DNA of 64,000 nucleotides from positions 32,001 to 96,000 of the IMG/VR virus record IMGVR_UViG_3300025288_000012, one strand, 5' to 3'. The notes below the pieces were generated by a model, which searched no databases, had not been told where the DNA came from, and saw only the letters and a program-made list of their open reading frames with translations. Positions 1 through 64,000 of this stretch are shown piece by piece. This DNA comes from a virus. How positions within the stretch are numbered: position 1 is the first letter of the stretch; each line of letters begins with the position of its first letter. A program made the position numbers and the translations under genes.

Positions 1-1
1 A

Positions 2-259
2 CAAGTCTATAGCCTTAACATATTTGGACCTAGTTACCGACCATACTTCGTGATTCTCCGTAACTCTAATTACGCTACCGTCCTCAGTTTCAATCTCAAA
101 CATTCGCTCTGCCGTGTGGTGATGCGAAACGGCTTCGACAAGTCGCAGCTCATGGCAGAACGTAAAGTGGTTGTAAGAGTAGGCTTTATCCCCAACTAGA
201 ACCTCGGATATAGGAGTATAGCCACGCTCTAGAAGAACATAGTTTGACCCAGACAAACA
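2..259 (-). mobile_element. Intein N-terminal region in the polA ExoIII motif (truncated by window)
   Basis: FLKY|CLSGSNYVLLERGYTPISEVLVGD (block A) ... DGSVIRVTENHEVWSVTRSKYVKAIDL (block B TxxH). Confidence 0.85.
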
Positions 260-1444
260 ATATTTTAAGAAATCAGTGGAGTAAAGATTCGTCGTAGATA
301 TGTTCTTACGATCTTTCTTGGAGAACTTCGACTCCATGTAACCAGTGAAGCCATACTGGGAACAGATGTTGGCTAGAGAGTAATAGTACTCACCCGTAAG
401 AGCAGACAGAAATTTGTAGTTCTCGTCCAAGCCAAATTCACCGCCAAAAATATCATGCACATGGTTGTGCATGTAGCGAGTCTTCAGCTGATTCCTCATT
501 AAGTTGAGGTCGAAGTCCGCGTTGGCATAGATGTGATACTTGTTATCGTTGTCACCCTCGAAGTATGCCCGAAGCCTTCTCTTCAAGTATCCTAGTTCTT
601 TAGGAGTGAAAGGTGTGTCCTTATGGTACAAGGGAACTACATACCCAATCGTGTCCTTCACAGCGAACTGAATAGTCAACAGCCTGTTAGCCAATTTGTT
701 TAGGTTGTCGGCTTCTGTATCAACGGCAACATACTCCGCTGCTGCAAGATGATCCATAAGCTTGTTGAACTTCGGAACGTTGTCAATAAGGACAGCCTTG
801 CTGCTCTTCAGGCGATCATTGTCAACTGCATAACGGTGTGTTGCCATTATGGCGTTCGCAAGGTTGCGGATCACATAGCCCAAAAGCCCAGCAGTAGCAG
901 CAGTGCCTTCATTCAGAGACTCAAGACTTAACGTGCTTACGGTAAGGAATTCATGAGTACCTGCCTTACTCCTTACCGGAACACCATACCAGTACGAATG
1001 CTTGTTGTCAGAAAGTTCCAGCTGTGGTTTGAGCAACGCAGCAGAAGCAGAGTGACCGAAGGTAACGACCACGTCTGGCTTGTACTTGAGTATCAGTGCT
1101 CTTATCCGAGCTGCAAAGGCTGACTTGGCCGCGTATTGAACTTCTCTGGTACTACCTGCAGTCTTGAAGGCATTGAAGGTACAAGCAAGCCAGGAGAACG
1201 TTATCTGTTTTTTAAGTTCGACGCTAAACGTAGCCTTCAGAAGTGCCTCAAGCAGCATTCCGGTCTCACCCGAAAGCAGTCTACCCTCGTGCAGGTCTTC
1301 CGTAGGCATATAGTCTAGGACGAAAAGAATCTTACGACCTGAATTGTTTTCGTAGGGAAGTTTGACAAAAGAGTAGTCGTTTAGTGCGGAGAAAGAGCCA
1401 CCGAACTTGTAGTCGAACTTAGTGTATTTTATCTTGTCGAACAC
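2..1444 (-). CDS. polA: Family A DNA polymerase, 5' part (UDG-like N-terminal domain + 3'-5' exonuclease), runs off window; missed by ORF track
   Basis: Manual translation from GTG at 1444 (GAGG upstream) is open to the window edge: ILFVLDYMP..LLSGETG..KYKPDVVVTFG (UDG-like); YVAVDTE (ExoI), YANADFDL (ExoII), FLKY (start of ExoIII) followed by an intein. Confidence 0.85.
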   Translation of the reverse strand, partial: MFDKIKYTKFDYKFGGSFSALNDYSFVKLPYENNSGRKILFVLDYMPTEDLHEGRLLSGETGMLLEALLKATFSVELKKQITFSWLACTFNAFKTAGSTREVQYAAKSAFAARIRALILKYKPDVVVTFGHSASAALLKPQLELSDNKHSYWYGVPVRSKAGTHEFLTVSTLSLESLNEGTAATAGLLGYVIRNLANAIMATHRYAVDNDRLKSSKAVLIDNVPKFNKLMDHLAAAEYVAVDTEADNLNKLANRLLTIQFAVKDTIGYVVPLYHKDTPFTPKELGYLKRRLRAYFEGDNDNKYHIYANADFDLNLMRNQLKTRYMHNHVHDIFGGEFGLDENYKFLSALTGEYYYSLANICSQYGFTGYMESKFSKKDRKNISTTNLYSTDFLKYCLSGSNYVLLERGYTPISEVLVGDKAYSYNHFTFCHELRLVEAVSHHHTAERMFEIETEDGSVIRVTENHEVWSVTRSKYVKAIDL

Positions 1445-1493
1445 CCAAATAACCTCGTAAGTATAGATCCATGACGTTATTTACAGTAATGGT

Positions 1494-1522
1494 AAAAATG
1501 GCCGCACTAGGCGGCCATTTTT
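1494..1522. terminator. Intrinsic terminator-like hairpin
   Basis: AAAAATGGCCGC-ACTAG-GCGGCCATTTTT, a perfect 12-bp inverted repeat with A/T tails just downstream of the 1541-1897 gene. Confidence 0.8.
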
Positions 1523-1540
1523 GAGTGAAGGAACTAGGTG

Positions 1541-1897
1541 TCAGTCAGTACTTGGTTCAGTAGGAACAGTCTTTGGCACTGCGTGAACTCGCACAGCATT
1601 GCGAGTTACAGGACCCTTTGCAAGTGCTTCCTTCTCCTGCGCGAGGATGTCTTCGATTGAAGGATGATAGAGCAGTCCTGACCTCGTGTCCAGTGTAATA
1701 CCAGACGGCCACGGTTTGTGTCCTGCGAAAGGCATGCCGGAGTTGGGCAACCCAGGTAGAAATTCCATTTCAGACTCGAACCGCTTCTTGGCTTCTATGG
1801 ACATGGGACCCCATTGACCGTCAATCGGGCCTTGGTAGTACCCCATAGCCTTCAGGATAAGCTGCTGCCTGACTAGATGGTTGAATGCTGTTTGCAT
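1541..1897 (-). CDS. Peptidoglycan-binding domain protein (PG_binding_1-like)
   Basis: QLILKAMGYYQGPIDGQWGPMSIEAKKRFE matches the LxxLGY..G.vDG.fGp.T..Av..FQ pattern. Confidence 0.7.
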   Translation of the reverse strand: MQTAFNHLVRQQLILKAMGYYQGPIDGQWGPMSIEAKKRFESEMEFLPGLPNSGMPFAGHKPWPSGITLDTRSGLLYHPSIEDILAQEKEALAKGPVTRNAVRVHAVPKTVPTEPSTD

Positions 1898-1911
1898 GTG
1901 TGCTTCTCCAG

Positions 1912-4900
1912 TTAAATTCTTTGAGTGGTCTTAAGGTCGGCAAGCTCTTGTTTGAGCTCCGCGAAGTTTGTCACTACGACACCTTCAGCTCGCATGGAAC
2001 GCACGAATGAGACCAGCTCTGACCTAGCGTTGAAGAACTTGATGTTAAGGCCAGATGCTTCGGCAAACTTCAGGCTCCTTGTACCAGGAATGACTTTGTT
2101 CAGGTGTCTCTTGATTGAAGGGTTGGTAGCAATGTCAACTGTCAACATAAGGCTGCCGTTAAGTATGACCGGGTAGATCTTAAGCTCAGGCCTGCCCTTT
2201 GCATCCTTGCCGCTAAGTTTGTGACGTAGCAGGTAGAAGTTTTTGAACTCTGCAACTGGCGCGAGCTCGACTGCAAATTTCCGGCCTTTTCCGCTCTGAA
2301 ACGAATCCTGCAGAGACTCCAGGCGTCTAAAGATCGGAGTGCTTATGGAGAACTTCGCATCCAGGTAGTCAAGTAAGGCTTCAAAGGATTTTTGGTCCTT
2401 CACTATGGTGTAGGCATAGTCACCAAACTGCTTGAACCCATACGACTTAATGTCAAACTCCGGGTCTTCAGGGCTACCTTCAAGTGCAAGGAATCCATTG
2501 TAGACTACGGGGAACAGCTCAATGTTGAGATTCTGTTCTTCCTCGTCTTCTTCAGGCTCTGGTTTAGGCGCACGTTTCTTCTTACCGAGACCAAGAATGG
2601 TCTTGGCAGCCGCAGCCGCAGCCTTCTTAGCTTCCCTGGCTTCTTGACGCTCCAAGGCTTTACGCGCACGTTCTGCCAGAGCCTTGTCACGTTTGGTAGC
2701 GAGCTTCGTAGTTGGGCCAAAGTCCTTGACGTTATCCTTGGTCACGTTAGTGGCAAGGAAGATCATCGTGGCTGCACCACTGTACGTGTCGCCGTTTGCC
2801 AGCTGCACATCAACCCTAGTGATACGCCGAGCAGCTTCCAGCTCGTTGTCACTTATGCCTTCGACCTTAGGAGGCCGAGATAGGCCAACGCGGCTTATAA
2901 CACCGTTACCGAACTCGGTGTGGACGTAAGAGCCGATAAGGTTCTTACGATCCTTGAGGATAGCCTGAACCGCTGGGTCTTCAGTATCTTGAAGGTACTC
3001 ATTTAGACGCAGCAGACCGAAGTCATGGCGATCCGGAACCTCCAAGTTCGGAACGTAAGGTACCTGCTCAAGTATGCGAGCTTCCTTGAACATAGGTGTA
3101 GGAGGTACGTCCAACATAGTTGACGGACCAGATTGGCGCATGTCCTCAAATTCGGCAGCCTGAATGTGGACCAAGTTTGCGTATGCCTCGATGTACTCCT
3201 GAATGTCAGAAATAACCGGAACACTTGCGATGGTGTCCAAGTTCATACGGATCAAAGGAAGCTGCTGCTCTGCAATTGCTGCATACAAAGGGTTTCCAGC
3301 TTCGTCGAACTGCGTCTTAATGAGCATCTTAGAAATCAGACGCCCCATCTTCGCAACTTCTAGGCTACCGTTGCAGATAATCCAGTCGAGGTACACATTC
3401 TCCCGAGAGAACTTCTTGGAAGGATCAGGACGGAAAATACGCGAGGACGATTGGTCCAACTCACCAGGTGACCAGGGTGACTCCATACGAATGATGCGGC
3501 TAGCACAGTTGTGCACCAAAACGGGGATAAGCGTATTGTGTCTATCGTTTGACCCAGCACAAGCAAAGAAGTTGTGGTTACCCTTTACGTTAAGGTCGTA
3601 CTTGTAATCTCCAATAAGCTTCTTGGATTTTCCAAATGTTATTGATGTTACGGTAAGGTAGTGGTTGTTGATGAAAGACTCAAGGCGGGCACGAGTATCG
3701 GCCAAAGTAGCCTCATGGTAGCACGAATCTGCATCTACAATCAGGCATTCGATACCAACTTTAGCATAAGCCTTTATCAACTCTCGGTCATACTTCTTGT
3801 CCCTGTAAGCACGAGCCCCAATTACTTCAACAACCTTGTAAGTTCTGCCTTTAGAGTTCAAGTGATTTAGGGATACGAAATCTGGGTTTTTGTTTACGGT
3901 ACGACCACCCATTGTTAACGTTACCCAATAATCACCGTCACCCGTGTACGCAAGTCCCTTTATACCAAGATCAATAACATTACTCTCTGGGATGTTTAGT
4001 AATGTACCTTGAGCCAGCAACATAGCGCCTACGCCAGCCTCAGTGTACCCTGGGATGTTAGCATGGCACCATGCAGTTGCAGCGCTCTTGCGTTGCCTTG
4101 CTTCGGGTGTAGAAAGGGCTGCCTGTAGCCGTGCGCTGTGTAGATCTCTCATGCCGGGCTTTGCCCAGTGTTTCCGTAGAGATTTTGAGATCTTGCGTTT
4201 AACCTCGGGTCGGGCATTAACTTCTGTGCGAGTGGCTGACATCTGTTCTTGAGCGTCGAGATCTTCATAATAACGAGTAAGCTTTTCCTCTATAGAGGAA
4301 CGACCTTCCGGAGAAGAATAAAACTTCTTCAACGACTTTGAAAGAGTTTCTGGGCAGGAGTTGAAGGGTGAGAACTTTCCGCCATACGTTATGAGTTGAT
4401 CACCAACTTTCAGGTCTCGTGCCTCAATCTCGGAGCCATCCTTAAGGAAGACCGGGTGTTCTTCAGTTAGAAGTAACGGACTAGCCTCACCTGTACGGTT
4501 ATCCTCAACTCTTACGTTAAGGTACACATCCTTTGGTTTAACTTTGTGCCGTAGCTTACCATATATCTTACGTTTCTCTATCTTGCGGGTCTCAAGGTTG
4601 TAAGAAAGTACATGGGTAATCTCAGGATTGGCATAGATTTCACCAATAGACATTGACTTTCGGTAGTCAATCATTACCTGAGTTTGAGCAGGGAAGCACT
4701 GAAGGTTGTGGCCCTCGGAGATGGATTGCTCGTTGGCGATTAAAATTTGCGGGTCCTTCGTAAGGCTGAAAGGTGATGTCTTGAATCGGTCAAACCCTTC
4801 CATCTTGTTCTTGACTTCGCCGTGGAACTTGATTGCTATCTTCTTCAAGTCAGGTGGAAGTGCCTTGTACACCGCATTAACGGTACGAGTGTAACGGCAG

Positions 4901-7900
4901 AACACAATGACTTTACCTTGGGGCTCGGGCTTCCAACGTGGATCCTTGGCCGGGTCGATGTGAGATTCGTACTCTAACTCGTAGTCGTCGAGCGTCAACA
5001 CTTTTCCTGGGACACCCATGAGTACATAACGCTCACCGTTAGAGTCAGCGAGATCTTTCAGCTTGTACTTCTTGCCTTTAACCCAAGGATACTTGTCGAA
5101 GTTCCTACGAATACGCTCTATGCACTTCTGCACTTTGTTGCTAACGAAGTTGTCTTTCGCCATACCACCGAAGTACACTTCACCGAAGGGGTCACCTACA
5201 GGATCGGTAAGTAGCTGCTCAAGGCGGGCCAAGTACGGCTCCAGCTTAGACTCAAGGTCTGCGAGTGTAGCGTCATCCAGATCGTTGTCTGTAGGCAACA
5301 CCTGCGGTGCACCATCGTCATCCTCGTCGTCATCATCTTCAGAATGGCCTTGCAGAAGTGCCATTACATCCTTATCCTGCTTGATCTCCTCCAGAGTTTC
5401 CTTAAGGATAGCGTCGTACATCATCTGGTGAACAAGTCCACCTTCAGCGTCGGACTTCTCCATACGAACAGGAATGAAGGTCTCAATAGGACGGGGTAAC
5501 ATGAACGCCCATTCCTTACGCTTGGCAGTAATGACAGCCGCATGTTTTGAAAGCTGTGCTCTTGCAAGTTCAGGAGTGTTGGGCTTCCAGGTCATGACCT
5601 GGAACGTGCCGAGCTGTTCACTATTCTCTGCCTCGTACTCTTCAGCAGTACGGAAAATCTGAGCATTGAACAACGCAGCCTGACCAACAACGTCAGTCAA
5701 ACGGTCCTTAATCAAGGTACCTGTTGCAAGACGCACGTACTTTACGGTGCTAGCTACCATCACCTGACGCAAAGCCTTGTGCACGCCCGAGTTAACGTTC
5801 TTACCACGATGGGATTCGTCAAGCGCAATGTACTCGAATCCGAACTTACGGGCGAACTCAAGAACAGCAGACACGCTCTCAACGTGGTTACCAATAACGA
5901 TTGGATACTTGTCAAGTTTAAGCACTGACGTACTCATAACGATGATGGTGTTGCGCGGAGCTTCCTTAATGAGCTTCGTCAAACGCTCGTCACCCCAAGT
6001 ACGGTACACAGCAGTAGTGATTGGGATTACGTTCCACTTGCCTTCAGTGACCTTATGAAGGTCTTCCACCCAGTTACGGACCAGTCCATTAGGTGCAAAG
6101 ATGCAAGGCGGACCTTTGATAAGGCCCTTGCCGACGATTCCTGCTGCATCTGCCAGAAGCAAAATGGTGTTATGCCCATAAACACCTCCCACGGAATAAG
6201 AGTGAGGGCCAGGGACACTAAGGTCGTAAACATCCTCAGGTGAATCCTCCTTAGAAGACTTTACAAACACCCAGTACTTGGAGAGTAGTGTATTCAGGGT
6301 CTCAAGAATACACTTGACCCTTGGGCTCTTCAGCAATTGACTCCTTATCATCGGTTCAAGCGCTTCTATAGCTCGTACCAGGCGAATTACTGAATAACGG
6401 TTAGTCGCTCCGTGTGGGTATTTAGCGGGCGCTAAGTTCCGGCCCATGCCACTATCTCGAAGTAGCTTTTGAACAGACCAGGTCTCAGTCCGACCACCAC
6501 TGCCCCGCGTATTAGTTGGTACGTCGTACTCAAATTGAGCTAAAGTATCCTCAAGGTGCCCTACAAGTTCGCAGGTAAGGGCATGAGCTGGAAGCTTATT
6601 CCACTTACCACCAACCTCCATATTGGTAGTTTGCTTGGCCTCATAGCTGGACCAGTTCGTTTTTGCGGCTGCACTTTGCAGTTTACTATGTTTCTCTTCA
6701 CTTAAGAAGCCAATGCACTCTGCAAACTTTGGGATGTCTTTCCAGTCTACACCGAGAGTGTGAACTCGCTTGGGGTGGTCATGGTTATTGGAGTAGTACT
6801 TGTCACCTATGCCCATTGTAACAGGTATGCCCATGTTCTCCATCATTAACTTGACCTGCGTGGCGAGCGCGGCACTTATGGTACTGTACTGTATACGCCA
6901 GATTCTTCTCTGGTTAGCCCCAGTGCTACCGTGCCATATTGAGCCGTCACCCTCCCACAGTGATCTAAGGAATGCAATTTGGTACCGTTTAGGGGCAGCG
7001 CGTATACAACGAGGAACCTCCTTGAAGGAGGACGTGCCCAACACTAGCTCACGCCTGAGAAACTCAATTACGTCGGTGAAACTTCTAGCTACACCAACAC
7101 TTGTTCTACGGCTATCTATCTGGTGATAGGAACCAGGACCGAATACAGACTCGAACTTCGCTATGTAGCGTTCGCGATTTGCTGTATGGTGTTGCTCAAA
7201 GCTTATGGTTTCGGCATCAGCAGGTGTGTAGCCCTCTGCTACCAACCATCCGAACACCTCGGCCATGTCCTCTGAAAGTTTAATAGACCGATTGCCAAGT
7301 GCTAGAGTAGGAGTTCTAGTTGCATAAACTTCGTCACCTATGGCCTTAGAAATCCACATGCCCTTTCTTAAGTCATTAAGCTGAATAAACTCTTCATCAA
7401 GCGACCCACTTTCAAGTGCCCACAATTTATGTTCGGGCAGGCCTTGTATAGAGGAACCGTCTGAAAGCACGACCTTGCGAGTTCTCCCAGCTGACTTGAA
7501 TGCTTTAGTTGCTTGGACTACCGTTCTTTCATGTGATACTACCTCTACTTGATCTAAGCTCTGGAAACCGTTTCTTAGTGAATTTGGGTCGGACTGATCC
7601 CACAACTCTGAAAGCTTCAAGAGTCCACTTGTGGTTGGTACTAAATGGTCACCGGTAAGGCACTTGCCACCACCTGGGGCGACGTCCAGTACTGCGTAAC
7701 GAGGATGGTTCTGAAGGTATTGGTGCACCTTCAATTGGTGCGGGAATACCTGAAAGCCGCTCTTTGAACCAGGCATCACAATGTCGCTAGCAGTGATACT
7801 CTGATTACGCTGATTGGATTCCTCCAGTTCGTTTGCCTTTTCTATAATGGTGCTACTGTTAACTGTGTACTTGCCCAGTATAACGATTGCAGGCATTACT

Positions 7901-10137
7901 TCCTTGACCAACGCTTGAAAGTCCGGCAAGGTGAACATGTTGCTGGGGTTGATAACGAGGAACTCTTTACGAGGAACTTCCAGAATGTGTTCGCACAACT
8001 TCTGGAAGATACGACCACCCAAGTAGGAGTAGACGTTTTTGAACTCGCCTAGAGAGAAGAACTCCGGATTGAAGTAGTGTTCATTGTCCTTAACGTCACC
8101 ACCATCCTTCAAAGCTTCTCGAGCAAGATTGGTACCAGGGGCACCGGAGGAGTCACGAATAGCTGCACCCAGAAGGGTAAACAGTGCCCTTGTCTGAGCC
8201 TCGATTTGATCTGCGCTCAGTATCTGGTTAAACTCAGGCTTCACACCCAAAGTGTTATCCATTATGGCGCGGTAGATATTAACGTCATAAGGAGCAGCCT
8301 CAAGGTCAAGAGTCTTAAGATTCAAGTCCTTCGCAGCAGCAAGTACAAGGTCTTGCAAAACTGGGACTTTCTTCTCAGCCAGCAGGTAACGGTACAGCCT
8401 GTGGACACCCACAAAGATTGTAGTCTTCAACATCGCAAGCGCAGGCCCACCCTTACCGAAGCTAGCCTCAGTAATCTTACCCGATCGGTTTCCACCATCA
8501 CTAACGGCCATTGAGGTGTTGAAGAGAATAGCCATGGATTCAGCAAAAGGCTTACGCAGGTAATCTGCAATGCTGAGGTCATTGGGTACAGCGGAGCCAG
8601 CCAAGCTGTACGAAACAAGTCGTTCCGGATCAGTGGAAGCACTTGTAAGGATGACGTTGTAGTCCCAGCTGAAAGTCTGCATGGAACCAGCATAGGCGGA
8701 GATCTTTGTTTTTATATCCTTGATCTTCTCCTTGTACGCAGGAGAGCCCACGCCAAACACCTTGGCAGTTTCACCGATCTGACTGGCGTTTAAAGGTGTA
8801 CCCGCATCGTAGGACAGACGCAGGGCTTCTTCGAGAAGAGCCTCGTAGTTCTTTGCGTTGTCCAACGCCAGTTCAGTTGAAGGAGGACACCAGTTGAAGC
8901 GACCTTTGTCAGAGATAAAGATTCCATCCTCATTGTTACGACCAGGCTCAGAGAAGAATCCCAATGCCTTGCGACGTTCAATCAGCATGGACGTCTGGCT
9001 TGCACTGAGAACGTAACGAGGTGCATTGTAGGCATTTACCCTATCGCCGCCCTTTGTTTTCTGGCGCGGAACCTTCATCAAGGCGCTAGTCCAGATGCTG
9101 ACCCAGGTGTTTAGTGGCACCAGAGGAATTTCTGCTGAGGGAGGAGTCTGCGTTATGAACGAGGCGAAGACTTTCGGTATCGAGAGGTAGAAACTGAATC
9201 CAAGATTTGAGTTGAATGCCAAGCCGTACTTCGAGAGCGTGGAGGTTTGCTCCGTCAGTTCGGGAGGCGTGGGCGACTTGCCCATGTAGTCAACAGAGCT
9301 CTTTTCAGCTTCTTGGACGACTAAGAGGTTCAGGTACTTTTGTAAGCCTTGCACCATAACCGGATCGGGCTTGGGCGGGTGAACATCACCGAACAGGTCA
9401 ATATTCGGGATGAAGGTACTTGCAAGCTCATTGAGACGCGTAAGGAACGCGCTCATGTCGTAGGACAAAGGCAGCTTGTTCAGCTTACGCTTGTGCGAAG
9501 ATCCATATGCCGCTGGTTCACCCGCGAATTCTTTGTTAATGGCTTGCGCGAGTGCATGGGCCATCTTGAATTCTTGTTTCTCGAACGTGCTGAACGTGCC
9601 TGGACGAGACATTTCCTCATGCTGGTAGCTTGTAGTGTAAGTGGGGAATTCATCAACTTTCAGAGCTGCCTTCATGCAAGTACCTGGAAGTCCACTGAAC
9701 AGTATGTCAAAGCCGACCTTTGAAGGAACGATTACATGCTTGCCCCTTATGCCTTCAAGGTAGTTCTTCACCATAAGAGTTTGAGCACCTTGGTCATTTG
9801 CCGCAACCACTAGACGAGCAAATTTCGCGGCTGCAGTACGCACTAATGTGGCCTCGTCGTAAAAAGTGGCTTCAAGGGCTATGGTGGTTATGTGGGCACG
9901 AACAGCTGCAAAAAAGGAAGTGAGCTTCGCCATGTAGACGGCAAGCTCATAGTAGTGTTTGTAGCTAGTGACGAAGCCTTTAGGTTGACGACGTTTGGGG
10001 AAAAATGTGTTTACATACTCGTCAAAGTCTTCATCCTTCATCTGAACTGGGAGTAACGCCTCCGCAGATGAGGCTGCGGCAGCAACGAATATGGATTCGT
10101 CCCTTCCTACAGGATTCAAGTTCAAGGTCAGCAGCAT
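1912..10137 (-). CDS. Giant SNF2-family helicase precursor with two inteins and a ~820-aa unknown N-terminal region
   Basis: Spliced motifs APGGGK|T (I), LDESH (II), LATGT (III), VIVFCRY (IV), SISEGHNLQ|CAS (V), QSSSRIFR (VI). Track start is 10173; the ATG at 10137 overlaps the upstream TAA (TAATG) with GGAG upstream and is the more likely start. Confidence 0.9.
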   Translation of the reverse strand: MLLTLNLNPVGRDESIFVAAAASSAEALLPVQMKDEDFDEYVNTFFPKRRQPKGFVTSYKHYYELAVYMAKLTSFFAAVRAHITTIALEATFYDEATLVRTAAAKFARLVVAANDQGAQTLMVKNYLEGIRGKHVIVPSKVGFDILFSGLPGTCMKAALKVDEFPTYTTSYQHEEMSRPGTFSTFEKQEFKMAHALAQAINKEFAGEPAAYGSSHKRKLNKLPLSYDMSAFLTRLNELASTFIPNIDLFGDVHPPKPDPVMVQGLQKYLNLLVVQEAEKSSVDYMGKSPTPPELTEQTSTLSKYGLAFNSNLGFSFYLSIPKVFASFITQTPPSAEIPLVPLNTWVSIWTSALMKVPRQKTKGGDRVNAYNAPRYVLSASQTSMLIERRKALGFFSEPGRNNEDGIFISDKGRFNWCPPSTELALDNAKNYEALLEEALRLSYDAGTPLNASQIGETAKVFGVGSPAYKEKIKDIKTKISAYAGSMQTFSWDYNVILTSASTDPERLVSYSLAGSAVPNDLSIADYLRKPFAESMAILFNTSMAVSDGGNRSGKITEASFGKGGPALAMLKTTIFVGVHRLYRYLLAEKKVPVLQDLVLAAAKDLNLKTLDLEAAPYDVNIYRAIMDNTLGVKPEFNQILSADQIEAQTRALFTLLGAAIRDSSGAPGTNLAREALKDGGDVKDNEHYFNPEFFSLGEFKNVYSYLGGRIFQKLCEHILEVPRKEFLVINPSNMFTLPDFQALVKEVMPAIVILGKYTVNSSTIIEKANELEESNQRNQSITASDIVMPGSKSGFQVFPHQLKVHQYLQNHPRYAVLDVAPGGGKCLTGDHLVPTTSGLLKLSELWDQSDPNSLRNGFQSLDQVEVVSHERTVVQATKAFKSAGRTRKVVLSDGSSIQGLPEHKLWALESGSLDEEFIQLNDLRKGMWISKAIGDEVYATRTPTLALGNRSIKLSEDMAEVFGWLVAEGYTPADAETISFEQHHTANRERYIAKFESVFGPGSYHQIDSRRTSVGVARSFTDVIEFLRRELVLGTSSFKEVPRCIRAAPKRYQIAFLRSLWEGDGSIWHGSTGANQRRIWRIQYSTISAALATQVKLMMENMGIPVTMGIGDKYYSNNHDHPKRVHTLGVDWKDIPKFAECIGFLSEEKHSKLQSAAAKTNWSSYEAKQTTNMEVGGKWNKLPAHALTCELVGHLEDTLAQFEYDVPTNTRGSGGRTETWSVQKLLRDSGMGRNLAPAKYPHGATNRYSVIRLVRAIEALEPMIRSQLLKSPRVKCILETLNTLLSKYWVFVKSSKEDSPEDVYDLSVPGPHSYSVGGVYGHNTILLLADAAGIVGKGLIKGPPCIFAPNGLVRNWVEDLHKVTEGKWNVIPITTAVYRTWGDERLTKLIKEAPRNTIIVMSTSVLKLDKYPIVIGNHVESVSAVLEFARKFGFEYIALDESHRGKNVNSGVHKALRQVMVASTVKYVRLATGTLIKDRLTDVVGQAALFNAQIFRTAEEYEAENSEQLGTFQVMTWKPNTPELARAQLSKHAAVITAKRKEWAFMLPRPIETFIPVRMEKSDAEGGLVHQMMYDAILKETLEEIKQDKDVMALLQGHSEDDDDEDDDGAPQVLPTDNDLDDATLADLESKLEPYLARLEQLLTDPVGDPFGEVYFGGMAKDNFVSNKVQKCIERIRRNFDKYPWVKGKKYKLKDLADSNGERYVLMGVPGKVLTLDDYELEYESHIDPAKDPRWKPEPQGKVIVFCRYTRTVNAVYKALPPDLKKIAIKFHGEVKNKMEGFDRFKTSPFSLTKDPQILIANEQSISEGHNLQCFPAQTQVMIDYRKSMSIGEIYANPEITHVLSYNLETRKIEKRKIYGKLRHKVKPKDVYLNVRVEDNRTGEASPLLLTEEHPVFLKDGSEIEARDLKVGDQLITYGGKFSPFNSCPETLSKSLKKFYSSPEGRSSIEEKLTRYYEDLDAQEQMSATRTEVNARPEVKRKISKSLRKHWAKPGMRDLHSARLQAALSTPEARQRKSAATAWCHANIPGYTEAGVGAMLLAQGTLLNIPESNVIDLGIKGLAYTGDGDYWVTLTMGGRTVNKNPDFVSLNHLNSKGRTYKVVEVIGARAYRDKKYDRELIKAYAKVGIECLIVDADSCYHEATLADTRARLESFINNHYLTVTSITFGKSKKLIGDYKYDLNVKGNHNFFACAGSNDRHNTLIPVLVHNCASRIIRMESPWSPGELDQSSSRIFRPDPSKKFSRENVYLDWIICNGSLEVAKMGRLISKMLIKTQFDEAGNPLYAAIAEQQLPLIRMNLDTIASVPVISDIQEYIEAYANLVHIQAAEFEDMRQSGPSTMLDVPPTPMFKEARILEQVPYVPNLEVPDRHDFGLLRLNEYLQDTEDPAVQAILKDRKNLIGSYVHTEFGNGVISRVGLSRPPKVEGISDNELEAARRITRVDVQLANGDTYSGAATMIFLATNVTKDNVKDFGPTTKLATKRDKALAERARKALERQEAREAKKAAAAAAKTILGLGKKKRAPKPEPEEDEEEQNLNIELFPVVYNGFLALEGSPEDPEFDIKSYGFKQFGDYAYTIVKDQKSFEALLDYLDAKFSISTPIFRRLESLQDSFQSGKGRKFAVELAPVAEFKNFYLLRHKLSGKDAKGRPELKIYPVILNGSLMLTVDIATNPSIKRHLNKVIPGTRSLKFAEASGLNIKFFNARSELVSFVRSMRAEGVVVTNFAELKQELADLKTTQRI
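3508..4698 (-). mobile_element. Intein 2 of SNF2 (397 aa) with NUMOD3-like repeats and a Vsr/PD-(D/E)xK-like nuclease
   Basis: GHNLQ|CFPAQTQV ... LLLTEEHPV ... YDLNVKGNHNFF ... VLVHN|CAS; internal NPDF..VVEVIG..AYAKVGIECLIV. Confidence 0.9.
6169..7662 (-). mobile_element. Intein 1 of SNF2 (498 aa) with LAGLIDADG homing endonuclease, in Walker A
   Basis: GGGK|CLTGDHLV ... FGWLVAEG, FLRSLWEGDG ... YDLSVPGPHSYSVGGVYGHN|TILL. Confidence 0.92.
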
Positions 10138-10562
10138 TATAGTGCTCCGTTGGTTGCGATAATTTTTAGCCACACGTCGTTAGGTTCGAGGTTCCGTCGA
10201 GCACAATCATTTACCAAGCTAGTCGCTATAACTAGCCTTACATTTTTCGGCTTGTCCAGGAAATACTCCGAGGAGTAGAACTTGTTTATGAACGGTACAG
10301 TTAGCTGGGACAACGAATACTCAAAAGAAGACCTGAACATAGACAGTTCCTCTTCAGTATACACCGCGTCTTCCTTTGACTCCGGGGACTGAAGTATTAA
10401 GATCTGTTGGTTAAGTCGAAGTATCTCTTGTCTCAAGCTCTCTACCAAGTTAGAGTCAACGTTGCCTTCCGACAACGATACCAGCAGACGAGTTGAAATA
10501 ACGTTTGCAGCAGCAGAAGTTTGAGCTAGTTCATGGATAATGTGGCGGAGTCTAGAGGGCAT
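10137..10562 (-). CDS. Hypothetical protein (internal LLVSLSE motif)
   Basis: 141-aa ORF in a tightly packed minus-strand run. Confidence 0.6.
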   Translation of the reverse strand: MPSRLRHIIHELAQTSAAANVISTRLLVSLSEGNVDSNLVESLRQEILRLNQQILILQSPESKEDAVYTEEELSMFRSSFEYSLSQLTVPFINKFYSSEYFLDKPKNVRLVIATSLVNDCARRNLEPNDVWLKIIATNGAL

Positions 10563-10583
10563 GTTAGTGATTTCCTTGAATTT

Positions 10584-11384
10584 TTACAGTTTGTCAGAAG
10601 TTTTTAAGGCTTTCCAGGTCTTGGCGAGATAGGTTTTCGCTTCGTCAGGCTTACCCAGTGCGATAAACTTGCCTAGATACACTACTACCTTAAGGACAAC
10701 AGCATCACGGGAACGTCGGACTGACACTACGTATGACTTTGTCTTAGTCAGAACTAGCCATCCCCAGTCTTGAGGTTCTTTCTGCTCCAGACTACTTGAG
10801 GTAGGCAACACCGATTTACCCTTTACCGTCTTGTCCTGCAACTGCACAGGTAGCTTTCCAGAAAATCCAGTAAGCCTAGACAGAGCCTGTTCTAGCTGAA
10901 CTTTTACTTTAGGCTGGAGAGTTGAGTAGCTCGTTACCTGGTATAGCTTGCCGGTGTCAGCCACACTGACTACGATGCGTTTACGCGTAAAGACAGATTG
11001 GAAGTTGTACCTTCTCACTACCTTATCGGATTCGAGTACCAACTGGGATAGTTGCTCAGTAACAAGCCGCTTGTAGACTTTATCGGGATTGAGTGCGGTC
11101 TTCGTTACTGGGTCAGCTACTTTACGCGCAAAAGGGTTAACCCTATTGTAGCGCATGTACCTGATAAACTCCAGTATAGTGTAGAGTAGCCTTGAGTCTG
11201 CATCAGGAGCAGCGAAGTCGGATTCTTCGATAAAGGTCCTCCACTCGGCCTCGTACTTCGGATTGAAGACTATAGGAAGTGTAACCTTGCTGGTATTAGT
11301 AACACCGAATGTCTGCAGCAACTTTTTTACTGAGTCTGCAGAGCTTCTAGAAATCAAACGGTGAGTTACACTTAACGCGTCCAT
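10584..11384 (-). CDS. Hypothetical protein
   Basis: 266-aa ORF abutting neighbours. Confidence 0.65.
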   Translation of the reverse strand: MDALSVTHRLISRSSADSVKKLLQTFGVTNTSKVTLPIVFNPKYEAEWRTFIEESDFAAPDADSRLLYTILEFIRYMRYNRVNPFARKVADPVTKTALNPDKVYKRLVTEQLSQLVLESDKVVRRYNFQSVFTRKRIVVSVADTGKLYQVTSYSTLQPKVKVQLEQALSRLTGFSGKLPVQLQDKTVKGKSVLPTSSSLEQKEPQDWGWLVLTKTKSYVVSVRRSRDAVVLKVVVYLGKFIALGKPDEAKTYLAKTWKALKTSDKL

Positions 11385-11385
11385 G

Positions 11386-11895
11386 TCAATCCTTCAGGTC
11401 AGAAACAGTCTCTTGGTGAAACTGGCAGGACGCCGGCTTAGCTGCAAGTCTCCTGTTAATTGAACTTATGCGGTTCGTAAGCTGTGGAGTCTCGTCAATG
11501 TCTGTCCACAAGGTTACATGCAGCATCAGATCATCGTAGGAATGCTTGGCACCACGACCAATCCACACCTTATGACGTTTCTGTAGTGCGTCCGATTGTA
11601 GCTTCGCGGTCAGGTACTTCTTGTCGTCAGAGCCCCTGAAGATTTCAACTTCATTCAGCTGGGCGTCGTACTTCTTGGCAGGGTCGGTCTCAACAGAATT
11701 CGGAGTAGCGTCCTTGCTGTACAAGACCGTTATGTGGAACTTTGAAGGGTCGGGCTTTACACCCAAGGCTTCAGCCAGTGAGGACAATAGGGCGGCCGTA
11801 GCCTTCGTGGGAATAACCGACACATACGCACCATTGCCGCCTGTGAAAGGCAGCATCTCAAGTGTCGGAGAACTTAGAGAGACCATGACTTTCAT
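11386..11895 (-). CDS. 2H phosphodiesterase, Acb1 (T4 57B)-like anti-CBASS nuclease candidate
   Basis: Two HxT motifs (FHITVLYS, LHVTLW); GAYVSV, LQSDALQKRH..GAKHSYDD and the C-terminal ETVSDLK parallel T4 Acb1 as I recall it. Confidence 0.75.
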   Translation of the reverse strand: MKVMVSLSSPTLEMLPFTGGNGAYVSVIPTKATAALLSSLAEALGVKPDPSKFHITVLYSKDATPNSVETDPAKKYDAQLNEVEIFRGSDDKKYLTAKLQSDALQKRHKVWIGRGAKHSYDDLMLHVTLWTDIDETPQLTNRISSINRRLAAKPASCQFHQETVSDLKD

Positions 11896-12317
11896 TTTAG
11901 TGCCTCGGACGAGAAGCGGAGCAGCTCAAGGTTTGTGTTCAAGGTAAACGTCTTGAAAGGTATCGCAATCATGCGGGCGAAATGTTCCGGGTCAGCCTTT
12001 GACCACTCGTGGTACTTGTCACCACGTTTTTCCATTTCGCGGAACAACACCTTCGCAGTACCAAGCACACCCTCAAACTTGGCCATGTTACGCGTACCAC
12101 GCAGCGTAACGATAGTGTTCTTAGACTTGGCCTCAAGCCTAGGAGTAGCGATACGGATCAAGAAATCCGTCATACCAGGACGAATACGGGCTAGTTCAAT
12201 GCGAAGATAGGACAGCAACGGGCTGCCACTTTCACTTAGAAAGGAGTCGGTAGATTCGCTGTACTGGAGATACGGGCAAGGCTCGTGGTTGGGTTCGTTG
12301 TGAATGCGCGGTTCCAT
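11892..12317 (-). CDS. Hypothetical protein
   Basis: 141-aa ORF, 4-nt overlap with the next gene. Confidence 0.6.
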   Translation of the reverse strand: MEPRIHNEPNHEPCPYLQYSESTDSFLSESGSPLLSYLRIELARIRPGMTDFLIRIATPRLEAKSKNTIVTLRGTRNMAKFEGVLGTAKVLFREMEKRGDKYHEWSKADPEHFARMIAIPFKTFTLNTNLELLRFSSEALK

Positions 12318-12327
12318 ATCAACTCCA

Positions 12328-12837
12328 TTAGGTGAAAAGTGGTTTGAACTTATGAGTGTCTATGTCAACACTGCGTGACGGTGCGAACTCACCGTAAAGT
12401 CTCTTAGGCATATCTGAAGCGCCAAGGTAACGTACCTTGAAACTAGGTGTGTACTTCTCACCTTCTTCAAACTTGTATCTCGAGTATCCACCGAAGGCTG
12501 CCTGAACAGCAACTATCATACTGGTGCCACCTTCGGTCAGTAAAGCTTGGGCCCGGTGTCGACCTTCGTGTTCTTGGATCTGTCCTATTTTTACAGGACT
12601 ACCGAACCTAACGGTGTCGAAGCTGACCTTAATGGTTGGGATCTGAGAACTTCCAGACGTAGCCCATTTATTGTATTCATCAAGTGTCTTTGCACTGTTC
12701 TGTATTTCGTCCAGGGCTGCGGAACTATTCGTAGTAAGGTAAAGGAAGTCTTTCGGGTGGATGAAAATTAGTCCGCAGCACTTGTTACCTCGCGCGAGTT
12801 CTAACATCTTCCGAGTTATGACTAGGAACTTTTTCAC
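12328..12837 (-). CDS. ParB/Srx-like N-terminal domain protein (tentative)
   Basis: IQEHEGRHRAQAL resembles the ParB (D/E)GHxR box. Confidence 0.4.
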   Translation of the reverse strand: MKKFLVITRKMLELARGNKCCGLIFIHPKDFLYLTTNSSAALDEIQNSAKTLDEYNKWATSGSSQIPTIKVSFDTVRFGSPVKIGQIQEHEGRHRAQALLTEGGTSMIVAVQAAFGGYSRYKFEEGEKYTPSFKVRYLGASDMPKRLYGEFAPSRSVDIDTHKFKPLFT

Positions 12838-13184
12838 GACAGACTCTTCAGCACATCAAGATGCTTCTTCAGCATGGCAGGTAGTTGGTTGACAAACAGA
12901 GCTTCATCCGTGAAGGATACTCCGTCTGACAGATACACCTTGGACTCAGTCTCAAAGAAAAAGACCCTTAAAGGAATAGTTTCAGCCTTCGTGCTTATAG
13001 GCAGACTGAAGCGAGTAGCAAAAAAGTTCTTCCCAGTCTTGTAGTCCTTGTAATTCACATAAGCTACCTGAATTCTACTTCTTGGTATGCCTAGTAAGCC
13101 AGCAAGCAGAGCCAGCAAGACTGTTGAGTGAGCTGAAGATTTCGTCATCTTAGGTGCGAATGAAGGGGTTGCTTGCTGTGACAA
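12834..13184 (-). CDS. Hypothetical protein
   Basis: 116-aa ORF in the operon-like run. Confidence 0.5.
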   Translation of the reverse strand: MSQQATPSFAPKMTKSSAHSTVLLALLAGLLGIPRSRIQVAYVNYKDYKTGKNFFATRFSLPISTKAETIPLRVFFFETESKVYLSDGVSFTDEALFVNQLPAMLKKHLDVLKSLS

Positions 13185-13414
13185 TTAACGCAGAGTGTTT
13201 TTAGATTGTACGACACTGTGCGACCTCCTCTGCTTACTGGTACTATGTGATGCACCTCAAGCCTAACCAAACGTCTAGGGGTTCCACACTTCGTGCATCG
13301 GTACCCGTCTCGCTTCATCACTGCCTCGCTTATTGCAGGCCAGTTGGTCGTGTAAGCAGTTGTGCGAGTCCTACGGATTTTCGATACGAGTTTAGGCTTG
13401 GTGTAGAGTCTCAT
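13145..13414 (-). CDS. Small HNH endonuclease
   Basis: RDGYRCTKC..LEVHHIVPVSRGG..NLKTLCVNCH. Confidence 0.85.
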   Translation of the reverse strand: MRLYTKPKLVSKIRRTRTTAYTTNWPAISEAVMKRDGYRCTKCGTPRRLVRLEVHHIVPVSRGGRTVSYNLKTLCVNCHSKQPLHSHLR

Positions 13415-13707
13415 AGCTTGAAGGTTATGTCACTCAATCCGGTTATGTCTATCAATCCTTTTGCGAAGGCATCTCGAAGTTCAAGAATCTCCTTCTCGGT
13501 AAGTTTACGATAGAAGGTCCACTTGTCTCTAGTGTAGCGTACGGCACCTTGGAGCTTGTTGGTCCTAGAGTCGTAAACGTAAGCCTGATTGTGTCGTGGA
13601 ATATCGACCCTACGACCACGGCTTACTAAGTACACACCATGATCTTCTACCCACTTGCGGAGGGGTTTCGTTATTTCATCTATGTCGTTAGGGATCATAA
13701 TAATCAA
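13411..13707 (-). CDS. Hypothetical protein
   Basis: 98-aa ORF with coupled start/stop. Confidence 0.55.
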   Translation of the reverse strand: MIIMIPNDIDEITKPLRKWVEDHGVYLVSRGRRVDIPRHNQAYVYDSRTNKLQGAVRYTRDKWTFYRKLTEKEILELRDAFAKGLIDITGLSDITFKL

Positions 13708-13977
13708 TTACGGCTTCAGCGTTAGTACGAAGGGCTCGGACTTGCCCGCAAAACGACTTGCAACCATCTTGGTGGAAGCAGGAAGAACACGCATCAGTTT
13801 CTTCATTATAGCCAGGAGCATGGTCATGGCGAAGCCAGCCTCAACCTTGAAGGTAAGTTTCAGATTGTCGCCCTCGGCCTCTACTTCCAGGAGAGTGATG
13901 CCAGGCAGAAAGACACCCTTCATTTCTTCAAAGAGCTTGAGGTAGTCTTCACCAGATATTGAGATATTGAGTTTCAT
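13708..13977 (-). CDS. Hypothetical protein with MKLNISIS leader
   Basis: 89-aa ORF with coupled start/stop. Confidence 0.55.
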   Translation of the reverse strand: MKLNISISGEDYLKLFEEMKGVFLPGITLLEVEAEGDNLKLTFKVEAGFAMTMLLAIMKKLMRVLPASTKMVASRFAGKSEPFVLTLKP

Positions 13978-15875
13978 TTGGTTTTCCTTTCAACTTTTTT
14001 GGTCACACCCCATCCAGCCTTAAGGGCGTTTTTGAATCGTGCGGGGCCACGAATGAACAAGAGAGTGTCTAGTTCAGTCTTGGTTAGAGGTAGCAGTGAA
14101 GGCAGAGACTCACTAATAAATTTCCACGCTGTCTTTACCTTCGCTTGGTCACTGCTAAGCCGATACCAAGAGCCTACCTGTATGCCGTTAAATTCAGAAA
14201 CAAACGCTTGTAACTGTCGGATCATTCCTGTGTGGTTAATCAAGAACGAAGCAGCCTTTGTTTTGTTCTTCATGAGGCAAAGAGCAAAGAAGGTATCGAA
14301 ATAATCGTACAGGTAACCAGAAGTTGATAGCTTTGCAGCACGTGCACCTGACTTAAGGTCAGCAGCAGCATCAAGTGCAGCAGATTTCGCAGCCAGATCT
14401 GCTACTGTACTAGCTGCGTACATCTTTATGGCACTAGCAAGCTTGGGTGGTAAATTGGTATAGTTCACACCACTCTTGCGCGATTCTTTAACATCAGACA
14501 CAGGTCTAGACACAGCGAAGATACGGCTCTGCAGGGATTTGGGTAGTCTTCCCATATCGTATCCTTCGAGGACAAGTAGGAGTGACTTTAAGGCATCGTC
14601 CTCTATGGAGGTGACGTTGCCCATCGTCCGCACTATTACTTTACCCAGCAAGGACACGAAAGGCTTTCCAGTTGAGTTGCGGATAAGGAAGCTGTCAGCA
14701 TCATCACCCAATATATTCCTCAAAGCAAGGGGCGATAGGTCGGGAGTTACTAACGTAAAGTCGCCCTCGGTTTTAACCTTGTACTTAGTAGCCAGATACT
14801 TAAGGACGTCTGAATCTAGGCCACGGAAGAAGATACCAAGGTCATTCAAAGGCTTGCTGGAGTACAGCTTTATTTTGTCCCCGCCCGACAGCTTAGGTAT
14901 TTCGCTGGGTAAGAGATCCAAGTTTAGATTGAACCCCAAGTCGTAAGGCTCGCCCTTGTAGGTAACTATTCTGTTACTATGATAACTTTCGCCTTTTGCC
15001 ACCACGTAAGGCAAAGGACCCACCTCATCTTTTCTTAAGGCCTTTCTGAACGTCAACTCTCCAATTGACAGGCGTAGCTTGACGCCTTGTTTAGTAGCCT
15101 TTGAGGGTAGGAAGCGTAGTAGGTTGTTGTCCTCAAGGTACTTCATGGTCAAAGACTTAGAAATTCCTGACTGGTCAAGTCGTATAGTCTCCCACGGCTG
15201 GAAGCCGAAGAATGGGTAGACAAACGGTCTGTACTTAGGTATTACCTCGTCGTTTGTCTTACCTTTTATCTGCATAATGTCCTTACCTTCAACCTCAACC
15301 GTTACATGAGGTTGATTTTTCGAGTCGCGAAGGGAATAAATTTGTTTGTGGCCTTCAGAGACTTCGTTGCAGTAGCTGCCTACGCAATGACCCATTATCT
15401 TGCCTTCGCGGTCAAGCGACTGCATGCCTGTGACCTCTACCCAGTAGTAGCCCTGAGCTAGCTCCAGCACTACTTTCGTACCATCCTCGACGTCACTGAC
15501 GGTCTTGGCTGTCTTTAGACTCTCGTGCCACTTCTCTGACTTTGTTATGGCATAAGGCACGGACATGCGTTCAAAAGGTTCACTGGCAGCTTTCAAGTGA
15601 CGTAGGTAGTCGATAAGACGTGCAGAAATTTCCTCAACTTCACCCCATTTTACTTGCTGGAGGTCTTTCTTGGCGAAGGCAGTTTTTGCCCACTCTGGAG
15701 CACTGGCGTCTAGCTTCTCTACGTCTTGTGCGGGAGCATAATTCTGAACCCAGTTCTTGAAGGTAGACTTTATCCACTTAGCTATGGCAGGGTCGTTCTG
15801 GCCTGCAGCTATCTCAGCACAGTGCGACTTAACATCGTCAAGGAGATTGCGGGATAAGGAGACAAATAGTTTCAT
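13974..15875 (-). CDS. PcfJ-like domain protein with MKLFVSLS leader
   Basis: EGKIMGHCVGSY..IYSLRD..PHVTVEV..IMQIKGKTN is the PcfJ-like pattern. Confidence 0.65.
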   Translation of the reverse strand: MKLFVSLSRNLLDDVKSHCAEIAAGQNDPAIAKWIKSTFKNWVQNYAPAQDVEKLDASAPEWAKTAFAKKDLQQVKWGEVEEISARLIDYLRHLKAASEPFERMSVPYAITKSEKWHESLKTAKTVSDVEDGTKVVLELAQGYYWVEVTGMQSLDREGKIMGHCVGSYCNEVSEGHKQIYSLRDSKNQPHVTVEVEGKDIMQIKGKTNDEVIPKYRPFVYPFFGFQPWETIRLDQSGISKSLTMKYLEDNNLLRFLPSKATKQGVKLRLSIGELTFRKALRKDEVGPLPYVVAKGESYHSNRIVTYKGEPYDLGFNLNLDLLPSEIPKLSGGDKIKLYSSKPLNDLGIFFRGLDSDVLKYLATKYKVKTEGDFTLVTPDLSPLALRNILGDDADSFLIRNSTGKPFVSLLGKVIVRTMGNVTSIEDDALKSLLLVLEGYDMGRLPKSLQSRIFAVSRPVSDVKESRKSGVNYTNLPPKLASAIKMYAASTVADLAAKSAALDAAADLKSGARAAKLSTSGYLYDYFDTFFALCLMKNKTKAASFLINHTGMIRQLQAFVSEFNGIQVGSWYRLSSDQAKVKTAWKFISESLPSLLPLTKTELDTLLFIRGPARFKNALKAGWGVTKKVERKTK

Positions 15876-16429
15876 GACTTGGGCCCTAATAGAATGTTCT
15901 GAGTGTTTGATGCTGCAACATCGTAAGAGTGCTGCAACGCTTTAGTAATTTCTTTGACTATTGTTTCTATGGTGTCCATTGCAAACTTAGTTTCTTTTGG
16001 TGTAGTTGTTTCTTTAGCCAAGGTACGCAACTGGTAGAACGAATTGACGATGACCTGTCCCATTGCCTGAGAGAATGGTTGAAGCACATCCTTAACAAGC
16101 ATGTCAACCTGACCAGTCATGTCAGTCATGGTGCGAATGTCAGCAATAACCTCACGCTGCTGACTAAGTAACGTACAAAGGGCGTAGTAATTACGCCCGG
16201 AAGGGTTTGACACAGCATCACGTTTAGCTTGCCTTACCAATGTACGGAGAGATTTGTACATGTAAAGGTACTCTTGCAAGTACTCTTTATCACCCATTAC
16301 TGCTTCAGCCTTTTCTATTATCTGCTGGTCTTTTTCAACTGACCTCGCTAGACGTGCAGCTTTCTCCTTAGCCCTAGCAGGAGAACGGGGTTTTCTTTTC
16401 TTGCGGGTGATCTCTATTTCATCAGTCAT
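15872..16429 (-). CDS. Hypothetical helical protein with basic N-terminus
   Basis: 185-aa ORF; no recognisable motif. Confidence 0.6.
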   Translation of the reverse strand: MTDEIEITRKKRKPRSPARAKEKAARLARSVEKDQQIIEKAEAVMGDKEYLQEYLYMYKSLRTLVRQAKRDAVSNPSGRNYYALCTLLSQQREVIADIRTMTDMTGQVDMLVKDVLQPFSQAMGQVIVNSFYQLRTLAKETTTPKETKFAMDTIETIVKEITKALQHSYDVAASNTQNILLGPKS

Positions 16430-16707
16430 GAGTTGTACAGTGTACAGTAGGAGCGCAGTCGATTGTTGAAGTCAGTGCACCCCTTAGACAACCTGATTAG
16501 GTCGTGCAATTCATCAAGTTGCTCTTTCATTTCCTTGAGTATGAGGGACTCTGCACTACGCGAGTCGTCATGAAAGCTCAAGTTGTCAACGTAGGACCGT
16601 TGGTTCACAAAGTCTCTGGAAAGGCATTCGGCATGAGCAGTTAAGACACTTGTGGTATCTTCTCCAGGTAACAAGTCAGTGGGTAACTGAAGTTTAACAC
16701 TGCTCAT
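16426..16707 (-). CDS. Hypothetical protein
   Basis: 93-aa ORF with coupled overlap. Confidence 0.5.
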   Translation of the reverse strand: MSSVKLQLPTDLLPGEDTTSVLTAHAECLSRDFVNQRSYVDNLSFHDDSRSAESLILKEMKEQLDELHDLIRLSKGCTDFNNRLRSYCTLYNS

Positions 16708-16717
16708 GCTGAGTCCT

Positions 16718-17365
16718 TTACGCTGCTTCCGTCAAAGCTTTCTTTGCTGCACGGAATTTGGCCATGTCGGATTTGCTGATACTGACAACGTTGTCCGCGC
16801 CCAGTTTCACCAATACGACTTTGCCGAACATCGACTGCGACTCGACTACGTTTGCCTCATTCAGACCAGCCTTACCCAGCAGATCCTTCAGCATACCGAG
16901 GGACGAGTCGAACACTTTCAAATCGGCTTCACGAACGGCGCCACGAATCTTCGTCGCCTTTGTTTTTACAGAGTCAGATTTGGTTACATGGCGCTTGATG
17001 GCAGCATGGGCAAGTTTGATCTGTGCAGCCAGTGCAGCTGTAACACCAGGCAACTTCGGAGCAAGGATGGGCAACAGGAGCTTGACGTTGGGATTGGTCG
17101 TAATACGCTTGCGGAAAGTCAGCTTGACAGCACGTTGGGACATGTACTTAACGTCAAGCTTCTTCTCTTTGGCCGCACTGTAACCGATCGGTTTGGCCTT
17201 GCGAGGGTAGTAGTACGCACCCAGAACCTGGGCGTTACCCCCTTCGGGAGTTATGTACTTCGCAGCACGTTCACCCAAGGTGATGATCTTGGGCAAGTTC
17301 ACCATACCGTCGGCCAAGAGGTATGGATTGGGTGCTGCCGACAACGAGATGATTTCTTTAGACAT
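16718..17365 (-). CDS. Basic Ala/Lys-rich hypothetical protein, possibly virion
   Basis: 215 aa, strongly biased codons (AAG, GCC), AGGA upstream, IISLSA near the N-terminus. Confidence 0.7.
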   Translation of the reverse strand: MSKEIISLSAAPNPYLLADGMVNLPKIITLGERAAKYITPEGGNAQVLGAYYYPRKAKPIGYSAAKEKKLDVKYMSQRAVKLTFRKRITTNPNVKLLLPILAPKLPGVTAALAAQIKLAHAAIKRHVTKSDSVKTKATKIRGAVREADLKVFDSSLGMLKDLLGKAGLNEANVVESQSMFGKVVLVKLGADNVVSISKSDMAKFRAAKKALTEAA

Positions 17366-17430
17366 GATGATTCCTAGACGTAGTGGTTAACGATAAAAAT
17401 TACTGGTGTGACCTGTTCGCGTGCCCTCAT

Positions 17431-17649
17431 TTACCTTAGGTTTAGACGAAGTGAGTGCCTGCAGTCGTCTGGCAATAACAAGTGAGTTGGAACTAGGAAT
17501 TTTACCTTTATATTTCTCCTTGAATACCGCGAATTTAGCCCTGACTGCAGCGCTTTGCTACTGCGATTACGCTGGACGTTGCTGTGTACCTTCTCAAGCA
17601 AGGAGAGAAGCAAAGATGAGCCAGCGGAAAGTGACACCAGTAGTTTCAT
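17431..17649 (-). CDS. Small protein with MKLLVSLSA leader; possibly frameshifted
   Basis: Start overlaps the upstream stop; an alternative frame after about 17560 reads as more protein-like. Confidence 0.4.
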   Translation of the reverse strand: MKLLVSLSAGSSLLLSLLEKVHSNVQRNRSSKALQSGLNSRYSRRNIKVKFLVPTHLLLPDDCRHSLRLNLR

Positions 17650-18464
17650 AGCGTACTCCCACGGGCGTTAGACTGAATCCAGTTCCAAGCTATAGTACTA
17701 AGCTCTTCACGGCTAGCCGTGGCAAGACGTGTCAACTTCTCAATTTTCCGAGCAGAGGCAGTTGAACCATCGTGGGCATAGATAACACAAGCAGCTTCCA
17801 GGTGGTCCATAGCATCTGCTAGCTGCAACGACACCATATCAAGGTCAGCTTCCCTTGTGTCGGCGTCACGTATCGCAAACTTGTACAGTCGAGGTACGCT
17901 GCTCGTAAGGATGTCCTGAGCCACAGCAACTGCAGCCTTGTCACGCCCAGACTTTACAAGTTCCCTTGCAGGAGCTGCACTAAACAAAGGCAAAACCTTA
18001 AGTATCGCTGCACCCCAATCACCATCCTTTTTAGAGATAGCATCGAGCTTCTTTGCGATAGCACGGAACTTCTTGACAAGCCCGAGATTGAAAGTCCATG
18101 CGGTAGGCTGAGCAGACTTCAAGGCAGCGTTAAGAGCCTTGCTGACCTCAGCAAAGTTCGATGCCTCACCTGCTTTCTTACCTGCCTCTTTAGCCCGCTT
18201 GAGAACGTAGGCTATATCAATGTCGTCCAAGGTGTAGAGGAGTGTCGGACCACCAGTCTTAGTGATAAGACGTGAGTCTTTACCATTGGACGACTTACGG
18301 ATACCGAACAAGTCACCTTTCCTCAAGGTGTCACTTTTACCACGCCTTTCCAGTCCAAAAGGAACACCCGCAGTGTACTCATACCAGGTGTAAGTTCCGG
18401 TGTCCTTAACTGCAGACACCGAAAGCTGAGCAACAGCCGTTGCTAAAGAGACAGTAAGTTTCAT
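17646..18464 (-). CDS. Hypothetical protein with MKLTVSLA leader
   Basis: 272-aa ORF with GGAG RBS. Confidence 0.65.
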   Translation of the reverse strand: MKLTVSLATAVAQLSVSAVKDTGTYTWYEYTAGVPFGLERRGKSDTLRKGDLFGIRKSSNGKDSRLITKTGGPTLLYTLDDIDIAYVLKRAKEAGKKAGEASNFAEVSKALNAALKSAQPTAWTFNLGLVKKFRAIAKKLDAISKKDGDWGAAILKVLPLFSAAPARELVKSGRDKAAVAVAQDILTSSVPRLYKFAIRDADTREADLDMVSLQLADAMDHLEAACVIYAHDGSTASARKIEKLTRLATASREELSTIAWNWIQSNARGSTL

Positions 18465-18478
18465 TGCAGCCCTCCAGA

Positions 18479-19348
18479 TCAGCAGAACGAATGTTGCTTG
18501 ATGCGCTTGGCGAATTCAAGGAAGAACTTCGGGTCGCTGTTGTAGATGCGCTTATAGTAGTCGATCATGTAGTTGATGTCTACACGGCCAGAGCTTAATG
18601 CTACTTCCTGGTCAACAACTTCTTCGGTGTTCAGAGCGGGCTCGGGGAAGCCTTCCTGATTGTGAACGTCCACAACCGCATCGGTTTTGATGACTTCCGC
18701 TTCTTTGGCACCTTGTTGTAGAACCAGAGCTTCGTCTTCGTCAGTAGTTGCAACCACGAAACCCATGACAACCTGATTATTCAGATCAACGTAGGAAACG
18801 TAGGAACCACCTTGCACTTGAGAGGCAATGGCGCTGCACATAGCTTGCAGTTGACCATACTCATGAGAGCTGCGGTGTCCAGCAGAAGCGGTTGCTTCCA
18901 GCAAGTTCAGCAGGCTGAGGTCATCCTCGGAGCTGGTCTTGATAAGGATATCGCCGGCCACAGTACGCTTCAGTGCCCACATGTCCTTTTCGTCATCCAT
19001 GAACATGTTGGAGGATATGGCGCGGAAACCTTTCAGTGCATTTTCGTCAACGGCCACTATCTCGCGAACCTTGCCCACGACACCGGTGATACGGTCGGTG
19101 AAAGCGCCACTCGACACGGTAACGAAGGACTCACGAACTGCCTCGAAACGACCTTGCAGTTTGCGACCAATCGAGGCCAGGATAAGGGCGGCGTTACCGC
19201 GACTCTTGGAAGAATGGGTAACGTCGATTACTACACGGGCCATATCCTTGCCCGCAGATGAGTAGCTCTTCAGCTCAATGGTCGGTTCATCGGACTTGAC
19301 CTGACCGATGGCGGCGTGGATGGAATGATCGTGTCTAGCGTTTTTCAT
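18479..19348 (-). CDS. Putative virion structural protein
   Basis: 289 aa, highly biased codon usage, strong AAGGAG RBS; function inferred from context only. Confidence 0.55.
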   Translation of the reverse strand: MKNARHDHSIHAAIGQVKSDEPTIELKSYSSAGKDMARVVIDVTHSSKSRGNAALILASIGRKLQGRFEAVRESFVTVSSGAFTDRITGVVGKVREIVAVDENALKGFRAISSNMFMDDEKDMWALKRTVAGDILIKTSSEDDLSLLNLLEATASAGHRSSHEYGQLQAMCSAIASQVQGGSYVSYVDLNNQVVMGFVVATTDEDEALVLQQGAKEAEVIKTDAVVDVHNQEGFPEPALNTEEVVDQEVALSSGRVDINYMIDYYKRIYNSDPKFFLEFAKRIKQHSFC

Positions 19349-19412
19349 GAAAAACTCCTTGAAGTGTTAAAAATGCGACGAGCAAGTCACATGGGATTAA
19401 ATTACAAAACCA

Positions 19413-20540
19413 CTACCTATGACCAATAAAGACTGGGATACCAAAAGGTAGACGGGTTGTTGGTGCATTTATCAAACCTAAGGTTCCCTTAGACGAGGCA
19501 ACATTAAGATTCTTGCTTCCAATTGATCCATCACCTGACCTAAGACCTTGAACTGCAAGTTTGGCCTTCATAGGAACTACCTTGTCACTTATTGCCGACT
19601 CTATACGACCTAGTGCTGCATCCAACTGTGGAGTCCTATCCACATTAAGAGAGATACCTTGACCAGAAAAATCAAAGGACAAACTTCCTTCTGCTAGAAG
19701 CTGAGCACTCAAGGCGTAGTAACATGAACAAGTAAGCCACCCATCCAGAAGTACACCCTGCATATTCATGCCATTCCATGAACTAGGCTGCCCTACTCCA
19801 TTGAACAAATACAGACCACGCTCAAGGTACGACACTAAATCACCTGAAGTGTATTGCAGCTCAGGTATGGTATTTTCAATTCTAGACTTGTTAAGGAAGT
19901 CCTCTAGGAAGTTCATCGCTAGAAGAATCTGAGGCGTTATGGTCCACATCTTGTACACGAAGGACCTGCTGGTGCCGCCCTGGGGTGTAACGTCTACCTT
20001 CAGTAGAGCTGCTTGCAGTGAAGGCTCAGGGAACACCAGAGGCAGCAAGATGCTGGTCTTATCAACGGTACGAGTTATAGCGTTGGACGAATTTATATCA
20101 CCAGGTGTAGAAAGAATGGGCTCATTGTTGAAGTATATTTGGTACGTACCCGTATCGGCTGCTGCAAAGTGTGTAGGCAAGACTAAGGTGAACGTTGCGT
20201 CACCCCACAAGGCTATTACGTCAGACTCCCGGTACTCTGTCTTCGGTTCAACAATGACTGCAGAGGTTTCTCGGAACTTGTCACCTTGAGGCGTGTGGAA
20301 TACCCACACCAAACGTAGTTCCTGCTTAGTGGACACACCCATCGTAGGAATACTTACGTTCGCAACCCACACACCAGGAGTAGCTGAAGGCGATGCGGTG
20401 CTTAGGCTTAGCACAGCCTTAGAGTCGTCGTACAGACGTACTTTAGGGTATCCGGCTGCTGCAATTAGTGGTACATCAGCATCGTCTAAGAACTCTTGAG
20501 AGGCGGAAAGAACTGTTCCGTCTACGGCATTATAGATCAT
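19413..20540 (-). CDS. Putative virion neck/head-completion-like protein
   Basis: 375 aa with a beta-rich N-half; C-half (LSFDFSGQGISLNVDRT) is reminiscent of jumbo-phage neck proteins; unverified. Confidence 0.4.
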   Translation of the reverse strand: MIYNAVDGTVLSASQEFLDDADVPLIAAAGYPKVRLYDDSKAVLSLSTASPSATPGVWVANVSIPTMGVSTKQELRLVWVFHTPQGDKFRETSAVIVEPKTEYRESDVIALWGDATFTLVLPTHFAAADTGTYQIYFNNEPILSTPGDINSSNAITRTVDKTSILLPLVFPEPSLQAALLKVDVTPQGGTSRSFVYKMWTITPQILLAMNFLEDFLNKSRIENTIPELQYTSGDLVSYLERGLYLFNGVGQPSSWNGMNMQGVLLDGWLTCSCYYALSAQLLAEGSLSFDFSGQGISLNVDRTPQLDAALGRIESAISDKVVPMKAKLAVQGLRSGDGSIGSKNLNVASSKGTLGLINAPTTRLPFGIPVFIGHR

Positions 20541-20549
20541 GGATGTTCC

Positions 20550-21689
20550 TCAACTGAAGGATATGTTTTGAACTAGCTTGTCAGTGTACGCAGCATCTGC
20601 TGAGAACATCTTCTGAGCCACGTGGTCAACAGGCATGAAAAGCTGTCCCAGGTTTGTATCTGGTCCTTCAAAGGCCTTTACCATGTAGGCTGCGCGTTGT
20701 CGAAGCTGCCCCCACAGCCTGCTATCGGTTGAGTAGTCTAGTTCTATCTTAGAATGACCTGTTGACACAAGGCTATCAACTACAGCTGGTGCAAGCACAT
20801 CTTCGGCCGACTCGAAATCCGTATCAGAGGTGTTTATGCTTTGGATTAGTCGAATCAAACTATTGGACAGGTGGTCAAGTATGGTGTTCTTTGATACAGT
20901 GGGGAAACCAATCAGCTCTTTCGCAGGTGCTGATAGTCTGTTCAGGTCAGTTGTGTGAAGCTCTGCAAAGTAATACAGGGCTACTTCAGCTGTTATCATC
21001 TTTGAGGTAAGGAGATTGGGTGCGTATCTCCAGATCAGAGGATTGAACACCCACAAGTAATATGGAGTAGACGTTAGAATTTTGTACAGGCTACTTGACC
21101 CTACACCCTCTTTTAGGTATTTCAGTCCTTTGTCGTACTGAGCATCGTAGGAGTCGATCTCGTAGAAACGGCTGAACTTCGCCAAGGACTTTGTCATAAC
21201 ACCCAGTATGTTGTACAGGTAGGCTAGGTGTTCAGTGTACAAAGCATGGCACCCAAAACGAGCACATTCAGTACCAGTTAGGCCGATAGTTGTGAAGGCT
21301 GATTGTGATTTGCGATTACCAAACTGACTAACTGAATTGGAGCGTTTATTCTTGACCGTCAACTTCATTTCATTTGGGTCGTCGTACAAGTCGTAGGCAA
21401 AGGTGAACGTCAATTGCCTATTAGCTGGACACACGTCTTCAGGCGGAGGCTTAGACACTCCTCTGGAGAAACTCGAAGGTCTAGAGAAAATATTGACCAA
21501 CGTGAAGTTAATCTTGGACGAGCTAAACCTGGGTGAACTGATCAACTTAGAGGCAAGAAATTCGTAGAGCTCACCAGTTTTTATCTGCAGGAACTTCGGC
21601 TTGAGGAAGAACATGGCAGAAGCCGCAGACATGTGGAACACGCTACCTCGAAAAGTAACGGACTGGTAAGTGTGAAACTTAGGTTTCAT
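20550..21689 (-). CDS. Hypothetical protein
   Basis: 379-aa ORF. Confidence 0.65.
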   Translation of the reverse strand: MKPKFHTYQSVTFRGSVFHMSAASAMFFLKPKFLQIKTGELYEFLASKLISSPRFSSSKINFTLVNIFSRPSSFSRGVSKPPPEDVCPANRQLTFTFAYDLYDDPNEMKLTVKNKRSNSVSQFGNRKSQSAFTTIGLTGTECARFGCHALYTEHLAYLYNILGVMTKSLAKFSRFYEIDSYDAQYDKGLKYLKEGVGSSSLYKILTSTPYYLWVFNPLIWRYAPNLLTSKMITAEVALYYFAELHTTDLNRLSAPAKELIGFPTVSKNTILDHLSNSLIRLIQSINTSDTDFESAEDVLAPAVVDSLVSTGHSKIELDYSTDSRLWGQLRQRAAYMVKAFEGPDTNLGQLFMPVDHVAQKMFSADAAYTDKLVQNISFS

Positions 21690-22969
21690 AAGAAACTCTT
21701 GAGTGCTTTTTTGATAGCAGTGAGCTCTTCAGGCGTAAGGTCTAGTGCAGACTGAAGCTCTTGCAGCTTCGTCAAGTTGAGTAACAGTGTTGACTTGTCG
21801 TCAGCACGCAGATCCGGTGTGAGGATAAAGTGGATGGAGGTTCTTCCTCCAGCTGCCTTGACGATTTTCCGCTTGAACACCGACTTAGAGCGAGAGGTAA
21901 GACCAACTACAGACTTTAGCAGCGGTATTATCTGCGTAACGATAGAGTTGAACTTGGAAGGTGGGATGTTTGGCTTCAGATAGACGATTATGGCGTCATC
22001 TTTAACATCTGCACTCGACACATAAGGAATCTTGTTTATGCCCTTGGAGTTCAACTGCTCTTTAGTAGCAGGCATTGGGCGACGTTCAGCGTCACTAAGT
22101 ATGTCATTGGCACCAAGTAGGAACTTAATCCGCTGAAGTGCAGCTTTCTCATTGGGCACTTCCTTACCTAGATCATACTTGCCCGGTACCTTGAAATCAG
22201 GCAACGTATTCAGGTAATATGTGATGGCGTTATCCTTGACCACACCTGTCAGAACAATGTAGAACTCTGAGTAAGTGAATCCCTTGTCATCCTTTAGGTC
22301 CTGAAGGCACAGGTAGAGCGAGAACCACAATTGGTCTTTACCAGTGGACACATAGACAAGCTCAGTTATGTCAGAGTAAGTCTTGGGATCAACTGTGTCC
22401 AGAACAAAGCCGATAAGGCGAGTTATCAAGGTCTTCATTTCTGAAGGTACATGCTTATCTGCGATGCGGCTAAGAGTAGTCAGAGCCTTATTGATAGCGG
22501 AATTTGCCTCGTTCTTCAGAGCTTTAGCGGCAGCTAGTGCAGCAGCCTGGTTCTTTGTTCCCTCAAACGACTGGGACAACAAGGCTTCAACCGCGTCAAG
22601 CTCGCTTGTGTTGTCGTATAGGCTTTGCACTATACCTACGCTGGACTGGATCTTGTCAAGTGGTGGGACGACAAACTTCTTGAGCTTCACACCAAGGGAA
22701 CTGGCAGTTGGTGCAGTCTTAGTGTTGATACGTCTAGATGACGGACTAGGTACCTTAACCGTCTGAATCTTGATCTCGTCAGTCTCTTCAATCTTCTTGG
22801 CCGAAGTGGAAGATAACACCTCAACTAAGTCTCCTACAAGGATTGAATTGTGCTTAATCTCCTTAGCGATTTCTCGTAGGATTGCAGTAAGATCGTTGAC
22901 TGACCGAGCTTTTCGTATGGCCGAATGCCTTTTCTCGGTAGAAGAGCTCGATAGCATTAGCTTGCTCAT
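21686..22969 (-). CDS. Hypothetical protein, possibly virion
   Basis: 427-aa ORF, MSKLMLSSSS start. Confidence 0.65.
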   Translation of the reverse strand: MSKLMLSSSSTEKRHSAIRKARSVNDLTAILREIAKEIKHNSILVGDLVEVLSSTSAKKIEETDEIKIQTVKVPSPSSRRINTKTAPTASSLGVKLKKFVVPPLDKIQSSVGIVQSLYDNTSELDAVEALLSQSFEGTKNQAAALAAAKALKNEANSAINKALTTLSRIADKHVPSEMKTLITRLIGFVLDTVDPKTYSDITELVYVSTGKDQLWFSLYLCLQDLKDDKGFTYSEFYIVLTGVVKDNAITYYLNTLPDFKVPGKYDLGKEVPNEKAALQRIKFLLGANDILSDAERRPMPATKEQLNSKGINKIPYVSSADVKDDAIIVYLKPNIPPSKFNSIVTQIIPLLKSVVGLTSRSKSVFKRKIVKAAGGRTSIHFILTPDLRADDKSTLLLNLTKLQELQSALDLTPEELTAIKKALKSFL

Positions 22970-23043
22970 TGGTGTTCACCTAGTGTCGTTTAACGTATGA
23001 AAATTATGAATTATTGTCCACAACTGATTCTGTTAGCATCATA

Positions 23044-23433
23044 CTAAGGTGATCCCATAAGGTCAGTTTGCTCCTCCATTTCCTTTATTACTGCCCTGAT
23101 GTTGGCTAGTATCTGGTTACGTTGAGTCTCGTAGAAGCCAGAAACACTAGCGCTTTCCTCTATAGCTGGATACTTCAACAGCAAGTTCACAAAAGGACGA
23201 AGTATGTCGAAGTACCCTTTGGAATTCTCGGATAGGCACTGACGATAACGCTGCATGTAGTGCATCAAAATTTCACCAGCGTGCATTAGGTCGTTGTCAT
23301 TGCGACGTTTCAGATAACCAAATATCTGAAGTGCATAGTTCATTTGAATCATTCGCAGAGCTATTGGGTAGAGTTCGTTAGGTGAGGTCATATTATTACC
23401 TAAATTTAAGTGTGAAAGTAAGAAACGGGCCAC
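23044..23433 (-). CDS. Hypothetical protein (start probably later, at MTSPNE)
   Basis: The track start lies inside the terminator hairpin. Confidence 0.5.
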   Translation of the reverse strand: MARFLLSHLNLGNNMTSPNELYPIALRMIQMNYALQIFGYLKRRNDNDLMHAGEILMHYMQRYRQCLSENSKGYFDILRPFVNLLLKYPAIEESASVSGFYETQRNQILANIRAVIKEMEEQTDLMGSP

Positions 23434-23448
23434 TAGGGTCCGTTTCTT
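23420..23448 (-). terminator. Intrinsic terminator after the histone-like gene
   Basis: AAGAAACGGGCC-ACTAG-GGTCCGTTTCTT, 12-bp stem with one mismatch. Confidence 0.65.
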
Positions 23449-23479
23449 GTGCTGCGTACTCAGTCCAACCGAGTGCTAA

Positions 23480-24112
23480 TTACTTAGCCCGCGGGCGAGT
23501 CACCTTGCGAGCTGCCGGGCGGGCGGTGGTACGAGCCTTACGAGCGGCGGGCTTGGTAGCGCGGGGCGTACGAGCCTTACGAGCGGCGGGCTTGGTAGCG
23601 CGGGGCTTGCGAGCTGCCGGGCGGGCGGTGGTACGAGCCTTACGAGCGGCGGGCTTGGTAGCGCGGGGCGTACGAGCCTTACGAGCGGCGGGCTTGGTAG
23701 CGCGGGGCTTGCGAGCTGCAGGTTTGGCTGCGCGAACCTTGGCGGCCTTCTTCACCTTCGGGCTGGCTTTGGCGGACTTGGCGATCTTGGCGTTGATCTT
23801 GTGCTGATTGACTTTACGGGTCTTGGCGGCCTTCTTGGCACGCAGAGACTTTTCAGCCTTGGTCATCTTCTTGGCTGCGAGCTTGGCAGTCTTGGAGGCA
23901 ACCTTGTCGATCTTGATCTTGCCGTCACGCTTGAGCTTGGCAACCTTCAGCTTTGCGGCTTCGGTCTTGGGGGCATGGGTCTTGCGAGCGGGCCGGGCTG
24001 CGGGAGAAGCAGCGCGGGTTTTACGAGCGGGCTTTGCGGCGGGAGAAGCAGCGCGGGTTTTACGAGCGGGCCGGGCTGCGGGAGCGGCTGCCTTACGGGT
24101 ACGAATTGCCAT
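23480..24112 (-). CDS. Histone H1-like / AlgP-Hc2-like K/R/A/P-rich DNA-binding protein
   Basis: 210 aa, almost no acidic residues, repeated KPAARK(A/P)R units; AGGAG RBS. Confidence 0.8.
   Translation of the reverse strand: MAIRTRKAAAPAARPARKTRAASPAAKPARKTRAASPAARPARKTHAPKTEAAKLKVAKLKRDGKIKIDKVASKTAKLAAKKMTKAEKSLRAKKAAKTRKVNQHKINAKIAKSAKASPKVKKAAKVRAAKPAARKPRATKPAARKARTPRATKPAARKARTTARPAARKPRATKPAARKARTPRATKPAARKARTTARPAARKVTRPRAK
23505..23719. repeat. 102-bp tandem duplication (2 copies + partial) inside the histone-like gene
   Basis: Units 23505-23606 and 23607-23708 are identical and encode PRATKPAARKARTPRATKPAARKARTTARPAARK. Confidence 0.9.
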
Positions 24113-24234
24113 TTTGAAACTCCTTAAGAGTGGTTAACAAACATGATGCGTTTAGCAACTTGTGCACCTTTGCACAAATCGTGAAAAAAAATTATTAACA
24201 TCAACAATAAAACACAAAGATTGAAAATAAATTT

Positions 24235-25317
24235 TCATCTGATCGGTAGCGTTTTGTGTATAAAGTTCAACCCTTCGGTAGGTTGTAGTACCCTTACGTT
24301 GACCTGCCAGTCAAGATTACGGTCTTCGGCCGTTCGCAGATACTGTTCATCCGATATCTTGAACGTAGTATTGCGTGAAGGAACATGAATAATGTCACCT
24401 GGAGCTACATCCCTTATTGTCATTGGTAGTATTATTTGGATGTTACCTAAGGTGTCAAACATAGTCCAGTCTGTAGCCTTTGACGCCTGCGATAGATTGG
24501 CCCACACACGTTCTGTACCTAGATCGAACTCTATAACTGCATGGGTGAACATATCACTCATGCAGCGCACTAGTGCCACACCACCTGAGGATGCCCTTAA
24601 GTACGCTTCAGTAATAGGCATCCCAGTGCTGTCAACAAGAACTTCGTCAACCAGCAATGAAGTGTTATTCCGAATCGAGTACGCTACACCCTTAAAATAC
24701 TTTGGAACCTCAACAACGAAGTCAACATAGCCTTGAGCCGGGTCCAACTTTACTAGAGTATGAGGACTAGTAGTGATGTTCTTGTGGTAGCCATAAGTGT
24801 CTGCTATGTCGAAAGTAGTAAGAACTCTGCGATCATGACCGTAAAGCTCAAATGCTGGTATGTGTCCCGATCGGTAGCATATACCGCAATCTGCACTTGA
24901 GGAGAACAGACTATCGACGCGATCTACACCAGAGTCATCGTCCACAAGGGCAAACTCGTCTTCATCGGATTCATCTTCTGCTGAAAGTGAATCACCAACG
25001 GCACCGAACAAGGGCCTTACATAGTCGATGACTATTTCCTGGTCAGCATTTCCGTTAGTTTTGGTCATTGTGGCAGTCGATGCAGACTTTCCAACGGGTA
25101 GTTCTGTTTGCTGACAGGTACAGAGTTGCACTGAGGTACACTGGTGGTAGTATTTTACCTCGAATGAATCCACACCTAGTGCTTCTAAACCTTGGTTTTG
25201 GTAACTGGTAACCACCTCTCGTAGACGGGCATCTGCTTGCTTGTGAATATAGTTCTTAGGGTGCCTACGCTTGATAACGCCAGTTCCTTTGGTAATCATG
25301 GCCAATTCCTTATTCAT
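24235..25317 (-). CDS. Putative virion structural protein (head-closure-like, tentative)
   Basis: 360 aa, Cys clusters (CTCQ, CGIC), beta-rich C-terminus. Confidence 0.5.
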   Translation of the reverse strand: MNKELAMITKGTGVIKRRHPKNYIHKQADARLREVVTSYQNQGLEALGVDSFEVKYYHQCTSVQLCTCQQTELPVGKSASTATMTKTNGNADQEIVIDYVRPLFGAVGDSLSAEDESDEDEFALVDDDSGVDRVDSLFSSSADCGICYRSGHIPAFELYGHDRRVLTTFDIADTYGYHKNITTSPHTLVKLDPAQGYVDFVVEVPKYFKGVAYSIRNNTSLLVDEVLVDSTGMPITEAYLRASSGGVALVRCMSDMFTHAVIEFDLGTERVWANLSQASKATDWTMFDTLGNIQIILPMTIRDVAPGDIIHVPSRNTTFKISDEQYLRTAEDRNLDWQVNVRVLQPTEGLNFIHKTLPIR

Positions 25318-25429
25318 TTGACCCTGTAAAATTACGAATAGAACTGTAAAGGATCAAGTTCGGTTACATTTCAAATTCACCCTCGCTTTGTGTAATTTCA
25401 ACTTCACATACAATATTTAGGAAGCACAA

Positions 25430-25477
25430 ATGCACATGACGCTGCTCGGTCTTGATCCTGGGAAAAACAATGGCTAG
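25430..25477 (+). pseudogene. Orphaned 5' stub of a RuvC-like gene
   Basis: ATG..TAG reads MHMTLLGLDPGKNNG*, i.e. the RuvC first motif (hhhxDPG); AGGA upstream; overlaps the ATG of the next gene. Confidence 0.65.
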
Positions 25478-27026
25478 ACGTAGAACTACAACTCCAGAAG
25501 GTTATAGGAAAGCCTTAACTGAAAAATATGGTAAAGACACTTATCTGAGTGGATTTAAGTCAATGTCGGCACCAGCACTCCACACTTGCCCCAAGTGTGG
25601 AGTGGAATTTTTGAAATCACCTGGACTAATGTTGGGTAGTAGGAGATATGCAAACTGCTTGAAATGTTCTCGCGCAATAACTACATTAAAACAGAGAGTA
25701 CCAGAGAAAAAGTTTAGGGTTGCACTAAAGAAAAAGTTTGACTACATTGAATGTTTGGCCTATACTACTAATCACAAGCCATCAAAATTTAGATGCGGAC
25801 TGTGCGGGAATGAATGGGAAACAAAAGCATACGAGTTGATGAAACTTAAACATGGCTGCCCCGTGTGTGCTAGTGTTGAGGCAGCTCGTGCGACTACTCA
25901 CTCTATTGAAGAAATACGCGAGCAGCTTAAAGAAGCAAATCCAACTTTGCGAGTACTGGACACGAAGAGAAGGAAGGACAAAGGGTTTGTACAAGTACAA
26001 GGAGAGTGTGGTCACAGTTGGATTGCCAGTATAGGAAACTTGGTCCATAATAAAACTGGTTGCCCAATTTGCTCAAAGTTCAAAGGAACTGAATACAGGA
26101 CCACAGCCAAGTTTGTGCATCTGGGTAAACGAAAAGTTGCAGTTGAAGGGTCTGAGCACATAGCTTTAAAATTTCTGTTGAAAAAGGTTGCCGCTACTAA
26201 AATAGCCGTGTTTAGTGAAGGCACTATAGACCCAGTGCCCTACACTTTTCAATCGGTAGAAAGAGAATACTGGCCTGACCTTAAAATTGGACCAAGACTA
26301 CTGGTGGAAGTAAAGTCGACCTACACTCTGTTCAAGGATTTTTTAAAGAACAAAGCCAAGGTAGCAGGGTGCAATAAAGCAGGGTTCAGAATAAAATTTC
26401 TGGTAGTTGTAGGTAACAGGACTATCGTCCTGCCTAAAGAATGGACAACCTGGAAGCAAGATAAAGTAGAAGCCTACCTTAGGACAAAAACTTTAAACTC
26501 TTTAAGGGTGCTATCCTTAGACCCAGGTGTTACAAATTTTGCATGGGCAGTTACTGAAGCTGATAGGTCAAGTATGCTAGTTCTAGCGTCAGGAATGCTA
26601 AACAATACCATAACAGACTTGAAGGTAAGTATAAAGGACCAGTCTAAACTATTTAAGGAAGAGATACTGGAGATAATTCAAGAGTACCAAGTAGATAGCA
26701 TAATACTAGAACGGTTTATGTCACGAGGTCATGGTGGAACAACTATAGAACTTGTAAACATAATGATAGGTGTTCTTCTTGGCATGCCTTGTGCCGCATT
26801 AAAGAGGTGGAAATTAGTTACAGCCGCGCAGTGGAAGAATGAATGGAACCGTAGAGCAGACCTAAGTGCATTTTATTCAAAAGTAAGTGGAACCGTACAC
26901 CAAGTTGATGCAATAGGAATAGGGATGTACGGAATTGACACATGGTTCGATCAAGTACCATTCGATTATCTGACGGACGACTTTCAAAAGAAACTTGCTT
27001 TAAACATAAGCCGTACTTCAATATGA
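25470..27026 (+). CDS. Fusion: Zn-ribbon repeats + PD-(D/E)xK endonuclease + RuvC-like Holliday junction resolvase
   Basis: CxxC pairs; YWPDLK..LVEVKS; then VLSLDPGVTNFAW, IILERF, HQVDAIGIG. ATG at 25470 (track start 25452 is TTG). Confidence 0.8.
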   Translation: MARRRTTTPEGYRKALTEKYGKDTYLSGFKSMSAPALHTCPKCGVEFLKSPGLMLGSRRYANCLKCSRAITTLKQRVPEKKFRVALKKKFDYIECLAYTTNHKPSKFRCGLCGNEWETKAYELMKLKHGCPVCASVEAARATTHSIEEIREQLKEANPTLRVLDTKRRKDKGFVQVQGECGHSWIASIGNLVHNKTGCPICSKFKGTEYRTTAKFVHLGKRKVAVEGSEHIALKFLLKKVAATKIAVFSEGTIDPVPYTFQSVEREYWPDLKIGPRLLVEVKSTYTLFKDFLKNKAKVAGCNKAGFRIKFLVVVGNRTIVLPKEWTTWKQDKVEAYLRTKTLNSLRVLSLDPGVTNFAWAVTEADRSSMLVLASGMLNNTITDLKVSIKDQSKLFKEEILEIIQEYQVDSIILERFMSRGHGGTTIELVNIMIGVLLGMPCAALKRWKLVTAAQWKNEWNRRADLSAFYSKVSGTVHQVDAIGIGMYGIDTWFDQVPFDYLTDDFQKKLALNISRTSI

Positions 27027-27058
27027 AAGCAGTATTGCAACCTTGAGGAATCGTATAA

Positions 27059-27598
27059 GTGCAACCGAAAACTAACACCTGTCTTTATGTGGAATGGTAC
27101 AAATTTCACAAGTGTGAGATACGGACTTGTAAGAACTTCACCTCAATAACTAGAACTAGCTGTCTTGCACTTGATAGGGTTAACCCATCAGGTGTGAGGG
27201 CCATAACTGACGCAGAGCTTCACATGTACAAATACCCGGAGGCAAAGGTTAGTACAAGGCTGATAGCGCTAAAGCGTAAAGCAGCAGTTGACAGGGTAAA
27301 GGCTATGTTAGTTCTGCGCGAACTTATAGAGTTCATCCGGGAGAAGAACCACGTTGGACAAAGTGTAGAGACACCTGCAACAATAAAGCTTGAGTCACTG
27401 TACCCGCTGAAGGTAAAGAAATTGAAGTTTGAATCATGGATGTGGCCACATATAGTGTCCACTAAAACCTACGAGGAATTTTTGTCACGACAAAGTGGCG
27501 AATGTTCCCAGATATACCTTCACCAGCTGTTAAACATCACGGCTATGAAGTTTGATGCACTAGCACGTTCACTAACCAAGGAGTTTGAAAATGACTGA
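27059..27598 (+). CDS. Hypothetical protein
   Basis: 179-aa ORF, Cys-containing N-terminus. Confidence 0.6.
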   Translation: MQPKTNTCLYVEWYKFHKCEIRTCKNFTSITRTSCLALDRVNPSGVRAITDAELHMYKYPEAKVSTRLIALKRKAAVDRVKAMLVLRELIEFIREKNHVGQSVETPATIKLESLYPLKVKKLKFESWMWPHIVSTKTYEEFLSRQSGECSQIYLHQLLNITAMKFDALARSLTKEFEND

Positions 27599-28175
27599 AT
27601 CGAAAATCAAGCAATTTATTTCCATCGGAGAATCAGAGAAGGATGAGTCTTCTTCTGTGTGGGTGTTGAACTCGTCCGACCCCAAAGGTAACATCAACTT
27701 CTCGGTGTCAGATGGTATGGGCGGCCAGGTAGTTATCCACCTTCCGGTTACCTGGATTCCGATGGACCTGACTACCCAGGCTACAAAAGCTACCATCCTT
27801 GCAAGCCCGCGATTCCGCAACCTCCTGGCGCAGAAAATGATCCAGCTGGTATCGGCTCAGTACGCTGAGTCTGTCATGACCCAGTCTACGGCAATCTCAG
27901 AAGCTCGTCGGGTGTACAACCGCACCATGCACCAGGAGCTGGATAACAGTAACATGCCCAGTGCTGCCCAAAGTATTGTGGCCGAGGGCATGGGTGACGT
28001 TAGTGGCTTCGCCATGAACATTGCTCATAGCGACTCACTGGATGAAGACAGTGCACTCAACGCACTTCGCGGTCAGGAGTCAGTTCTCACCAAAGCTGAC
28101 ATGCAGTTCATCGCTCAAAACTCTAGCTTGGCACGGGTCAAGGAATATGCAGCTCAGCGTGTTACCCAGATGTAA
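27585..28175 (+). CDS. Hypothetical protein
   Basis: 196 aa, biased codons, followed by a terminator; likely start MTES at 27591. Confidence 0.65.
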   Translation: MKMTESKIKQFISIGESEKDESSSVWVLNSSDPKGNINFSVSDGMGGQVVIHLPVTWIPMDLTTQATKATILASPRFRNLLAQKMIQLVSAQYAESVMTQSTAISEARRVYNRTMHQELDNSNMPSAAQSIVAEGMGDVSGFAMNIAHSDSLDEDSALNALRGQESVLTKADMQFIAQNSSLARVKEYAAQRVTQM

Positions 28176-28194
28176 GGTGTTCGCAGCAAAGGAG

Positions 28195-28220
28195 ATGGCC
28201 GCTAATTGCGGCCATTTTTT
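28195..28220 (+). terminator. Intrinsic terminator between convergent genes
   Basis: ATGGCCGC-TAATT-GCGGCCAT followed by a T run. Confidence 0.8.
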
Positions 28221-28237
28221 TCGTCTTGACAACAAGG

Positions 28238-29242
28238 TTAAATGAAATCGTGCTTATCGTTAAGCAGTGCTTTCAACTTTCGGATGTAGGACTCAGGCAT
28301 ATTACCTGGGTCATACTCTTTGCCGGAGCTAGAAGGTGGTATGCGTATACGCTTAAGCGACACCTTAGTTGTATCGAATATGGACTTTATGGTATTCCAA
28401 GTAACGTCACCACCAGAATCTCCATCAGTCATGGCATAGATGTGCGTTATACCCAACGACAGCACAAACAAAGCCTTAGTGCGATTTGAAGTACGTGCAC
28501 CCAGTAGTGCAAGTGCTGGTATACCGTGGGAAAGCAACCTAAGTGCATCCCGTGGTCCCTCTACGACAATAACGAACTTGTAACCTGTTCTGCGCAGGAG
28601 ATTTTTCGTGTAAACATAAGGGAACAGTCCATAAGACTTTACCCACTCTCCTCGCATTGTTATGTAGCCCAGCTTTCCCTTTTGTCCGTCTTGCTTTTCA
28701 AAGATAGCCTTTACTCCACCACGAACCTTCCCGGCTATCTTTACAGGGAACAGTACTGCGATAGAGTCGTTGTGGTAATCTTCAATGATGTGACCACCAA
28801 CGTCATGAACTAGTTGCCCTTTGTACCCACGCCATTCAAGACTTATAGGCCATCTCTGAGCTTCGGTGCACCCCATCTTCCTCTTGACTTCTTTGAACGT
28901 AATACCTGCATCACCCAGTAACTCATTGTCTGTGTCTGCAGTTACGATGTTCTTCGCTACTGAACCATTGCTGTCGTTAGCCCAGGCTTGGATTGTAGGT
29001 AGACCAGTCTTTTCGGCGAAGACGTTCCAGTGACCGTGTTCTCCGCACCCAAGGCAATTGAAAGAGAACTGTTCGCGTTTCCCAGTTGACTCAGCTACAT
29101 AAATACCCAGCGATGGGTCAGTGTCATCATGGAACGGGCAGCGAACCATATGCCAACTTCCAGCTTGTTTCTGTGGGCCACCGTACTGACGCAGACCCGT
29201 TAGTACAATGTCCAGGTTGTCCTTCTGTGTGTACGTGGTCAT
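28238..29242 (-). CDS. DNA primase (Zn finger + Toprim)
   Basis: RCPFHDD..NCLGC; VVEGPRDAL; TDGDSGGD. Start MTTYTQK at 29242 (track 29428). Confidence 0.88.
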   Translation of the reverse strand: MTTYTQKDNLDIVLTGLRQYGGPQKQAGSWHMVRCPFHDDTDPSLGIYVAESTGKREQFSFNCLGCGEHGHWNVFAEKTGLPTIQAWANDSNGSVAKNIVTADTDNELLGDAGITFKEVKRKMGCTEAQRWPISLEWRGYKGQLVHDVGGHIIEDYHNDSIAVLFPVKIAGKVRGGVKAIFEKQDGQKGKLGYITMRGEWVKSYGLFPYVYTKNLLRRTGYKFVIVVEGPRDALRLLSHGIPALALLGARTSNRTKALFVLSLGITHIYAMTDGDSGGDVTWNTIKSIFDTTKVSLKRIRIPPSSSGKEYDPGNMPESYIRKLKALLNDKHDFI

Positions 29243-29270
29243 TTTTATGTAAACAATGTGATGTATAACG

Positions 29271-30269
29271 ATGTGTTTACAGTGTTCTAGGGGAACTAAA
29301 GTGTTCGGTCCAAAGAAGTTAGTGTATACTACAGGCACTGATATACGCGATGTGCTGAAAGAGTTTGACACTGAGTACAGGTCAGCAGTACAGGAACAGT
29401 ACCCAGACATAGTCGTACGGGAGGACAAACTACGGGTGTCCTCCTTCCCCTACTGCGGATTGCGCCACATGTACCGCAGACTAGTGCAGGAAGAAGCCGT
29501 TACAAACTTCGGGGCAGCCTTCTACACAGGTGTGGGTACAGTAACACACGAAGCCATACAACGATGGCTAGGTCATTCAAAGAGGATGCTGGGAAACTGG
29601 AAGTGCAGTTCCGCAAAGTGCAAGGGTAAGAGAGAGTTCTCGTTCAGGAATGTCTGCCCTAAGTGTGGATCAGAAATGCTGTACGAGGAGTTTGAAGTAG
29701 AAGCCTTGAAGCACCTATCGGGGCACCTAGACGGCATCTATAAGGCACGTAATGGGAAATTCTATCTCATAGACTACAAGACTAGCTCAGTTAGAGTGAT
29801 AGGCTCTAACTGGAAGACTAAGATGTTGCCCTACAAGTACAACGTGTTTCAGATAACGGCGTATGCGGCTCTGATAGAACAAGTGTATGACATTGAGATC
29901 AGTGGGTGGATACTTTACTACCTATCTCGGGATAGCCCACTCTACGTTAGTAAGGCTACGGGTGCAAACATAAGTAGTAAGGAGAAACGAGACTATTTGA
30001 GGCGCATGGAAGTATGGGCTGACCACTATGAGCACGTAATGGTCAGAACGAAGAAACTCAGTGACTTGAGCTTCTTAGTGGAGAACAAACCTTGCAAGTG
30101 CATGAAGGACTACAACGAAACCTACAAGGCGTACGATATATGTCCTCTGGCTAAGAACGGTGTGTGCTTCGATAGTGAGAAGCTGAGCACAAAGCTAAAA
30201 GCACTATGGATAGCCAAGCCTGATAACTGGCAGACGTTTAACGCGCCCAAATACTTGGAAAAACTGTAA
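29271..30269 (+). CDS. Cas4-like PD-(D/E)xK exonuclease
   Basis: PYCGLR..GHLDG..LIDYKT..QITAYA plus terminal Cys cluster (CKC..C..C). Confidence 0.75.
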   Translation: MCLQCSRGTKVFGPKKLVYTTGTDIRDVLKEFDTEYRSAVQEQYPDIVVREDKLRVSSFPYCGLRHMYRRLVQEEAVTNFGAAFYTGVGTVTHEAIQRWLGHSKRMLGNWKCSSAKCKGKREFSFRNVCPKCGSEMLYEEFEVEALKHLSGHLDGIYKARNGKFYLIDYKTSSVRVIGSNWKTKMLPYKYNVFQITAYAALIEQVYDIEISGWILYYLSRDSPLYVSKATGANISSKEKRDYLRRMEVWADHYEHVMVRTKKLSDLSFLVENKPCKCMKDYNETYKAYDICPLAKNGVCFDSEKLSTKLKALWIAKPDNWQTFNAPKYLEKL

Positions 30270-30312
30270 AGAAAATGCAGACAATTGCTGGCAAGAGCTA
30301 GGGTATAGACAA

Positions 30313-31746
30313 ATGAAACACAAATACACCACACCGAAAAGTCCTAAAAAAGGTTACGCGTTTGTAGCTGCGGGTACACTGTACCGGAATGCAGGTGGCA
30401 TAAGCGTGTATGTGAAGTACGGTAGTAATGATCCACACAAGATTTCAGTCAAGCAAATGACTGACGAGTACGTGTGGTTCGTGTGTCCCGACCGAGAGCT
30501 GGTCATAGTTCGAGACGGTCAAACGTTAGGCGCGTTCTACCCGTATGGAGATTCGTTCGATGAATGCTACGACTTCAGTCCGTTCAATGACCGTGCAGCC
30601 AAAGGTATGGGTCTGAAGTACATAATGACCAACTTTGTTCATAGTCCTAACTCAAAGAACTGCAGGTTGAAGTCTGAAATCCCTGAAGAGCATCGAATGA
30701 CTGTATTGTCCGATAGCGGTGGACTTCAGCTAGTAGCCCGTAAGGATAAATCTCTAGTGATTGACCCCAGAGACCTTATAACGTTCTACAACAACAACGT
30801 TGACGCGGGCATGGTACTGGACATACCACTTGCAATTGCAGACCGAAAGACTACAATGAGGGCTGCTCGACTTCAGAAAAGGAATAACGAGCTGCTCCTG
30901 AAAATGTCCAAGGGCGTGGAACTGATAAACATATTCCACGGTCACAACGATGAAGAGCGAGCGAAGTACAGAGAGATTGTTGAGAACGAGGCAATACCTA
31001 GAGTTGCATTGGGTGGAGTAGCGTTCAACTCTTTAATGTCTGGTGTAGACCTGATATACTCGTCTATCAATGGTGATCTACGATACAAACAGTACCATGT
31101 GCTGGGTGTATTCCTTGCTGCCCATTTGCCCTTGCTCGTTAAGATAGCAAACACAGGTGAGAATCCAGTTCACATAACGAGTGACAGCACAAGCCATATT
31201 CAAAGTGCGGTCAACAAGGCGTACCACTTCCAGTTCGACATTAACACTACGTCCAAGCGCCTTCCTATAGGTGCCAGATCTACAGTGCCGAACAGCAACA
31301 GGCTGTTACCGTGTCAGTGTGCAGTGTGCAAAGTTATAAAGTACACAGACATACTAGGGTTTGGTGATGGAAGGCACACTACTGAACTTCTTGCGCTCCA
31401 CAATGCACTTGAAATGACCAGGTACACGGATCAGCTTCAGGAAGCTTGTGAGACTTTGCCCAGCAAAGAGTACAACAAACTGGTACGTGAGCAGCTAGGT
31501 AAGAACCCAGCAATAGTTGAATTCACCCATTGTCTGGAGTTCATTGAAATCGCAGCTGAAAACCACGCCAAGGCACGAACAAAGTACGCTGCGATGATTA
31601 ACAAGAGAAAGGCGTCTAAGACAGCGCTTGCACCAAGCAACAGTTTGTTTGGCGATGCGACGCCCGACCTATATGCAAAGAGGCAAGAGCACGTGCTAAC
31701 CTTGATGGGCAAGATGGAACGTATGCTGGACAACCTCGGAGGATGA
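30313..31746 (+). CDS. TGT-fold guanine transglycosylase, DpdA-like
   Basis: SDSGGLQ, MVLD, FHG, ALGG, HVLG, SDSTS and the zinc site CQCAVC..HN in TGT order. Confidence 0.8.
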   Translation: MKHKYTTPKSPKKGYAFVAAGTLYRNAGGISVYVKYGSNDPHKISVKQMTDEYVWFVCPDRELVIVRDGQTLGAFYPYGDSFDECYDFSPFNDRAAKGMGLKYIMTNFVHSPNSKNCRLKSEIPEEHRMTVLSDSGGLQLVARKDKSLVIDPRDLITFYNNNVDAGMVLDIPLAIADRKTTMRAARLQKRNNELLLKMSKGVELINIFHGHNDEERAKYREIVENEAIPRVALGGVAFNSLMSGVDLIYSSINGDLRYKQYHVLGVFLAAHLPLLVKIANTGENPVHITSDSTSHIQSAVNKAYHFQFDINTTSKRLPIGARSTVPNSNRLLPCQCAVCKVIKYTDILGFGDGRHTTELLALHNALEMTRYTDQLQEACETLPSKEYNKLVREQLGKNPAIVEFTHCLEFIEIAAENHAKARTKYAAMINKRKASKTALAPSNSLFGDATPDLYAKRQEHVLTLMGKMERMLDNLGG

Positions 31747-31747
31747 C

Positions 31748-32179
31748 ATGATAGCATTTGATCTCGATGGAGTACTGCAGCCTGATTTGCGATACACGAA
31801 AAACTTCAACCTGGTAGAGGTTAACTCCGTAAGGAATCTAATGATTCCCTTGTACCAACCCAAAGGAAAATGGTGTATCATAACTTCAAGGTCGATGGAG
31901 GATGCAGACGAGATAGCACGGTGGATTGACAAGTCATTTGAAGTTAAACCTGCGCTTGTAGTTCAGTCTTGCAGAGAAGGTGAGATTAGCAGCGTGTACA
32001 AGGCACGCATGTTGGACAGGTACACGAACATAACTGCCTATATTGAGAGTGACCATGAAACTGCTTTGGACATAAAGGCAAACATGGTTCGCAGAGATTG
32101 TGCTATACTGTCATTGACCAATCTATTGGATAGAGCACTTAGCGAATCCATGATTCTCACAACTATATTCGCGGTGTAA
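31748..32179 (+). CDS. HAD-superfamily hydrolase
   Basis: N-terminal FDLDGV, ITSR, YK, YIES. Confidence 0.7.
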   Translation: MIAFDLDGVLQPDLRYTKNFNLVEVNSVRNLMIPLYQPKGKWCIITSRSMEDADEIARWIDKSFEVKPALVVQSCREGEISSVYKARMLDRYTNITAYIESDHETALDIKANMVRRDCAILSLTNLLDRALSESMILTTIFAV

Positions 32180-32182
32180 GCT

Positions 32183-32677
32183 ATGAAAAAATTTCTTGTT
32201 GACTACGCGACCTTCCTTTCGGGTACACGCTCTTTGGCATCTACGTTGGGTAACGTTGGCCTCGTGCTTACGTTGCCTCGAGGTGGTATGTCCTTCGCAC
32301 ACATACTCAGTCTAGAGTGTGGATGTGCCTGCAAAATGCTGGACTTGGATATAAAGAACATCGACCTAGAAAGCTACATCGAGCGTGCTGTTGAAAACAA
32401 AGGGCACATAGTAATAGCTGACGATTCCATAGGGACGGGAGCTACTTACGAACGAATCAAACGGTTGATGGAGTTAATGCCTGTAACTTGGGTGTACGCA
32501 GTGTTCTACGTAGACGGTGCGTTCAACTCCGAAGACAAAGAGATCAAGTACGTCATGAAGACAAATCAATGGGTTGTACTTCCGTATGAGGACCCTGAAC
32601 TGATCGAAGTTGGAAATCAGAATAGCCTGTTTCGCAACGGAACTGATCCGTACCAAGCCACTCGAAGGAAAGGGTAA
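32183..32677 (+). CDS. Type I phosphoribosyltransferase (purine PRTase-like)
   Basis: LPRGG loop, PRPP motif IVIADDSIGTGAT, WVVLPYE. Confidence 0.8.
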   Translation: MKKFLVDYATFLSGTRSLASTLGNVGLVLTLPRGGMSFAHILSLECGCACKMLDLDIKNIDLESYIERAVENKGHIVIADDSIGTGATYERIKRLMELMPVTWVYAVFYVDGAFNSEDKEIKYVMKTNQWVVLPYEDPELIEVGNQNSLFRNGTDPYQATRRKG

Positions 32678-32682
32678 GTAGT

Positions 32683-33609
32683 ATGACTATAACTACCTGT
32701 GTAAGCTGCGGTGGCCGAACAGAGACTCTTCAGTTAGTGCATTGCGATGACTTGGAAGACTTGTGGAAGAGAGAACTTGATCTAGATGTGACATTTGACT
32801 TGCAGTTGCTAAGGCTGCACAAGTGTACACAGTGCGATCTAGTGCAGTACTCTCCGATGGAAAGAGCTATAGGTGACTCCGAGTTCTACGACAAGCTGAC
32901 GTTGAAGACAAAGGATTTCATCTACCCTAAGTACAAAGAAGAATTCAGGGTTATAGGGAAGCTTATAGGTAGAGGTGCGTCGGTATTGGATGTAGGGTGC
33001 GGTAGTGGTGCACTATGGTATCACCTGGATGATGATGTTTCCTACACCGGCATAGACTACAGTGCGGTATCGTGTCAACTTGATCCAGGTGTTGACGGTA
33101 AGATACTGTGCGAATCTCTGAAAGAGCACAGTGAAAACAATGTAAGGCAGTACACTGACGTAGTCATGTCCCAGGTGCTCGAACACGTGGATGACCCCAT
33201 TGGGTTTGTGAGGTGTGCACTCAATACACTTAAAGTTGGTGGAAGCCTGTATATAACTGTACCCAACGGTGATTCTTACTTGAAGTACTTGGTAAACGGT
33301 GCACTAAATTTGCCACCGCACCACGTGTCAATGTGGAATGAGAAGTCTTTGGACACGTTGGCAGAAGGCTTAGGTTTGACTAAAGCCTTTGTGTTTAGGG
33401 AGACACTTCAGGATGTTCATGAGATTGACTTCATGGAAGCATTCCTATACTCCTTTGGATTTTTACGAGAGCCAAAAGAAGCAGTTCGTTGGTCTTTATG
33501 GGCAAGAACTGTAAAAAAATATGCTAGGTATCTAACGTGGCTAATCCCCAATACCAATAGTCAAGTAACGGGCCATTCCATCACCATCCAGTACAGGAAA
33601 ACAACATGA
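32683..33609 (+). CDS. Class I SAM-dependent methyltransferase with N-terminal Zn ribbon
   Basis: CVSC..CTQC; VLDVGCGSG; SQVLEHV; LKVGGSLYITVPN; PPHH. Confidence 0.85.
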   Translation: MTITTCVSCGGRTETLQLVHCDDLEDLWKRELDLDVTFDLQLLRLHKCTQCDLVQYSPMERAIGDSEFYDKLTLKTKDFIYPKYKEEFRVIGKLIGRGASVLDVGCGSGALWYHLDDDVSYTGIDYSAVSCQLDPGVDGKILCESLKEHSENNVRQYTDVVMSQVLEHVDDPIGFVRCALNTLKVGGSLYITVPNGDSYLKYLVNGALNLPPHHVSMWNEKSLDTLAEGLGLTKAFVFRETLQDVHEIDFMEAFLYSFGFLREPKEAVRWSLWARTVKKYARYLTWLIPNTNSQVTGHSITIQYRKTT

Positions 33610-34727
33610 AAAATATTTGGTTGCTAAGTCTTGAACGTGTTCCCACCCGATACACATGGGAATGGGGTACCTTCATCCCTCAGGAGATTCTGCGTCAAGC
33701 AAAGATCCGAGGTATTGAGGAGGTAGTTGTAACTGATGCTGAAAACTACATCCCGTACTCCGGTCTATCCATAGTCGACGTAACGGGTGAGTTGCCGACT
33801 CAGACTGCCTCTACTGGCGGTTTCCTTAACTGGGCAACTACTAACATCTGGAAAAGTTCGCAGCTCAAGAAAGTTGCGGAAATGTTCAACAAAGGGTACG
33901 TAAGGAATGGTGACATTTTCTACGTTACTGACGCATGGAACCCGGGAATACTTCAGATCAAGTACATGAGTGAGTTGCTTGACGTTGACGTGAAGATCAT
34001 GGGCCAGTGGCACGCTGGTGCGCACGATCCTTGGGATTTCCTGGGTCGTAAGATCAAGGACAAGAACTGGGTGTTCGAGCTGGAACGTGCTCTGTTCCAT
34101 GCAATCGACTACAACCTGTTCACTACGAAAGCCTACATTGAAATGTTTGGCTGCAACCTTGGACTTAACATGGAAACACCCAGGGTCATACGGACGGGTT
34201 ATCCCAACAGATACTTGTTGAAGTCTTTACCGAAGTACAAAATTGGAACACGGGACAACAACATCCTGTTCCCTCACCGTATCGCTCCTGAGAAGCAGCT
34301 TGATATTTTCCTAGACCTGGCGAAAGAGTTGCCGCAGTACAACTGGATCGTATGTCAGGACAAACAGCTTTCAAAGGAAGAATACCACACACTGCTGGGT
34401 AACTCCAAGCTTGTGTTCTCGGCAGCGTTGCAAGAGACCTACGGTATTGCCCAGACTGAGGCAATCATTGCAGGTGCAATGTCTCTTAGCCCTGACAGAC
34501 TCAGCTACAGTGAAATGTACTTCGAGGAGTTCCTGTACCCCAGTGAATGGACCTGGGACTTTTCAAGCTACCTCCAGCATAAAGATTCACTGGTGGGTCT
34601 AATAAAGACCATGATGGAGTCGTATGAAGATGAGGCCATGAAAAACTTGATCTCGAAGCAAGAAGACCATCTGGTAGAAAATGACTACTTAGGTGGTGAG
34701 AAAATTTGGAATCTTTTACTTGACTAA
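33606..34727 (+). CDS. GT-B glycosyltransferase (GT4-like)
   Basis: ILFPHR..EKQ..LQETYGIAQTEA (ExxG...E) donor-binding motif. Confidence 0.8.
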   Translation: MKNIWLLSLERVPTRYTWEWGTFIPQEILRQAKIRGIEEVVVTDAENYIPYSGLSIVDVTGELPTQTASTGGFLNWATTNIWKSSQLKKVAEMFNKGYVRNGDIFYVTDAWNPGILQIKYMSELLDVDVKIMGQWHAGAHDPWDFLGRKIKDKNWVFELERALFHAIDYNLFTTKAYIEMFGCNLGLNMETPRVIRTGYPNRYLLKSLPKYKIGTRDNNILFPHRIAPEKQLDIFLDLAKELPQYNWIVCQDKQLSKEEYHTLLGNSKLVFSAALQETYGIAQTEAIIAGAMSLSPDRLSYSEMYFEEFLYPSEWTWDFSSYLQHKDSLVGLIKTMMESYEDEAMKNLISKQEDHLVENDYLGGEKIWNLLLD

Positions 34728-34736
34728 GGCTGATAT

Positions 34737-35693
34737 ATGTCGAACATTATTGTCACGGGCGGTGCAGGTTTTATTGGTGCAGGTCTAGTCAGGAAGTTGT
34801 TGGAACTGCAAGACGTAAAGTCACTGGTAATAGTTGATTCGTTCCTTACAGGCGACGAGCGCAATATTCCAGAAGACTCACGAGTACAAGTCATGCAGAA
34901 GGACGTTATTGAGGTGCAGCCGCAGGACTTTAGTAAGGTGGATCAAATTTACCACCTTGCATGTCCTGCAAGTCCTGTCTGGTACGAGCGTGATCCGGTC
35001 CATACCATCAAGTCTGCCTTCGTCGGAACCTTGAACATGCTCAATGTTGCGAAGGTATACGACGCGAAGATTCTCATTACGTCTACGTCTGAAGTTTACG
35101 GTGATCCTGAAGTGTCTCCGCAAAAAGAGTCGTACAACGGAAACGTACCTATCAATGGAACTCGTTCATGTTACGACGAAGGCAAACGTGCAGCTGAAAG
35201 TCTTGCATTTGACTTCTGGCGTATGTACCGCACTGAAATCAAAATTGCTCGCCTGTTCAACACCTATGGTCCTAAGATGTTGGATAACGATGGAAGGGTA
35301 GTTAGTAACTTCATTGTGCAGTCGTTGAAAGGGCTGCCTGTAACCATCTACGGTGATGGAAGTCAGACTCGTTCGTTCTGCTACATTGACGACACGGTGG
35401 ACTTCCTTATTAAGTTCATGCGCAGTGACCGGCACATTACGGGACCGATAAACGTAGGCAACCCTACCGAGTTCACGATAAAAGATCTGGCAGAGAAAGT
35501 GTCTTCCATGGTAAGCGTCTTAACAGGTTACGCTCCAAAGTTCGTGTTCAACAAACTTCCGAGTGACGATCCGAAGCAACGAAAGCCCGATATCACTAAG
35601 GCTAATGAGTTGCTGGGATGGGCTCCCATAGTTGGCATTGACGAAGGCTTGGAAAAGACCATCAAATATTTCATCACGGAGGGACTGGCATGA
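34737..35693 (+). CDS. UDP-glucuronate decarboxylase / UDP-xylose synthase-like extended SDR
   Basis: TGGAGFIG, HLACPASP, STSEVYGDP, RSCYDEGKRAAE, FNTYGP, DGRVVSNF, DDPKQRKPDI. Confidence 0.88.
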   Translation: MSNIIVTGGAGFIGAGLVRKLLELQDVKSLVIVDSFLTGDERNIPEDSRVQVMQKDVIEVQPQDFSKVDQIYHLACPASPVWYERDPVHTIKSAFVGTLNMLNVAKVYDAKILITSTSEVYGDPEVSPQKESYNGNVPINGTRSCYDEGKRAAESLAFDFWRMYRTEIKIARLFNTYGPKMLDNDGRVVSNFIVQSLKGLPVTIYGDGSQTRSFCYIDDTVDFLIKFMRSDRHITGPINVGNPTEFTIKDLAEKVSSMVSVLTGYAPKFVFNKLPSDDPKQRKPDITKANELLGWAPIVGIDEGLEKTIKYFITEGLA

Positions 35694-36151
35694 CTGAGAA
35701 ACTTGGACAACAGGTTTTCATAGACCCGAGTAAGAAGGACTACTTGGTTAGAATGGACCTTGATACGGTTGGTCTAGGTAAGACTCAACCACTTATCCTT
35801 ACAACCGGCGAGACTCTAATCTTTGTGAAGTTCGCACTTCCGGGTATTCATTGCTACCCCGATGCACCTGATGACGTAAGCTACCTTCGTAGTCCTCACC
35901 GTCACCTATTTCACTTCAAGGTCGGTGTTCCCGTTAACCACGCAAACCGTGAAATCGAGTTCCATCAGTTCTTGAACTGGTGTAAGTCACTTTTCACGGA
36001 GAGCATCCTAGACTTGAGTTACAAGTCCTGTGAAATGATTGCGCAGGACGTAACAAATGCAGTCTTCGGCAAGTATGCAGTAAGCAAATGCGTGGTTGAG
36101 GTCTGGGAAGATGACGAATGTGGAGCAGTGCTAACCACGTCCAGAATCTGA
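35690..36151 (+). CDS. QueD-like T-fold protein (DpdL-type motif)
   Basis: GIHCYP..YLRSPHRHLF..REIEF..SCEMIA..VEVWED; LxxxHRHxF motif. Confidence 0.65.
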   Translation: MTEKLGQQVFIDPSKKDYLVRMDLDTVGLGKTQPLILTTGETLIFVKFALPGIHCYPDAPDDVSYLRSPHRHLFHFKVGVPVNHANREIEFHQFLNWCKSLFTESILDLSYKSCEMIAQDVTNAVFGKYAVSKCVVEVWEDDECGAVLTTSRI

Positions 36152-36454
36152 TAGAAGGGAAGGCATAATGGACATTACGCGCATCCGCAGATAGGTTTTT
36201 GCACCAAACAGCGATGGTGGTCGAAGAAGTAGTGAGTGAGCCAAAAAGCAACCTACGCTACGAAAAAAGAGAAGCTTACGTTTCTAGCCTCTCATAACGC
36301 TTGGTGTGGTAGCTGTGTTAGTCGGATCATTGATCTATGGTCTGGTAAGGGGAAAGCTTCCTATAAAGGACTTAATTAGTCAACTCGGTCCAACAAACAA
36401 GCAGGAATGTTGCTTGGATATTGGGTACGGGACAATCAAACGTAAAGGTTCACC

Positions 36455-38275
36455 ATGATAAACCCAGCAAAATCGAAAAAGACTTCTGGCTTGCCTGATC
36501 CAGTACGGGCTGCAAAAGGTCTTAGCCTCACTAAGTTATGGAGGAGTACTCCAGCTTACTTCAAGAACAAGTCAAGGGATGACGATGTTCGTCTAAAGGC
36601 GTACAAGCTTACCCAGACTAAAGGTGGCATGCCTGCAGTAGTAGCAAAGGCTACCAGTTTAGCGCAACGCCCACCACGTAGTATTCATACCTGTAGCATC
36701 ATAGGTCTGGATAAAGAGGTACCGAAGCTTAGTGCGCAGAAACGTGTTCTGGTTAGTTGTGGGTGCGAATCCTATACGTTCACATGGGAGTATGCGAACT
36801 GGACGTGGGGAGCCTCAAAGATACTGTACTCAAACGGTGATCCTGCAGTTGTGAAGAATCCAGGCAACAAGCCTGGTGTGTGTATTGCAAAAAATGCGCT
36901 AGTAACAACTGAAGAAGGTGAAAAGTTAATACAAGATGTAAAAGAAGGGGATTCTGTTCTTACACTCGAGGGTTATAGAACGGTAATCGCAGCAAGAAAA
37001 ACGGGTATTAAAAAAACTAGGAAAGTAGTTACTTCCGGTGGTCACTCTCTTCGGCTGACTAACGAGCACAAAGTACTTGCTTTCGATACTAGATTTAGAT
37101 GGAAGAAAGTTAAATTTTTGAAATCTGGTGATTTCGTTTTCCAGGAAAAGGCAAAAATACAATCCACGACGTTCTACCAAATAGACTCAGAAGGATTCCT
37201 TGCGGGGCTACTTATAGCCGAGGCAGACGAGTCTGGATACGCACCTGTAGAACCGATGGTGAAATCCCTGCTAGAGAAACACTTCAAGAAAGTTTTTGGA
37301 ACTAGCCCAGCGTATACTAATGCTGAGGCTCAACATATCCAGTTGTCAAACATCGACGAAGTAAGTAAAAAGTTAGGCTTTGTGTATACCGTTTCAGAAA
37401 AACAAAGAATACCTTTAGAGTTTCAGACAAGGGACTTAGACTTTAGAAGGTCCCTTATATATGGTCTGTGGATGGGTGATGGTCACATTGCTGTAGAAGG
37501 TTCTTACGCCTCTTACGGATCGACAAGTTTAGAACTAGCCAGGGATGTGCAAAATATACTCAGGTCGTGCGGAGTCTACTCAAGAATATGGGAAAATGAA
37601 GAATCCACCCTAGACCCCTTATATCACGTAAGAGTTCCACCCTCAAGTATTGGGGCCTTCCTCAGCTGTATTTGGAAGTACAAAAGTACCTTTGAAAAGT
37701 ATGGTAATGGTTCCCCCACTAACGGTGTGGAAAATACTTTAGGGATACCACTGAAAGCCTGGGCTAGATCCGTACGCAAATCAGTATTCAAGGATTTGGT
37801 ACCAGAAGATACGGGCGATACGTATCACCTAATACGCGGAGAAACTACGGATACCGGTAAAGTATTAGCGTACCTAATAGCCAATCATGACCAAGAGTTA
37901 CTAAAGGTCATGCTTCCTGGAAGCTTTAAACCCAGCTACTGCGCTAAAAAAGGGCTAATAACGTATGCCTCCCTACAAGTACGCAGGAAGACTAGTTTAA
38001 GAATGGTTCCATCCTGCCCCGATACCTCTAATCTCAGACTCAAGGAGTGGTTAACTTCCATTAAGGTACCTCATGCGCAGCTTGATATACTTAGAAGTAT
38101 TCTTCGCTCTGGTGCCACAGCCGAAAAGGTCGAAGCAGTTTCGTGGATGGGGAAAAGCGAAGTATATGATCTTGAGATTGAAGGAGCCCATCACTTTCTA
38201 GCTAACGGTTTTGTAGTGCATAACTGTAAGCACTTGGTTGAGCTTATACGAACAGTAATGGAGCGTAAGGACTAA
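36455..38275 (+). CDS. Small SWIM-type Zn-finger protein (~158 aa mature) interrupted by an intein
   Basis: Spliced product contains VSCGC ... PGV|CKHL (CxC..CxH). Confidence 0.75.
   Translation: MINPAKSKKTSGLPDPVRAAKGLSLTKLWRSTPAYFKNKSRDDDVRLKAYKLTQTKGGMPAVVAKATSLAQRPPRSIHTCSIIGLDKEVPKLSAQKRVLVSCGCESYTFTWEYANWTWGASKILYSNGDPAVVKNPGNKPGVCIAKNALVTTEEGEKLIQDVKEGDSVLTLEGYRTVIAARKTGIKKTRKVVTSGGHSLRLTNEHKVLAFDTRFRWKKVKFLKSGDFVFQEKAKIQSTTFYQIDSEGFLAGLLIAEADESGYAPVEPMVKSLLEKHFKKVFGTSPAYTNAEAQHIQLSNIDEVSKKLGFVYTVSEKQRIPLEFQTRDLDFRRSLIYGLWMGDGHIAVEGSYASYGSTSLELARDVQNILRSCGVYSRIWENEESTLDPLYHVRVPPSSIGAFLSCIWKYKSTFEKYGNGSPTNGVENTLGIPLKAWARSVRKSVFKDLVPEDTGDTYHLIRGETTDTGKVLAYLIANHDQELLKVMLPGSFKPSYCAKKGLITYASLQVRRKTSLRMVPSCPDTSNLRLKEWLTSIKVPHAQLDILRSILRSGATAEKVEAVSWMGKSEVYDLEIEGAHHFLANGFVVHNCKHLVELIRTVMERKD
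36881..38224 (+). mobile_element. Intein (448 aa) with LAGLIDADG endonuclease
   Basis: PGV|CIAKNALV..LTNEHKV..FLAGLLIAE, IYGLWMGDG..YDLEIEGAHHFLANGFVVHN|CKH. Confidence 0.92.
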
Positions 38276-39357
38276 TGACTTCTGAAGATTGCCTTCCGAT
38301 CCTTAAGGGATACGATAAGAACTCTCCTACTGACTCACTTACGGGTGGGCAAATTCAGAGCATGCTGGACTTGTTGATTCTAGAGTCATTAGCTCCCATA
38401 ATACGAAACTCCGATGTGTTTGACATACAACTAGTTCACCTCTTGTCTGTCACAGCTAGAAACAGAAAAAGGCGATTGTCAGCTCTTCCTAGAGAAGAGT
38501 TAATAAATGAGCTGTGTCAGGCTCTGGCCGTAAATGACAGGGCTAGAAAAATAGAGATCATAAGTCAAGCCAAGATAGAGCGAGGTTTCCTGTACAAGTT
38601 TGTAGTGAACTTCCTTCGGCAGTGTAGTGGTTATGAGAGACTGTACTATGAATACCTTACTGAGTCCTCACCAAAGAAAAGAGAGTCTCTGCATCTAAGG
38701 CTAAGGTCAACTGAAAAAGCTCTTGGGTTCAGCAGAGACCGGCTGTACAGCAGCATACAAGCATCAACGGACTACCTCGAACTGATGTACGAGTTCAGAA
38801 ACGTCATAGTTGGCAACTACATTCGGTTCGCATATCAGCAAGCTAAAATGTACGTTAGCAAAAAGGGTAGCAACTTCAACTTCAATGATGTGTACCAGAA
38901 CTTCTTGGTCATAATAACAAAGGCTATCGACAAGTATGATGCGTCCAAGGGTGCTCTAACAAGCTACGTAAAGTGGTGGATACTTAACGCCCAAACAGCT
39001 AATAATTCAGATCATGGTCACGAATACGGAATAGCATATACCTTGCCGCAGATGCAGAAAAAGAGTATGGCCACTAACGGAGTTTCAGATGGTCAGGTTA
39101 ACTTCAGCATAAGCCTTAACAAACTTGTAGGTAAGGATGGTGACGAGACTGAGTTTGGTTCGTCACTCAAAGGGAGTGAAGGTGTAGAGCACGAGCTAGA
39201 GAGAAAACAAGAGTTAGATCAAATAAGGTATCTAGTAAAGAAGGCAGACATACGAGGAATGGCCAGACTCTCATTAGAGATCGACGAATTCTTTTCAGCT
39301 AAGGAGCTTAAGCAAATGAGGGAAGTTATGAGAACGCAACTAGGAGTTACAGTATGA
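38275..39357 (+). CDS. Phage sigma-70-like RNA polymerase sigma factor
   Basis: Region 2 pattern NYIRFA..DVYQ..ITKAIDKYDASKGALTSYVKWWI. Confidence 0.8.
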   Translation: MTSEDCLPILKGYDKNSPTDSLTGGQIQSMLDLLILESLAPIIRNSDVFDIQLVHLLSVTARNRKRRLSALPREELINELCQALAVNDRARKIEIISQAKIERGFLYKFVVNFLRQCSGYERLYYEYLTESSPKKRESLHLRLRSTEKALGFSRDRLYSSIQASTDYLELMYEFRNVIVGNYIRFAYQQAKMYVSKKGSNFNFNDVYQNFLVIITKAIDKYDASKGALTSYVKWWILNAQTANNSDHGHEYGIAYTLPQMQKKSMATNGVSDGQVNFSISLNKLVGKDGDETEFGSSLKGSEGVEHELERKQELDQIRYLVKKADIRGMARLSLEIDEFFSAKELKQMREVMRTQLGVTV

Positions 39358-39545
39358 ACTTAGGTAATATGGTACCACTTAAGGACTTGCAAGTTCCTCA
39401 CAAGTGGTTTGCCTGGAAGCCAGTCACAGTAGAACGGAAAGGAAGTGACGGACAGATTTACTGTCAAGTGAAGTGGCTTTGCGTAGTGAGCAGAGCTTTA
39501 GTCAGGATGCCAGGCGTATCGGTATTCAAATATGAGTCCTTTTAA
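39354..39545 (+). CDS. Small hypothetical protein
   Basis: Coupled start (GTATGA) after the sigma gene, GGAG RBS. Confidence 0.45.
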   Translation: MNLGNMVPLKDLQVPHKWFAWKPVTVERKGSDGQIYCQVKWLCVVSRALVRMPGVSVFKYESF

Positions 39546-39611
39546 AACTGTAAATGCAATACAATGGTGACTTTTTAGTGCACCATTTAATCAACCACAA
39601 AGGAATATGCT

Positions 39612-40808
39612 ATGAAACTTGGAGACGTTAAACCCAAAGTTGGCCGAGAGCGTGTTGACTTGAACGACGTTCTTGGCATGGTTGTGCTGCCCAAAGATAA
39701 ATGGGTAACAGTACGCTTGCTTCCTATGGATGTGTTGCCTGTTCGTAGGCACTGGGTTAACATCATTGCGGGGAAGGACAAACGTGAAGTAAAGATCCCG
39801 AAGATCTGCGTGGCGTTTGATACCACTACTGAGGCTGACAAAACGGGTGTACATTGCCCGTATTGTGAACTCGCTGATGGACCAGAGCAGTTCTACTTGG
39901 CGAACGTAATCGTTCGGTCAGAGCAGGAAGATGCTCCCGCACGTCTGAAGATGACTCCTGAAGAAAAAGAAAGCGGCTTCAAGAACAATAGCAGCACGTC
40001 GTGGACACCGGTACGAGTTCTTCGCATTACATCCGGACTAGCGAAGAAAATACAAGGGCTGAAAGACCTGAACCGAGTCAAGAGCAAGAAGACAGGCAAA
40101 ACCCTTACCTACGACATTTCTGACGAACGCTACGGCTGCGATATTGAAGTAAAGTACAATAGTGACGCCAAGGGTGCAGATAAGTACCAGGTTCAGAAGG
40201 GGGAGCGTTCAGCCATTACGGAAGACGAAAGTGCTTACTTGGTCTACGAGCTGAATGACTCATTACTCGATGAAATCGGTCGTGAAACTGAGAAAGAGGC
40301 TGCTGCTGAATTCAAGCGTATGCAGATTGTCGGCGAAGATGAACTTCCGGATGAAGACGAAGAAGAGGAAATGAGTCTGGGCAAGAAGAAGAAAGCTCCT
40401 GCCAAGAAGCGTAAGCCTGCAGATGATGACGAAGATGATGAAGACGAGGATGATGAAGACGAAGATGACGAGGATGATGATGAACCTCCGGCTCGTAAGA
40501 AGAAGGCACCAGTGAAGAAGGCTCCTGCCAAGAAGTCACCCGCAAAACGTAAGCCTGCAGATGACGAGGATGACGAGGAAGAAGAGGATGACGAGGAAGA
40601 AGATGATGACGAGGACGACGAGGATGATGACGAGCCAGCTCCTCGCAAGAAAAAGCCTGCACCGAAACGTAAGCCTGCAGATGATGACGAAGATGATGAA
40701 GACGAGGATGATGAAGACGAGGATGAACCTCCGGCTCGTAAGAAGAAGGCACCAGTGAAGAAGCGCAGGCCTGCTGATGATGACGAAGACGACGACATTC
40801 CGTTCTGA
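39612..40808 (+). CDS. Single-stranded DNA-binding protein (gp32-like core) with long acidic/basic tail ending DDDIPF
   Basis: VTVRLLP, HWV, C..CPYC; immediately upstream of recA; bacterial SSB-like C-terminus. Confidence 0.7.
   Translation: MKLGDVKPKVGRERVDLNDVLGMVVLPKDKWVTVRLLPMDVLPVRRHWVNIIAGKDKREVKIPKICVAFDTTTEADKTGVHCPYCELADGPEQFYLANVIVRSEQEDAPARLKMTPEEKESGFKNNSSTSWTPVRVLRITSGLAKKIQGLKDLNRVKSKKTGKTLTYDISDERYGCDIEVKYNSDAKGADKYQVQKGERSAITEDESAYLVYELNDSLLDEIGRETEKEAAAEFKRMQIVGEDELPDEDEEEEMSLGKKKKAPAKKRKPADDDEDDEDEDDEDEDDEDDDEPPARKKKAPVKKAPAKKSPAKRKPADDEDDEEEEDDEEEDDDEDDEDDDEPAPRKKKPAPKRKPADDDEDDEDEDDEDEDEPPARKKKAPVKKRRPADDDEDDDIPF
40380..40800 (+). repeat. Imperfect modular repeats encoding D/E tracts and KKKAP/KRKPA blocks
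   Basis: GATGAACCTCCGGCTCGTAAGAAGAAGGCACCAGTGAAGAAG occurs twice; (A)AACGTAAGCCTGCAGATGA-type units occur three times. Confidence 0.8.
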
Positions 40809-40829
40809 TAGCTACTAGCACTAACCCAA

Positions 40830-40858
40830 TGGGTGGATTCGTCCACCCAACCCATTTT
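40830..40858 (+). terminator. Hairpin/terminator between ssb and recA
   Basis: TGGGTGGA-TTCG-TCCACCCA, then CCCATTTT. Confidence 0.55.
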
Positions 40859-40879
40859 AACTTAAAAGGTGACTTTATC

Positions 40880-43567
40880 ATGGTTAGAGAAATTCAAAGG
40901 TCAACAAGACAGGCCAAACCTGCTCCCGCTAGAGCACGGAAATCTAGGTCAGAGCCTGAAGAAGAAGTTGTCGTTACGCGAGCAGTAGCTAGATCTGGAG
41001 CTAGGGTTCCGAAGGTTTCAGTAGTGAAGGAGGCTGAATATGAAATGTTCAACCCTCTAATAAACATTGATGACCAGTTAGATGCTATCGAGAAGGACTA
41101 CACGTTAAGTGGTTCTTCAATGGACCCTGACGAAATAAGGCAGCCAACTGGCCTACTGGTTGTTGATCTCATGCTAGGAAGAGGATTGGTACCTGGATGG
41201 TACACGTTCTTCGGACCAGAGCAGTCGTGCAAGTCAACAGGTGCTTCTACTTTCATGGGTGCAGCGCTAAACTCTGGTATACCAGTCATTTCGTATTGGG
41301 ACTTTGAGGGTTCTGTTTCTCATAGCTATCTTACCAACATCATTGAGACCCAAGGTTTCAAGATGGATCTAAAACATGTGTTCGGTCTAAAAGATGCGGC
41401 TGGAAACTGGACAGTAAAACCTCGAGTGCGTTACTACTCCGAAGGTGTTGCTGAGAAGTTCTTTGACTACCTTGCTAGCCTTGAACGTAAGCTTCCAGAC
41501 AAGGTGAAGATCAATGATAAGTGGTACATGATTTACGAGAACACCAAGGCTAACCAGAAGTTGCTGGCTGGACACTACGATCCCAAATACTTGTCCAAAA
41601 CTGGAAGGCTTCGCATACCTGCTAATGATGGTACTTTGCAAGCGTTAGTAATTCTGGACTCGTACCCAGCTATGTTGCCTGAGCGTCTTGACGTTGACGA
41701 TCCAGGTGCTGGTATGGCAGCTCAAGCTCGTATGTTCAGTGAACAACTTCGTCGAGTTAAAGGCAAGATGAAGGCGAAGCGTATTGCCGTTATAGGCGTC
41801 AACCAGCTCCGCAAAGCACCAATGGTGATGTTCGGCTGTTACCATGGTAGCGTAAGTGTAACTATGGCTGATGGGTCGAAACCTACTATCAAAGAAGTAG
41901 TTGAGAATAAGCTTACTGGACCAGTTCTGGCGTTTGACCCGTCAACCAGTACCTTCGTGCCCAAGCCAATAACTGGGTGGTTTAACAATGGTCCAGCAAA
42001 GAAGTGGTTAAAAATAACCTACGAAACTAGCAGGAACAACCGGGGCGCAAATAAGGATAGCATCGTCGTAACCCCAGAGCACTTGATGTGGAGTGAAGAG
42101 TTCAAAACGCTACTAGCTGCACTCAAGTTTAAAAAGGGTGATACGTTTTCAGCACCTTCTCCGTATGCGTTATCCTATCATGCGGAACAGCTGTACCTAG
42201 GGATGATGCTGGGTGATGGGTGGTTTAGCGTAAAGGAAGACTTCCTAAAGATTAGTTTCATGCACAAGGAAGAATATCAGTGGCTTACGGCGTGGAAACG
42301 GTCAATCCTTAACTTCGGTGGCTGTGATACCAAGCTATTGACTCAAGAGATGCCCTACGTGTACAACCCCAAGCTAGCCAAACTTGCTATGGAACGTAAG
42401 TCTGGTTGTGAAGGACGCGAGAAAAGGCTGTCACAGGAATTTTGCGAAGCACTCGATCTACCTGCAGTAGCAGTGTGGTACATGGATGACGGCGGCAAGG
42501 GAGGTAAGCTACGGAAGATGCAATCCTATCCCTTACAGGATGTTAGACTTCTTTGCGATGTCTTGAACAAAAAGTTCAAAACAAACTGTACAGTGGCCAC
42601 ATGGGCAGATAACTCCTGCGTAAGTGGTGTGGGACATGGGATTAAATTCGACACACGAATGTACAACCTTATGGCACCTTATGTGCACGCTAACTTCCGA
42701 CAAGAGGTTGCGGACCGAGTAACTATCAACTGCAACGCTTCCGGTATAGTGAGGCCAGAAACGATTCGCAAGCATACCCCGAAAGGAATCCGGTACTTTG
42801 GGGAATTCAAGGCATGGGGTGCTTGTGGTACGACGCAATCCATTCCTGTAAAAATTCTAAAGGTAGAGGAAATCTCGAAAGGAAACTATGGTCGCAAGGC
42901 ACAAGCAGATAAGTTCGTACTAAGCGATTCTCGTTATGAGATTGAGATAAAGGATTTGGGACTATTCGTAGCTGATGGTGTCGTGGGCAAAAACTCGCCT
43001 GAATACGAACCTGGTGGAGAGGCTATAAAGTTCTTCAGCGACTGCCGGTTGCGGGTGTTCCCAAGGGCCCTTAGTGGTGTTCCTGGTGCAAAAGGTAAGG
43101 GGATGATAGAAGAAGAACCAAGCATCCTAGAGTCTGGTGGTAAGGACTCCTATCGCTACATTCATATCCGTGCTCACAAGAACAAGCTCAGTGTGCCAAA
43201 TCTCGAAGGCTGGTTACGTCTGTGGATTACGGATGGTGAAGGCGTGGCTCGTGGTTTTGATCCGGTGTGGGATGTATACTACTACTTGCGCGAGACAGGT
43301 CAGATAAGTGGTCAACGATCTAAGCTCAAGCTAGCTTTGGATGGTAGAGAGAATCCGAAGAAGGCATTGCCGTGGATGGACTTGAAGGCACTTGTCATAG
43401 GTACTAAAGCTCAAAGGATTGAAGTGTGGAAATCTTTGATGCCTGGTTCTAGGCCGTTTGATCTTAAAGGATTCTGCAAGAAGCAACTGCAGGAGCGTAA
43501 CGGGCTCGATCTGTACTTTAGTCACATGAAGGCATCATCTGCTGCAGACGAAGAGACTGAGGACTGA
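40880..43567 (+). CDS. recA: RecA/UvsX-like recombinase with intein
   Basis: FGPEQSCKST (Walker A), LVILDS, QARMFS, NQLR..VMFG|..|SPEYEPGGEAIKFFS. Start MVREIQ at about 40880 (track 40829). Confidence 0.9.
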   Translation: MVREIQRSTRQAKPAPARARKSRSEPEEEVVVTRAVARSGARVPKVSVVKEAEYEMFNPLINIDDQLDAIEKDYTLSGSSMDPDEIRQPTGLLVVDLMLGRGLVPGWYTFFGPEQSCKSTGASTFMGAALNSGIPVISYWDFEGSVSHSYLTNIIETQGFKMDLKHVFGLKDAAGNWTVKPRVRYYSEGVAEKFFDYLASLERKLPDKVKINDKWYMIYENTKANQKLLAGHYDPKYLSKTGRLRIPANDGTLQALVILDSYPAMLPERLDVDDPGAGMAAQARMFSEQLRRVKGKMKAKRIAVIGVNQLRKAPMVMFGCYHGSVSVTMADGSKPTIKEVVENKLTGPVLAFDPSTSTFVPKPITGWFNNGPAKKWLKITYETSRNNRGANKDSIVVTPEHLMWSEEFKTLLAALKFKKGDTFSAPSPYALSYHAEQLYLGMMLGDGWFSVKEDFLKISFMHKEEYQWLTAWKRSILNFGGCDTKLLTQEMPYVYNPKLAKLAMERKSGCEGREKRLSQEFCEALDLPAVAVWYMDDGGKGGKLRKMQSYPLQDVRLLCDVLNKKFKTNCTVATWADNSCVSGVGHGIKFDTRMYNLMAPYVHANFRQEVADRVTINCNASGIVRPETIRKHTPKGIRYFGEFKAWGACGTTQSIPVKILKVEEISKGNYGRKAQADKFVLSDSRYEIEIKDLGLFVADGVVGKNSPEYEPGGEAIKFFSDCRLRVFPRALSGVPGAKGKGMIEEEPSILESGGKDSYRYIHIRAHKNKLSVPNLEGWLRLWITDGEGVARGFDPVWDVYYYLRETGQISGQRSKLKLALDGRENPKKALPWMDLKALVIGTKAQRIEVWKSLMPGSRPFDLKGFCKKQLQERNGLDLYFSHMKASSAADEETED
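41837..42994 (+). mobile_element. RecA intein (386 aa, LAGLIDADG), ends KN
   Basis: VMFG|CYHGSVSV..WFNNGPA..VTPEH..LGMMLGDG, AVWYMDDG..VVGKN|SPE. Confidence 0.9.
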
Positions 43568-43568
43568 C

Positions 43569-43907
43569 GTGACAACTGATTCTACTCGTGGTGAGGTCAA
43601 ACAGATTGACCAGAGTTCTTACTTTGACTGTCCAAAGCTTTGGGCACGCCTTAAAATAAGTGCATGTTATGAGTACATGGAGAAGTCAAAGGAACGATGC
43701 CCTGCGAATAAAACCCCGAAATACGCGATGGCTTGTTCAAAGTGTACGGAGTTCAGTACCTACCATCGGGTAGTAATCAGTAGCGAGGAATTTGAAGGTA
43801 AGGTTCTTTCTGACCTTGGTGGTGCAGAGGGTCTGGCAAAGCAGGAAGACCTCGAGGATTTGGAGTTGTGGGAGAAACGAAGACTTCGAGGCTTGTCAAA
43901 TTCTTGA
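43569..43907 (+). CDS. Cys-rich hypothetical protein
   Basis: 112 aa, GTG start right after the recA stop. Confidence 0.55.
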   Translation: MTTDSTRGEVKQIDQSSYFDCPKLWARLKISACYEYMEKSKERCPANKTPKYAMACSKCTEFSTYHRVVISSEEFEGKVLSDLGGAEGLAKQEDLEDLELWEKRRLRGLSNS

Positions 43908-43956
43908 AGTGCTAGTAAGTTTGCCCACGTAGTAATTTATAACGGTTACTTATCCT

Positions 43957-44826
43957 ATGAGAATATTGTTGGTTGACGGTAACAACTATGCGTATCGAGG
44001 CATGTACGCTATAAAGGACCTGAGCTCTAATGATGGAATACCCACTAATGCAGTACGTGGGTTTTTCACTATTTTGAGCACAGACATAAAAGTACTAAGA
44101 CCTACTCACGTTGCTCTGTCATTTGACCGCACACCTTCATTCAGACGACTTGAAATGTATCCTGAATACAAAGGTACTAGAGATCATAGTGGTGTAAACA
44201 TTGATCCCCAGCTACGGATCATCCGTAAGCTTACCCGAGCTTCGGGTCTGGCTACATTGGATGTGATAGGTGAAGAGTCGGATGACATAATTGCTACACT
44301 GGCCGTGTTGTTCGGTGAACTAGACTTTGAGGTACTTATCTCGTCGACTGATAAGGACTTTGCAGCCCTAGTTGGAAAGAAAACGAAGATAGTCGAGCCT
44401 CGTACTAGGAGCCTCATAGGTCAGAAAGGGGTTATGGCGAAGTTCGGTGTACGCCCTAATCAAATGCAGGACTTACTAACACTAATGGGTGACAAGGCTG
44501 ACAATGTCCCAGGTGCAAAAGGAGTAGCGAAGAAAACAGCCGCAAAGCTACTGTCAAAGTATGGAAGCATAAAGGGCATCTACGGTGCTGTGAAGAGAAA
44601 TGAGCTAACGCCTGCTCTTACACGAAATTTAGTTGAGTTCAGATCGAGTGGACAGCTAGAGCTTAGCTACAAGCTTATCAAGCTGTTCACTGAGGTAAAG
44701 GTCAATAGTGATCCTAGTAGATTCGATCTTAGTACAAAAAGAGTAGATGCGAATCTAGTTAGGAGAATGTGTGAGGAGTTGAATCTTACCGACACTCACA
44801 AGCTAATAAGGGGCATGAACAAATGA
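43957..44826 (+). CDS. 5'-3' exonuclease / FEN-like (PolA N-terminal family)
   Basis: LLVDGNN, YPEYKGTR, ESDDIIATL, STDKDF, LMGDKADNVPGAKGVAKKTA. Confidence 0.92.
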   Translation: MRILLVDGNNYAYRGMYAIKDLSSNDGIPTNAVRGFFTILSTDIKVLRPTHVALSFDRTPSFRRLEMYPEYKGTRDHSGVNIDPQLRIIRKLTRASGLATLDVIGEESDDIIATLAVLFGELDFEVLISSTDKDFAALVGKKTKIVEPRTRSLIGQKGVMAKFGVRPNQMQDLLTLMGDKADNVPGAKGVAKKTAAKLLSKYGSIKGIYGAVKRNELTPALTRNLVEFRSSGQLELSYKLIKLFTEVKVNSDPSRFDLSTKRVDANLVRRMCEELNLTDTHKLIRGMNK

Positions 44827-45047
44827 AAATGAAGTTAATGGTTATAAAGCAACCAACTGAACCTGAAGTCACGTACTCCGCTGAGGGTGAAGAAGAAGTA
44901 AAAAGAAGCGTAGAGGAAATAGCTATAGAGCTTCAGAAGGTGAACCTTGAGCTTAGCAGCCTAACAGGCGAAATTGAGTCCATGGAGGACGAACTCCAAA
45001 TAACCTTCAGCGATATAGTTGAGACTAAAGAGGCCACTCATGGCTGA
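44823..45047 (+). CDS. Small acidic coiled-coil protein
   Basis: 74-aa ORF with coupled overlaps. Confidence 0.5.
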   Translation: MKMKLMVIKQPTEPEVTYSAEGEEEVKRSVEEIAIELQKVNLELSSLTGEIESMEDELQITFSDIVETKEATHG

Positions 45048-45669
45048 AATGGCTGAATTGATTAGGGCTGAAGTGGAACACCGCGAAGAAGAAAGTCACA
45101 ACTTCGAGCAGGACAAAACAGAAAGGGAGAAGTTCAAGTTCAGGGACGTAGCAGAGTCGGATAGACATAATAGAAGAGAAATATCCAACGCTGTAAAGAA
45201 GCTTTTTAAGAAGATCTCGATGAAGACTCATCCTGATCGTACACAGAACAAGTCTGACGAAGAGAAGAAAATTCTACACGAGCTTTTCCTGGAAGCTAAA
45301 ATTGCGTATGCCTCAGATGACCTTCATGGGCTGGAGGAAATTTGGAGTTGCGTAAAGTCCATGAAGCCGCGTCTTCTCAGCAGGCTGATTGAAAAGTTGC
45401 AGCATCTAATGCTGCAACTTCAGAAGTCAAAAGTATCACTCAATATGCTAAAGAAGTCGTCGCAGTACAATATGCTAACAGACTTCAAAGTTGACCGGGC
45501 ACGACCCAAGGTAGAGCAGTTCTACAAAGGACTTCTACTGAGAAAGATCGAGAGGTTGAAAAGAGAAATAAACTTTAGGGATGCAACTAGGTATGGTGAA
45601 GAAGCGAAACCACAAACCATCGCTATAACTATAATCACCACAACTAATTCTGGTTGGACAAGCCTTTAA
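45040..45669 (+). CDS. J-domain (HPD) protein
   Basis: VKKLFKKISMKTHPDR..LFLEAKIAY; ATG at 45040 with GAGG (track 45019). Confidence 0.75.
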   Translation: MAEMAELIRAEVEHREEESHNFEQDKTEREKFKFRDVAESDRHNRREISNAVKKLFKKISMKTHPDRTQNKSDEEKKILHELFLEAKIAYASDDLHGLEEIWSCVKSMKPRLLSRLIEKLQHLMLQLQKSKVSLNMLKKSSQYNMLTDFKVDRARPKVEQFYKGLLLRKIERLKREINFRDATRYGEEAKPQTIAITIITTTNSGWTSL

Positions 45670-46730
45670 CAAGGAACAGCATGAGTCTTCACGGTGTAAG
45701 TACTAGCGATTGGCATCTAGGTGGTATGCAAAGGGTCCTAACTGACCCAGTTGGTAGCATGATTAGGGAGATTAAGAAGCCTTATGAGTATGCACTTAGC
45801 CAAGGCATTAAGTATGTATTCGTACCTGGTGACATAAGTGATTCACACCACATGGATGACCACACCTTCATCCAGTTGTTGACTCTGCTTCTTACCTACG
45901 ATGAACACATAACTACGTTCTACTTACGAGGTAATCATGACGTAGCGCATAAGTACAAGACGTCACTCGATGCTCTTGAATTCATGGCGAAGAACAATTT
46001 CTTCAAGAACTTCAAGGTTTACAGCTCACCCAAGGCTGTCGGCATTGACGGTGTGAGCGTAGGATTTATCCCATTCCCTGGATCAGAAGTCAAGGCAAAA
46101 AGGCCTCCACTCATATTCGCGCATGTGGAAGAGCCTGGTGCGATAGGGGATAACGGAAGACCTCTAAAGACAAAGGAGAGTCAGATCATCCGTAGGGCTG
46201 GTGACTACATGATCTCAGGTCACTTGCACCAATTCCAAGTACTTGAGGCGAGACGTACTCTGTATAACGGTTCACCCTACCAGAAGACATTTGGTGAGTC
46301 ATTGCCTAAAGGGTTTGTTGACTTCAAAGCTGAGTACGTCAAAGGCAAGCTAGAAGTAGATCACGAGTTCATAAATAGTCATCCGAACTTTGAGTTACGA
46401 AACATCCTCATACGGAAAAGTTCTGACTGGGAGAAGATTGTTGACGATCCTAACATACGGTACAAGGTGGTTGTTGACAAGTCAGCTGGTGTAGTGGTAC
46501 CAAAGGACATAACACTCAGCAGACCCAACATAGTGTACTTGAATGGGTCAGACTCATTGGTCAAAGTGAAGGATGTTCATGATATTGAAGGTCAATCACT
46601 GGCATCGCTTCCGATCTTCAATCCCATCAAAGGACTTAGAGCGTACTTAGAACGTTCGGGTCTTGACGAAGTCACAGTGAAACTAGGTATATCAATGACC
46701 AAGGAAGCGTGGAAGCACCTGAATAAGTAA
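45654..46730 (+). CDS. SbcD/Mre11-like metallophosphoesterase nuclease
   Basis: SDWH, GD, GNHD, AH, GHLH, YNGSP; likely start MSLHG. Confidence 0.88.
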   Translation: MDKPLTRNSMSLHGVSTSDWHLGGMQRVLTDPVGSMIREIKKPYEYALSQGIKYVFVPGDISDSHHMDDHTFIQLLTLLLTYDEHITTFYLRGNHDVAHKYKTSLDALEFMAKNNFFKNFKVYSSPKAVGIDGVSVGFIPFPGSEVKAKRPPLIFAHVEEPGAIGDNGRPLKTKESQIIRRAGDYMISGHLHQFQVLEARRTLYNGSPYQKTFGESLPKGFVDFKAEYVKGKLEVDHEFINSHPNFELRNILIRKSSDWEKIVDDPNIRYKVVVDKSAGVVVPKDITLSRPNIVYLNGSDSLVKVKDVHDIEGQSLASLPIFNPIKGLRAYLERSGLDEVTVKLGISMTKEAWKHLNK

Positions 46731-46746
46731 CGCGTAAATCACCTAT

Positions 46747-46776
46747 AAAAGCCTGCAACTGTGCAGGCTTTTTTTT
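46747..46776 (+). terminator. Intrinsic terminator
   Basis: AAAAGCCTGCA-ACTG-TGCAGGCTTTTTTTT. Confidence 0.88.
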
Positions 46777-47705
46777 CGTCTCCACTTCCTACGTTTATGC
46801 GTATAAAAATGGGTGGGTGCACCCAGTAATAACTGAAACTGCGGATCGATTTTGGCCCGGTTGTGTGATCTTGTACGACGAACTCGCGGGTAGCGAATTC
46901 AGGTTTTCGTGCTTTCGGTAAAAAACACCTGTTTTTTGAGCTTCTGTTCCGGGAAAATAGGGTGAACTAAGGTGCATTTTTGGGTCATGAACCTCCACTT
47001 TTCCAAAAGGCTCCCGAAATATCGATTTTTGTCAAACCCGTAAAAAATATTTATCTCATTTAGAATCAAAGACATACGGTTCCAATTGTTGCGCTGCAAC
47101 AGCGCGTACAAGGTGTTTCAACCGGGAAAAACTATGGCGGCACTGACAGTTCACGAACCAGTACGTGCAGAGCACTACATATGGTTCAACATACTGTTTT
47201 CCGCCTGGTTTGAACCCACGTAAAAACGCAGTTTCGTGCAACCTAACTGTAAACGACGTGTAAGACGTGCCGTCATGGCTGATTGAATCAAATTGTGAAT
47301 GTGAGCCGCGTATCACTAAGTTCCATGATGCCTCGTATGATGTACGATGCGATGTGCGGAGCAATTGCGAGACCACGAGGCAGGAGTCGGAGACGACCAA
47401 TAATGGTCAGGTACCGCAGAGGCTGATTGAATATTATGTATCCTGTGAAATAAGTATCAGTATCAATGTGGTTTTACCGGTTTCGGGGGAAACCGGTCGG
47501 GGTAGAAAATTTCGGATGGTTTAGAACTATTGATCGAATACGAGCCTAAGGCGAGTTCGATCAATAGTTCATCAAACACGCTGGTGTGTAGCGTGTTTGA
47601 GATTAAGCGTAGCCAGTGTGGTAAAAAGGTGGACGAAAACAGCGTCCTTGCAATATCGGCGATAGCCCTGCCTGATTTTCCTGCAGAAAATGCAGTACCA
47701 CCCAC

Positions 47706-47834
47706 AAAACCTCAGGAAAACCATGGCTTTACGTTAAAACCTCAGGAAAACCATGGCTTTACGTTAAAACCTCAGGAAAACCATGGCTTTACGTTAAAAC
47801 CTCAGGAAAACCATGGCTTTACGTTAAAACCTCA
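47706..47834. repeat. 30-bp tandem repeat, 4 exact copies + partial
   Basis: AAAACCTCAGGAAAACCATGGCTTTACGTT x4, then AAAACCTCA. Confidence 0.97.
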
Positions 47835-47853
47835 CAATTGCTAGAGTCCTTAT

Positions 47854-48192
47854 ATGCCAAATTTGGACCTCCGGTCCAAATTTGACGGTTCTGTAACATT
47901 CCGCCGCGCGCCCCGCCCGCCCGCCGCCCCTCCACCTCGAACGAACATACCAACCTATATGAAAATCTTTCCACTTGCCCCGTTTCATCTCCATGTACCG
48001 ACTACTAATGCTCAGATGTACTGCTGCCTAACGGAAGAAGAACTCGCAGATCGTAACCAGAAAGCAGATCTGTGCATGTTGGTCAAGAGGCTAGTGCGAA
48101 CCCTGGAAGCGGTGTCACCCAACAATGAACTTTCAACTATTGCGATGGACTTCATTAAGAATGCCACTGACATTGGTAAGCCTTTGCGATAA
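47854..48192 (+). CDS. Possible small hypothetical protein
   Basis: 112-aa ORF; the Pro-rich N-terminus crosses a hairpin and GC tract, so the true start is uncertain. Confidence 0.35.
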   Translation: MPNLDLRSKFDGSVTFRRAPRPPAAPPPRTNIPTYMKIFPLAPFHLHVPTTNAQMYCCLTEEELADRNQKADLCMLVKRLVRTLEAVSPNNELSTIAMDFIKNATDIGKPLR

Positions 48193-48274
48193 TGGAACTA
48201 GAACTTTCACTAGAACTTTCACTACAACGTTGTAGTGAATTCGGTCATTCGTGCTGAATGAAGCACGAATGACC

Positions 48275-48290
48275 CAACTATATGTTGGCT
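48275..48290 (+). promoter_or_regulatory. NrdR-box-like site upstream of nrdJ
   Basis: CAACTATATGTTGGCT fits the conserved core CwAtATaTwG with one change at a weak position. Confidence 0.3.
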
Positions 48291-48391
48291 GGGTATAGAG
48301 GAGTTTGAGCTACAGGATTTTTCCATCGTTTCATGCACTCCTGCAGATGGCTATTGCCCGTTAGTGCTAGGCATGATTACTGTAAAATGAA

Positions 48392-51300
48392 ATGTTATTC
48401 ACTACTTCGGGAATGGGCATGAACATAGGACTACAAGAAGCTTCATTTGACATTTGGGATACCAAATATCGGCTGCGTGACTCGGAAGGCAATCCAGTAG
48501 ACAAAGACCTAGAAGCCTCGCGCAGGCGTGTCGCTACTGCCTTAGCTGAAGCGGAGCCAGCCGAGATGCGAGCTAGTTACGAGAAACTCTACTATGACGC
48601 TCTGGAGTATGCTATCCCTGCTGGGCGCATCTACTCCAATGCTGGTGCATCGGATCATAAAAGAGCCGTGTCTCTAATCAACTGCACGGTCAGTGATACC
48701 ATCCAGGATTCGATGGACAGCATCCTGATGAAGCTATACGAATCTGGTCTTACGCTACGGGCAGGGTGCGGTATAGGATATGAGTTCAGTACTTTGCGCC
48801 CGAAAGGCAGTTTCGTTTTCGGTGCGGGTGCTGTAACATCAGGCCCGTTGTCCTTCATGGACGTATATGACAAGACGTGCTTCACTATTTCTTCAGCAGG
48901 TGGTCGTCGTGGTGCTCAGATGGCCACCTTCGACATTTCACATCCTGACGTACTTGAGTTCATACGGGCAAAGCGTGAGGATGGCCGTCTGCGTCAGTTC
49001 AACCTATCAGTGTTGGTTACTGACGAATTCATCCACGCCGTCAAGAATGATTTGACCTGGGTGTTTAAGTGGGATGGAAAGCCGTATGGAAATCCCATTC
49101 CGGCTAAAGAGTTGTGGGACATCATTATGAAGTCCACCTACAACTTCGCTGAGCCTGGCTTCCTCCTTGTAGACCGTATTAACCATTACAACAACCTTTG
49201 GTTCTGCGAGAACCTTCGTGCTACGAATCCTTGTGTCACAGGGGATACCTTAGTTGCAGTAGCAGGGCGTGGTCCAGTACCTATTAAGCAACTTGCTGAA
49301 GAAGGTGTAGATATACCCGTATACGGGTATGACTTTGAAACAGGAAAAACCGTAGTCAAGTACGGGCGAAACCCACGTCGAACCGGAATAGGACATAAGG
49401 TTTATCGCGTAACACTTGATGACGGTTCCTCTTTCAAAGGTAATGCTAAGCACAAAGTTCCACTACGCGATGGGTCAATAGTGGGGATTGAGGACTTAGT
49501 GGGTGGGGAAAGTCTCGTACCTTTCGTCCTAAAGGACGACCGTTATGGCACATTTGTTCAAACTACGGACGGCTATAGCAAAGACTACCAACTCCTGCTG
49601 AACTGCAAGTATTATGGCACGGATCTGGATTTTGGTACAGGTGTAGGTAAAATCCATAGTCACCACGTAGATGGTGACCACTTCAATAACGACATGGACA
49701 ATCTAGAAGCTATGTACCATGAGGAGCATACGTCCCATCATCTTACAGAAGCAAATTACGGCGTAGTCAGTCAAGGACGTGTTCAACCTCTCAAGGTTCG
49801 TAAGACAAAACACTCTAAAACCACACGTAGGTTAATCGGACTTAAGACGCTTGCTCGATTTTCTAATAACCCAGCTTTTAAAGCTAATCATCGCGCGGCC
49901 GTAGCTGAGGCAATGCAAAAACCTGAGACACGTGCTTTACTGTCAAAGGTTAAAACTAAAGATCGCCAAGTATTGAGCTGCGTGTGTGAGGGGTGTGAAA
50001 CACCTTTTAATCTTACCGTAATTGTAGGACGGACTAGCCCACAACGCTTCTGTAGTCAATCGTGTGCTGCTGCGCACAACTCAGCTATAGCTGCGAATAC
50101 ACCTCGTACCCAAGAGACGTTAGACGCAATATCAAAGGGGTCCAAAGCATTTGCAGCTACTCGAAAAGGGCGTAAGTCTAAACGTGCTGCTGGTTCTGCC
50201 TCTATTGTGCAGAGTTCCTTGAAATGTGGCTCGATGATGCTTCATCTTGGACATAAAATCTCAGCACGTACTTGGGACTCCTTGAAGTACGTTCTTCATG
50301 AGGCTGGGATCAAACCAACTATCGGTGCTGCCTGGATTGATAATCAGTGGGATGGTGACTGGAAAGCCTTCACTAAGGAGTGCAAGGCCTATAATCACAA
50401 GGTAGTAAGCATTGAGTACGTAGGGCGAGAAGACGTTTACAATCTAACTGTGGACGATGTACACAATTACTGCATAGTGACAAAGTCTTGGAAGGATAAG
50501 GGTATCACATACTGGACAGGTGTGCTGCAAAAAAATTGCGGTGAGCAACCGCTTCCCCCTTACGGGGCGTGCTTGTTGGGTTCCCTCAACCTGACCAAAT
50601 TCGTACTCAATCCGTTCACTTCAGCTGCTACCTTCGACTTTTCAAAGTATGAGGAGATCATCAAGATCTTTACCCGTATGCTGGACAACGTCGTAGAAAG
50701 TAATGGTCTTCCCTTGATCCAACAGCGTCATGAGATCGAGTCCAAGCGTCGTCACGGAATGGGTTTCTTGGGTCTCGGTTCTACCTTGACTATGCTAGGT
50801 ATGACCTATGGCAGTCCAGAGTCAGTAGCCTTCACCTCTGAGGTCACGAAATGTTTGGCCATGACCAGCTTTGATGCTGGTGTTGACCTGGCTATCGAAA
50901 AAGGTGAAGCCCCTATTCTGCAACAAGAGTTCAATTCGGTTGAGCTTCAAAATTCTCCCAATGGTCGTTTCAATACCAACATGCGGTACGCGAACGAGAC
51001 CTACACTGGTCGTCAGCTTTTGCTTCAAAGCCATTACTTCGATGCGTGGCGGAGCGACGAGAGAGGGTCAGCAATTCTCAAGCGTATCAAGAAACACGGC
51101 TGTCGGTTTACCCATGCTACGTCTTTGGCACCTACAGGCTGTTGCCTGTCCTCAACTAAAATAATAACTGATGCTGGAATAAAGTCTTATCAGTCTATTA
51201 TGGAGGAGAACGGTATTGACTGGAAGTCTATAGAAAAAACAAACGAAAAGCAATGGCTACCACTCAAGCCTTTCACCTTACCGTCACTTGATAACTATGC

Positions 51301-51478
51301 TGACAGCAGTGATAAAATTTGGTACAATGGTTACGAAGAAATTTACGAAATTGTATTTGAAGATGGCTCTATCTTTGAGTGTACTCCCATTCATAAACTT
51401 TTTGTACGAATTGGTAAACATATCGTAGAAGTTGAAGCACAATACTTGAAAGGAGACGAAGATATTGTGTCCTACTAA
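48392..51478 (+). CDS. nrdJ: Class II ribonucleotide reductase NrdJa, N-terminal fragment, with a contiguous intein and the N-half of a split intein
   Basis: PAGRI, SLINC, GCGIG, GGRRGAQM, ATNP|..|CGEQPL, GACLLGS, HATSLAPTG|C. Likely start MNIGLQ near 48419. Confidence 0.92.
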   Translation: MLFTTSGMGMNIGLQEASFDIWDTKYRLRDSEGNPVDKDLEASRRRVATALAEAEPAEMRASYEKLYYDALEYAIPAGRIYSNAGASDHKRAVSLINCTVSDTIQDSMDSILMKLYESGLTLRAGCGIGYEFSTLRPKGSFVFGAGAVTSGPLSFMDVYDKTCFTISSAGGRRGAQMATFDISHPDVLEFIRAKREDGRLRQFNLSVLVTDEFIHAVKNDLTWVFKWDGKPYGNPIPAKELWDIIMKSTYNFAEPGFLLVDRINHYNNLWFCENLRATNPCVTGDTLVAVAGRGPVPIKQLAEEGVDIPVYGYDFETGKTVVKYGRNPRRTGIGHKVYRVTLDDGSSFKGNAKHKVPLRDGSIVGIEDLVGGESLVPFVLKDDRYGTFVQTTDGYSKDYQLLLNCKYYGTDLDFGTGVGKIHSHHVDGDHFNNDMDNLEAMYHEEHTSHHLTEANYGVVSQGRVQPLKVRKTKHSKTTRRLIGLKTLARFSNNPAFKANHRAAVAEAMQKPETRALLSKVKTKDRQVLSCVCEGCETPFNLTVIVGRTSPQRFCSQSCAAAHNSAIAANTPRTQETLDAISKGSKAFAATRKGRKSKRAAGSASIVQSSLKCGSMMLHLGHKISARTWDSLKYVLHEAGIKPTIGAAWIDNQWDGDWKAFTKECKAYNHKVVSIEYVGREDVYNLTVDDVHNYCIVTKSWKDKGITYWTGVLQKNCGEQPLPPYGACLLGSLNLTKFVLNPFTSAATFDFSKYEEIIKIFTRMLDNVVESNGLPLIQQRHEIESKRRHGMGFLGLGSTLTMLGMTYGSPESVAFTSEVTKCLAMTSFDAGVDLAIEKGEAPILQQEFNSVELQNSPNGRFNTNMRYANETYTGRQLLLQSHYFDAWRSDERGSAILKRIKKHGCRFTHATSLAPTGCCLSSTKIITDAGIKSYQSIMEENGIDWKSIEKTNEKQWLPLKPFTLPSLDNYADSSDKIWYNGYEEIYEIVFEDGSIFECTPIHKLFVRIGKHIVEVEAQYLKGDEDIVSY
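49232..50536 (+). mobile_element. NrdJ intein (435 aa) at the NP|CGE site with HNH nuclease, ends KN
   Basis: NP|CVTGDTLV..HSHHVDGDHFNNDMDNL..VYNLTVDDVHNY..VLQKN|CGEQ. Confidence 0.9.
51140..51478 (+). mobile_element. Split intein N-half (112 aa) on NrdJa-N
   Basis: APTG|CCLSSTKII..FEDGSIFECTPIHKL..LKGDEDIVSY*. Confidence 0.9.
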
Positions 51479-51544
51479 GACTTAATCTGCTAGGTGCAAT
51501 CGAGCAATCATCACTGTAATTTAATGATGTTAAAATAGTGGAGA

Positions 51545-52858
51545 TTGCACCAGATGAAAAATCTACCAATAGACTGCATATTAGGTTGGTATTCCAAGTC
51601 GTTTAAGTGGTTTTCTGAGCATTCCACTTCGGAATTAAAGAGAGAACTAGTTGCACTACCTAAGTCGCAATTAAGAATTTTATACGGAACTCCAGCTGGG
51701 TATGACAACTCAATGTTTTCTAAGGTACCAGAATACGTTTTGCGAAACGGTCTTTTATACGCAAAAAAATTTAACGATAGACATGCAGCATTCAAGTACA
51801 TTAAGTATACTCTTGAGTTGGATACTTTAGACCATTTGATTCCCGGTCAGTTTGGTATATTTCTTGAGCTTTTATTGAAGCGGGGCGTTACATTGCAGCC
51901 TAAGACTAGGGAGTACGCGGTTGCAAAATACGGAGAAGCGTTAGGTCCATATTATCGTACAAAGGTTTTAGCTAAGGCAAACCCATACAGCGTAGAGGCC
52001 GTTATGACTAGGAACGGTCTATGCAAGTCTGATGCCTTAAAAGTAATAGAAGAGCGCAAGAAAGCAACTTCAGGATCTTTAGAAACTTTTGTAAAACGCT
52101 ACGGTGCAAAGGAAGGAAGTCGAAGGCACAAACTTTTCGGGCAACGCTCCTCACATACTAAAGAGAAATTTAAAGAGAAATACGGCAAAAGGTGGGCAAA
52201 GAAATGGAGATCTTATAGAAGATCGAAGGATAGCTCTTCATTAGAATTCTGGATAACGAAATTGGGTCCAGAACTCGGTCCTGCAGCGTACAAAAAGAAA
52301 ATTTTAGCCTGTACGTTTAACTACGAGGAGTGCTTGCTAAAATTTGACGGTGATGAAAAGAATGCAAGCAAATTCTACAGAGACTACTGTTTACGAAAAA
52401 CAAGACATTGGAGAGGTGCTGGTAATGGAGGTGCTCTAACAAAAGAATCTAAAAAGTTTTTCAATCCTATACTTGACTATTTGGATGAAATAGGAATTGA
52501 CTATATAATAGGTGACTCACGTGGTGGTAAAGAATACTACATCTGGGATAATTTTCAGAAGAAAATTAGGTATTATGACTTCTGCATTCCTGATATCAAA
52601 TACATAATAGAGTTTGATGGTGGTACACATCCTAGTCCTTTGCTCTCAAAAAATGAGCTTAGAACTTGGCGGTGTTTTTTAAGTGGTGTTTCAGCACAAA
52701 CCCGATTAGAAGATGACAATAGAAAAGAATACTTAGCAGTTAGAAAGGGATTCACCTTTAGCCGCATACACGTGGACGAGTTTAGGGCCGATCCACATAT
52801 GCAAATTAAAAAGCATTTGAACCAAATAACTAAACTTCTTAAAAAGGAAAGACCGTGA
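51545..52858 (+). CDS. Free-standing Vsr/DUF559-like homing endonuclease between the split-intein halves
   Basis: YYDFCIP..IIEFDGG.HP..DDNRK..AVRKGF..RIH; N-terminal SLExFxxxYG-type repeats; A-rich. Confidence 0.8.
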   Translation: MHQMKNLPIDCILGWYSKSFKWFSEHSTSELKRELVALPKSQLRILYGTPAGYDNSMFSKVPEYVLRNGLLYAKKFNDRHAAFKYIKYTLELDTLDHLIPGQFGIFLELLLKRGVTLQPKTREYAVAKYGEALGPYYRTKVLAKANPYSVEAVMTRNGLCKSDALKVIEERKKATSGSLETFVKRYGAKEGSRRHKLFGQRSSHTKEKFKEKYGKRWAKKWRSYRRSKDSSSLEFWITKLGPELGPAAYKKKILACTFNYEECLLKFDGDEKNASKFYRDYCLRKTRHWRGAGNGGALTKESKKFFNPILDYLDEIGIDYIIGDSRGGKEYYIWDNFQKKIRYYDFCIPDIKYIIEFDGGTHPSPLLSKNELRTWRCFLSGVSAQTRLEDDNRKEYLAVRKGFTFSRIHVDEFRADPHMQIKKHLNQITKLLKKERP

Positions 52859-53595
52859 AGATATCGTCAGTGCGAAAAACAGGTTTTAAGAAACCTACCT
52901 GGGATATTGAGGTAAGAGAAAAACACTGCTATCAACTTTCTAATGGAGTTTTGTCTCATAACACAATCGCTTTGTCACTGGGCGACAACTGCTCAAATGG
53001 TATCGAGCCGAGTTACTCACACAGCTACGTGCGCAACGTTATCCGCGAAGGCCGCAATGCCAAGGAAGCAGTTATGGTGTACTCTCACGAGTTCCGAGTG
53101 TACAAGCACCTAGTTGAGAACGAAGGCTTGCCCCATACTATTACACCTGAGCAGAAAGCTCAAATGATTGAGCAGGACCTAGATCCAAATGTGCCGCATC
53201 CTCGGTTCATGCCAGAGTGTTTCAGTACAACTGATACCATAGATCCTGAGCACCACATTGATATTCAAGCTGCTGCCCAAACGTGGATTGATAGCTCTAT
53301 CTCTAAGACTATCAATGTACCTACGGACTTTCCCTTCGAGAAGTTCTCAGACATCTATCTCAAGGCGTATGACGCTGGACTTAAAGGCTGTACTACGTTC
53401 CGGTTCAATCCAGAGGCGTTCAGTGGAGTCCTTGTGAAAGAGGAAGACCTGAAGAACACAAACTACACGTTCGTCCTTCAATCAGGTGAGGAGAGAACAT
53501 ACAGTGGAAATACTCTTATTGAGTATGAAGGTCAGACACAGACTGCCGCAAATCTGTTCGACGCTGTTAAAGAAAACTACTTCGGAAAGCACTGA
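52855..53595 (+). CDS. nrdJ: Split intein C-half (36 aa, 52855-52962) fused to the NrdJa C-terminal fragment
   Basis: MKISSVRKTG..TWDIEV..LSNGVLSHN|TIALSLG..SNGIEP..QTWIDSSISKTIN..LKGCTTFR. Confidence 0.92.
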   Translation: MKISSVRKTGFKKPTWDIEVREKHCYQLSNGVLSHNTIALSLGDNCSNGIEPSYSHSYVRNVIREGRNAKEAVMVYSHEFRVYKHLVENEGLPHTITPEQKAQMIEQDLDPNVPHPRFMPECFSTTDTIDPEHHIDIQAAAQTWIDSSISKTINVPTDFPFEKFSDIYLKAYDAGLKGCTTFRFNPEAFSGVLVKEEDLKNTNYTFVLQSGEERTYSGNTLIEYEGQTQTAANLFDAVKENYFGKH

Positions 53596-53596
53596 A

Positions 53597-54223
53597 ATGC
53601 ACACCACTACTCCCGCTAAAATAACCGAAAAAATTGTGTCAGTCAAGCTCAGCGAGTCGGCACCTGTTCCGCTTCAATCACTTCATGAGAAGATGAAGCG
53701 GCCCAAAAAGCTACCTGCTACTGCGTATCAACTTCGGACACCCTTGGCAAACAGTTCAGTTTACATACTCGTAAGTGACATAGTCCTTAATGAAGGAACT
53801 GCAAACGAGTCGCGTCGTCCTTTTGAGATCTTCATCAACTCCAAGGAGATGGAGAACTTTCAATGGATCGTTGCACTGACTCGTATGCTGAGTGCTGTGT
53901 TCCGTAAAGGCGGTGACGTTGCTTTTGTAGTCGAGGAACTGAAGGAAGTTTTCGATCCTCGTGGTGGTTACCTATCCAAGTCTGGTTATATTCCTTCTCT
54001 TGTAGCTGAGATCGGAATGGTATTGGAGGAGCATTTCACCATGCTGGGAATAATAAAGAAAGATGACTCGCTGACTAAGGCCATCGAGGAAAAGAAAGCA
54101 CAGCACCTAGCGAAAGGTGGGTCAATCAACGGTGCAACTTGTCCGAAGTGTGGATCCCCCACGTTGGTTCCTCTTGATGGATGCCCAACGTGTCTTACTT
54201 GTGGACATAGTAAGTGCGGCTAG
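53597..54223 (+). CDS. NrdJb-like subunit (TSCPD domain + C-terminal Zn ribbon)
   Basis: RPFEIFINSK..LTRMLSAVFRKGG..CPKC..GCPTCLTCGHSKCG; start MHTTT at 53597 (track 53486). Confidence 0.85.
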   Translation: MHTTTPAKITEKIVSVKLSESAPVPLQSLHEKMKRPKKLPATAYQLRTPLANSSVYILVSDIVLNEGTANESRRPFEIFINSKEMENFQWIVALTRMLSAVFRKGGDVAFVVEELKEVFDPRGGYLSKSGYIPSLVAEIGMVLEEHFTMLGIIKKDDSLTKAIEEKKAQHLAKGGSINGATCPKCGSPTLVPLDGCPTCLTCGHSKCG

Positions 54224-54362
54224 GCGTGGAAACGGAAGATCAAGTAGTGCCTGATGGAGCTGCTGCACCAGTCGTTAAACTCTAGCAGCTCCTGAGGAAC
54301 ATACAGCTCCTCCAACTTTCCAACTTTCCACTATCCGTAAGGGATAGCACTAAAGGTGCTCT

Positions 54363-54833
54363 ATGTTTGTTACTCGCGGTAAGCTGCTGGCTTTTGATTT
54401 CGTCAAACTAGATAGTGACTTTGACCAGGACAGACTACTAGCACGAATTAGACATTCGTTTTCAGCCCACTCTGGTTTCATTGCCTTCTACGGGTTTTTG
54501 AACTACAGCAACATTGGGCATCAACGACTAGAGCACCTTTTCAATCAACGACTCGAGTTGCATTTTGCTGACGAGAATTGTGACTTGAGGCAGACTGTTG
54601 CCGGTCCAAGATTGTTCGGCTTCGATCTTCCACTTCAACTTGGTTTCGACAAGCAAGCAAAGATCAAAGCACTGTCAGCCTTGGGCGTCAACTGCCTAAA
54701 ATGTTTGGGCACAGCTACCCCATCAATCTGGGGTAGTTCCATTATGACTGCACCAGGTGAATTTTTTAAGTCGAAGTACAACTTTCGTGCCGACAACGCA
54801 TGTACGTTAGGTGATTTTCTACTCTTGAGGTGA
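54363..54833 (+). CDS. Hypothetical protein
   Basis: 156-aa ORF, no motif recognised. Confidence 0.4.
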   Translation: MFVTRGKLLAFDFVKLDSDFDQDRLLARIRHSFSAHSGFIAFYGFLNYSNIGHQRLEHLFNQRLELHFADENCDLRQTVAGPRLFGFDLPLQLGFDKQAKIKALSALGVNCLKCLGTATPSIWGSSIMTAPGEFFKSKYNFRADNACTLGDFLLLR

Positions 54834-54837
54834 GGCT

Positions 54838-55038
54838 ATGACACACAATGAACTTCTTGCACTGCGTCCGGGTGACGTTATACACCATGAGTTCTTCAAA
54901 GACACAGTGATGGTTTCGGCAAACTACGGTGGCCGAGTTACAGCAGTAAGGACGTATGACGTTACCAACCCCTCCGAGTGGAAGGTAGTTGCAAAAGTAT
55001 CCTATGACGACAATAAGGAACAGCACGACAATGGTTGA
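54838..55038 (+). CDS. Small hypothetical protein
   Basis: GAGG RBS, 66 aa. Confidence 0.55.
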   Translation: MTHNELLALRPGDVIHHEFFKDTVMVSANYGGRVTAVRTYDVTNPSEWKVVAKVSYDDNKEQHDNG

Positions 55039-55738
55039 CGTCGTTAGAAACACAAGCTTATCACCAACGGTGTCAATCATGTTTCTTACGGGGAACATGC
55101 ACTCAGGTAAGGATACCTTCGCCGACTTCTTGCTGACTGCCACAGACAACTCTGTAAAAATCGGAATGTCTGATGCTATAATAAGTGTTGCCTCGTACCT
55201 GTACAACCTTTACGACCCGAGCGCTTGGACGGACCAAGAGCAGCGAAAAGTACCCCGTAAAGAATTAGGTGGGAAAACTACCCGGGATATTTTGCGCTGC
55301 GTTGGTGACTCTCTTAGAGAGAAGGATCCTTACGTTTGGACCAGACTTATGGTTCGTACCTTATATGAACTCACGCGCACGGGTGACAAAAAATTGATCG
55401 TGGTAACTGGAATACGACTTATCTCTGAAGCCTTTGTTGCCCGTTCTATTGGAAGCTTAGTTGGCCTTTCAAGAAAATCCCTTACAGTGGATGACACACC
55501 AACTGAACGGGAAGTATCTTTCATCCTGGAAAATTTATGCCACAGCGTAGTAAAAAACGACGGCACTCTATCTGATCTTAAGATAGAGGCATTAAGAGAA
55601 CTGGCGTACTGCCCGAAGCTTACGCCACGTTCTACACTTGAACTCCAGACTCTTGAGTCCACAAACTTCCTTAGTCTTAAAAGTAGTATCGATCTTCATC
55701 AACTATCATTTAAGGAAAAATCATGTTTGACATGTTGA
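55031..55738 (+). CDS. Deoxynucleoside monophosphate kinase (T4 gp1-like)
   Basis: LTGNMHSGKDT P-loop, TTRDILRCVG, WTR, VVTGIR; start about 55031 (track 54989). Confidence 0.8.
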   Translation: MVDVVRNTSLSPTVSIMFLTGNMHSGKDTFADFLLTATDNSVKIGMSDAIISVASYLYNLYDPSAWTDQEQRKVPRKELGGKTTRDILRCVGDSLREKDPYVWTRLMVRTLYELTRTGDKKLIVVTGIRLISEAFVARSIGSLVGLSRKSLTVDDTPTEREVSFILENLCHSVVKNDGTLSDLKIEALRELAYCPKLTPRSTLELQTLESTNFLSLKSSIDLHQLSFKEKSCLTC

Positions 55739-56199
55739 CCCAACTTTCATTCGCTGCAGTAGGTATCAAGGCCAAGCGTCTACATCCAAAGGCTATTTTA
55801 CCTCAGGTGATGACTCCGGGATCAGCTGCTGCTGATCTTTATGCTGTTGAGGATCAGTGGCTTCACCCCAACAAGCCTACGTTGTTCGGCACCGGCTGGG
55901 CTTTTGAGCTGCCTAGCAACATGCTGTACTTTGAAGTTGTACCGCGTTCAGGTCTGGCGTACAAGGAAAACATGACTGTGGCAAACAGTCCTGCCACTAT
56001 CGACTTCGACTATCGGGGTGAGCTGAAGGTCATGCTGTACAACCGTACTGGTCAGCCTATCAATATAAAGGCAGGTGAGCGTATGGCACAGCTGATAGTC
56101 GGCATTACCTTTACATCAATGGTGCCTTTCAACGAAGTTGAAGAACTTACCAGCACCGAACGTGGTGAGGGTGGATTCGGTTCAACCGGAAAGAGCTAG
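55723..56199 (+). CDS. dut: Trimeric dUTPase
   Basis: AAADL, PRSGLA, TIDFDYRGE, GERMAQL, RGEGGFGSTG. Confidence 0.95.
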   Translation: MFDMLTQLSFAAVGIKAKRLHPKAILPQVMTPGSAAADLYAVEDQWLHPNKPTLFGTGWAFELPSNMLYFEVVPRSGLAYKENMTVANSPATIDFDYRGELKVMLYNRTGQPINIKAGERMAQLIVGITFTSMVPFNEVEELTSTERGEGGFGSTGKS

Positions 56200-56207
56200 G
56201 AACTTTA

Positions 56208-56525
56208 ATGCACACCGAACCCAAAACATGCCTCACCGATGGAAGCCCTCCTGATCTCGACTACGACAAGATTGGTGAGAACGGCCAGCAGAAAGACTAT
56301 CTGGTCCTTTGCCCGGAGGAGAGAGCTAGAGGTTTCATTCGCCCTGTCAGGCAGAGTTATCGTCATACAAAATGCGGTGCCGTAACTACTATGCAACTGG
56401 CACTTGCTGAGACTTACGCAAGAGACCCGAAGTTCTATTCAGGTACCTATTGCGTAGGCTGTGGTGCGCATTTCCCTGTTGCAGAGTTCACTTGGGAGCC
56501 TGACGGCTCAGTTCTAGGGTCTTAG
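56208..56525 (+). CDS. Small Cys/His-containing hypothetical protein
   Basis: HTKCG..YCVGC; 105 aa. Confidence 0.6.
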   Translation: MHTEPKTCLTDGSPPDLDYDKIGENGQQKDYLVLCPEERARGFIRPVRQSYRHTKCGAVTTMQLALAETYARDPKFYSGTYCVGCGAHFPVAEFTWEPDGSVLGS

Positions 56526-56526
56526 C

Positions 56527-56848
56527 ATGATCTGTATCATCGTATGCCTGTGCGGCTCGTCACGCTTCTACGGTGCTTTTCAAGAGCACCTGTACCTTGA
56601 AGAGCCGAAGGGAAAAATCATCCTTACCATGGGTTTCTTACCTCACGTTGGTCCGAACGATCCATCATGGTATGTTGGGCATCACTGAAGAGCAGAAAGA
56701 AATGCTGGATACCCTTCTCCATCGTAAGATAGACCTTGCCGATGAAATTCTAGTCTTGAACGTAGGAGGCCACATATGTAAATCAACTGCGCGTGAGATC
56801 GAGTATGCTCTTAACCAAGGCAAATCATTAACTACTTGGAGCCACTAA
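56527..56848 (+). pseudogene. Frameshifted nucleoside 2-deoxyribosyltransferase-like (DUF4406-type) gene
   Basis: Frame A gives IVCLCGSSRF..KIILTMG; frame B gives QKEMLD..RKIDLADEILVLNVGG..REIEYA. Confidence 0.55.
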
Positions 56849-57103
56849 ATGGCGTCTAACCATCCCCAACGTAAGAAAAAACAAAACGTAACAAAGCCGG
56901 AAGAGTTGACGCTAGACGCGCTCCGAAAGCTCATAAGCTCAAAGTACGGTCGGTTCCCACCGTACAAGCTTGCACATCCTGAATCCGTGGTTGTTGCAGT
57001 GTATATGTTCAACCACGAGCAAGATATGCAGCTACTGCAATTCCAGTCATTCCTTCTCCGGACCTTAACAGCCTTCCAGCACGGTAGACTTCAGTCCCAG
57101 TGA
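56849..57103 (+). CDS. Hypothetical protein
   Basis: 84-aa ORF abutting the upstream stop. Confidence 0.4.
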   Translation: MASNHPQRKKKQNVTKPEELTLDALRKLISSKYGRFPPYKLAHPESVVVAVYMFNHEQDMQLLQFQSFLLRTLTAFQHGRLQSQ

Positions 57104-57134
57104 TCATCTTCAAATAACCTAAAGGAAAAATCTC

Positions 57135-58544
57135 ATGAACACCACCGATGTAAATCAAAAGGTATTCGTCGTAGATCAGTTGGAACCTGAAGTTACAGCT
57201 ATGCTACAGGCGTTCTACTCGCGTTCGGATACGTCTATCGAAGACCGGCTGTCCACACTTGGTACTGACAGTGCAAAAATCAAAGAAAATCTGAAGAAGT
57301 GGTACATCGGCTACGGTCACTCCAGCATTGCGGACTGCGGCGACACTACTCTGTTCATCGAGAACGTGTCCATCATTGCAGCTAAGGCCATTCAGGATGA
57401 CCCGCTGTACAACGGTCAAGAAACATCGACTCGCTATTTTGACTTCGAGCATCGGGCATTTGTTAGCCCGTTCGGTTCCACCTACAGGGAACTCGCCACA
57501 GTTCAGCAACGGCTAGTTGACCTGTATGCCCGTATGCGACCTCTAGTTCTGGATCGTATTCGTAGCGCCCATCCCTTCTACTTCAACGAGTCTTCTGAGG
57601 ACTCTTCGCAGATGCAACTGAAGAAGTGGGAGAATGCAACTAACGCAAGGTCGTTCGACATTGTGCGCGGTCTTCTGCCTGCCGGCATGACTACCCAACT
57701 AAGCTGGAAGGGAAGCCTACGTCGCATTTCCGAGAGGCTTAACACACTCTCCGACCATCCGTGCTCTGAGATCAGTATGCTGGCGCAGTCCGTAAATGCG
57801 CAACTCGTGGAGCGTTATCCTAGTTCGTTCAAGCCTATCGCTGAAGACTCCAGCTCATTGCCTTGTCCCTTCTACGATCTTGACTCTCCTTGCACTGACC
57901 TAGGTTTTGAAATCGGAGCCTTGCACTACAGCTACACGAACTTCAGGGAGTTCAATGACTCCCAGTACTACAAGGCGTTCCTGCTTAACCGTGATCGTAA
58001 GACGCAAGTTCCCAACTTTTTCAACTTCTACGGGCAGTTCCAGTTCGAGTTTCTACTTGACTACGGTTCATTCCGTGACATCCAGCGTCATCGTAATGGA
58101 CTTACACCCTTGCCTATGCTCGGAGCCTACTCCATAAATGGAGTGCCGAACATGTTTCATCCCTGGTACTTGGAGCAGCTGGGTGACCTACGAGAAGAGG
58201 TTGAGTCTGAGCTGAGTGAAATCTACTCTACCATCGACGAAGTATTGCTCGAGTGTGCGGCATTGAACCTTGACATGCACGTTGCCCATGCGCAGATGCA
58301 GTACTACTACCCGATGGGAACCATAGTCCCAGTCAGCGTCATCTACGGACTGGCTGAGGCTATCTATGTAAGCGAGCTTCGCACCCAGGCAACGGTTCAT
58401 CCCACACTTCGTGTAGTTGCACATGGTATCGCTGAAGCCGTAAAGGAAGTCTTCCCTGACATTGCACTTCACATTGACAAATCTGAAGACGGATTCGTTC
58501 TTCGTCGGGGTAGTCAAGACATCTTTGAACAGACCGGAGTCTGA
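57135..58544 (+). CDS. thyX: Flavin-dependent thymidylate synthase, long two-domain ThyX-like form
   Basis: YGHSSIAD, QETSTRY, RGLLP and a second-domain RDIQRHR; AAGGA RBS. Confidence 0.8.
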   Translation: MNTTDVNQKVFVVDQLEPEVTAMLQAFYSRSDTSIEDRLSTLGTDSAKIKENLKKWYIGYGHSSIADCGDTTLFIENVSIIAAKAIQDDPLYNGQETSTRYFDFEHRAFVSPFGSTYRELATVQQRLVDLYARMRPLVLDRIRSAHPFYFNESSEDSSQMQLKKWENATNARSFDIVRGLLPAGMTTQLSWKGSLRRISERLNTLSDHPCSEISMLAQSVNAQLVERYPSSFKPIAEDSSSLPCPFYDLDSPCTDLGFEIGALHYSYTNFREFNDSQYYKAFLLNRDRKTQVPNFFNFYGQFQFEFLLDYGSFRDIQRHRNGLTPLPMLGAYSINGVPNMFHPWYLEQLGDLREEVESELSEIYSTIDEVLLECAALNLDMHVAHAQMQYYYPMGTIVPVSVIYGLAEAIYVSELRTQATVHPTLRVVAHGIAEAVKEVFPDIALHIDKSEDGFVLRRGSQDIFEQTGV

Positions 58545-58545
58545 T

Positions 58546-59166
58546 ATGACTAGCGGAAAGTTCATAGTAGTAGAAGGCATTGATGGTTCGGGAAAAACCA
58601 CCCAAACAAAGCTTCTGGAAGAACGGCTCGGTGAAATGGGCATCCAGACTATACTTACTCGTGAACCAGGTGGCACTGAGCTTGGTGAACGTCTTCGGAC
58701 GTTTGCCTTCGCCAACAAGTTTCCGTCTGACCTGGACTCCTGCCTTATGTACAGCGCCCGTTTACTCAATCTGGAGCAGACTATTCGTCCTGCTCTCGAG
58801 TGTGGTATATGGGTAATATGCGATCGGTTCACAAGCTCTACGTGGGCGTATCAGTCTGGGGCATCCATTGATGTACTGGTAGCCCTCGATAAGGCTCTGG
58901 TAAACTCTGGTTTGCCCATGCCCGATCTTGAGTTCTTCCTAACTCTTGACCATGCGACCTCAGCTGCTAGACGTCGAAATCGAGCTGGTGATGCAGTTAG
59001 ATTTGAAGAGCAATTGGAAGTTACTGAACGGGCGTACGCTAGTCGTTACCGCGAGCACCCGCCAGCTTGGCCAGTCAAAGAAATTTATGCAGGACAAGGA
59101 CTGGCAAAAGTAACTGATGCCATCATGACTAATATTATTGAGCTGGTTAGCTTACCCCGGAGTTAG
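58546..59166 (+). CDS. tmk: Thymidylate kinase
   Basis: EGIDGSGKTTQ, TREPGGT, CDRF..STWAYQ, PDL; ATG at 58546 (track 58462). Confidence 0.93.
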   Translation: MTSGKFIVVEGIDGSGKTTQTKLLEERLGEMGIQTILTREPGGTELGERLRTFAFANKFPSDLDSCLMYSARLLNLEQTIRPALECGIWVICDRFTSSTWAYQSGASIDVLVALDKALVNSGLPMPDLEFFLTLDHATSAARRRNRAGDAVRFEEQLEVTERAYASRYREHPPAWPVKEIYAGQGLAKVTDAIMTNIIELVSLPRS

Positions 59167-59171
59167 TACAA

Positions 59172-60134
59172 ATGAAATTGACCAACGGTGACTACATCGT
59201 ATTGGACTTGGCCCGGTCGCACTTGGCCAAGGTCGTAAGTGCAGAGAAGCCATATCAGGCTATCTTGGAAAAGGATCGTGAAGGCGAGTTCCAAAAACTC
59301 AGCCCTATCGAGTTCAAAATGTCTGAAGTTCTTGCCAACTTGGGTCGATCACCCAAGGCTGGTTCCGTGCACGGTGTGAAGGTTGAGCCTTTGTTCCGCA
59401 CCGAAGAATCAAAGTTCTTCGGTGTAGTTCGAATCTATCAGGACATGAACGACGAACGCTACTCTGCGTTCCGTAAGTACATGGTTGCGTTTGTTAAGAC
59501 CATCAAACAGAAGCGACTTGATGGTGCTAAGATGGAACTCGAGGTAAGACCTGTGTCTGGAAAGTACGCTGGATACTACAAACACCGTCCTAAGCAGGAC
59601 GCAGACATCCTGTGTGTACGTCCCAATGAAGTACTAGATGGTCTGCAGTATGTATTTGCCCATGAGTACGGTCACAGTATTCACAACCGTATGATGCCTC
59701 GTAATATCTGGCTTCGTTGGATCAAACAGTACCACAACCACATCTCTATCACTGCCGTTGACGACGCTGAGTTGGTACAGATACGGGAAGAGATCGAAGG
59801 CGTACGATCAGTCGCTGAGTACCTTCGTGACTGCACCGACGATACCAAGCCTGTTATCCGTGCCTGTCTGAAGTACATATCCCAAGTGCATGGACTAAGC
59901 AAGCACCACATCGAAGCTATGCTTGGGTCAGACGAATCGTTGGAAAACATCTGGCCCTCTGCTATTGAACTGTCTGACAAGGACATGGTTATAAGCGAGT
60001 ATGCTGAAAAGTCTCCCGAGGAGTTTTTTGCTGAATGCTTCGCCTTCCATTTCCTGGGTCGCATATTACCTAAAGCCCTAGTGTCTTTGATGGAAAAGAC
60101 CCTGTCAAACTTAGTACACCCGAAAGGCAATTGA
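59172..60134 (+). CDS. Protein with C-terminal zincin-like HExxH domain
   Basis: FAHEYGH and distal SEYA..SPEEFFAE. Confidence 0.65.
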   Translation: MKLTNGDYIVLDLARSHLAKVVSAEKPYQAILEKDREGEFQKLSPIEFKMSEVLANLGRSPKAGSVHGVKVEPLFRTEESKFFGVVRIYQDMNDERYSAFRKYMVAFVKTIKQKRLDGAKMELEVRPVSGKYAGYYKHRPKQDADILCVRPNEVLDGLQYVFAHEYGHSIHNRMMPRNIWLRWIKQYHNHISITAVDDAELVQIREEIEGVRSVAEYLRDCTDDTKPVIRACLKYISQVHGLSKHHIEAMLGSDESLENIWPSAIELSDKDMVISEYAEKSPEEFFAECFAFHFLGRILPKALVSLMEKTLSNLVHPKGN

Positions 60135-60135
60135 C

Positions 60136-60657
60136 GTGGGTAGTGCAACCTTGCTTGCGGCCTCTCAAATTCAGGAGCTGAAGGGCTTCCTTGGTCTTGT
60201 CGTAAGCAAAATTGACAGACCTATCTTCGTAGTACCTAACAAAGAAGTCATGCTGACGGCTTTACGAACTGTGCAGCTTTCTCTCACTAGCGTCTGTAGC
60301 GTCTGCATACTTTCACTTGAAACGCGAGGGTCTGAGCTAGAGTCGTACCTAGATGAAGAAAGTTGTAACTCCTTGCGAACTCGCCTAGACTACGTAACTC
60401 AAAGCTTAGACTTCTTCAAGCAACGTTCCCCTGTTGCGTTGTTCCGCACACACGGCGTACCAGGTGGAAGTGAAATAGGTGCACTACTGGACATGTGCAG
60501 TCACACATGCTTCTCGGTTCAGGCCTTACTTAAGGCAGACTCGTTAGCTGCAACCTACTTTTCTTCTCTTGCCTCACTACTTTACGAAATTGCTCGATAC
60601 TTGAATGCCTCAGTTGGGCAACGTGAGCTAGAGTACACTGTAAAAATGAGTCTCTAG
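60136..60657 (+). CDS. Degenerate PduO-type cob(I)alamin adenosyltransferase-like protein
   Basis: VPGGSEIGALL..TC..TYFSSLASLLYEIARYLN..G..E parallels the PduO PGG..AA.LH.ARTV..YLNRLSD.LF..AR pattern. Confidence 0.5.
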   Translation: MGSATLLAASQIQELKGFLGLVVSKIDRPIFVVPNKEVMLTALRTVQLSLTSVCSVCILSLETRGSELESYLDEESCNSLRTRLDYVTQSLDFFKQRSPVALFRTHGVPGGSEIGALLDMCSHTCFSVQALLKADSLAATYFSSLASLLYEIARYLNASVGQRELEYTVKMSL

Positions 60658-60671
60658 CACGGATTACGAAA

Positions 60672-61418
60672 ATGACCACAACTCGAACAACTCGGAAAGT
60701 ATCTAGCACTTCATCCAAACCTAAGATGAAGATCGAATCGCTTGCAGTGAAGTACCGTCCTAAAGTATTGGAGGACTTGGTAGGACAGCCACACCTAGTC
60801 TCACAGCTTCGCGGCATGTTCAAGGCTGGCAAAATACCAAGTGCAATCCTTCTGGCAGGCGAATCAGGTACGGGCAAGACGACTACTGCTCGTATGATTG
60901 CACGTTATCTGAACTGCAATAACCCTGATCCAGCAACACATGCACCTTGCGGTGAGTGCATAAGCTGCAAATACGGTGATGGTCACCCTGACTTCCTTGA
61001 AATGAACATGGCCGATGCCCGAGGCATTGACGACATTCGCGGCCTTATTGCCTCGTCCAAGAACATGCCTGTCATGGGTGAGAACCGCATATTTCTTCTG
61101 GACGAGTGCTTCCCCCCAGATACAGAGATTGAGGTAGAGCCCGGTAAGTTTAGAACTATCAGCGATATATGCTCAGACCCTCAAGACGTAAACGTGCTTT
61201 CGTTTAATCATGAAACTGGTGAAGTTGAGAGTAAACAAGTTGAAGCGAAGCTCCCAAAACCATCTGATGACCGAGAAATGGTTGAAGTCATTCTAGCGGA
61301 TGGCTCTGTCCAACCTTGCACTTCAAATCATAAATGGTGGAGTGTAACACGGGGCATGATGGTAGAGGCCAAGGATCTTATGCCCGAAGAGGAGTTACTT
61401 GTCATTTACGAGTCATGA
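60672..61418 (+). CDS. dnaX: DnaX-like clamp loader N-fragment + split intein N-half (61107-61415, 103 aa)
   Basis: KYRP..DLVGQ, GESGTGKTT, C..C..C, RGIDDIR, FLLDE|CFPPDTEI..CTSNHKW..AKDLMPEEELL*. Confidence 0.92.
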   Translation: MTTTRTTRKVSSTSSKPKMKIESLAVKYRPKVLEDLVGQPHLVSQLRGMFKAGKIPSAILLAGESGTGKTTTARMIARYLNCNNPDPATHAPCGECISCKYGDGHPDFLEMNMADARGIDDIRGLIASSKNMPVMGENRIFLLDECFPPDTEIEVEPGKFRTISDICSDPQDVNVLSFNHETGEVESKQVEAKLPKPSDDREMVEVILADGSVQPCTSNHKWWSVTRGMMVEAKDLMPEEELLVIYES

Positions 61419-61480
61419 GTCCACTGAACAGTTTACCTTCTCGGTAGTGACTTTCTCAAACCCATTTAGGAACCTACACA

Positions 61481-62359
61481 ATGCGAGTCTCAACCATCAA
61501 GGTTTCGAGTGTACGCCACATCTCCATTGCGAGCAACCAGGTATTTGACTTAACAGTTAAAGACAACCATAACTTTTTCGTTCGCCCAAAAGGAGCAACT
61601 GGTTCTGTATTGGTTTCAAATTGTCACCAAATTACTCCCCAGGGAGCGCAGGCTCTTCTGAAACCTTTGGAAGAACCACCTGCGTCTACCTTGTGGATAT
61701 TGGCCACTACAAATCCTGAGAAGCTACCTCCTACTGTTCGCGGTAGATGCCATCAGTTTGAAGTGAAAGCCATAGCTCCTAACGAGCTCTCACGACGCTT
61801 GAGTCGCATTGCCCGTCTTGAGGGCATTGACACCAAGGCTATTGAGGACTGGTCAGGCATAACAAAGATCATTTCCGACCTTGCTAATGGCAGGATGCGT
61901 GACTCTATTCAGATGCTGGAGAGCGTGATCTTTGCACTCAACAGTGGAGAGGACGTTGATCCGCGTTCTGTAATCAAGACCTTCCTAAACTCTACTGAGG
62001 CTGAGCTTGACGAGAGTGCAGCCCGACTGTTGCTGGGCATAATTCAGGCAAACATGAAGGTGTGTCTGAAAGAGATTCGTGGGTGTGGTAATGCTCGTGG
62101 CTTGATGAACAAGCTGCGCTGGTTGATTGTTTACCTGACTGACAACTCGGTAGGGCTGGCTAAGTTCACCCCGTGGTCAGGCAAGGCATTTGCAAAGCTT
62201 GCACAGGGTACCGGAGTGCGGATAAACCTAGCCCTGCTGCTGAACCTCCAGTCGCTGTTGATAGAAATGGAATTCCGTTTCAACTCACTGAGCCTTGAGG
62301 AATCAATAGTCATGAGCGCTATGCTGGCTGACTTCATTACCAAGAGAAAGAACGAGTAG
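61481..62359 (+). CDS. dnaX: Split intein C-half (47 aa, 61481-61621) + DnaX C-fragment
   Basis: MRVSTIKV..VFDLTVKDNHNFF..VLVSN|CHQIT..QALLKPLEEPP..ILATT..TVRGRC..GRMRD. Confidence 0.92.
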   Translation: MRVSTIKVSSVRHISIASNQVFDLTVKDNHNFFVRPKGATGSVLVSNCHQITPQGAQALLKPLEEPPASTLWILATTNPEKLPPTVRGRCHQFEVKAIAPNELSRRLSRIARLEGIDTKAIEDWSGITKIISDLANGRMRDSIQMLESVIFALNSGEDVDPRSVIKTFLNSTEAELDESAARLLLGIIQANMKVCLKEIRGCGNARGLMNKLRWLIVYLTDNSVGLAKFTPWSGKAFAKLAQGTGVRINLALLLNLQSLLIEMEFRFNSLSLEESIVMSAMLADFITKRKNE

Positions 62360-62364
62360 GCGGC

Positions 62365-64000
62365 ATGATTAAATTACTCAAACTTGAGTTATCGAATGTA
62401 GTGTACTTCAAACAAGCCTCAGTTAGACTCGATAGGAGCAGCATAGTATTTATAAGAGGCCAGAACAAAGATAGCGACCCAGCAAACCCAAGTTCTAATG
62501 GTGCAGGTAAGTCGTTGCTTATGTCTACGATACCTAACGTGTTTTACTCTGCTACACCGCTATCCATAAAGAAGAAGTCGCGTAAGGACATATTAGGTAA
62601 AGGAAGTAGCGTTTCACTTACCTTTAGGTCTGAGGATGGCTCGAAGTACAAAGTCACCCAGTCTCCTTCAAAATACCAAATAGTGAAAGATGGGGAAGAC
62701 TTAGACATAACTCGCATACCTCTAGCTGAGGCGATGATTAGAGAGTTGTTCCCTCTATCCGAGGTACTGTTCTACTCAACGTGCTTTGTATCTACCCAGC
62801 GTCCTTTTCCTTTTCAACAAGACTCTGACAGTGCACGGCTGGAACACCTAGTGGACATGTTCAGGCTAGACCAGTACGACAAAATACGCGATTACTTCGC
62901 ACAAAAGCTGCGAGCTTTGAAGGACGATGAAGTAAAGCTATCGGTGCTTGAGCAGCGTGTGGTTGTTGCCAGTGACAAAATCAAGGCACTACAAGCTATC
63001 CTGGACAGCATAGACAGCAAGTCTCTAAAGTCCAAGAGTGAAAAGTACGAATCTACACTGAAAGCATTGGAGTCAACTCAGTACGAACACAAGGCAGAAC
63101 TAAATGCCTTGAAGACGTTGTACGATGTTGAGGTAGAGCTTGATTCCCTTCGAGCAGCGTACATGTACACTACTCCACCGGACGAAACAATAGCGTACTT
63201 AAAGTCTGTACGTGCAGACGTTAGGACCTACGAGACGTACAAGAGCAAAGAGGAACAGTACAAGAAGTCGTCAGCCTCAATAACTAAGAGCATCAAAGCC
63301 CTTAAACTGCCTGACCGAACAAAAGAAGAATGCTCCGAGCAGTCGCAGCTTTTCACCAAAGAGCTTTCCTCAGCAAAGACTCGTCTGAAGGTGTCAGAGG
63401 AAAAAAGCGCCCGTTACAAAAAGGTAGTGACAGACGGTAAATCTGTAGCCGAAGATTTACTTCACGTAGGTGTGGACGTCAAGCATGGTGACGTAGTTGA
63501 TCTGAAAACTGATCTTGAGTCGCAGCTGTCAATCTACAAGACAACTCTTAAGCTTGAAAAGCTGCTGAAGGATCATGACCACGAGGGTGGGGTAGTATGC
63601 CCCACATGTCTTAGCGACATTGACCTTGAAGGTACCCGCAAGGCTGCAAGTGATGCCAAAAAAGCTATTCCCAGACTAGAACAAAAAATTCATGCGCAGG
63701 AACTGTACCGATCGTACTTAGACCTTAAGGTAAAACTCAAGGAGATAGACTTCCGTAAAGCAGCTCACGATAGGCTATCTTCCAAAGTAAAGGAGCTTGA
63801 GGCTGCCTTAGAGCAACTCGGTCTAGACCTTGACGTGTGGCTTCAGCACAGTACGTACACAAAGACTCTTGCTTCACTCGAGCGTCCAACTAAGGTCGCG
63901 ACACCCGTTACTGACCTATCCGTACAGGATATTGATTCGCATCTTGAACTGTGTGCTGACATTAAGAAGCATCTTGAGGCAAAGTCAAAACTTGTACAGA
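62365..64000 (+). CDS. SbcC/Rad50-like ATPase, partial; missed by ORF track
   Basis: MIKLLKLELSNVVYF..SNGAGKS Walker A, coiled coil, zinc hook CPTC near 63600; runs off window. Confidence 0.88.
   Translation, partial: MIKLLKLELSNVVYFKQASVRLDRSSIVFIRGQNKDSDPANPSSNGAGKSLLMSTIPNVFYSATPLSIKKKSRKDILGKGSSVSLTFRSEDGSKYKVTQSPSKYQIVKDGEDLDITRIPLAEAMIRELFPLSEVLFYSTCFVSTQRPFPFQQDSDSARLEHLVDMFRLDQYDKIRDYFAQKLRALKDDEVKLSVLEQRVVVASDKIKALQAILDSIDSKSLKSKSEKYESTLKALESTQYEHKAELNALKTLYDVEVELDSLRAAYMYTTPPDETIAYLKSVRADVRTYETYKSKEEQYKKSSASITKSIKALKLPDRTKEECSEQSQLFTKELSSAKTRLKVSEEKSARYKKVVTDGKSVAEDLLHVGVDVKHGDVVDLKTDLESQLSIYKTTLKLEKLLKDHDHEGGVVCPTCLSDIDLEGTRKAASDAKKAIPRLEQKIHAQELYRSYLDLKVKLKEIDFRKAAHDRLSSKVKELEAALEQLGLDLDVWLQHSTYTKTLASLERPTKVATPVTDLSVQDIDSHLELCADIKKHLEAKSKLVQ

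What the first reader, a model, noticed from the sequence alone, without database searches (positions are those of the whole stretch)
11386..18464. Shared N-terminal leader MK[LV]x[VI]S[LI][SA] on unrelated proteins: candidate capsid-targeting or maturation signal
Seen: MKVMVSLSS (11895), MKLNISISG (13977), MKLFVSLSR (15875), MKLLVSLSA (17649), MKLTVSLAT (18464), plus MSKEIISLSA (17365) and internal RLLVSLSE (ORF 10137-10562). The rest of each protein is unrelated, and Ser/Leu codons vary (TCC/TCA/TCT/AGT), pointing to protein-level constraint. Established: T4 internal proteins use a short N-terminal capsid-targeting sequence removed by the prohead protease. Inference: this is an analogous sorting tag marking proteins for packaging and injection.
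Basis: partly seen in the sequence, partly recalled or inferred. Interest (0 to 1): 0.8.

Follow-up and report, generated by a model that had tools for sequence, protein, structure and literature searches.

The report
Shared cargo tag on jumbo-phage proteins
A large uncultured phage and its relatives start about sixteen otherwise unrelated proteins, including an anti-CBASS nuclease, with the same nine-residue peptide; the genes sit among head and neck genes, so the peptide most likely loads them into the capsid for delivery with the DNA, but packaging has not been measured.

Summary
All seven N-termini are at the stated coordinates. Genome-wide (190.9 kb contig) there are 8 strict and about 16 loose copies of M-K-[LIV]-x-[IV]-[SA]-L-[SA], against 0.01-0.03 expected. 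All lie in two islands:
- the window island, between the head-tail connector gene and a giant DarB-like helicase;
- a portal-protease-capsid island outside the window.

Codons vary synonymously, and the proteins share nothing else. In an AlphaFold model of the Acb1 protein, only residues 1-9 are disordered. A solved Acb1 structure lacks the extension.

The same tag recurs in four related genomes on different cargo sets, one of them a complete 281 kb genome with 16 tagged ORFs in the same two islands. It also heads 28 of 150 distant Acb1 homologues.

The best reading is a capsid-targeting tag that works like the T4 CTS (confidence 0.55). Packaging and cleavage are not shown. Evidence for a cleavage site is weak, and the protease family is unresolved.

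Another agent of this scan already reported the tag from the protease locus of this same genome (e1-5804982). I found no description in the papers searched. It is a new variant of a known kind.

The parts
11386..11895 (-). Tagged cargo gene: Acb1-like 2H phosphodiesterase (anti-CBASS), 169 aa. The tag is residues 1-9 (bases 11869-11895), the linker is residues 10-21, and the fold starts near residue 22.
   Evidence: Pfam PF23474 E=8.9e-18, matched from residue 21. AF2 mean pLDDT 91.5, with only residues 1-9 below 50. PDB 7T26 Acb1 starts at profile position 21.
13708..13977 (-). Tagged cargo gene, 89 aa, no known family. Its start overlaps the stop of the upstream gene (ATGA).
   Evidence: Strict tag. 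No Pfam or PHROG hit.
13974..15875 (-). Tagged cargo gene: PcfJ-like protein, 633 aa.
   Evidence: PF14284 E=1.1e-13 at residues 121-212. The 35%-identical homologue P0157 keeps the V-S-L-S-R-N-L-L-D stretch, while distant PcfJ homologues have no tag.
16718..17365 (-). Tagged cargo gene, 215 aa. The tag is offset by one residue (M-S-K-E-I-I-S-L-S-A).
   Evidence: Its G001 orthologue (31% identity over 214 aa) has a clean tag with a two-residue offset.
17431..17649 (-). 72-aa ORF with the best-scoring tag. Its body is low-complexity, so it may be a small cargo gene or the remnant of one.
   Evidence: PSSM score 21.5. No family hit. Reality not established.
17646..18464 (-). Tagged cargo gene, 272 aa, with a KMPT-N-like domain starting at residue 25.
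   Evidence: PF20294 E=6.5e-5, below the curated cut-off. Homologues P0003 (85% identity) and P0004 (61% identity) keep tag variants.
10137..10562 (-). 141-aa ORF with an internal tag-like stretch (R-L-L-V-S-L-S-E at residues 25-32). Weak candidate member.
   Evidence: No start codon lies next to the motif and no homologue was found.
10584..11384 (-). 266-aa ORF with a degenerate tag-like stretch at residues 9-16. Conserved neighbour of the giant helicase.
   Evidence: The G001 orthologue (29% identity) has R-M-L-T-S-L-S-A at the same place.
1912..10137 (-). Giant SNF2-type helicase with two inteins, homologue of PaBG gp202. Its likely true start is the ATG at 10137, with GGAG 8 nt upstream, which gives a degenerate tag (M-L-L-T-L-N-L-N).
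   Evidence: Pfam SNF2, Intein_splicing and LAGLIDADG. Sequence context. PaBG gp202 is virion band 1 (PMC7412058).
19413..20540 (-). Head-tail connector gene that bounds the island. Context, not tagged.
   Evidence: phrog_17327 E=9e-101. 43% identical to PaBG gp195.
18479..19348 (-). Conserved untagged backbone gene (PaBG gp197 homologue). The tagged genes are inserted downstream of it.
   Evidence: phrog_17573 E=2.5e-39. blastp against gp197 E=3e-34.
15872..16429 (-). Conserved untagged backbone gene (PaBG gp198 homologue) between tagged genes.
   Evidence: phrog_23026. blastp against gp198 E=3e-20.
13145..13414 (-). HNH endonuclease (PaBG gp199 homologue) inside the island.
   Evidence: PF01844 E=8.9e-13. 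49% identical to gp199.

Best explanation
M-K-[LIV]-x-[IV]-[SA]-L-[SA] is a short, unstructured N-terminal sorting tag. A clade of PaBG-related jumbo phages places it on a variable set of about 16 otherwise unrelated proteins per genome.

The most likely mechanism runs as follows:
1. During head assembly, the tag binds a conserved component of the prohead interior (core, scaffold, capsid-protein delta region or protease).
2. Tagged proteins are therefore enclosed in the capsid.
3. The prohead protease may then trim the tag at a nearby small-x-Glu site.
4. The cargo leaves with the DNA at the next infection.

The cargo includes Acb1, a PcfJ-like protein and a KMPT-N protein in the window, plus NAD ligase and topoisomerase IB elsewhere in the genome.

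Shown here: the tag, its protein-level conservation, its disorder, its position outside the catalytic fold, its gene neighbourhood and its recurrence in relatives. Inferred: binding partner, packaging, cleavage and injection.
For: 1. Enrichment. 8 strict and about 16 loose copies against 0.01-0.03 expected.

2. Location. All plausible loose hits fall in two islands. One runs from the connector to the giant helicase (window). The other runs portal-protease-capsid protein.

3. Protein-level constraint. Ser is encoded by AGT and by TCN, and Leu by CTN and TTR. Offset variants keep the peptide but shift its distance from the start codon.

4. The tag lies outside the folded domain.
- Pfam or PHROG matches start at residue 21 (Acb1), 25 (KMPT-N) and 38 (ligase).
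- The AF2 Acb1 model has pLDDT 91.5, and only residues 1-9 fall below 50.
- Solved Acb1 7T26 begins at profile position 21.

5. Replication with cargo turnover.
- Metagenome contig L040 (portal 54% identical) has 8 or more tagged ORFs beside its portal, some without a homologue here.
- IMG/VR relatives L042 and L043 (capsid protein 94% and 88% identical) carry different tagged sets.
- The complete 281,566-bp genome G001 has 16 tagged ORFs in the same two syntenic islands.

6. Spread in one family. 28 of the 150 best Acb1 homologues from 1.8 billion representatives begin with the tag, at 30-40% body identity.

7. Virion link.
- The window island is syntenic with PaBG gp193-gp202, and the tagged genes are extra relative to PaBG.
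- PaBG gp202 (giant helicase) and gp83 are abundant virion proteins (PMC7412058).
- Both have tag-like N-termini.

8. Precedent. The 10-residue T4 CTS targets IPs and foreign proteins to the prohead core and is removed by gp21 (PMC9026906). SPN3US head proteins have 20- and 24-residue N-terminal propeptides cut after A-x-E (PMC10052503).

9. Possible cleavage site. [STAG]-x-E ends at positions 9-16 in 7 of 16 tagged against 16 of 204 other proteins (P=3e-4, post hoc).
Against: - No proteomic, N-terminal or imaging data exist for this phage.
- The PaBG proteome lists only 14 Coomassie-visible bands. It does not include the PaBG ligase, topoisomerase or Acb1 homologues.
- PaBG tags are divergent, so the PaBG link is by resemblance only.
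- The [STAG]-x-E signal was defined after looking and replicates only marginally in G001: 5 of 16 against 45 of 347, P=0.054.
- The KMPT-N protein and its homologues have no conserved Glu between the tag and the domain.
- The protease has no Pfam or PDB sequence match, and its AF2 model is unusable at pLDDT 43.8. Glu specificity is therefore assumed.
- Ligase and topoisomerase are expected to act in replication in the cytoplasm, so packaging is not their obvious role.
- No receptor for the tag was identified.
Confidence: 0.55

Rival explanations
1. The tag is a sorting or recognition peptide for a destination other than the capsid. It could be a handle for an AAA+ unfoldase or protease that times degradation, an inhibitory pro-peptide that keeps the enzymes inactive in the producing cell, or a signal for a site in the infected cell.
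For: - The tag is a disordered linear motif on unrelated folds, which any partner-binding role would explain.
- Met-basic-hydrophobic N-termini resemble one class of ClpX recognition signals (my own recollection, not tested).
- Iyer et al. note ClpA, ClpX and BCS1-like ATPases in subgroup 2.2 jumbo phages and suggest roles in moving proteins into heads (PMC7824862).
- Replication enzymes such as ligase and topoisomerase carry the tag.
Against: - All tagged genes sit inside head and neck modules in three genomes, which a general degron or localisation signal does not predict.
- The tag-like PaBG proteins gp83 and gp202 are in virions.
- I did not look for a tag-linked AAA+ gene. The conserved 705-aa 'ATPase' (PHROG label) between protease and capsid gene has no Pfam ATPase domain.
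Confidence: 0.17
2. The shared N-terminus marks structural members of the prohead core itself, an inner-body or scaffold-like assembly. The strand is a co-assembly element rather than a targeting signal for enzymes, and most tagged proteins stay in or are degraded within the head rather than being injected.
For: - One tagged family is conserved next to the protease from this phage to Erwinia phage Yoloswag: genome 134720-135157 here, and orthologues in L040, G001 and Yoloswag.
- Yoloswag has almost no other tags. This suggests the motif began on a core head protein.
- phiKZ inner-body proteins are likewise clustered and processed (PMC13282480).
Against: Many tagged proteins are recognisable enzymes with intact domains: Acb1, NAD ligase, topoisomerase IB and PcfJ-like. 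These would be pointless as inert core material. This reading overlaps the best explanation on packaging and differs only on what happens to the proteins afterwards.
Confidence: 0.15
3. The conserved feature is an mRNA or DNA element at the gene start, such as a translation enhancer or coupling signal for late genes. The peptide would be a by-product.
For: - Lys2 is AAA in 8 of 8 strict copies.
- Four of the five window copies start in an ATGA overlap with the upstream stop codon and have no clear Shine-Dalgarno sequence.
- A loose DNA consensus ATGAAACT-4-GTCTC exists.
Against: - Ser6 switches between AGT and TCN, Leu7 between CTN, TTR and ATA, and position 8 between AGT, TCN and GCA.
- The exact DNA pattern matches only 2 copies, and 5 with one mismatch allowed.
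- The peptide is kept in relatives and in offset variants where its distance from the start codon changes.
Confidence: 0.05
4. Chance, or the ordinary bias of bacterial N-termini towards Met-Lys followed by alternating hydrophobic residues.
For: Met-Lys-hydrophobic starts are common in general.
Against: The count exceeds expectation by more than 100-fold, none of 5000 column shuffles reached more than 1 strict copy, there are no strict copies in PaBG, and the hits cluster in two islands.
Confidence: 0.01

Closest known systems
Phage T4 capsid targeting sequence (CTS) on IPI, IPII, IPIII and Alt, removed by prohead protease gp21
   Same: - A peptide of about 10 residues at the extreme N-terminus of otherwise unrelated proteins.
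- Cargo genes turn over between relatives while the tag stays.
- The genes lie in or near head genes.
- Glu often follows within a few residues.
- The T4 tag is portable to foreign proteins (PMC9026906).
   Different: - I see no resemblance to the T4 CTS as I recall it.
- There are about 16 cargo proteins per genome instead of a handful, and they include large enzymes (ligase, topoisomerase IB, Acb1, PcfJ-like).
- The protease has no detectable gp21 (Pfam) signature.
- Packaging and cleavage are untested.
N-terminal propeptides of head and ejection proteins in phiKZ-like giant phages (phiKZ gp175, SPN3US gp245; cleavage after S/A/G-x-E or A-x-E)
   Same: - Jumbo phages that package many proteins.
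- Short 20- and 24-residue N-terminal propeptides exist in SPN3US (PMC10052503).
- Small-x-Glu motifs follow the tag in 7 of 16 proteins here.
   Different: - I saw no common consensus tag reported for those phages in PMC10052503, and most of their propeptides are 111-254 residues long.
- A different phage lineage is involved: PaBG-like subgroup 2.2, with no virion RNA polymerase context examined.
Phage P1 Dar system (DarB and others packaged into the head as anti-restriction cargo)
   Same: - A giant helicase-type anti-restriction-like protein borders the window island. Its PaBG homologue gp202 is a virion protein.
- A related Burkholderia phage annotates a DarB-like protein (bioRxiv 10.64898/2026.10.21.760668).
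- The cargo is anti-defence in flavour.
   Different: As I recall, P1 packaging depends on an ordered set of Dar proteins rather than one shared short peptide. No DarA or Hdf homologues were looked for.
Encapsulin cargo-loading (targeting) peptides binding the inside of an HK97-fold shell
   Same: A short disordered peptide with alternating hydrophobic residues, a Ser-Leu pair and a basic residue. The native M. xanthus peptide contains L-T-V-G-S-L-R-R (PMC7925596), and one window tag reads K-L-T-V-S-L-A. The shell protein here is presumably also HK97-fold; the PaBG paper modelled its homologous capsid protein on a phage capsid structure (PMC7412058), and I did not test the fold.
   Different: - Encapsulin peptides are typically C-terminal, with the basic residue after the hydrophobic part. 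Here the peptide is N-terminal, with Lys first.

Membership tests
T4-type capsid targeting sequence system | A short N-terminal peptide shared by otherwise unrelated proteins of one phage | tested here: met
   8 strict and about 16 loose copies. No similarity beyond the first 12 residues.
T4-type capsid targeting sequence system | The tag lies outside the folded domain and can be dispensed with for the fold | tested here: met
   AF2 pLDDT is below 50 only for residues 1-9 of Acb1. Solved Acb1 7T26 starts at profile position 21.
T4-type capsid targeting sequence system | The cargo set is variable between related phages while the tag is conserved | tested here: met
   L040, L042, L043 and G001 carry the tag on partly different proteins.
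T4-type capsid targeting sequence system | Tagged proteins are physically inside the capsid and are injected | not testable with these tools
   Indirect evidence only: PaBG gp83 and gp202, which have tag-like N-termini, are virion bands.
T4-type capsid targeting sequence system | The tag is removed by the prohead protease at a consensus site ending in Glu | tested here: inconclusive
   [STAG]-x-E after the tag: 7 of 16 against 16 of 204 (P=3e-4, post hoc). In G001: 5 of 16 against 45 of 347 (P=0.054). No cleavage data.
T4-type capsid targeting sequence system | The protease belongs to the T4 gp21 family | tested here: inconclusive
   phrog_18299 'head maturation protease' E=2.4e-81. No Pfam hit even at E=10. 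No PDB sequence hit. The AF2 model has pLDDT 43.8 and is unusable.
T4-type capsid targeting sequence system | Sequence similarity of the tag to the T4 CTS | not tested
   T4 internal-protein genes were not fetched. From memory the two peptides share only Met-Lys.
Encapsulin cargo-loading peptide | A terminal peptide that docks in a hydrophobic pocket on the luminal face of the HK97-fold shell protein | not testable with these tools
A capsid-protein alignment (A2) and a cargo alignment (A1) were prepared.
Encapsulin cargo-loading peptide | C-terminal position with a G-S-L core followed by a basic residue | tested here: not met
   The tag is N-terminal, has no Gly, and its Lys precedes the hydrophobic part. 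Compare PMC7925596.
Sec or lipoprotein signal peptide | An uninterrupted hydrophobic core of roughly 7-15 residues after a basic N-region | tested here: not met
   The first charged residue after position 3 comes at position 14 or earlier in 13 of 16 tags. Only three (HEAT-repeat, 72-aa and 272-aa proteins) have a longer uncharged stretch.

The most novel reading that the evidence does not exclude
The tag is a phage counterpart of the encapsulin cargo-loading peptide. It would dock directly on the inner face or delta region of the HK97-fold capsid protein. A jumbo phage could then pre-load an exchangeable arsenal of about 16 enzymes, including an anti-CBASS nuclease that is already present when the DNA enters. 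Any protein could be packaged by adding nine residues.
Probability: 0.12. Interest if true: 0.85.

Novelty: new variant of a known kind. Interest (0 to 1): 0.72.

Why it matters
If the tag loads proteins into the head, three things follow.
- These phages would deliver a ready-made anti-defence and DNA-handling kit with their genome: Acb1, PcfJ-like and KMPT-N proteins, ligase, topoisomerase IB and a DarB-like helicase. Phage anti-CBASS nucleases are usually discussed as proteins made after infection (my own understanding), so this would change how their timing is viewed.
- The tag would allow the packaged proteome of uncultured jumbo phages to be read straight from sequence. About a fifth of the nearest Acb1 homologues in metagenomes carry it.
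- It would offer a nine-residue handle for packaging foreign proteins, as the T4 CTS does.

Cultured relatives give places to test it: Erwinia phage Yoloswag has one or two canonical tags, and PaBG has divergent ones.

Tried and rejected
- The look-up of encoding contigs. I could not fetch the 172, 209 and 214 kb contigs that hold P0005, P0044 and P0004.
- Complex prediction. The planned test of capsid protein (A2) against tagged Acb1 (A1) was not run.

Searches that found nothing useful:
- megablast of the island against cultured phages: no match.
- The search for related loci in IMG/VR with single proteins (PcfJ-like, helicase N-terminus, P0044): nothing.
- One collection pattern had too few fixed bases.
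- The revised pattern hit an unrelated M-K-L-K-V-S-F-S family, because YTN also encodes Phe.
- The record behind L040 is not held, so only 20.5 kb of it could be read.
- The look-alike search in earlier scan notes gave nothing.

Protease fold: the AF2 model on 4 sequences gave pLDDT 43.8, so no fold search was made. Profile against PDB and Pfam at E=10 gave nothing.

Ideas rejected:
- Chance.
- A DNA or RNA element as the primary constraint.
- Paralogy of the tagged proteins.
- Signal peptide.
- The tag as an integral first strand of the 2H fold.
- The 705-aa 'ATPase' as an obvious AAA+ loader: it has no Pfam ATPase domain.

Literature:
- Searches for a described tag in PaBG, Lu11 or phiRSL1-type phages found none.
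- The 2026 jumbo-phage review has no occurrence of 'targeting sequence'.
- The Matilda preprint reports infection proteomics, not a virion proteome.

It was redone from files.

Full report
**Setting.** The window is bases 32001-96000 of a 190,918-bp IMG/VR virus contig estimated 78% complete. Its closest cultured relative is Pseudomonas phage PaBG, with the portal 49% and the protease 51% identical. It therefore belongs to the PaBG, Lu11 and phiRSL1 type of jumbo phages, subgroup 2.2 of Iyer et al. (PMC7824862).

**Observation.**
- In the whole contig, a strict pattern finds eight ORF starts. Five are in the window and three lie near genome 130.6-136.0 kb.
- Expectation is 0.009 to 0.018, depending on the null. 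None of 5000 column shuffles gave more than one strict copy.
- A position-specific matrix separates the eight (17.7-21.5) from the next score (11.9). The next scores again lie in the second cluster.
- A looser pattern that allows up to three extra residues after Met finds 16 plausible gene starts. All lie at genome 43.4-50.5 kb (window 11.4-18.5 kb) or 123.1-136.4 kb.
- The same pattern gives no plausible gene start in PaBG and on average 0.65 hits in shuffled sequence.

**Level of constraint.** Codon use shows that the constraint is on the protein.
- Ser6 is AGT or TCN. Position 7 is CTN, TTR or ATA. Position 8 is AGT, TCN or GCA. Only Lys2 is fixed, as AAA.
- With the first 12 residues removed, no pair of tagged proteins is significantly similar (best E 0.045).

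**What the window proteins are.**
- 11386-11895 is an Acb1-type 2H phosphodiesterase (PF23474, E=8.9e-18), matched from residue 21.
- 13974-15875 has a PcfJ-like domain.
- 17646-18464 has a weak KMPT-N match starting at residue 25.
- The 89-, 215- and 72-aa ORFs match nothing.
- The 215-aa protein carries the tag with a one-residue offset, and its orthologue in a relative has a clean tag.
- The 72-aa ORF may be a remnant.
- Outside the window, the tag or a degenerate form heads an NAD-dependent ligase (family match from residue 38), a topoisomerase IB, a HEAT-repeat protein and several unknowns. These lie between the portal, the head maturation protease and the capsid gene.

**The tag is an appendage, not part of the fold.**
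- An AlphaFold2 model of the Acb1 protein, built on 26 homologues, has mean pLDDT 91.5. Its only low-confidence segment is residues 1-9, and the first strand starts at residue 23.
- A profile of the family aligns solved Acb1 7T26 from its first residue to profile position 21.
- T4-like Acb1 from an Aeromonas phage has a different N-terminus.

**Context of the window island.** The island lies in a conserved module.
- The module comprises the head-tail connector (19413-20540, PaBG gp195 homologue), gp197 and gp198 homologues, an HNH gene (gp199) and a giant SNF2 helicase with two inteins (1912-10137, PaBG gp202 homologue).
- PaBG has no genes between gp197, gp198 and gp199. The tagged genes are therefore insertions into a structural backbone.
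- PaBG gp202 is the largest band of the PaBG virion, and gp83 is another band (PMC7412058).
- Their N-termini, and the likely true start of the helicase here (ATG 10137 with GGAG upstream), look like degenerate tags.
- In PaBG the Acb1 homologue sits two genes after the protease and begins with a divergent tag followed by S-A-E.

**Replication in other genomes.**
- *Acb1 homologues.* An exhaustive HMMER search with Acb1 found 380 homologues. 28 of the best 150, only 30-40% identical in the body, begin with the same motif.
- *L040.* One homologue, P0044, led to metagenome contig L040, whose portal is 54% identical to ours. Within 20 kb beside the portal, at least eight ORFs begin with the tag. 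They include Acb1, the ligase and proteins with no homologue here.
- *Capsid-protein relatives.* The capsid protein retrieved four IMG/VR relatives. L042 and L043 (94% and 88% identical) have several tagged ORFs between protease and capsid gene, and the sets differ.
- *G001.* This relative is a complete 281,566-bp genome with the capsid protein 76% identical. It has 16 tagged ORFs in two islands. One runs from portal to protease. The other lies between the connector and the giant helicase, syntenic with the window island.
- *Consensus.* Over 30 tags from the two genomes: Lys2 30/30, [LIV]3 29/30, [IV]5 30/30, [SA]6 30/30, Leu7 28/30, [SA]8 28/30 (the set was chosen by pattern).
- *Homologues of window proteins.* Homologues of the 272-aa and PcfJ-like proteins keep the tag at 35-85% identity. 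Distant PcfJ proteins lack it.
- *More distant relatives.* G004 (capsid protein 76% identical) shows none in the 21 kb I hold. Yoloswag has only one or two. One of these heads a conserved head-module protein whose annotated start appears too short. That family is tagged in every genome examined, so the motif may have begun on a core head protein and been copied onto cargo.

**Mechanism.** The pattern matches what is established for the T4 CTS: one short disordered N-terminal peptide, many unrelated cargo proteins, turnover between relatives, and genes inside head and neck operons. In T4, ten N-terminal residues direct internal proteins and foreign fusions into the prohead core and are then cut off by gp21 (PMC9026906). 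Giant phages such as SPN3US also remove short N-terminal propeptides after A-x-E (PMC10052503).

I therefore take capsid targeting as the best explanation, at 0.55. The steps from binding to packaging, trimming and injection are inferred. Support for trimming is weak:
- [STAG]-x-E follows the tag in 7 of 16 proteins against 16 of 204 others (P=3e-4, motif chosen after looking).
- In G001 the figures are 5 of 16 against 45 of 347 (P=0.054).
- The KMPT-N family has no conserved Glu there.
- The protease is known only by its PHROG family and could not be tied to gp21.

**Rivals.**
- A different destination or partner, such as an unfoldase handle or a pro-peptide, explains the motif but not its confinement to head modules.
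- A purely structural core role overlaps the main reading but sits poorly with intact enzymes.
- An RNA-level signal is contradicted by the codon changes and by offset variants.
- Chance is excluded.

**Comparison and novelty.** Functionally this looks like a CTS system, but membership in the T4 system is not established. The tag appears dissimilar in sequence, the protease family is unresolved, and packaging is untested. The resemblance to encapsulin targeting peptides is an untested lead.

I found no description of this tag in the papers searched. Another agent of this scan reported the same tag from the protease locus of this genome (e1-5804982). My analysis confirms it independently and adds four things:
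- the second, window island and its synteny;
- replication in four other genomes;
- the spread among Acb1 homologues;
- the structural evidence that the tag is a free appendage.

Noticed in passing
window 1912-10173 (-): A giant ORF of about 2,740 aa encodes an SNF2-type helicase interrupted by two inteins. One has a LAGLIDADG domain near residues 1052-1142. The other has a splicing domain at about residues 1823-2195. Its PaBG homologue gp202 is a virion protein. The listed GTG start at 10173 overlaps the upstream gene, and the ATG at 10137 with GGAG upstream is the more likely start.
   Followed up: partly
proteins P0005-P0154; alignment A1: A large, mostly uncultured Acb1 subfamily has the consensus N-terminus M-K-x-x-I-S-L-S-x-P-E-L before the Y-T-G motif. 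Pfam PF23474 and solved Acb1 7T26 start after this extension. Some members lie on contigs of 172 and 209 kb.
   Followed up: partly
L033, L034, L036-L038 (IMG/VR contigs of 1.3-5.9 kb): An unrelated small family starts M-K-L-K-V-S-F-S-x-P-E. It was picked up because the degenerate pattern also encodes Phe. Function unknown.
   Followed up: no
genome 132573-133316 (L009:12573-13316): The head maturation protease family (phrog_18299) is shared with cluster-C mycobacteriophages such as Bxz1 and ScottMcG at about 30% identity. It contains a Cys/His-rich insert that gives weak zinc-finger hits. It has no Pfam model.
   Followed up: partly
genome 136646-138763 (L009:16646-18763): A conserved 705-aa protein lies between the protease and the capsid gene. 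PHROGs and some GenBank records label it 'ATPase', and PaBG labels it ribosomal L2-like. It has no Pfam ATPase domain, only weak zinc-ribbon-like hits, so the label looks unreliable.
   Followed up: partly
KY448244.1 (Yoloswag) 105552-106556 (-): The annotated gene YOLOSWAG_143 starts at an internal codon. The longer ORF from a GTG begins with the canonical tag and aligns with the tagged head-module family of the other genomes. The GenBank start is probably wrong.
   Followed up: partly
window 13145-13414 (-): An HNH endonuclease gene sits inside the cargo island and is conserved at the same place in PaBG (gp199) and G001.
   Followed up: no
window 23480-24112 (-): A 210-aa, very basic Ala/Pro/Arg/Lys-repeat protein starts M-A-I-R-T-R-K, much like the start of PaBG gp191, an abundant virion protein. 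It may be an internal DNA-binding protein. Homology was not tested.
   Followed up: no

Follow-up and report, generated by a model that had tools for sequence, protein, structure and literature searches.

The window, i.e., the whole 64,000-nucleotide stretch of DNA analyzed here, carries a jumbo-phage locus from aquifer and groundwater metagenomes at which an open reading frame (ORF) of only 15 codons is followed by an ORF of 518 residues (Table 1). The large ORF starts with an ATG at position 25470, in the +1 frame relative to the small ORF and overlapping it by 8 nt, and the sequence ATGGCTAG contains both this start and the stop codon of the small ORF; a TTG at position 25452 represents an alternative, less likely start. 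The small ORF, hereafter referred to as the stub, represents the beginning of a RuvC resolvase gene, from the start codon through strand beta1 to the first catalytic motif, and is truncated after DPGKNN. The AGGAAG that precedes it is taken to be the original RuvC ribosome-binding site, and the metagenome contig L006 possesses GAGGAAG in the equivalent position 5' of a stub of its own. The description given in the first-pass annotation, namely that of a mini-ORF which retains the ribosome-binding site and first motif of RuvC, was therefore borne out.

Table 1. Features of the RuvC locus, with positions in the window
Feature	Positions	Strand	Basis or remark
Divergent upstream gene, 360 aa	24235-25317	-	Synteny anchor; no Pfam match
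Shine-Dalgarno AGGAAG of the stub	25419-25424	+	5 nt 5' of ATG 25430
15-codon RuvC stub ORF, MHMTLLGLDPGKNNG and stop	25430-25477	+	Translation; similar to stand-alone RuvC starts
518-aa ORF, homing-endonuclease-like module and RuvC	25470-27026	+	Translation; Pfam, PHROG; fused homologues
Three treble-clef Zn ribbons, residues 40-201	25587-26072	+	Pfam DUF4379, DUF723; PHROG 681, 559 (endonuclease)
PD-(D/E)xK nuclease domain, residues 211-342	26100-26495	+	DUF7487, motif residues, fold
Complete RuvC domain, residues 344-518	26499-27023	+	PHROG 18317, Foldseek, catalytic residues
Internal counterpart of the stub, RVLSLDPGVTNFAW, residues 346-359	26505-26546	+	Intact first motif of the working RuvC
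Two downstream syntenic genes, 179 and 196 aa	27059-28175	+	Synteny anchors

The stub resembles the starts of stand-alone RuvC proteins, such as those of an Erwinia phage (MRILSGDPGKVNFA) and of the IMG/VR jumbo contig L022 (MKIIALDPGKNNFAAA), and a similarity to the RuvC starts of relatives, on which the first reading had been made to depend, is thus present. The contiguous DPGKNNF that had been expected of an uninterrupted RuvC is likewise found in L022. The exact pattern GLDPGKNNFA gave no match in IMG/VR, while DPGKNNF gave ten, two of which belong to RuvC proteins, both distant (30% identity, no synteny). A codon-by-codon comparison of the stub with its internal counterpart in the large ORF showed DPG..N in both, with differences in the codons used and in three residues.

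The translation of the large ORF comprises all three components that had been read from it earlier, i.e., Zn ribbons, a PD-(D/E)xK nuclease and a complete RuvC, and the AlphaFold model of the 518-residue protein has a pLDDT of 87.9. Two of the three ribbons are full CxxC...CxxC ribbons (C40/C43/C63/C66 and C109/C112/C130/C133), and the third is one Cys short (C180, C198/C201). The array is presumed to be the DNA-recognition module, its repeat type being a DNA-binding module in phage homing endonucleases (Barth et al. 2023, PMC10448857). The nuclease domain, to which Pfam DUF7487 is assigned with 47.6 bits (cut-off 27), exhibits the motif GSE229, WPD270 (P269-D270) and E280-V-K282, whose residues are invariant in 11 sequences, free-standing forms included. 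The model of this domain (pLDDT 94) has a restriction-endonuclease-like fold, for which VIA-align returned TnsA as the closest structure (1t0f; Z 8.0, rmsd 2.9 over 105 residues), with tRNA-splicing endonuclease, Vsr, I-Bth0305I (Z 6.1), Hjc and I-Ssp6803I (Z 4.9), as well as two mitoribosomal proteins, among the further top rows. As judged from the model, the Z scores to TnsA, I-Bth0305I and I-Ssp6803I point to a shared fold, not to family membership. A Foldseek search with the nuclease domain gave no match at E <= 0.001, its weak rows being mainly PD-(D/E)xK enzymes, and a sequence profile search of the PDB returned weak rows for the Zn ribbons and RuvC and none for the nuclease domain.

The C-terminal part of the protein exhibits both the RNase H-like fold and the acidic tetrad of RuvC. 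PHROG 18317 (Holliday junction resolvase) matches residues 344-503 (E 5.6e-35), Foldseek searches with the AlphaFold model identified RuvC of D. radiodurans (7xhj, TMt 0.73) and E. coli (1hjr, TMt 0.72, rmsd 3.3 over 158 columns) in addition to a Lactococcus phage RuvC (4ktw), and none of 24 fused homologues deviates at the catalytic residues D351, E414, H477 and D480. With Pfam PF02075 this part reaches 18.4 bits, below the cut-off of 22.2. The fused RuvC is predicted to be active. It represents the one RuvC-like match in its own 190.9-kb record (about 78% complete), in which no second copy of RuvC or of the nuclease was found. A constraint at the DNA level on the internal DPGVTNFAW codons, as a protected or recognised site, was considered and rejected, synonymous positions varying among loci there as they do at other motifs.

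The large ORF had also been described as A-rich, which agrees with its A content of 34.4% and with 37% A at third positions, compared to 23 +/- 5% in the 36 other ORFs of the window; its GC3 is 0.36, compared to 0.50 +/- 0.06. The RuvC domain (GC3 0.33) deviates as much as the nuclease part. The earlier claim that an incoming RuvC 'displaced' the resident one is retained in part, composition being what speaks for displacement here; the low GC3 could reflect weak expression and not foreign origin. Among fused genes, a GC3 lower than that of the flanks is seen where the nuclease site is intact (window, L005, L006, L007 and L015), and a GC3 equal to that of the flanks where it is dead (L017 and PhiXhv-12). 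An assembly artefact was rejected: stub and junction read the same, letter for letter, in a separately assembled ENA contig, contigs from four further aquifer/groundwater runs span the junction with no indels, and the out-of-frame state is thus common to these assemblies and samples. No joint, loose end or form free of the nuclease cassette was seen in the contigs of those four runs; contigs drop rare variants, and this result therefore says nothing about the absence of a cassette-free form.

The flanking genes serve to place the locus among its relatives. The upstream gene is 45-57% identical to its counterparts in L005, L006, L007, L009 and L017, and 42.5% identical to that of L018, while the two downstream genes show 46-54% and 43-50% identity to those of subclade relatives, and 39% and 37.5% to those of L018. 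No match to the locus was found by megablast among 50,697 phage records, and a scan of IMG/VR with the 518-residue protein revealed no close relative. A scan for sigma-70 promoters and terminators gave nothing usable for a jumbo phage except one hairpin, which is not conserved in the relatives.

RuvC stubs were found in four loci, i.e., those of the window, of Vibrio phage GR7B and of two metagenome contigs (L006 and L014), in each case just 5' of a homologous nuclease ORF. They end in DPGKNN (window), DPGKIN (GR7B), NPGSKNY (L006) and DPGTANY (L014, in frame), and their end-points on the RuvC side thus differ by no more than one codon, being located at DPGxxN or at the codon that follows. The stop of the out-of-frame stubs overlaps the nuclease ATG, by 11 nt in L006 and 17 nt in GR7B, compared to the 8 nt in the window. 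The RuvC of GR7B is not fused: it has a gene of its own, and the start of this gene overlaps the stop of the nuclease gene. Between the GR7B stub and this downstream copy, 14 residues are identical and nine nucleotide substitutions are found, all nine of which are synonymous, an outcome reached in none of 200,000 random placements, indicating that the stub was part of a selected RuvC gene until recently. The stubs of the window and L006 differ mostly at third codon positions, and could be orthologous remains of one old insertion, not of recent invasions. L014 (P0012) encodes an in-frame stub-nuclease-RuvC product with two DPG motifs, and its stub, RSIVILANDPGTANY, is 73% identical to the RuvC start of L018, compared to agreement at only 8 of 15 positions with the copy downstream of it.

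Uninterrupted alleles, the lack of which would have told against the first-pass annotation, are present at the syntenic locus in GR11A and L018. Phage GR11A, a sister of GR7B from the same host strain and the same hatchery, possesses one uninterrupted RuvC (MSSEVYRVLSFDPGKYNFAY) and no nuclease gene at the equivalent locus, and its upstream spacer is 75% identical to that which precedes the GR7B stub. L018, a member of the window's backbone clade, encodes a stand-alone RuvC where subclade A carries the nuclease. Presence and absence at the same locus, as expected of a free-standing homing endonuclease, is thus seen in both comparisons. The N-terminus of the L018 RuvC retains a tail of the nuclease domain (YMKTK compared to YLRTK), and this contig may represent a loss of the nuclease from the locus. 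A search for nuclease-gene remnants 5' of the L018 RuvC gave chance-level matches only, and an apparent gap of 527 nt upstream of it turned out to be a mis-called upstream gene. The deep nodes of a maximum-likelihood tree of RuvC domains were not resolved and L018 was not placed, so that the tree neither supports nor rejects a loss in L018 or a transfer to L014 and L015.

The fusion itself was detected in more than 25 jumbo-phage relatives (31-50% identity), with about 25 full-length fused homologues, which makes it an old, widespread arrangement and not one peculiar to this phage. A stub is absent from 8 of the 11 fused loci for which upstream DNA is available, so that the fusion can be maintained without one. 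In about a third of the fused homologues, the nuclease motifs have been lost or deleted, with the Zn-ribbon part being kept. Within the window's subclade, identities amount to 51-62% for the RuvC and 32-51% for the nuclease of the fused gene and to 45-57% for the backbone; such similar divergence is compatible both with a spread between phages that are related and with prolonged vertical descent. The backbone of L015 is 27-29% identical to that of subclade A and its RuvC 46-55%; the RuvC of L014 is 47-57% identical to those of subclade A, this contig having no backbone gene for comparison, and the nuclease parts of L014 and L015 show 30-43% identity. The GR7B nuclease is equally close (27-39%), and its RuvC more distant (33-38%).

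Members of the nuclease family were furthermore found in recognised mobile contexts, both as free-standing homologues of 252-404 residues and, in Dickeya phages JA33 and JA11, as a 375-residue homologue located between the split-intein halves of a helicase, the N-terminal half of which ends in a Hint module while the C-terminal half starts with an intein C-terminus (...VLVHNC). The first reading involved no intron or intein splicing at the RuvC locus, which is in agreement with the present data. An intein was rejected because the stub ends in a stop codon, the large ORF lies in another frame and no Pfam Hint domain was found; moreover, the downstream RuvC is complete, so that nothing needs ligating. 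A group I or group II intron with an endonuclease ORF was rejected as well: RuvC is whole from before strand beta1, which makes the stub redundant and not an exon, and an Rfam search (E <= 0.1) of the window locus and of the GR7B and JA33 loci returned no intron or other RNA family.

Based on these comparisons, the locus probably holds a free-standing homing endonuclease cassette, with the target gene being restored through duplication of its 5' end and fusion. This agrees with the earlier proposal of a homing-type element at the DPGxxN codons with the resolvase as its in-frame C-terminal domain, in support of which are the matches to the stub, the uninterrupted alleles and the common end-points of the stubs. 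The synonymous differences of the GR7B stub, the mobile contexts of the nuclease family, the identities seen for L014 and L015, the composition of fused genes with intact and with dead nuclease sites and the loss of nuclease motifs likewise speak for a homing cassette. Points against it are the stub-free fusions, the similar divergence of fused gene and backbone in the window's subclade, the apparent orthology of the window and L006 stubs, the poorly resolved RuvC tree, the single nuclease copy in the phage's own record and the contigs of the four runs, in which no cassette-free form appeared. The cassette would have colonised the 5' end of the RuvC gene of jumbo phages, its nuclease cutting cassette-free alleles at or next to the DPGxxN(F/Y) codons of the first catalytic motif; the one observation that points to site-specific cleavage is the constant end-point of the four stubs. 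Repair off a cassette-bearing genome would then copy the cassette into the cut allele, and the first 14-18 RuvC codons of the recipient would remain as a stub, together with the native upstream region, Shine-Dalgarno and start codon. The overlap between stub stop and endonuclease ATG suggests that translation of the endonuclease is coupled to the old RuvC initiation signals. The target is not spliced back, a complete RuvC being supplied downstream of the nuclease, either fused in frame or, as in GR7B, as a separate gene. Since RuvC is carried by the cassette, precise loss of the selfish part would need a deletion that also recreates a RuvC start, which may be why lineages with a dead nuclease are still fused; the earlier suggestion that the element is hard to lose may hold in so far as it fits these lineages.

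More tentatively, and with less than even confidence, fusion to the target is proposed to be a persistence strategy, whereby the resident start is destroyed and the sole working RuvC is supplied as the element's own C-terminal domain; if so, selection for the resolvase would protect the selfish part. The dimeric RuvC domain may also provide a TnsA-like nuclease of one active site with the two active sites required for a double-strand cut, and, by cutting the RuvC gene of co-infecting relatives, the cassette could serve as a weapon against them.

Several of the above observations would also be expected of an old, domesticated repair protein with two nucleases, inherited vertically, in which the Zn-ribbon and PD-(D/E)xK half would, for example, target or assist the resolvase or degrade host or competitor DNA, the stub being a by-product of an old rearrangement that was kept as a leader ORF. 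The fusion is conserved across more than 25 diverged homologues, its divergence tracks that of the backbone in the window's subclade, most fused loci have no stub and lineages with a dead PD-(D/E)xK site retain the Zn-ribbon part, while the constant overlap of stub stop and nuclease ATG makes selection of the stub as a leader possible. We nevertheless consider such a protein unlikely, as it would account neither for the shared RuvC codon at which four stubs end nor for the purely synonymous differences between the GR7B stub and the working copy, the absence of the nuclease from the same locus in GR11A and L018, the position of homologues between split-intein halves, or the frequent loss of the active site, with a composition that then matches the flanks.

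The homing cassette is also preferred over two explanations that concern the stub itself. The stub could be read through into the large ORF by a +1 shift on GGG-AAA-AAC, resulting in a stub-nuclease-RuvC protein of the kind that L014 encodes in frame, and one base fewer in the A5 run at positions 25463-25467 would indeed fuse the two frames. However, the out-of-frame state is shared by the independent assemblies and samples, the overlaps in GR7B and L006 use different sequences with no A run, and termination-reinitiation usually involves just such an ATG among the final codons of the preceding ORF, making a frameshift very improbable. That the stub arose by chance or through misassembly and has no RuvC history might be argued from its length of 15 codons and from the fact that DPG peptides are not rare, eight of the ten DPGKNNF matches in IMG/VR being unrelated to RuvC. 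Its position, ribosome-binding site, start codon, length before the Asp and motif are, however, those of real RuvC starts, homologous stubs occupy the same place in three other loci and its sequence is identical in other assemblies, so that we give this possibility almost no weight.

Free-standing homing endonuclease genes of the Seg and Mob type are known from T4-like phages, in which they spread by intronless homing, and the insertion of mobE is said to have split nrdA of phage Aeh1 into working pieces. Similar to Seg and Mob, the RuvC element is a nuclease gene with neither intron nor intein that some relatives possess and others lack at the same locus; it lies in or beside a conserved DNA-metabolism gene and would be expected to spread through the repair of double-strand breaks, with the flanks being co-converted. 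Unlike Seg and Mob, it is located inside the first codons of its target, of which a dead stub is left, and its catalytic domain is a canonical PD-(D/E)xK domain, not GIY-YIG or HNH. In contrast to these genes and to mobE, moreover, the target is neither intact beside the element nor split into working pieces, but is supplied whole downstream, mostly as an in-frame fusion.

Phage-borne 'fractured genes', in which free-standing endonuclease genes lie between split-intein halves, have been described, as have insertions of such endonuclease genes in which no intein is involved (Dassa et al. 2009, PMC2677866). The helicase homologue of JA33 and JA11 has exactly the former layout, whereas the RuvC locus involves no intein or trans-splicing and its function would be restored by 5'-end duplication and fusion; the endonucleases of that study are GIY-YIG or Vsr-like (later the EDxHD family), in contrast to the E...PD...ExK arrangement found here. 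As with the endonucleases of inteins and group I introns, insertion has occurred at catalytic-motif codons of an important enzyme and persistence would be tied to a functional host gene, yet there is no splicing, the stub is followed by a stop codon and a change of frame, and the downstream RuvC is complete. The restriction-endonuclease-like fold is shared with I-Ssp6803I, I-Bth0305I (PMC3239194) and TnsA of Tn7, although no sequence relationship to the first two is detectable, and the motif E...PD...EVK, in place of EDxHD, and the Zn-ribbon array for DNA recognition distinguish the present nuclease from all three. The T5orf172 homing endonucleases of ICP1-like phages (PMC10448857) similarly combine a modular Zn-finger array (CapR, DUF723 or DUF4379) with a nuclease domain that follows it, and are associated with boundaries of genetic exchange between phages; the catalytic domain considered here is instead a DUF7487 PD-(D/E)xK domain, and fusion to a target gene is not described in that work. 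Within the part of the literature that was covered, no description of a nuclease-RuvC fusion or of such a stub was found.

Homing endonucleases persist in important genes by means of self-splicing introns or inteins, or are located between genes. The RuvC locus suggests another solution, in which the target is disrupted at the first catalytic motif and a substitute copy, fused to the nuclease, comes with the element, and if fusion does prove to be a persistence strategy, it would represent a third route, beside introns and inteins, for a homing endonuclease inside a core gene. The set of loci compared appears to cover the whole homing cycle, from fresh invasion, where the stub is still under the imprint of selection, through fixation as a fusion and active-site decay to probable loss, and GR7B and GR11A provide a cultured pair on one Vibrio host for homing tests. 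A likely role can be assigned to Pfam DUF7487, the fusion explains the oddly long 'hypothetical protein' RuvC of many jumbo-phage contigs, and a sequence-specific PD-(D/E)xK nuclease with a modular Zn-ribbon reader may be of practical interest. The comparison also draws attention to an endonuclease and a split intein that are not annotated in the published genomes of Dickeya phages, the homologue from JA33 exhibiting a weak TnsA-like match in Pfam.

The source record is a 190.9 kb IMG/VR virus, approximately 78% complete, which occurs in aquifer and groundwater metagenomes and whose proteins are similar to those of jumbo phages of Erwinia, Dickeya, Vibrio, Xanthomonas and Burkholderia. The first-pass annotation had described a RuvC-like stub with its own ribosome binding site, overlapped by an ORF encoding Zn ribbons, a PD-(D/E)xK nuclease and a complete RuvC, and all of these elements were found. 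The 518-aa protein yields a confident AlphaFold model (pLDDT 87.9), the C-terminal domain of which superposes with bacterial RuvC (TMt 0.72-0.73), and a separate model of the nuclease domain (pLDDT 94) has the TnsA catalytic domain as its best match (Z 8.0, rmsd 2.9, 105 residues), followed mostly by restriction-endonuclease-fold enzymes, i.e., Vsr, I-Bth0305I, Hjc and I-Ssp6803I. An independent ENA assembly has the same sequence across the stub/nuclease junction, which contigs from four further samples span without indels. ORFs, domains, models and the independent assembly thus confirm the anatomy as first described. Within the nuclease ORF, ~106 nt past its ATG and covering the first Zn ribbon codons, a hairpin (RNA fold -23.6 kcal/mol, z -2.5) resembles a terminator or attenuator and might restrict nuclease expression; this hairpin lacks conservation among relatives.

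Features of the window locus and of compared loci
Locus	Feature	Position	Strand	Details
Window	Stub ORF	25430-25477	+	15 codons, MHMTLLGLDPGKNNG then stop; AGGAAG before start, spacer 5 nt
Window	518-aa ORF	25470-27026	+	ATG within last stub codons, +1 frame
Window	Zn ribbons	residues 40-201		two complete, one partial
Window	PD-(D/E)xK domain	residues 211-342		E229, D270, E280, K282
Window	RuvC domain, complete	residues 344-518		D351, E414, H477, D480
Window	Hairpin	25576-25604	+	perfect 13-bp inverted repeat, loop 3 nt (CACTCCACACTTG / CAAGTGTGGAGTG), then GAATTTTTGA
Window	437-aa ORF	51545-52858	+	GC 0.384, GC3 0.358, A3 0.338
GR7B (L001, MT366760.1)	Stub	2853-2921		22 codons
GR7B (L001, MT366760.1)	Complete RuvC ORF	3743-4417		from GTG 3743
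L006	Frame breaks	2039-2240		at least two, in first Zn ribbon of nuclease ORF
L018	Upstream gene	2215-3297	-	called as 257 aa
JA33 (L003, MH460462.1)	Helicase region	1985-5091		JA11 alike
JA33 (L003, MH460462.1)	Endonuclease gene	2896-4023	opposite to helicase genes	JA11 alike

Sequence comparison shows that the stub is what remains of a RuvC gene. In related jumbo phages, stand-alone RuvC genes start just as it does, among them those of Erwinia phage pEa_SNUABM_1 (MRILSGDPGKVNFA) and of the IMG/VR jumbo contig L022 (MKIIALDPGKNNFAAA), the latter containing the contiguous DPGKNNF that had been predicted for an uninterrupted RuvC. Three more loci carry such a stub ahead of a homologous nuclease gene, i.e., Vibrio phage GR7B (MADTGIYRVLSFDPGKINGLSR then stop), the metagenome contig L006 (MYITTLGMNPGSKNYLEIQNAW then stop, its catalytic Asp replaced by Asn) and L014, whose stub is in frame with the nuclease gene, so that protein P0012 starts with MTRSIVILANDPGTANY and continues into the nuclease. 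On the RuvC side, the stub ends at the Asn of DPGxxN or one codon beyond at all four loci, and the distance from nuclease ATG to stub stop is 8-17 nt in the three out-of-frame stubs. In L006, the closest relative of the window, the called nuclease gene begins at an internal Met, and its frame breaks mean either that the DNA-recognition part has begun to decay or that the Logan contig contains errors.

Uninterrupted RuvC genes, which had been sought at related loci, were located in GR11A, the counterpart of GR7B, and in contig L018. GR7B and GR11A share one V. coralliilyticus strain as isolation host and one hatchery, a pairing that makes testing of homing practical. GR7B possesses the stub, a 282-aa nuclease and a complete RuvC, the last of these beginning at a GTG that overlaps the stop codon of the nuclease gene, while GR11A carries, at the same place, a single uninterrupted RuvC (MSSEVYRVLSFDPGKYNFAY) without nuclease. 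The spacers ahead of the GR11A RuvC and the GR7B stub are 75% identical; identity between the two phages is 58-65% for flanking proteins and 70% for RuvC. The GR7B stub and working copy have 14 residues alike, with nine nucleotide differences that are all synonymous, an outcome that never arose when nine changes were placed at random 200,000 times. Until recently, therefore, each copy evolved under selection within a RuvC gene, which fits an origin of the stub as the start of the recipient's own gene. The GenBank annotation of GR7B lacks the stub, and its RuvC (GR7B_00097) begins at an internal Met (3869), omitting the DPG motif.

L018, a 99.9 kb JGI contig of the window's own backbone clade, encodes a stand-alone RuvC with 45% identity to that of the window, the upstream gene being 42.5% and the downstream genes 39% and 37.5% identical. 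The L018 RuvC start and the L014 stub share 73% identity, more than this stub shares with its own downstream copy. The L018 N-terminus retains the last nuclease-domain helix (YMKTK versus YLRTK), which suggests that L018 lost the nuclease; the resolution of the RuvC tree is too poor to confirm this loss. A tblastn search of L018 with the window's 360-aa upstream protein matches 362 residues, to 3297, so the gene was called too short, and the seeming gap of 527 nt ahead of RuvC does not exist.

Full-length fused proteins number approximately 25 in metagenomes (31-50% identity to the query), with two more in IMG/VR, and the fusion is also present in Xanthomonas phages PhiXhv-12, -15 and -16. A stub precedes three of the eleven fused loci with upstream DNA (window, L006 and L014) and none of the other eight. 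The RuvC catalytic residues are invariant in the fused proteins, most of which also retain the PD-(D/E)xK residues; these are lost or deleted in about one third (P0011, P0016, P0021, P0023, P0025-P0029 and PhiXhv-12). Fused genes with an intact nuclease site have a GC3 below that of their flanks (window, 0.36 versus 0.50 +/- 0.06; L007, 0.45 versus 0.58-0.59 in adjacent genes; L015, 0.51 versus 0.57-0.66), whereas those with a dead site resemble their flanks (L017 and PhiXhv-12); the window's RuvC domain (GC3 0.33) deviates as much as the nuclease part. The comparison set of fused loci appears to show a life cycle. The L015 backbone is only 27-29% identical to that of subclade A, the window's own group of relatives with the fused gene, and thus as distant as any outgroup, while RuvC identity to this subclade is 46-55% for L015 and 47-57% for L014, and that of their nuclease parts 30-43%. 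In GR7B the nuclease is similarly close (27-39%), the RuvC not (33-38%). These pairwise distances hint at cassette transfer. Elsewhere in the window, the 437-aa ORF, for which no Pfam match was found, equals the nuclease-RuvC gene in how far its composition deviates, and may likewise have been gained recently or be mobile.

Judged from sequence, the locus is most likely a free-standing homing endonuclease cassette. The constant stub end suggests that the nuclease cuts RuvC genes lacking the cassette, either at the DPGxxN(F/Y) codons or directly beside them; repair off a co-infecting cassette-bearing genome would then bring in the nuclease and a whole RuvC, leaving the recipient's first RuvC codons as a stub with its native upstream region and initiation signals. 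As stub and nuclease overlap, and no good Shine-Dalgarno precedes the nuclease ATG, initiation at the stub probably drives the nuclease through translational coupling, and the resolvase would be provided as a nuclease fusion or, in GR7B, through coupled restart. Following fixation, stub and nuclease site would decay, while the fusion would stay since clean removal must recreate the RuvC start. The pattern would result either from a single origin, with repeated homing renewing the stub from each recipient, or from several independent break-and-join events at one cut site.

A purely vertical, domesticated two-nuclease protein would fit the conservation of the fusion and the loci without a stub, but we consider it improbable, as it fails to account for the shared end-point of the stubs, the purely synonymous differences in GR7B, the RuvC alleles that lack the cassette and the frequent active-site loss. 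An A5 run, with the in-frame stub of L014 as a parallel, makes frameshift read-through of the stub into the large ORF possible in principle; such read-through is not required, however, and appears very unlikely. A stub arising by chance or artefact is, for practical purposes, ruled out.

In behaviour, the proposed homing cassette would resemble both the free-standing endonuclease genes known from T4-like phages and the endonucleases found in fractured genes. It differs from both in target-gene rescue, which would involve neither splicing nor working pieces and would rely instead on duplicating the 5' end and fusing a complete copy to the nuclease. No description of such rescue was found in the literature searched, of which coverage was partial. 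Elsewhere, the nuclease family occupies mobile settings. Dickeya phages JA33 and JA11 encode an unannotated 375-aa homologue (DUF7487 at 66 bits, same Zn ribbons) between two 'DNA repair helicase' genes, the upstream (N-terminal) half ending in a Hint module (CFTAGH...) and the downstream (C-terminal) half opening with an intein C-terminus (...VLVHNC). These features identify the helicase as a split-intein 'fractured gene', the layout of which is like that described by Dassa et al. 2009 (PMC2677866), while the endonuclease family is different, being neither Vsr nor GIY-YIG. Free-standing homologues of 252-404 aa carry other N-terminal modules. DUF723, DUF4379 and CapR-like Zn-ribbon repeats constitute modular DNA-binding arrays of phage homing endonucleases (Barth et al. 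2023, PMC10448857), and the window's Zn ribbons are of this repeat kind. The repeat is very common, being matched at E <= 0.001 in 4,053 representatives (proteins P0033-P0170 among them), and often takes the form of arrays, with 4-9 stretches matched separately, in proteins 600-1,270 aa long.

What the first reader, a model, noticed from the sequence alone, without database searches (positions are those of the whole stretch)
51140..52962. Naturally split intein in NrdJ with a free-standing Vsr-like endonuclease between the halves
Seen: NrdJa-N ends APTG|C plus a 112-aa acidic IntN and a stop. An A-rich 437-aa endonuclease gene follows. A GTGA-coupled gene then starts with a 36-aa basic IntC (7 K/R vs 3 D/E) ending HN|T and restoring APTG-TIAL. 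The halves are in different frames. Established: this is the fractured-gene layout of metagenomic split inteins such as gp41-1. Inference: active RNR needs protein trans-splicing. The Cys-Cys start, Thr+1 nucleophile and APTG|T site make it a potentially new orthogonal tool.
Basis: partly seen in the sequence, partly recalled or inferred. Interest (0 to 1): 0.82.

Follow-up and report, generated by a model that had tools for sequence, protein, structure and literature searches.

The report
Split-intein nrdJ with homing endonuclease
A large groundwater phage encodes its only ribonucleotide reductase in pieces that most likely have to be stitched together as protein by a split intein, with a selfish DNA-cutting enzyme gene between the two halves; this layout has been known since 2009, and this is a new example at a new position in the enzyme.

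Summary
The nrdJ gene of a 191-kb uncultured phage breaks at APTG|T. The upstream ORF ends in a 112-aa acidic N-intein. The downstream ORF starts at a GTG that overlaps the previous stop and opens with a 36-aa basic C-intein ending SHN|T.

- **Intein halves:** both pass NCBIfam's curated intein cut-offs.
- **Exteins:** they tile the NrdJ profile without a gap.
- **Contiguous relative:** the two halves tile onto a 153-aa mini-intein at the same site in NrdA of cultured Campylobacter phages.
- **Gene between the halves:** it has a C-terminal domain with the Vsr / I-Bth0305I fold (Z about 10) and near-invariant D, E, H and D residues.
- **Foreign origin:** the insert is 36-38% GC, against 47-50% in the exteins.

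This is the "fractured gene" layout of Dassa et al. 2009. The insertion site differs from the published NrdJ-1 site. The same intein family occurs in class I and class II reductases in three states: contiguous, split without an endonuclease, and split with one.

Trans-splicing and DNA cleavage are inferred, not shown. I rate it a new member of a known kind, of moderate interest. The scan had already noted a split-intein DNA polymerase in this genome.

The parts
48392..49231 (+). nrdJa extein 1 (N-terminal part of the class II ribonucleotide reductase)
   Evidence: TIGR02504 NrdJ_Z profile positions 3-281, E 2.6e-64; PF02867 and PF00317.
49232..50536 (+). First, contiguous 435-aa intein at the thiyl-radical site (ATNP|CVTGD ... 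VLQKN|CGEQ)
   Evidence: PF14890 E 1e-12. Boundaries set against P0008, which reads ASNPCGEQ uninterrupted. Weak HNH_3 and zinc-finger hits inside.
50537..51139 (+). nrdJa extein 2, ending ...THATSLAPTG
   Evidence: TIGR02504 profile positions 282-458, E 2.2e-47.
51140..51478 (+). IntN: 112-aa N-terminal half of the split intein (Cys1, block B TPIH) plus TAA stop
   Evidence: TIGR01445 29.6 bits, cut-off 24.5. Aligns to residues 1-112 of the PC14 mini-intein. 62-73% identical to the IntN of two other fractured NrdJ loci that stop at the same residue.
51493..51551 (+). Hairpin in the 75-nt spacer: perfect 9-bp arms GGTGCAATC / GATTGCACC enclosing the endonuclease Shine-Dalgarno (GGAG 51540-51543), 2 nt before ATG 51554
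   Evidence: Minimum free energy -19.9 kcal/mol, z -2.8, 0 of 200 shuffles as stable. Dassa 2009 found such hairpins in 15 of 16 loci.
51554..52858 (+). Free-standing homing endonuclease gene: helical repeat (DNA-binding-like) region 1-290 plus Vsr-like nuclease domain about 295-437 (residue numbers from the TTG 51545 start)
   Evidence: AlphaFold2 model, pLDDT 92. VIA-align Z 10.9 (3hrl), 10.6 (Vsr 1cw0), 10.2 (I-Bth0305I 3r3p, 97 of 97 residues, rmsd 2.6). D345, E356, H362 and D391 near-invariant in 90 relatives. 2370 representative relatives in the 50% identity library.
52855..52962 (+). IntC: 36-aa C-terminal half of the split intein (block F WDIEV..H, block G SHN), GTG start overlapping the endonuclease stop
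   Evidence: TIGR01443 16.7 bits, cut-off 15.6. 58-67% identical to the IntC of P0011 and L002. Aligns to the C-terminal 36 residues of the PC14 mini-intein.
52963..53595 (+). nrdJa extein 3, starting TIALSLGDNCSNGIEP
   Evidence: TIGR02504 profile positions 462-602, E 7.3e-34. 41% identical to phiYS40 NrdJ from its residue 615 (TISL...).
53597..54223 (+). nrdJb: separate gene for the C-terminal TSCPD / zinc-ribbon part of NrdJ
   Evidence: PF12637. NF006417 profile positions 593-759 of 759. phiYS40 has the same two-gene split.

Best explanation
This is a fractured gene. A mobile element made of a class-1 mini-intein and a free-standing homing endonuclease gene sits in the phosphate-loop motif APTG|T of the phage's only ribonucleotide reductase gene, a class II nrdJ. 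The endonuclease gene occupies the usual endonuclease-insertion loop of the intein, so it breaks the host gene into two ORFs.

Inferred mechanism:
1. The N product carries exteins 1 and 2, a contiguous first intein and the acidic IntN. The C product carries the basic IntC and extein 3. Both are translated separately.
2. IntN and IntC associate, helped by opposite charge, and fold into one HINT domain.
3. Cys1, the block B Thr-x-x-His, the block F Asp, the terminal His-Asn and Thr+1 carry out trans-splicing, which restores ...SLAPTG-TIALSLG....
4. The first intein splices in cis, and NrdJb joins as a separate subunit.

The endonuclease has helical DNA-binding repeats and a Vsr / I-Bth0305I-type nuclease. 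It most likely cuts intein-less RNR alleles near the insertion site during co-infection, so that repair copies the whole element in.

Its own translation is probably held down by a hairpin that hides its ribosome-binding site. The C half has its own AAGGA site and a GTGA overlap with the endonuclease stop.

Shown here: the anatomy, family membership of both intein halves, the nuclease fold, the foreign base composition and the comparative series. Inferred: splicing, cleavage, homing and regulation.
For: Anatomy.

Intein halves:
- Both pass curated NCBIfam cut-offs and cover complementary parts of PF14890.
- 112 + 36 aa tile a contiguous 153-aa mini-intein at the same site (APTA|C...SHN|T) in NrdA of Campylobacter phage PC14, with only a 3-5 residue linker missing.
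- A contiguous IMG/VR relative (L025) folds as a complete HINT domain, pLDDT 96. Its best matches are the gp41-1, Npu DnaE and Aes123 PolB1 inteins. The split maps to the loop before the long C-terminal hairpin.
- Cys1, TxxH, block F Asp/His, SHN and Thr+1 are kept in every relative seen, split or contiguous.

Host gene:
- The exteins tile the TIGR02504 NrdJ profile as 3-281 | 282-458 | 462-602, and PF02867 as 3-392 and 391-522.
- phiYS40 NrdJ reads APTG-TISL uninterrupted.
- I found no other RNR large subunit and no NrdB in the 191-kb record.

Comparative evidence:
- Two other NrdJ loci (P0007, P0008) end IntN at the same residue. P0008 shares a contig length (6497 bases) with the endonuclease homologue P0002, and P0011 shares one (19199 bases) with P0003.
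- L020 and L002 show IntN-stop, a related endonuclease, and a 4-nt overlap with the IntC start.
- The intein is always more conserved than the adjoining exteins: 73 vs 57, 62 vs 49, 48 vs 26 and 67 vs 25%.
- GC is 0.36-0.38 in the element and 0.47-0.50 in the exteins.

Endonuclease: fold and conserved residues. Hairpin. The same features are described for fractured genes in PMC2677866.
Against: - No experiment and no RNA or protein data exist for this locus.
- A profile of the endonuclease family does not reach I-Bth0305I or Vsr by sequence. The best PDB hit has E 0.33, to a DUF559-like protein. The link to that family is therefore structural and motif-based.
- The genome record is only about 78% complete, so a second, intact RNR elsewhere cannot be excluded.
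- The first intein in the same gene ends in Lys-Asn instead of His-Asn. If it does not splice, the enzyme would be dead whatever the split intein does.
Confidence: 0.85

Rival explanations
1. The two intein halves no longer splice. They act only as affinity domains that hold the two NrdJ fragments together non-covalently, as in the phage Aeh1 NrdA split by mobE, which assembles without splicing.
For: There is a precedent for a fragmented phage RNR that assembles through interaction domains derived from a mobile element (PMC3045599, listed). The opposite net charges of IntN and IntC would serve association alone equally well.
Against: Every catalytic residue of class-1 splicing is kept here and in all relatives down to 36% identity: Cys1, TxxH, block F Asp, His-Asn and Thr+1. 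That is not expected without selection for splicing. The break lies inside the conserved APTG-T loop of the active-site barrel, where 148 residues of unspliced intein would be hard to accommodate (inference).
Confidence: 0.06
2. The locus is a decaying reductase gene. The phage relies on the host RNR, and the fragments are on their way to loss, as proposed for nrdA of some Campylobacter phages.
For: Dwivedi et al. describe nrdA of Campylobacter phages as degenerating under repeated invasion (PMC3653736). This nrdJ carries two inteins plus a gene split. The first intein has an unusual Lys-Asn end.
Against: All four ORFs are open and full length, and the exteins cover the NrdJ profile completely. 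The same architecture is kept in loci whose exteins are 49-57% identical. The sequence is identical in every contig piece laid from four aquifer or groundwater runs, and 24 runs hold part or all of the stretch. The gene sits directly upstream of ORFs whose translations look like nucleotide-metabolism and replication proteins.
Confidence: 0.05
3. The 1.38-kb insert is removed at the RNA level by an intron that carries the endonuclease gene, giving a contiguous intein ORF.
For: Vsr-like endonucleases also live in group I introns, such as I-Bth0305I in recA (PMC3239194). Any excision from 51476 to 52854 would join the two halves in frame.
Against: No Rfam family, intron or otherwise, matches 48000-54500 at E up to 1. 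Only 75 nt lie upstream of the endonuclease ORF and none downstream, which leaves no room for an intron core. Relatives keep the stop and the start codon with only 21-87 nt between the halves and no endonuclease at all (L021, L022, L026). The start of IntC and the end of IntN are conserved as ORF termini.
Confidence: 0.02

Closest known systems
Fractured genes of Dassa, London, Stoddard, Schueler-Furman & Pietrokovski 2009 (gp41-1, gp41-8, IMPDH-1, NrdJ-1, NrdA-2; PMC2677866)
   Same: - A DNA-metabolism gene of a phage is split at a conserved site into two ORFs that end and begin with intein halves.
- A free-standing Vsr-like endonuclease gene lies between them.
- A hairpin lies upstream of the endonuclease start.
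- The endonuclease 3' end overlaps the downstream ORF.
- IntN is negative and IntC positive, as reported for NrdJ-1, NrdA-2 and IMPDH-1.
   Different: The insertion site differs. NrdJ-1 and NrdJ-2 sit one residue after the thiyl-radical Cys site, and NrdA-1 to NrdA-7 directly before it. This intein sits at APTG|T, about 200 extein residues further on, at NrdJ_Z profile position 458|459. The overlap is 4 nt, against 6-69 nt. The solved NrdJ-1 intein (8ubs) is 12% identical to this family's contiguous member.
Contiguous mini-intein in NrdA of Campylobacter phages PC14 / NCTC12673 (Fletchervirus), annotated only as part of NrdA
   Same: The insertion point is homologous (APTA|C ... SHN|T). IntN is 39-40% and IntC about 51% identical to it. 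Length and blocks are the same, and Thr+1 is shared.
   Different: It is contiguous (153 aa, one ORF, no endonuclease inside) and sits in a class I reductase. The window's copy is split, carries an endonuclease gene and sits in a class II reductase.
I-Bth0305I / EDxHD (Vsr-like) homing endonucleases (PDB 3R3P; PMC3239194)
   Same: - Two-part build: an N-terminal helical DNA-binding region and a C-terminal Vsr-fold nuclease.
- All 97 residues of 3R3P superpose at rmsd 2.6, Z 10.2.
- The Asp-to-His spacing is 17 residues (D345-H362), as in D196-H213.
- An extra conserved Glu lies before the His, as noted for the family.
   Different: - It is free-standing between intein halves rather than in a group I intron.
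- It is 434-437 aa; the published catalytic-domain construct of I-Bth0305I ends at residue 266.
- The last conserved Asp lies 29 residues after the His, close to Vsr's 28, not 9 as for D222.
- There is no significant sequence-profile match to 3R3P.
Cyanobacterial DnaE split intein (Npu / Ssp DnaE)
   Same: It is naturally split at the same structural position, with a similar size split (about 102-123 plus 35-36 aa). Weak direct sequence matches exist in both halves: block B, and blocks F and G.
   Different: DnaE halves are encoded far apart with no endonuclease between them. They use Cys+1, lie in a bacterial chromosome, and have the opposite host gene and charge context.

Membership tests
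Intein (HINT domain, class 1 splicing) | N-terminal splicing region with Cys/Ser1 and block B Thr-x-x-His | tested here: met
   Cys1 at 51140-51142; TPIH in ...FECTPIHKLF. TIGR01445 29.6 bits against cut-off 24.5, profile positions 3-83 of 83.
Intein (HINT domain, class 1 splicing) | C-terminal splicing region: block F Asp/His, block G His-Asn, and a Cys/Ser/Thr at +1 | tested here: met
   TWDIEVREKHCYQLSNGVLSHN|T. TIGR01443 16.7 bits against cut-off 15.6. PF14890 profile positions 122-155 of 155.
Intein (HINT domain, class 1 splicing) | The two halves together make one complete HINT fold | tested here: inconclusive
   Shown only for a contiguous relative, L025 (36% identical to IntN in the tblastn match): pLDDT 96, Foldseek probability 1.00 to gp41-1, Npu DnaE and Aes123 PolB1 inteins. 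The window's halves tile the PC14 mini-intein without loss.
Intein (HINT domain, class 1 splicing) | Protein splicing activity | not testable with these tools
   Needs co-expression and detection of the ligated exteins.
Fractured gene (split intein plus free-standing homing endonuclease; Dassa 2009) | The host gene is broken at one point of a conserved motif, and the exteins are seamless when joined | tested here: met
   PF02867 profile 3-392 and 391-522. TIGR02504 profile 282-458 and 462-602. phiYS40 reads APTG-TISL.
Fractured gene (split intein plus free-standing homing endonuclease; Dassa 2009) | An endonuclease ORF of its own lies between the halves, with a 5' hairpin and a 3' overlap with the downstream ORF | tested here: met
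   ORF 51554-52858. The hairpin has z -2.8 and hides the SD. GTGA overlap. The same is seen in L020 and L002.
NrdJ-1 / NrdJ-2 split-intein allele | [quoted passage not shown] | tested here: not met
   In this gene the thiyl-radical site (NP|C) holds the other, contiguous intein. The split intein is at APTG|T, NrdJ_Z profile position 458|459. It is not allelic with NrdJ-1.
EDxHD / Vsr-like homing endonucleases | Vsr-type nuclease fold in the C-terminal domain | tested here: met
   Residues about 295-437: Z 10.6 to Vsr 1cw0 (118 aligned), Z 10.2 to I-Bth0305I 3r3p (97 of 97), Z 10.9 to 3hrl. Foldseek probability 0.99-1.00.
EDxHD / Vsr-like homing endonucleases | Conserved acidic and His active-site residues (Vsr D51, H69, D97; family Glu at Vsr F62) | tested here: met
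   D345 is invariant. E356, H362 and D391 are at least 90% conserved in 90 relatives. Spacings of 17 and 29 compare with 18 and 28 in Vsr (numbers from PMC2677866). Residue-by-residue superposition was not available, so the equivalence is by spacing and motif.
EDxHD / Vsr-like homing endonucleases | Significant sequence similarity to family members | tested here: inconclusive
   There are no Pfam or NCBIfam hits. The family profile against PDB sequences gives only E 0.33, to 3hrl. PHROGs gives phrog_22677 at 2.2e-8 (unknown function) and weak hits to endonuclease families.
EDxHD / Vsr-like homing endonucleases | Site-specific cleavage of the element-free allele | not testable with these tools
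   Needs purified protein and an intein-less nrdJ or nrdA target.
Class II (adenosylcobalamin) ribonucleotide reductase NrdJ, two-gene NrdJa/NrdJb form | NrdJ-type barrel, no NrdB partner, C-terminal part on a second gene | tested here: met
   TIGR02504 is the best family for all three exteins. Their bit scores add up to about 497 against a cut-off of 400, which is only a rough sum. There is no PF00268 in the genome record. NrdJb carries TSCPD. phiYS40 is split the same way.

The most novel reading that the evidence does not exclude
One intein-endonuclease element has moved between class I (NrdA) and class II (NrdJ) reductases through the shared PT(A/G)|T loop. This phage carries at least three split inteins in replication genes: DNA polymerase A, NrdJ and the clamp loader. 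It may use protein trans-splicing as a timed or redox-gated switch for assembling its replication machinery, rather than merely tolerating parasites.
Probability: 0.08. Interest if true: 0.75.

Novelty: new member of a known kind. Interest (0 to 1): 0.4.

Why it matters
- **Mechanism of enzyme production:** the only deoxynucleotide-making enzyme found in this large phage's record would exist only after one trans-splicing event, one cis-splicing event and one subunit association.
- **Evolution of fractured genes:** the intein family found here spans all three states proposed in the 2009 model at one insertion site: contiguous mini-intein, split without endonuclease, and split with endonuclease. 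It also spans two reductase classes. That makes it a convenient natural series for studying how genes get fractured and how homing endonucleases change targets.
- **Protein engineering:** this is a candidate Cys1 / Thr+1 split intein that is far in sequence from gp41-1, NrdJ-1, IMPDH-1 and DnaE, so it is plausibly orthogonal to them. Many orthogonal split inteins already exist, so the practical gain is incremental.

Tried and rejected
I could not read the contigs of P0002-P0004 and P0007-P0009. Co-location of P0002 with P0008 and of P0003 with P0011 rests on equal contig lengths only.
- Single-sequence scans of IMG/VR with the endonuclease and with IntN found nothing. Alignment-based scans were needed.
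- Rfam at E up to 1 found no RNA family in 48000-54500.
- No intrinsic terminator was found, and promoter-like sites were no more frequent than in shuffles.
- phmmer of the endonuclease and of its family profile against PDB sequences gave nothing significant. Pfam and NCBIfam gave nothing for it either.
- Sequencing runs: no RNA holder was listed. Four low-coverage aquifer runs showed no joints, no variants and no endonuclease-less allele. Their partial word shares came from fragmentary cover, and stretches without cover say nothing.
- The L002 spacer does not fold better than shuffles, so the hairpin is not shown to be conserved in that relative. It does hold a TATAAATA motif.
- Literature searches for a split intein at this RNR site found no description. 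The searched library lacks most subscription-journal papers, and InBase could not be consulted.

Full report
**Setting.** The window is bases 32001-96000 of a 190,918-base IMG/VR virus record, which CheckV estimates as 78% complete. Twenty-four aquifer and groundwater metagenome runs hold all or part of the stretch as DNA. The finding lies in a class II ribonucleotide reductase gene. ORFs downstream look, from their translations alone, like nucleotide-metabolism and replication genes.

ORF 48392-51478 reads ...THATSLAPTG followed by CCLSSTKII... and stops after ...GDEDIVSY.
- The last 112 residues have 20 D/E and 11 K/R.
- A 75-nt spacer follows, then an ORF of 434 aa from ATG 51554 (437 aa from TTG 51545). 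GGAG lies 10 nt before the ATG, and the database copy is 434 aa.
- The next ORF starts at GTG 52855 inside the sequence GTGA, so it overlaps the endonuclease stop.
- Its first 36 residues have 7 K/R and 3 D/E and end in SHN. The extein TIALSLGDNCSNGIEP follows.
- The N and C halves are in different frames. The middle ORF shares the N half's frame but is cut off from it by three stops.

**The flanks are one reductase.**
- Pfam's barrel domain is covered at positions 3-392 by the upstream ORF and 391-522 by the downstream one.
- The three extein pieces tile NCBIfam's NrdJ model at positions 3-281, 282-458 and 462-602.
- The nearest cultured-phage homologue is Thermus phage phiYS40 NrdJ, which reads SIAPTG-TISLTFGNN without interruption.
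- A further gene, 53597-54223, supplies the TSCPD / zinc-ribbon end of NrdJ. phiYS40 splits its gene the same way.
- The genome record holds no other large subunit and no NrdB.

**The inserts are two halves of one intein.**
- IntN passes TIGR01445 (29.6 bits, cut-off 24.5). IntC passes TIGR01443 (16.7 bits, cut-off 15.6).
- On Pfam's intein model they cover positions 27-93 and 122-155.
- Direct comparison with solved structures gives only weak matches to Npu DnaE, though at the right blocks in both halves.
- The decisive comparison is with cultured phages. NrdA of Campylobacter phages PC14 and NCTC12673 carries a contiguous 153-aa mini-intein at the homologous point (APTA|C...SHN|T). The window's 112 + 36 residues align along its whole length, and only a short linker is missing.
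- A second contiguous relative from IMG/VR (L025) folds with pLDDT 96 into a full HINT domain. Its best matches are the gp41-1, Npu DnaE and fused Aes123 PolB1 inteins. NrdJ-1 (8ubs) is a distant hit at 12% identity.
- Cys1, Thr-x-x-His, the block F Asp and His, the terminal His-Asn and Thr+1 are kept in every family member I saw.

**The family shows the whole evolutionary series at one site.** In IMG/VR and JGI contigs I found four states.
- Contiguous: L018, L019, L025.
- Split with only 21-87 nt between the halves and no endonuclease: L021, L022, L026.
- Split with a small unrelated ORF between the halves: L017, L024.
- Split with a related endonuclease whose stop overlaps the IntC start by 4 nt: L020, L002.

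All of these sit in class I NrdA. The window and two database proteins (P0007 and P0008, with IntN 73% and 62% identical) sit in class II NrdJ. P0009 is a class I enzyme with an ATP cone. In every pair the intein is more conserved than the adjoining extein, for example 48% against 26% and 67% against 25% across classes. The element is also 36-38% GC inside a gene of 47-50% GC. Both facts point to horizontal spread of the element.

**The middle gene is a Vsr-like homing endonuclease.**
- It has no Pfam or NCBIfam family.
- It belongs to a large metagenomic family of 2370 representatives at E up to 0.001.
- The AlphaFold2 model has pLDDT 92. Residues 1-290 are all-helical and contain repeated ...KYG..G.. 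units. Residues about 295-437 form an alpha/beta domain.
- That domain superposes on a DUF559-like endonuclease (Z 10.9), on Vsr (Z 10.6) and on all 97 residues of the I-Bth0305I catalytic domain (Z 10.2, rmsd 2.6).
- D345 is invariant, and E356, H362 and D391 are near-invariant. The spacing fits Vsr D51, H69 and D97 and I-Bth0305I D196 and H213.
- Sequence profiles alone do not reach these structures, so family membership rests on fold and motif.
- Relatives of this endonuclease in IMG/VR also sit between intein halves of other genes (L030, L038).
- In L002 the DNA-binding part is 46% identical, but the nuclease domain is of another type.

**Control elements.** A perfect 9-bp inverted repeat (51493-51501 and 51543-51551) closes a hairpin over the endonuclease's GGAG, 2 nt before its ATG. 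None of 200 shuffles folds as well. Dassa et al. report such hairpins in 15 of 16 loci, and overlaps between the endonuclease and the downstream ORF in 15 loci. The C half has its own AAGGA, 6 nt before the GTG.

**Rivals.**
- RNA splicing is very unlikely. There is no intron model hit and no room for an intron core. Relatives keep the split with stop and start codons and almost no spacer.
- Association without splicing is unlikely, because the catalytic residues are conserved.
- Gene decay is unlikely. The ORFs are open, the profile cover is complete, divergent loci keep the same architecture, and the contig pieces laid from four runs are identical.

**Comparison with the literature.** The layout is that of the fractured genes of Dassa et al. 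2009 (PMC2677866). The published NrdJ-1 and NrdJ-2 and NrdA-1 to NrdA-7 split inteins lie at or next to the thiyl-radical cysteine. In this gene that site holds a different, contiguous 435-aa intein. The split intein lies at the APTG|T loop, so it is not allelic with NrdJ-1. I found no paper that describes a split intein at this point. InBase was not available, and the contiguous Campylobacter-phage homologue has been in GenBank for years, annotated only as NrdA.

**Verdict.** This is a real, well-formed fractured gene and a new member of a known kind. Its added value lies in the cross-class family and in the complete series of states. Splicing and cleavage still need the bench. The scan had already reported a split-intein DNA polymerase in this genome (e1-5804950). 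I found a third split intein, in the clamp loader, and about ten inteins in the genome record.

Noticed in passing
window 60672-62359 (IntN 61107-61415, IntC 61481-61621): A second naturally split intein in the window. The clamp-loader (DNA_pol3_delta2 / AAA+) gene is broken at the Walker B motif LLDE|C. It has a 103-aa IntN, a 62-nt spacer with no endonuclease, and a 47-aa IntC ending VSN|CHQ. PF13177 profile positions 1-109 and 104-159 are covered by the two ORFs.
   Followed up: partly
own genome G000 (window = G000 minus 32000): 24638-25918, 31687-32229, 35550-38306, 68956-70224, 82300-83469, 93487-93582, 105128-105664, 114695-115915, 118329-122393: There are 18 stretches matching Pfam Intein_splicing, which is roughly ten inteins in long ORFs of one 191-kb phage record. 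An 1880-aa ORF appears to hold about three. This is an unusually intein-dense genome.
   Followed up: no
window 49232-50536: The contiguous 435-aa intein at the thiyl-radical site of the same nrdJ (NP|CVTGD...VLQKN|CGEQ) has a penultimate Lys instead of His. Its insert has only weak HNH_3 and zinc-finger hits. Whether it splices decides whether the enzyme is made at all.
   Followed up: partly
L002 351-1298 (JGI contig Ga0272440_1018199): The endonuclease between the halves of a related NrdA split intein shares the window protein's DNA-binding repeats (46% identity over 110 aa). It carries a different C-terminal nuclease domain (...YRPDF...EIKPK), which suggests nuclease-domain swapping on a conserved target-recognition module.
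   Followed up: partly
L027, L029, L031, L032, L034 (IMG/VR): Relatives of the endonuclease lie after P-loop protein fragments that stop about 15-25 residues past a ...G(C)| junction, and before ORFs with long N-terminal extensions. These look like atypically split inteins with a very short N half.
   Followed up: no
P0007 (710 aa, from a contig listed as 440,073 bases): Another NrdJ with the same split IntN (73% identical) also carries a LAGLIDADG-containing intein at a third site...HN|CLLGSINLT. The same host gene therefore collects different inteins in different phages.
   Followed up: no
window 53593-53599: nrdJa stops at 53593-53595 and nrdJb starts at ATG 53597. [quoted passage not shown]
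   Followed up: yes
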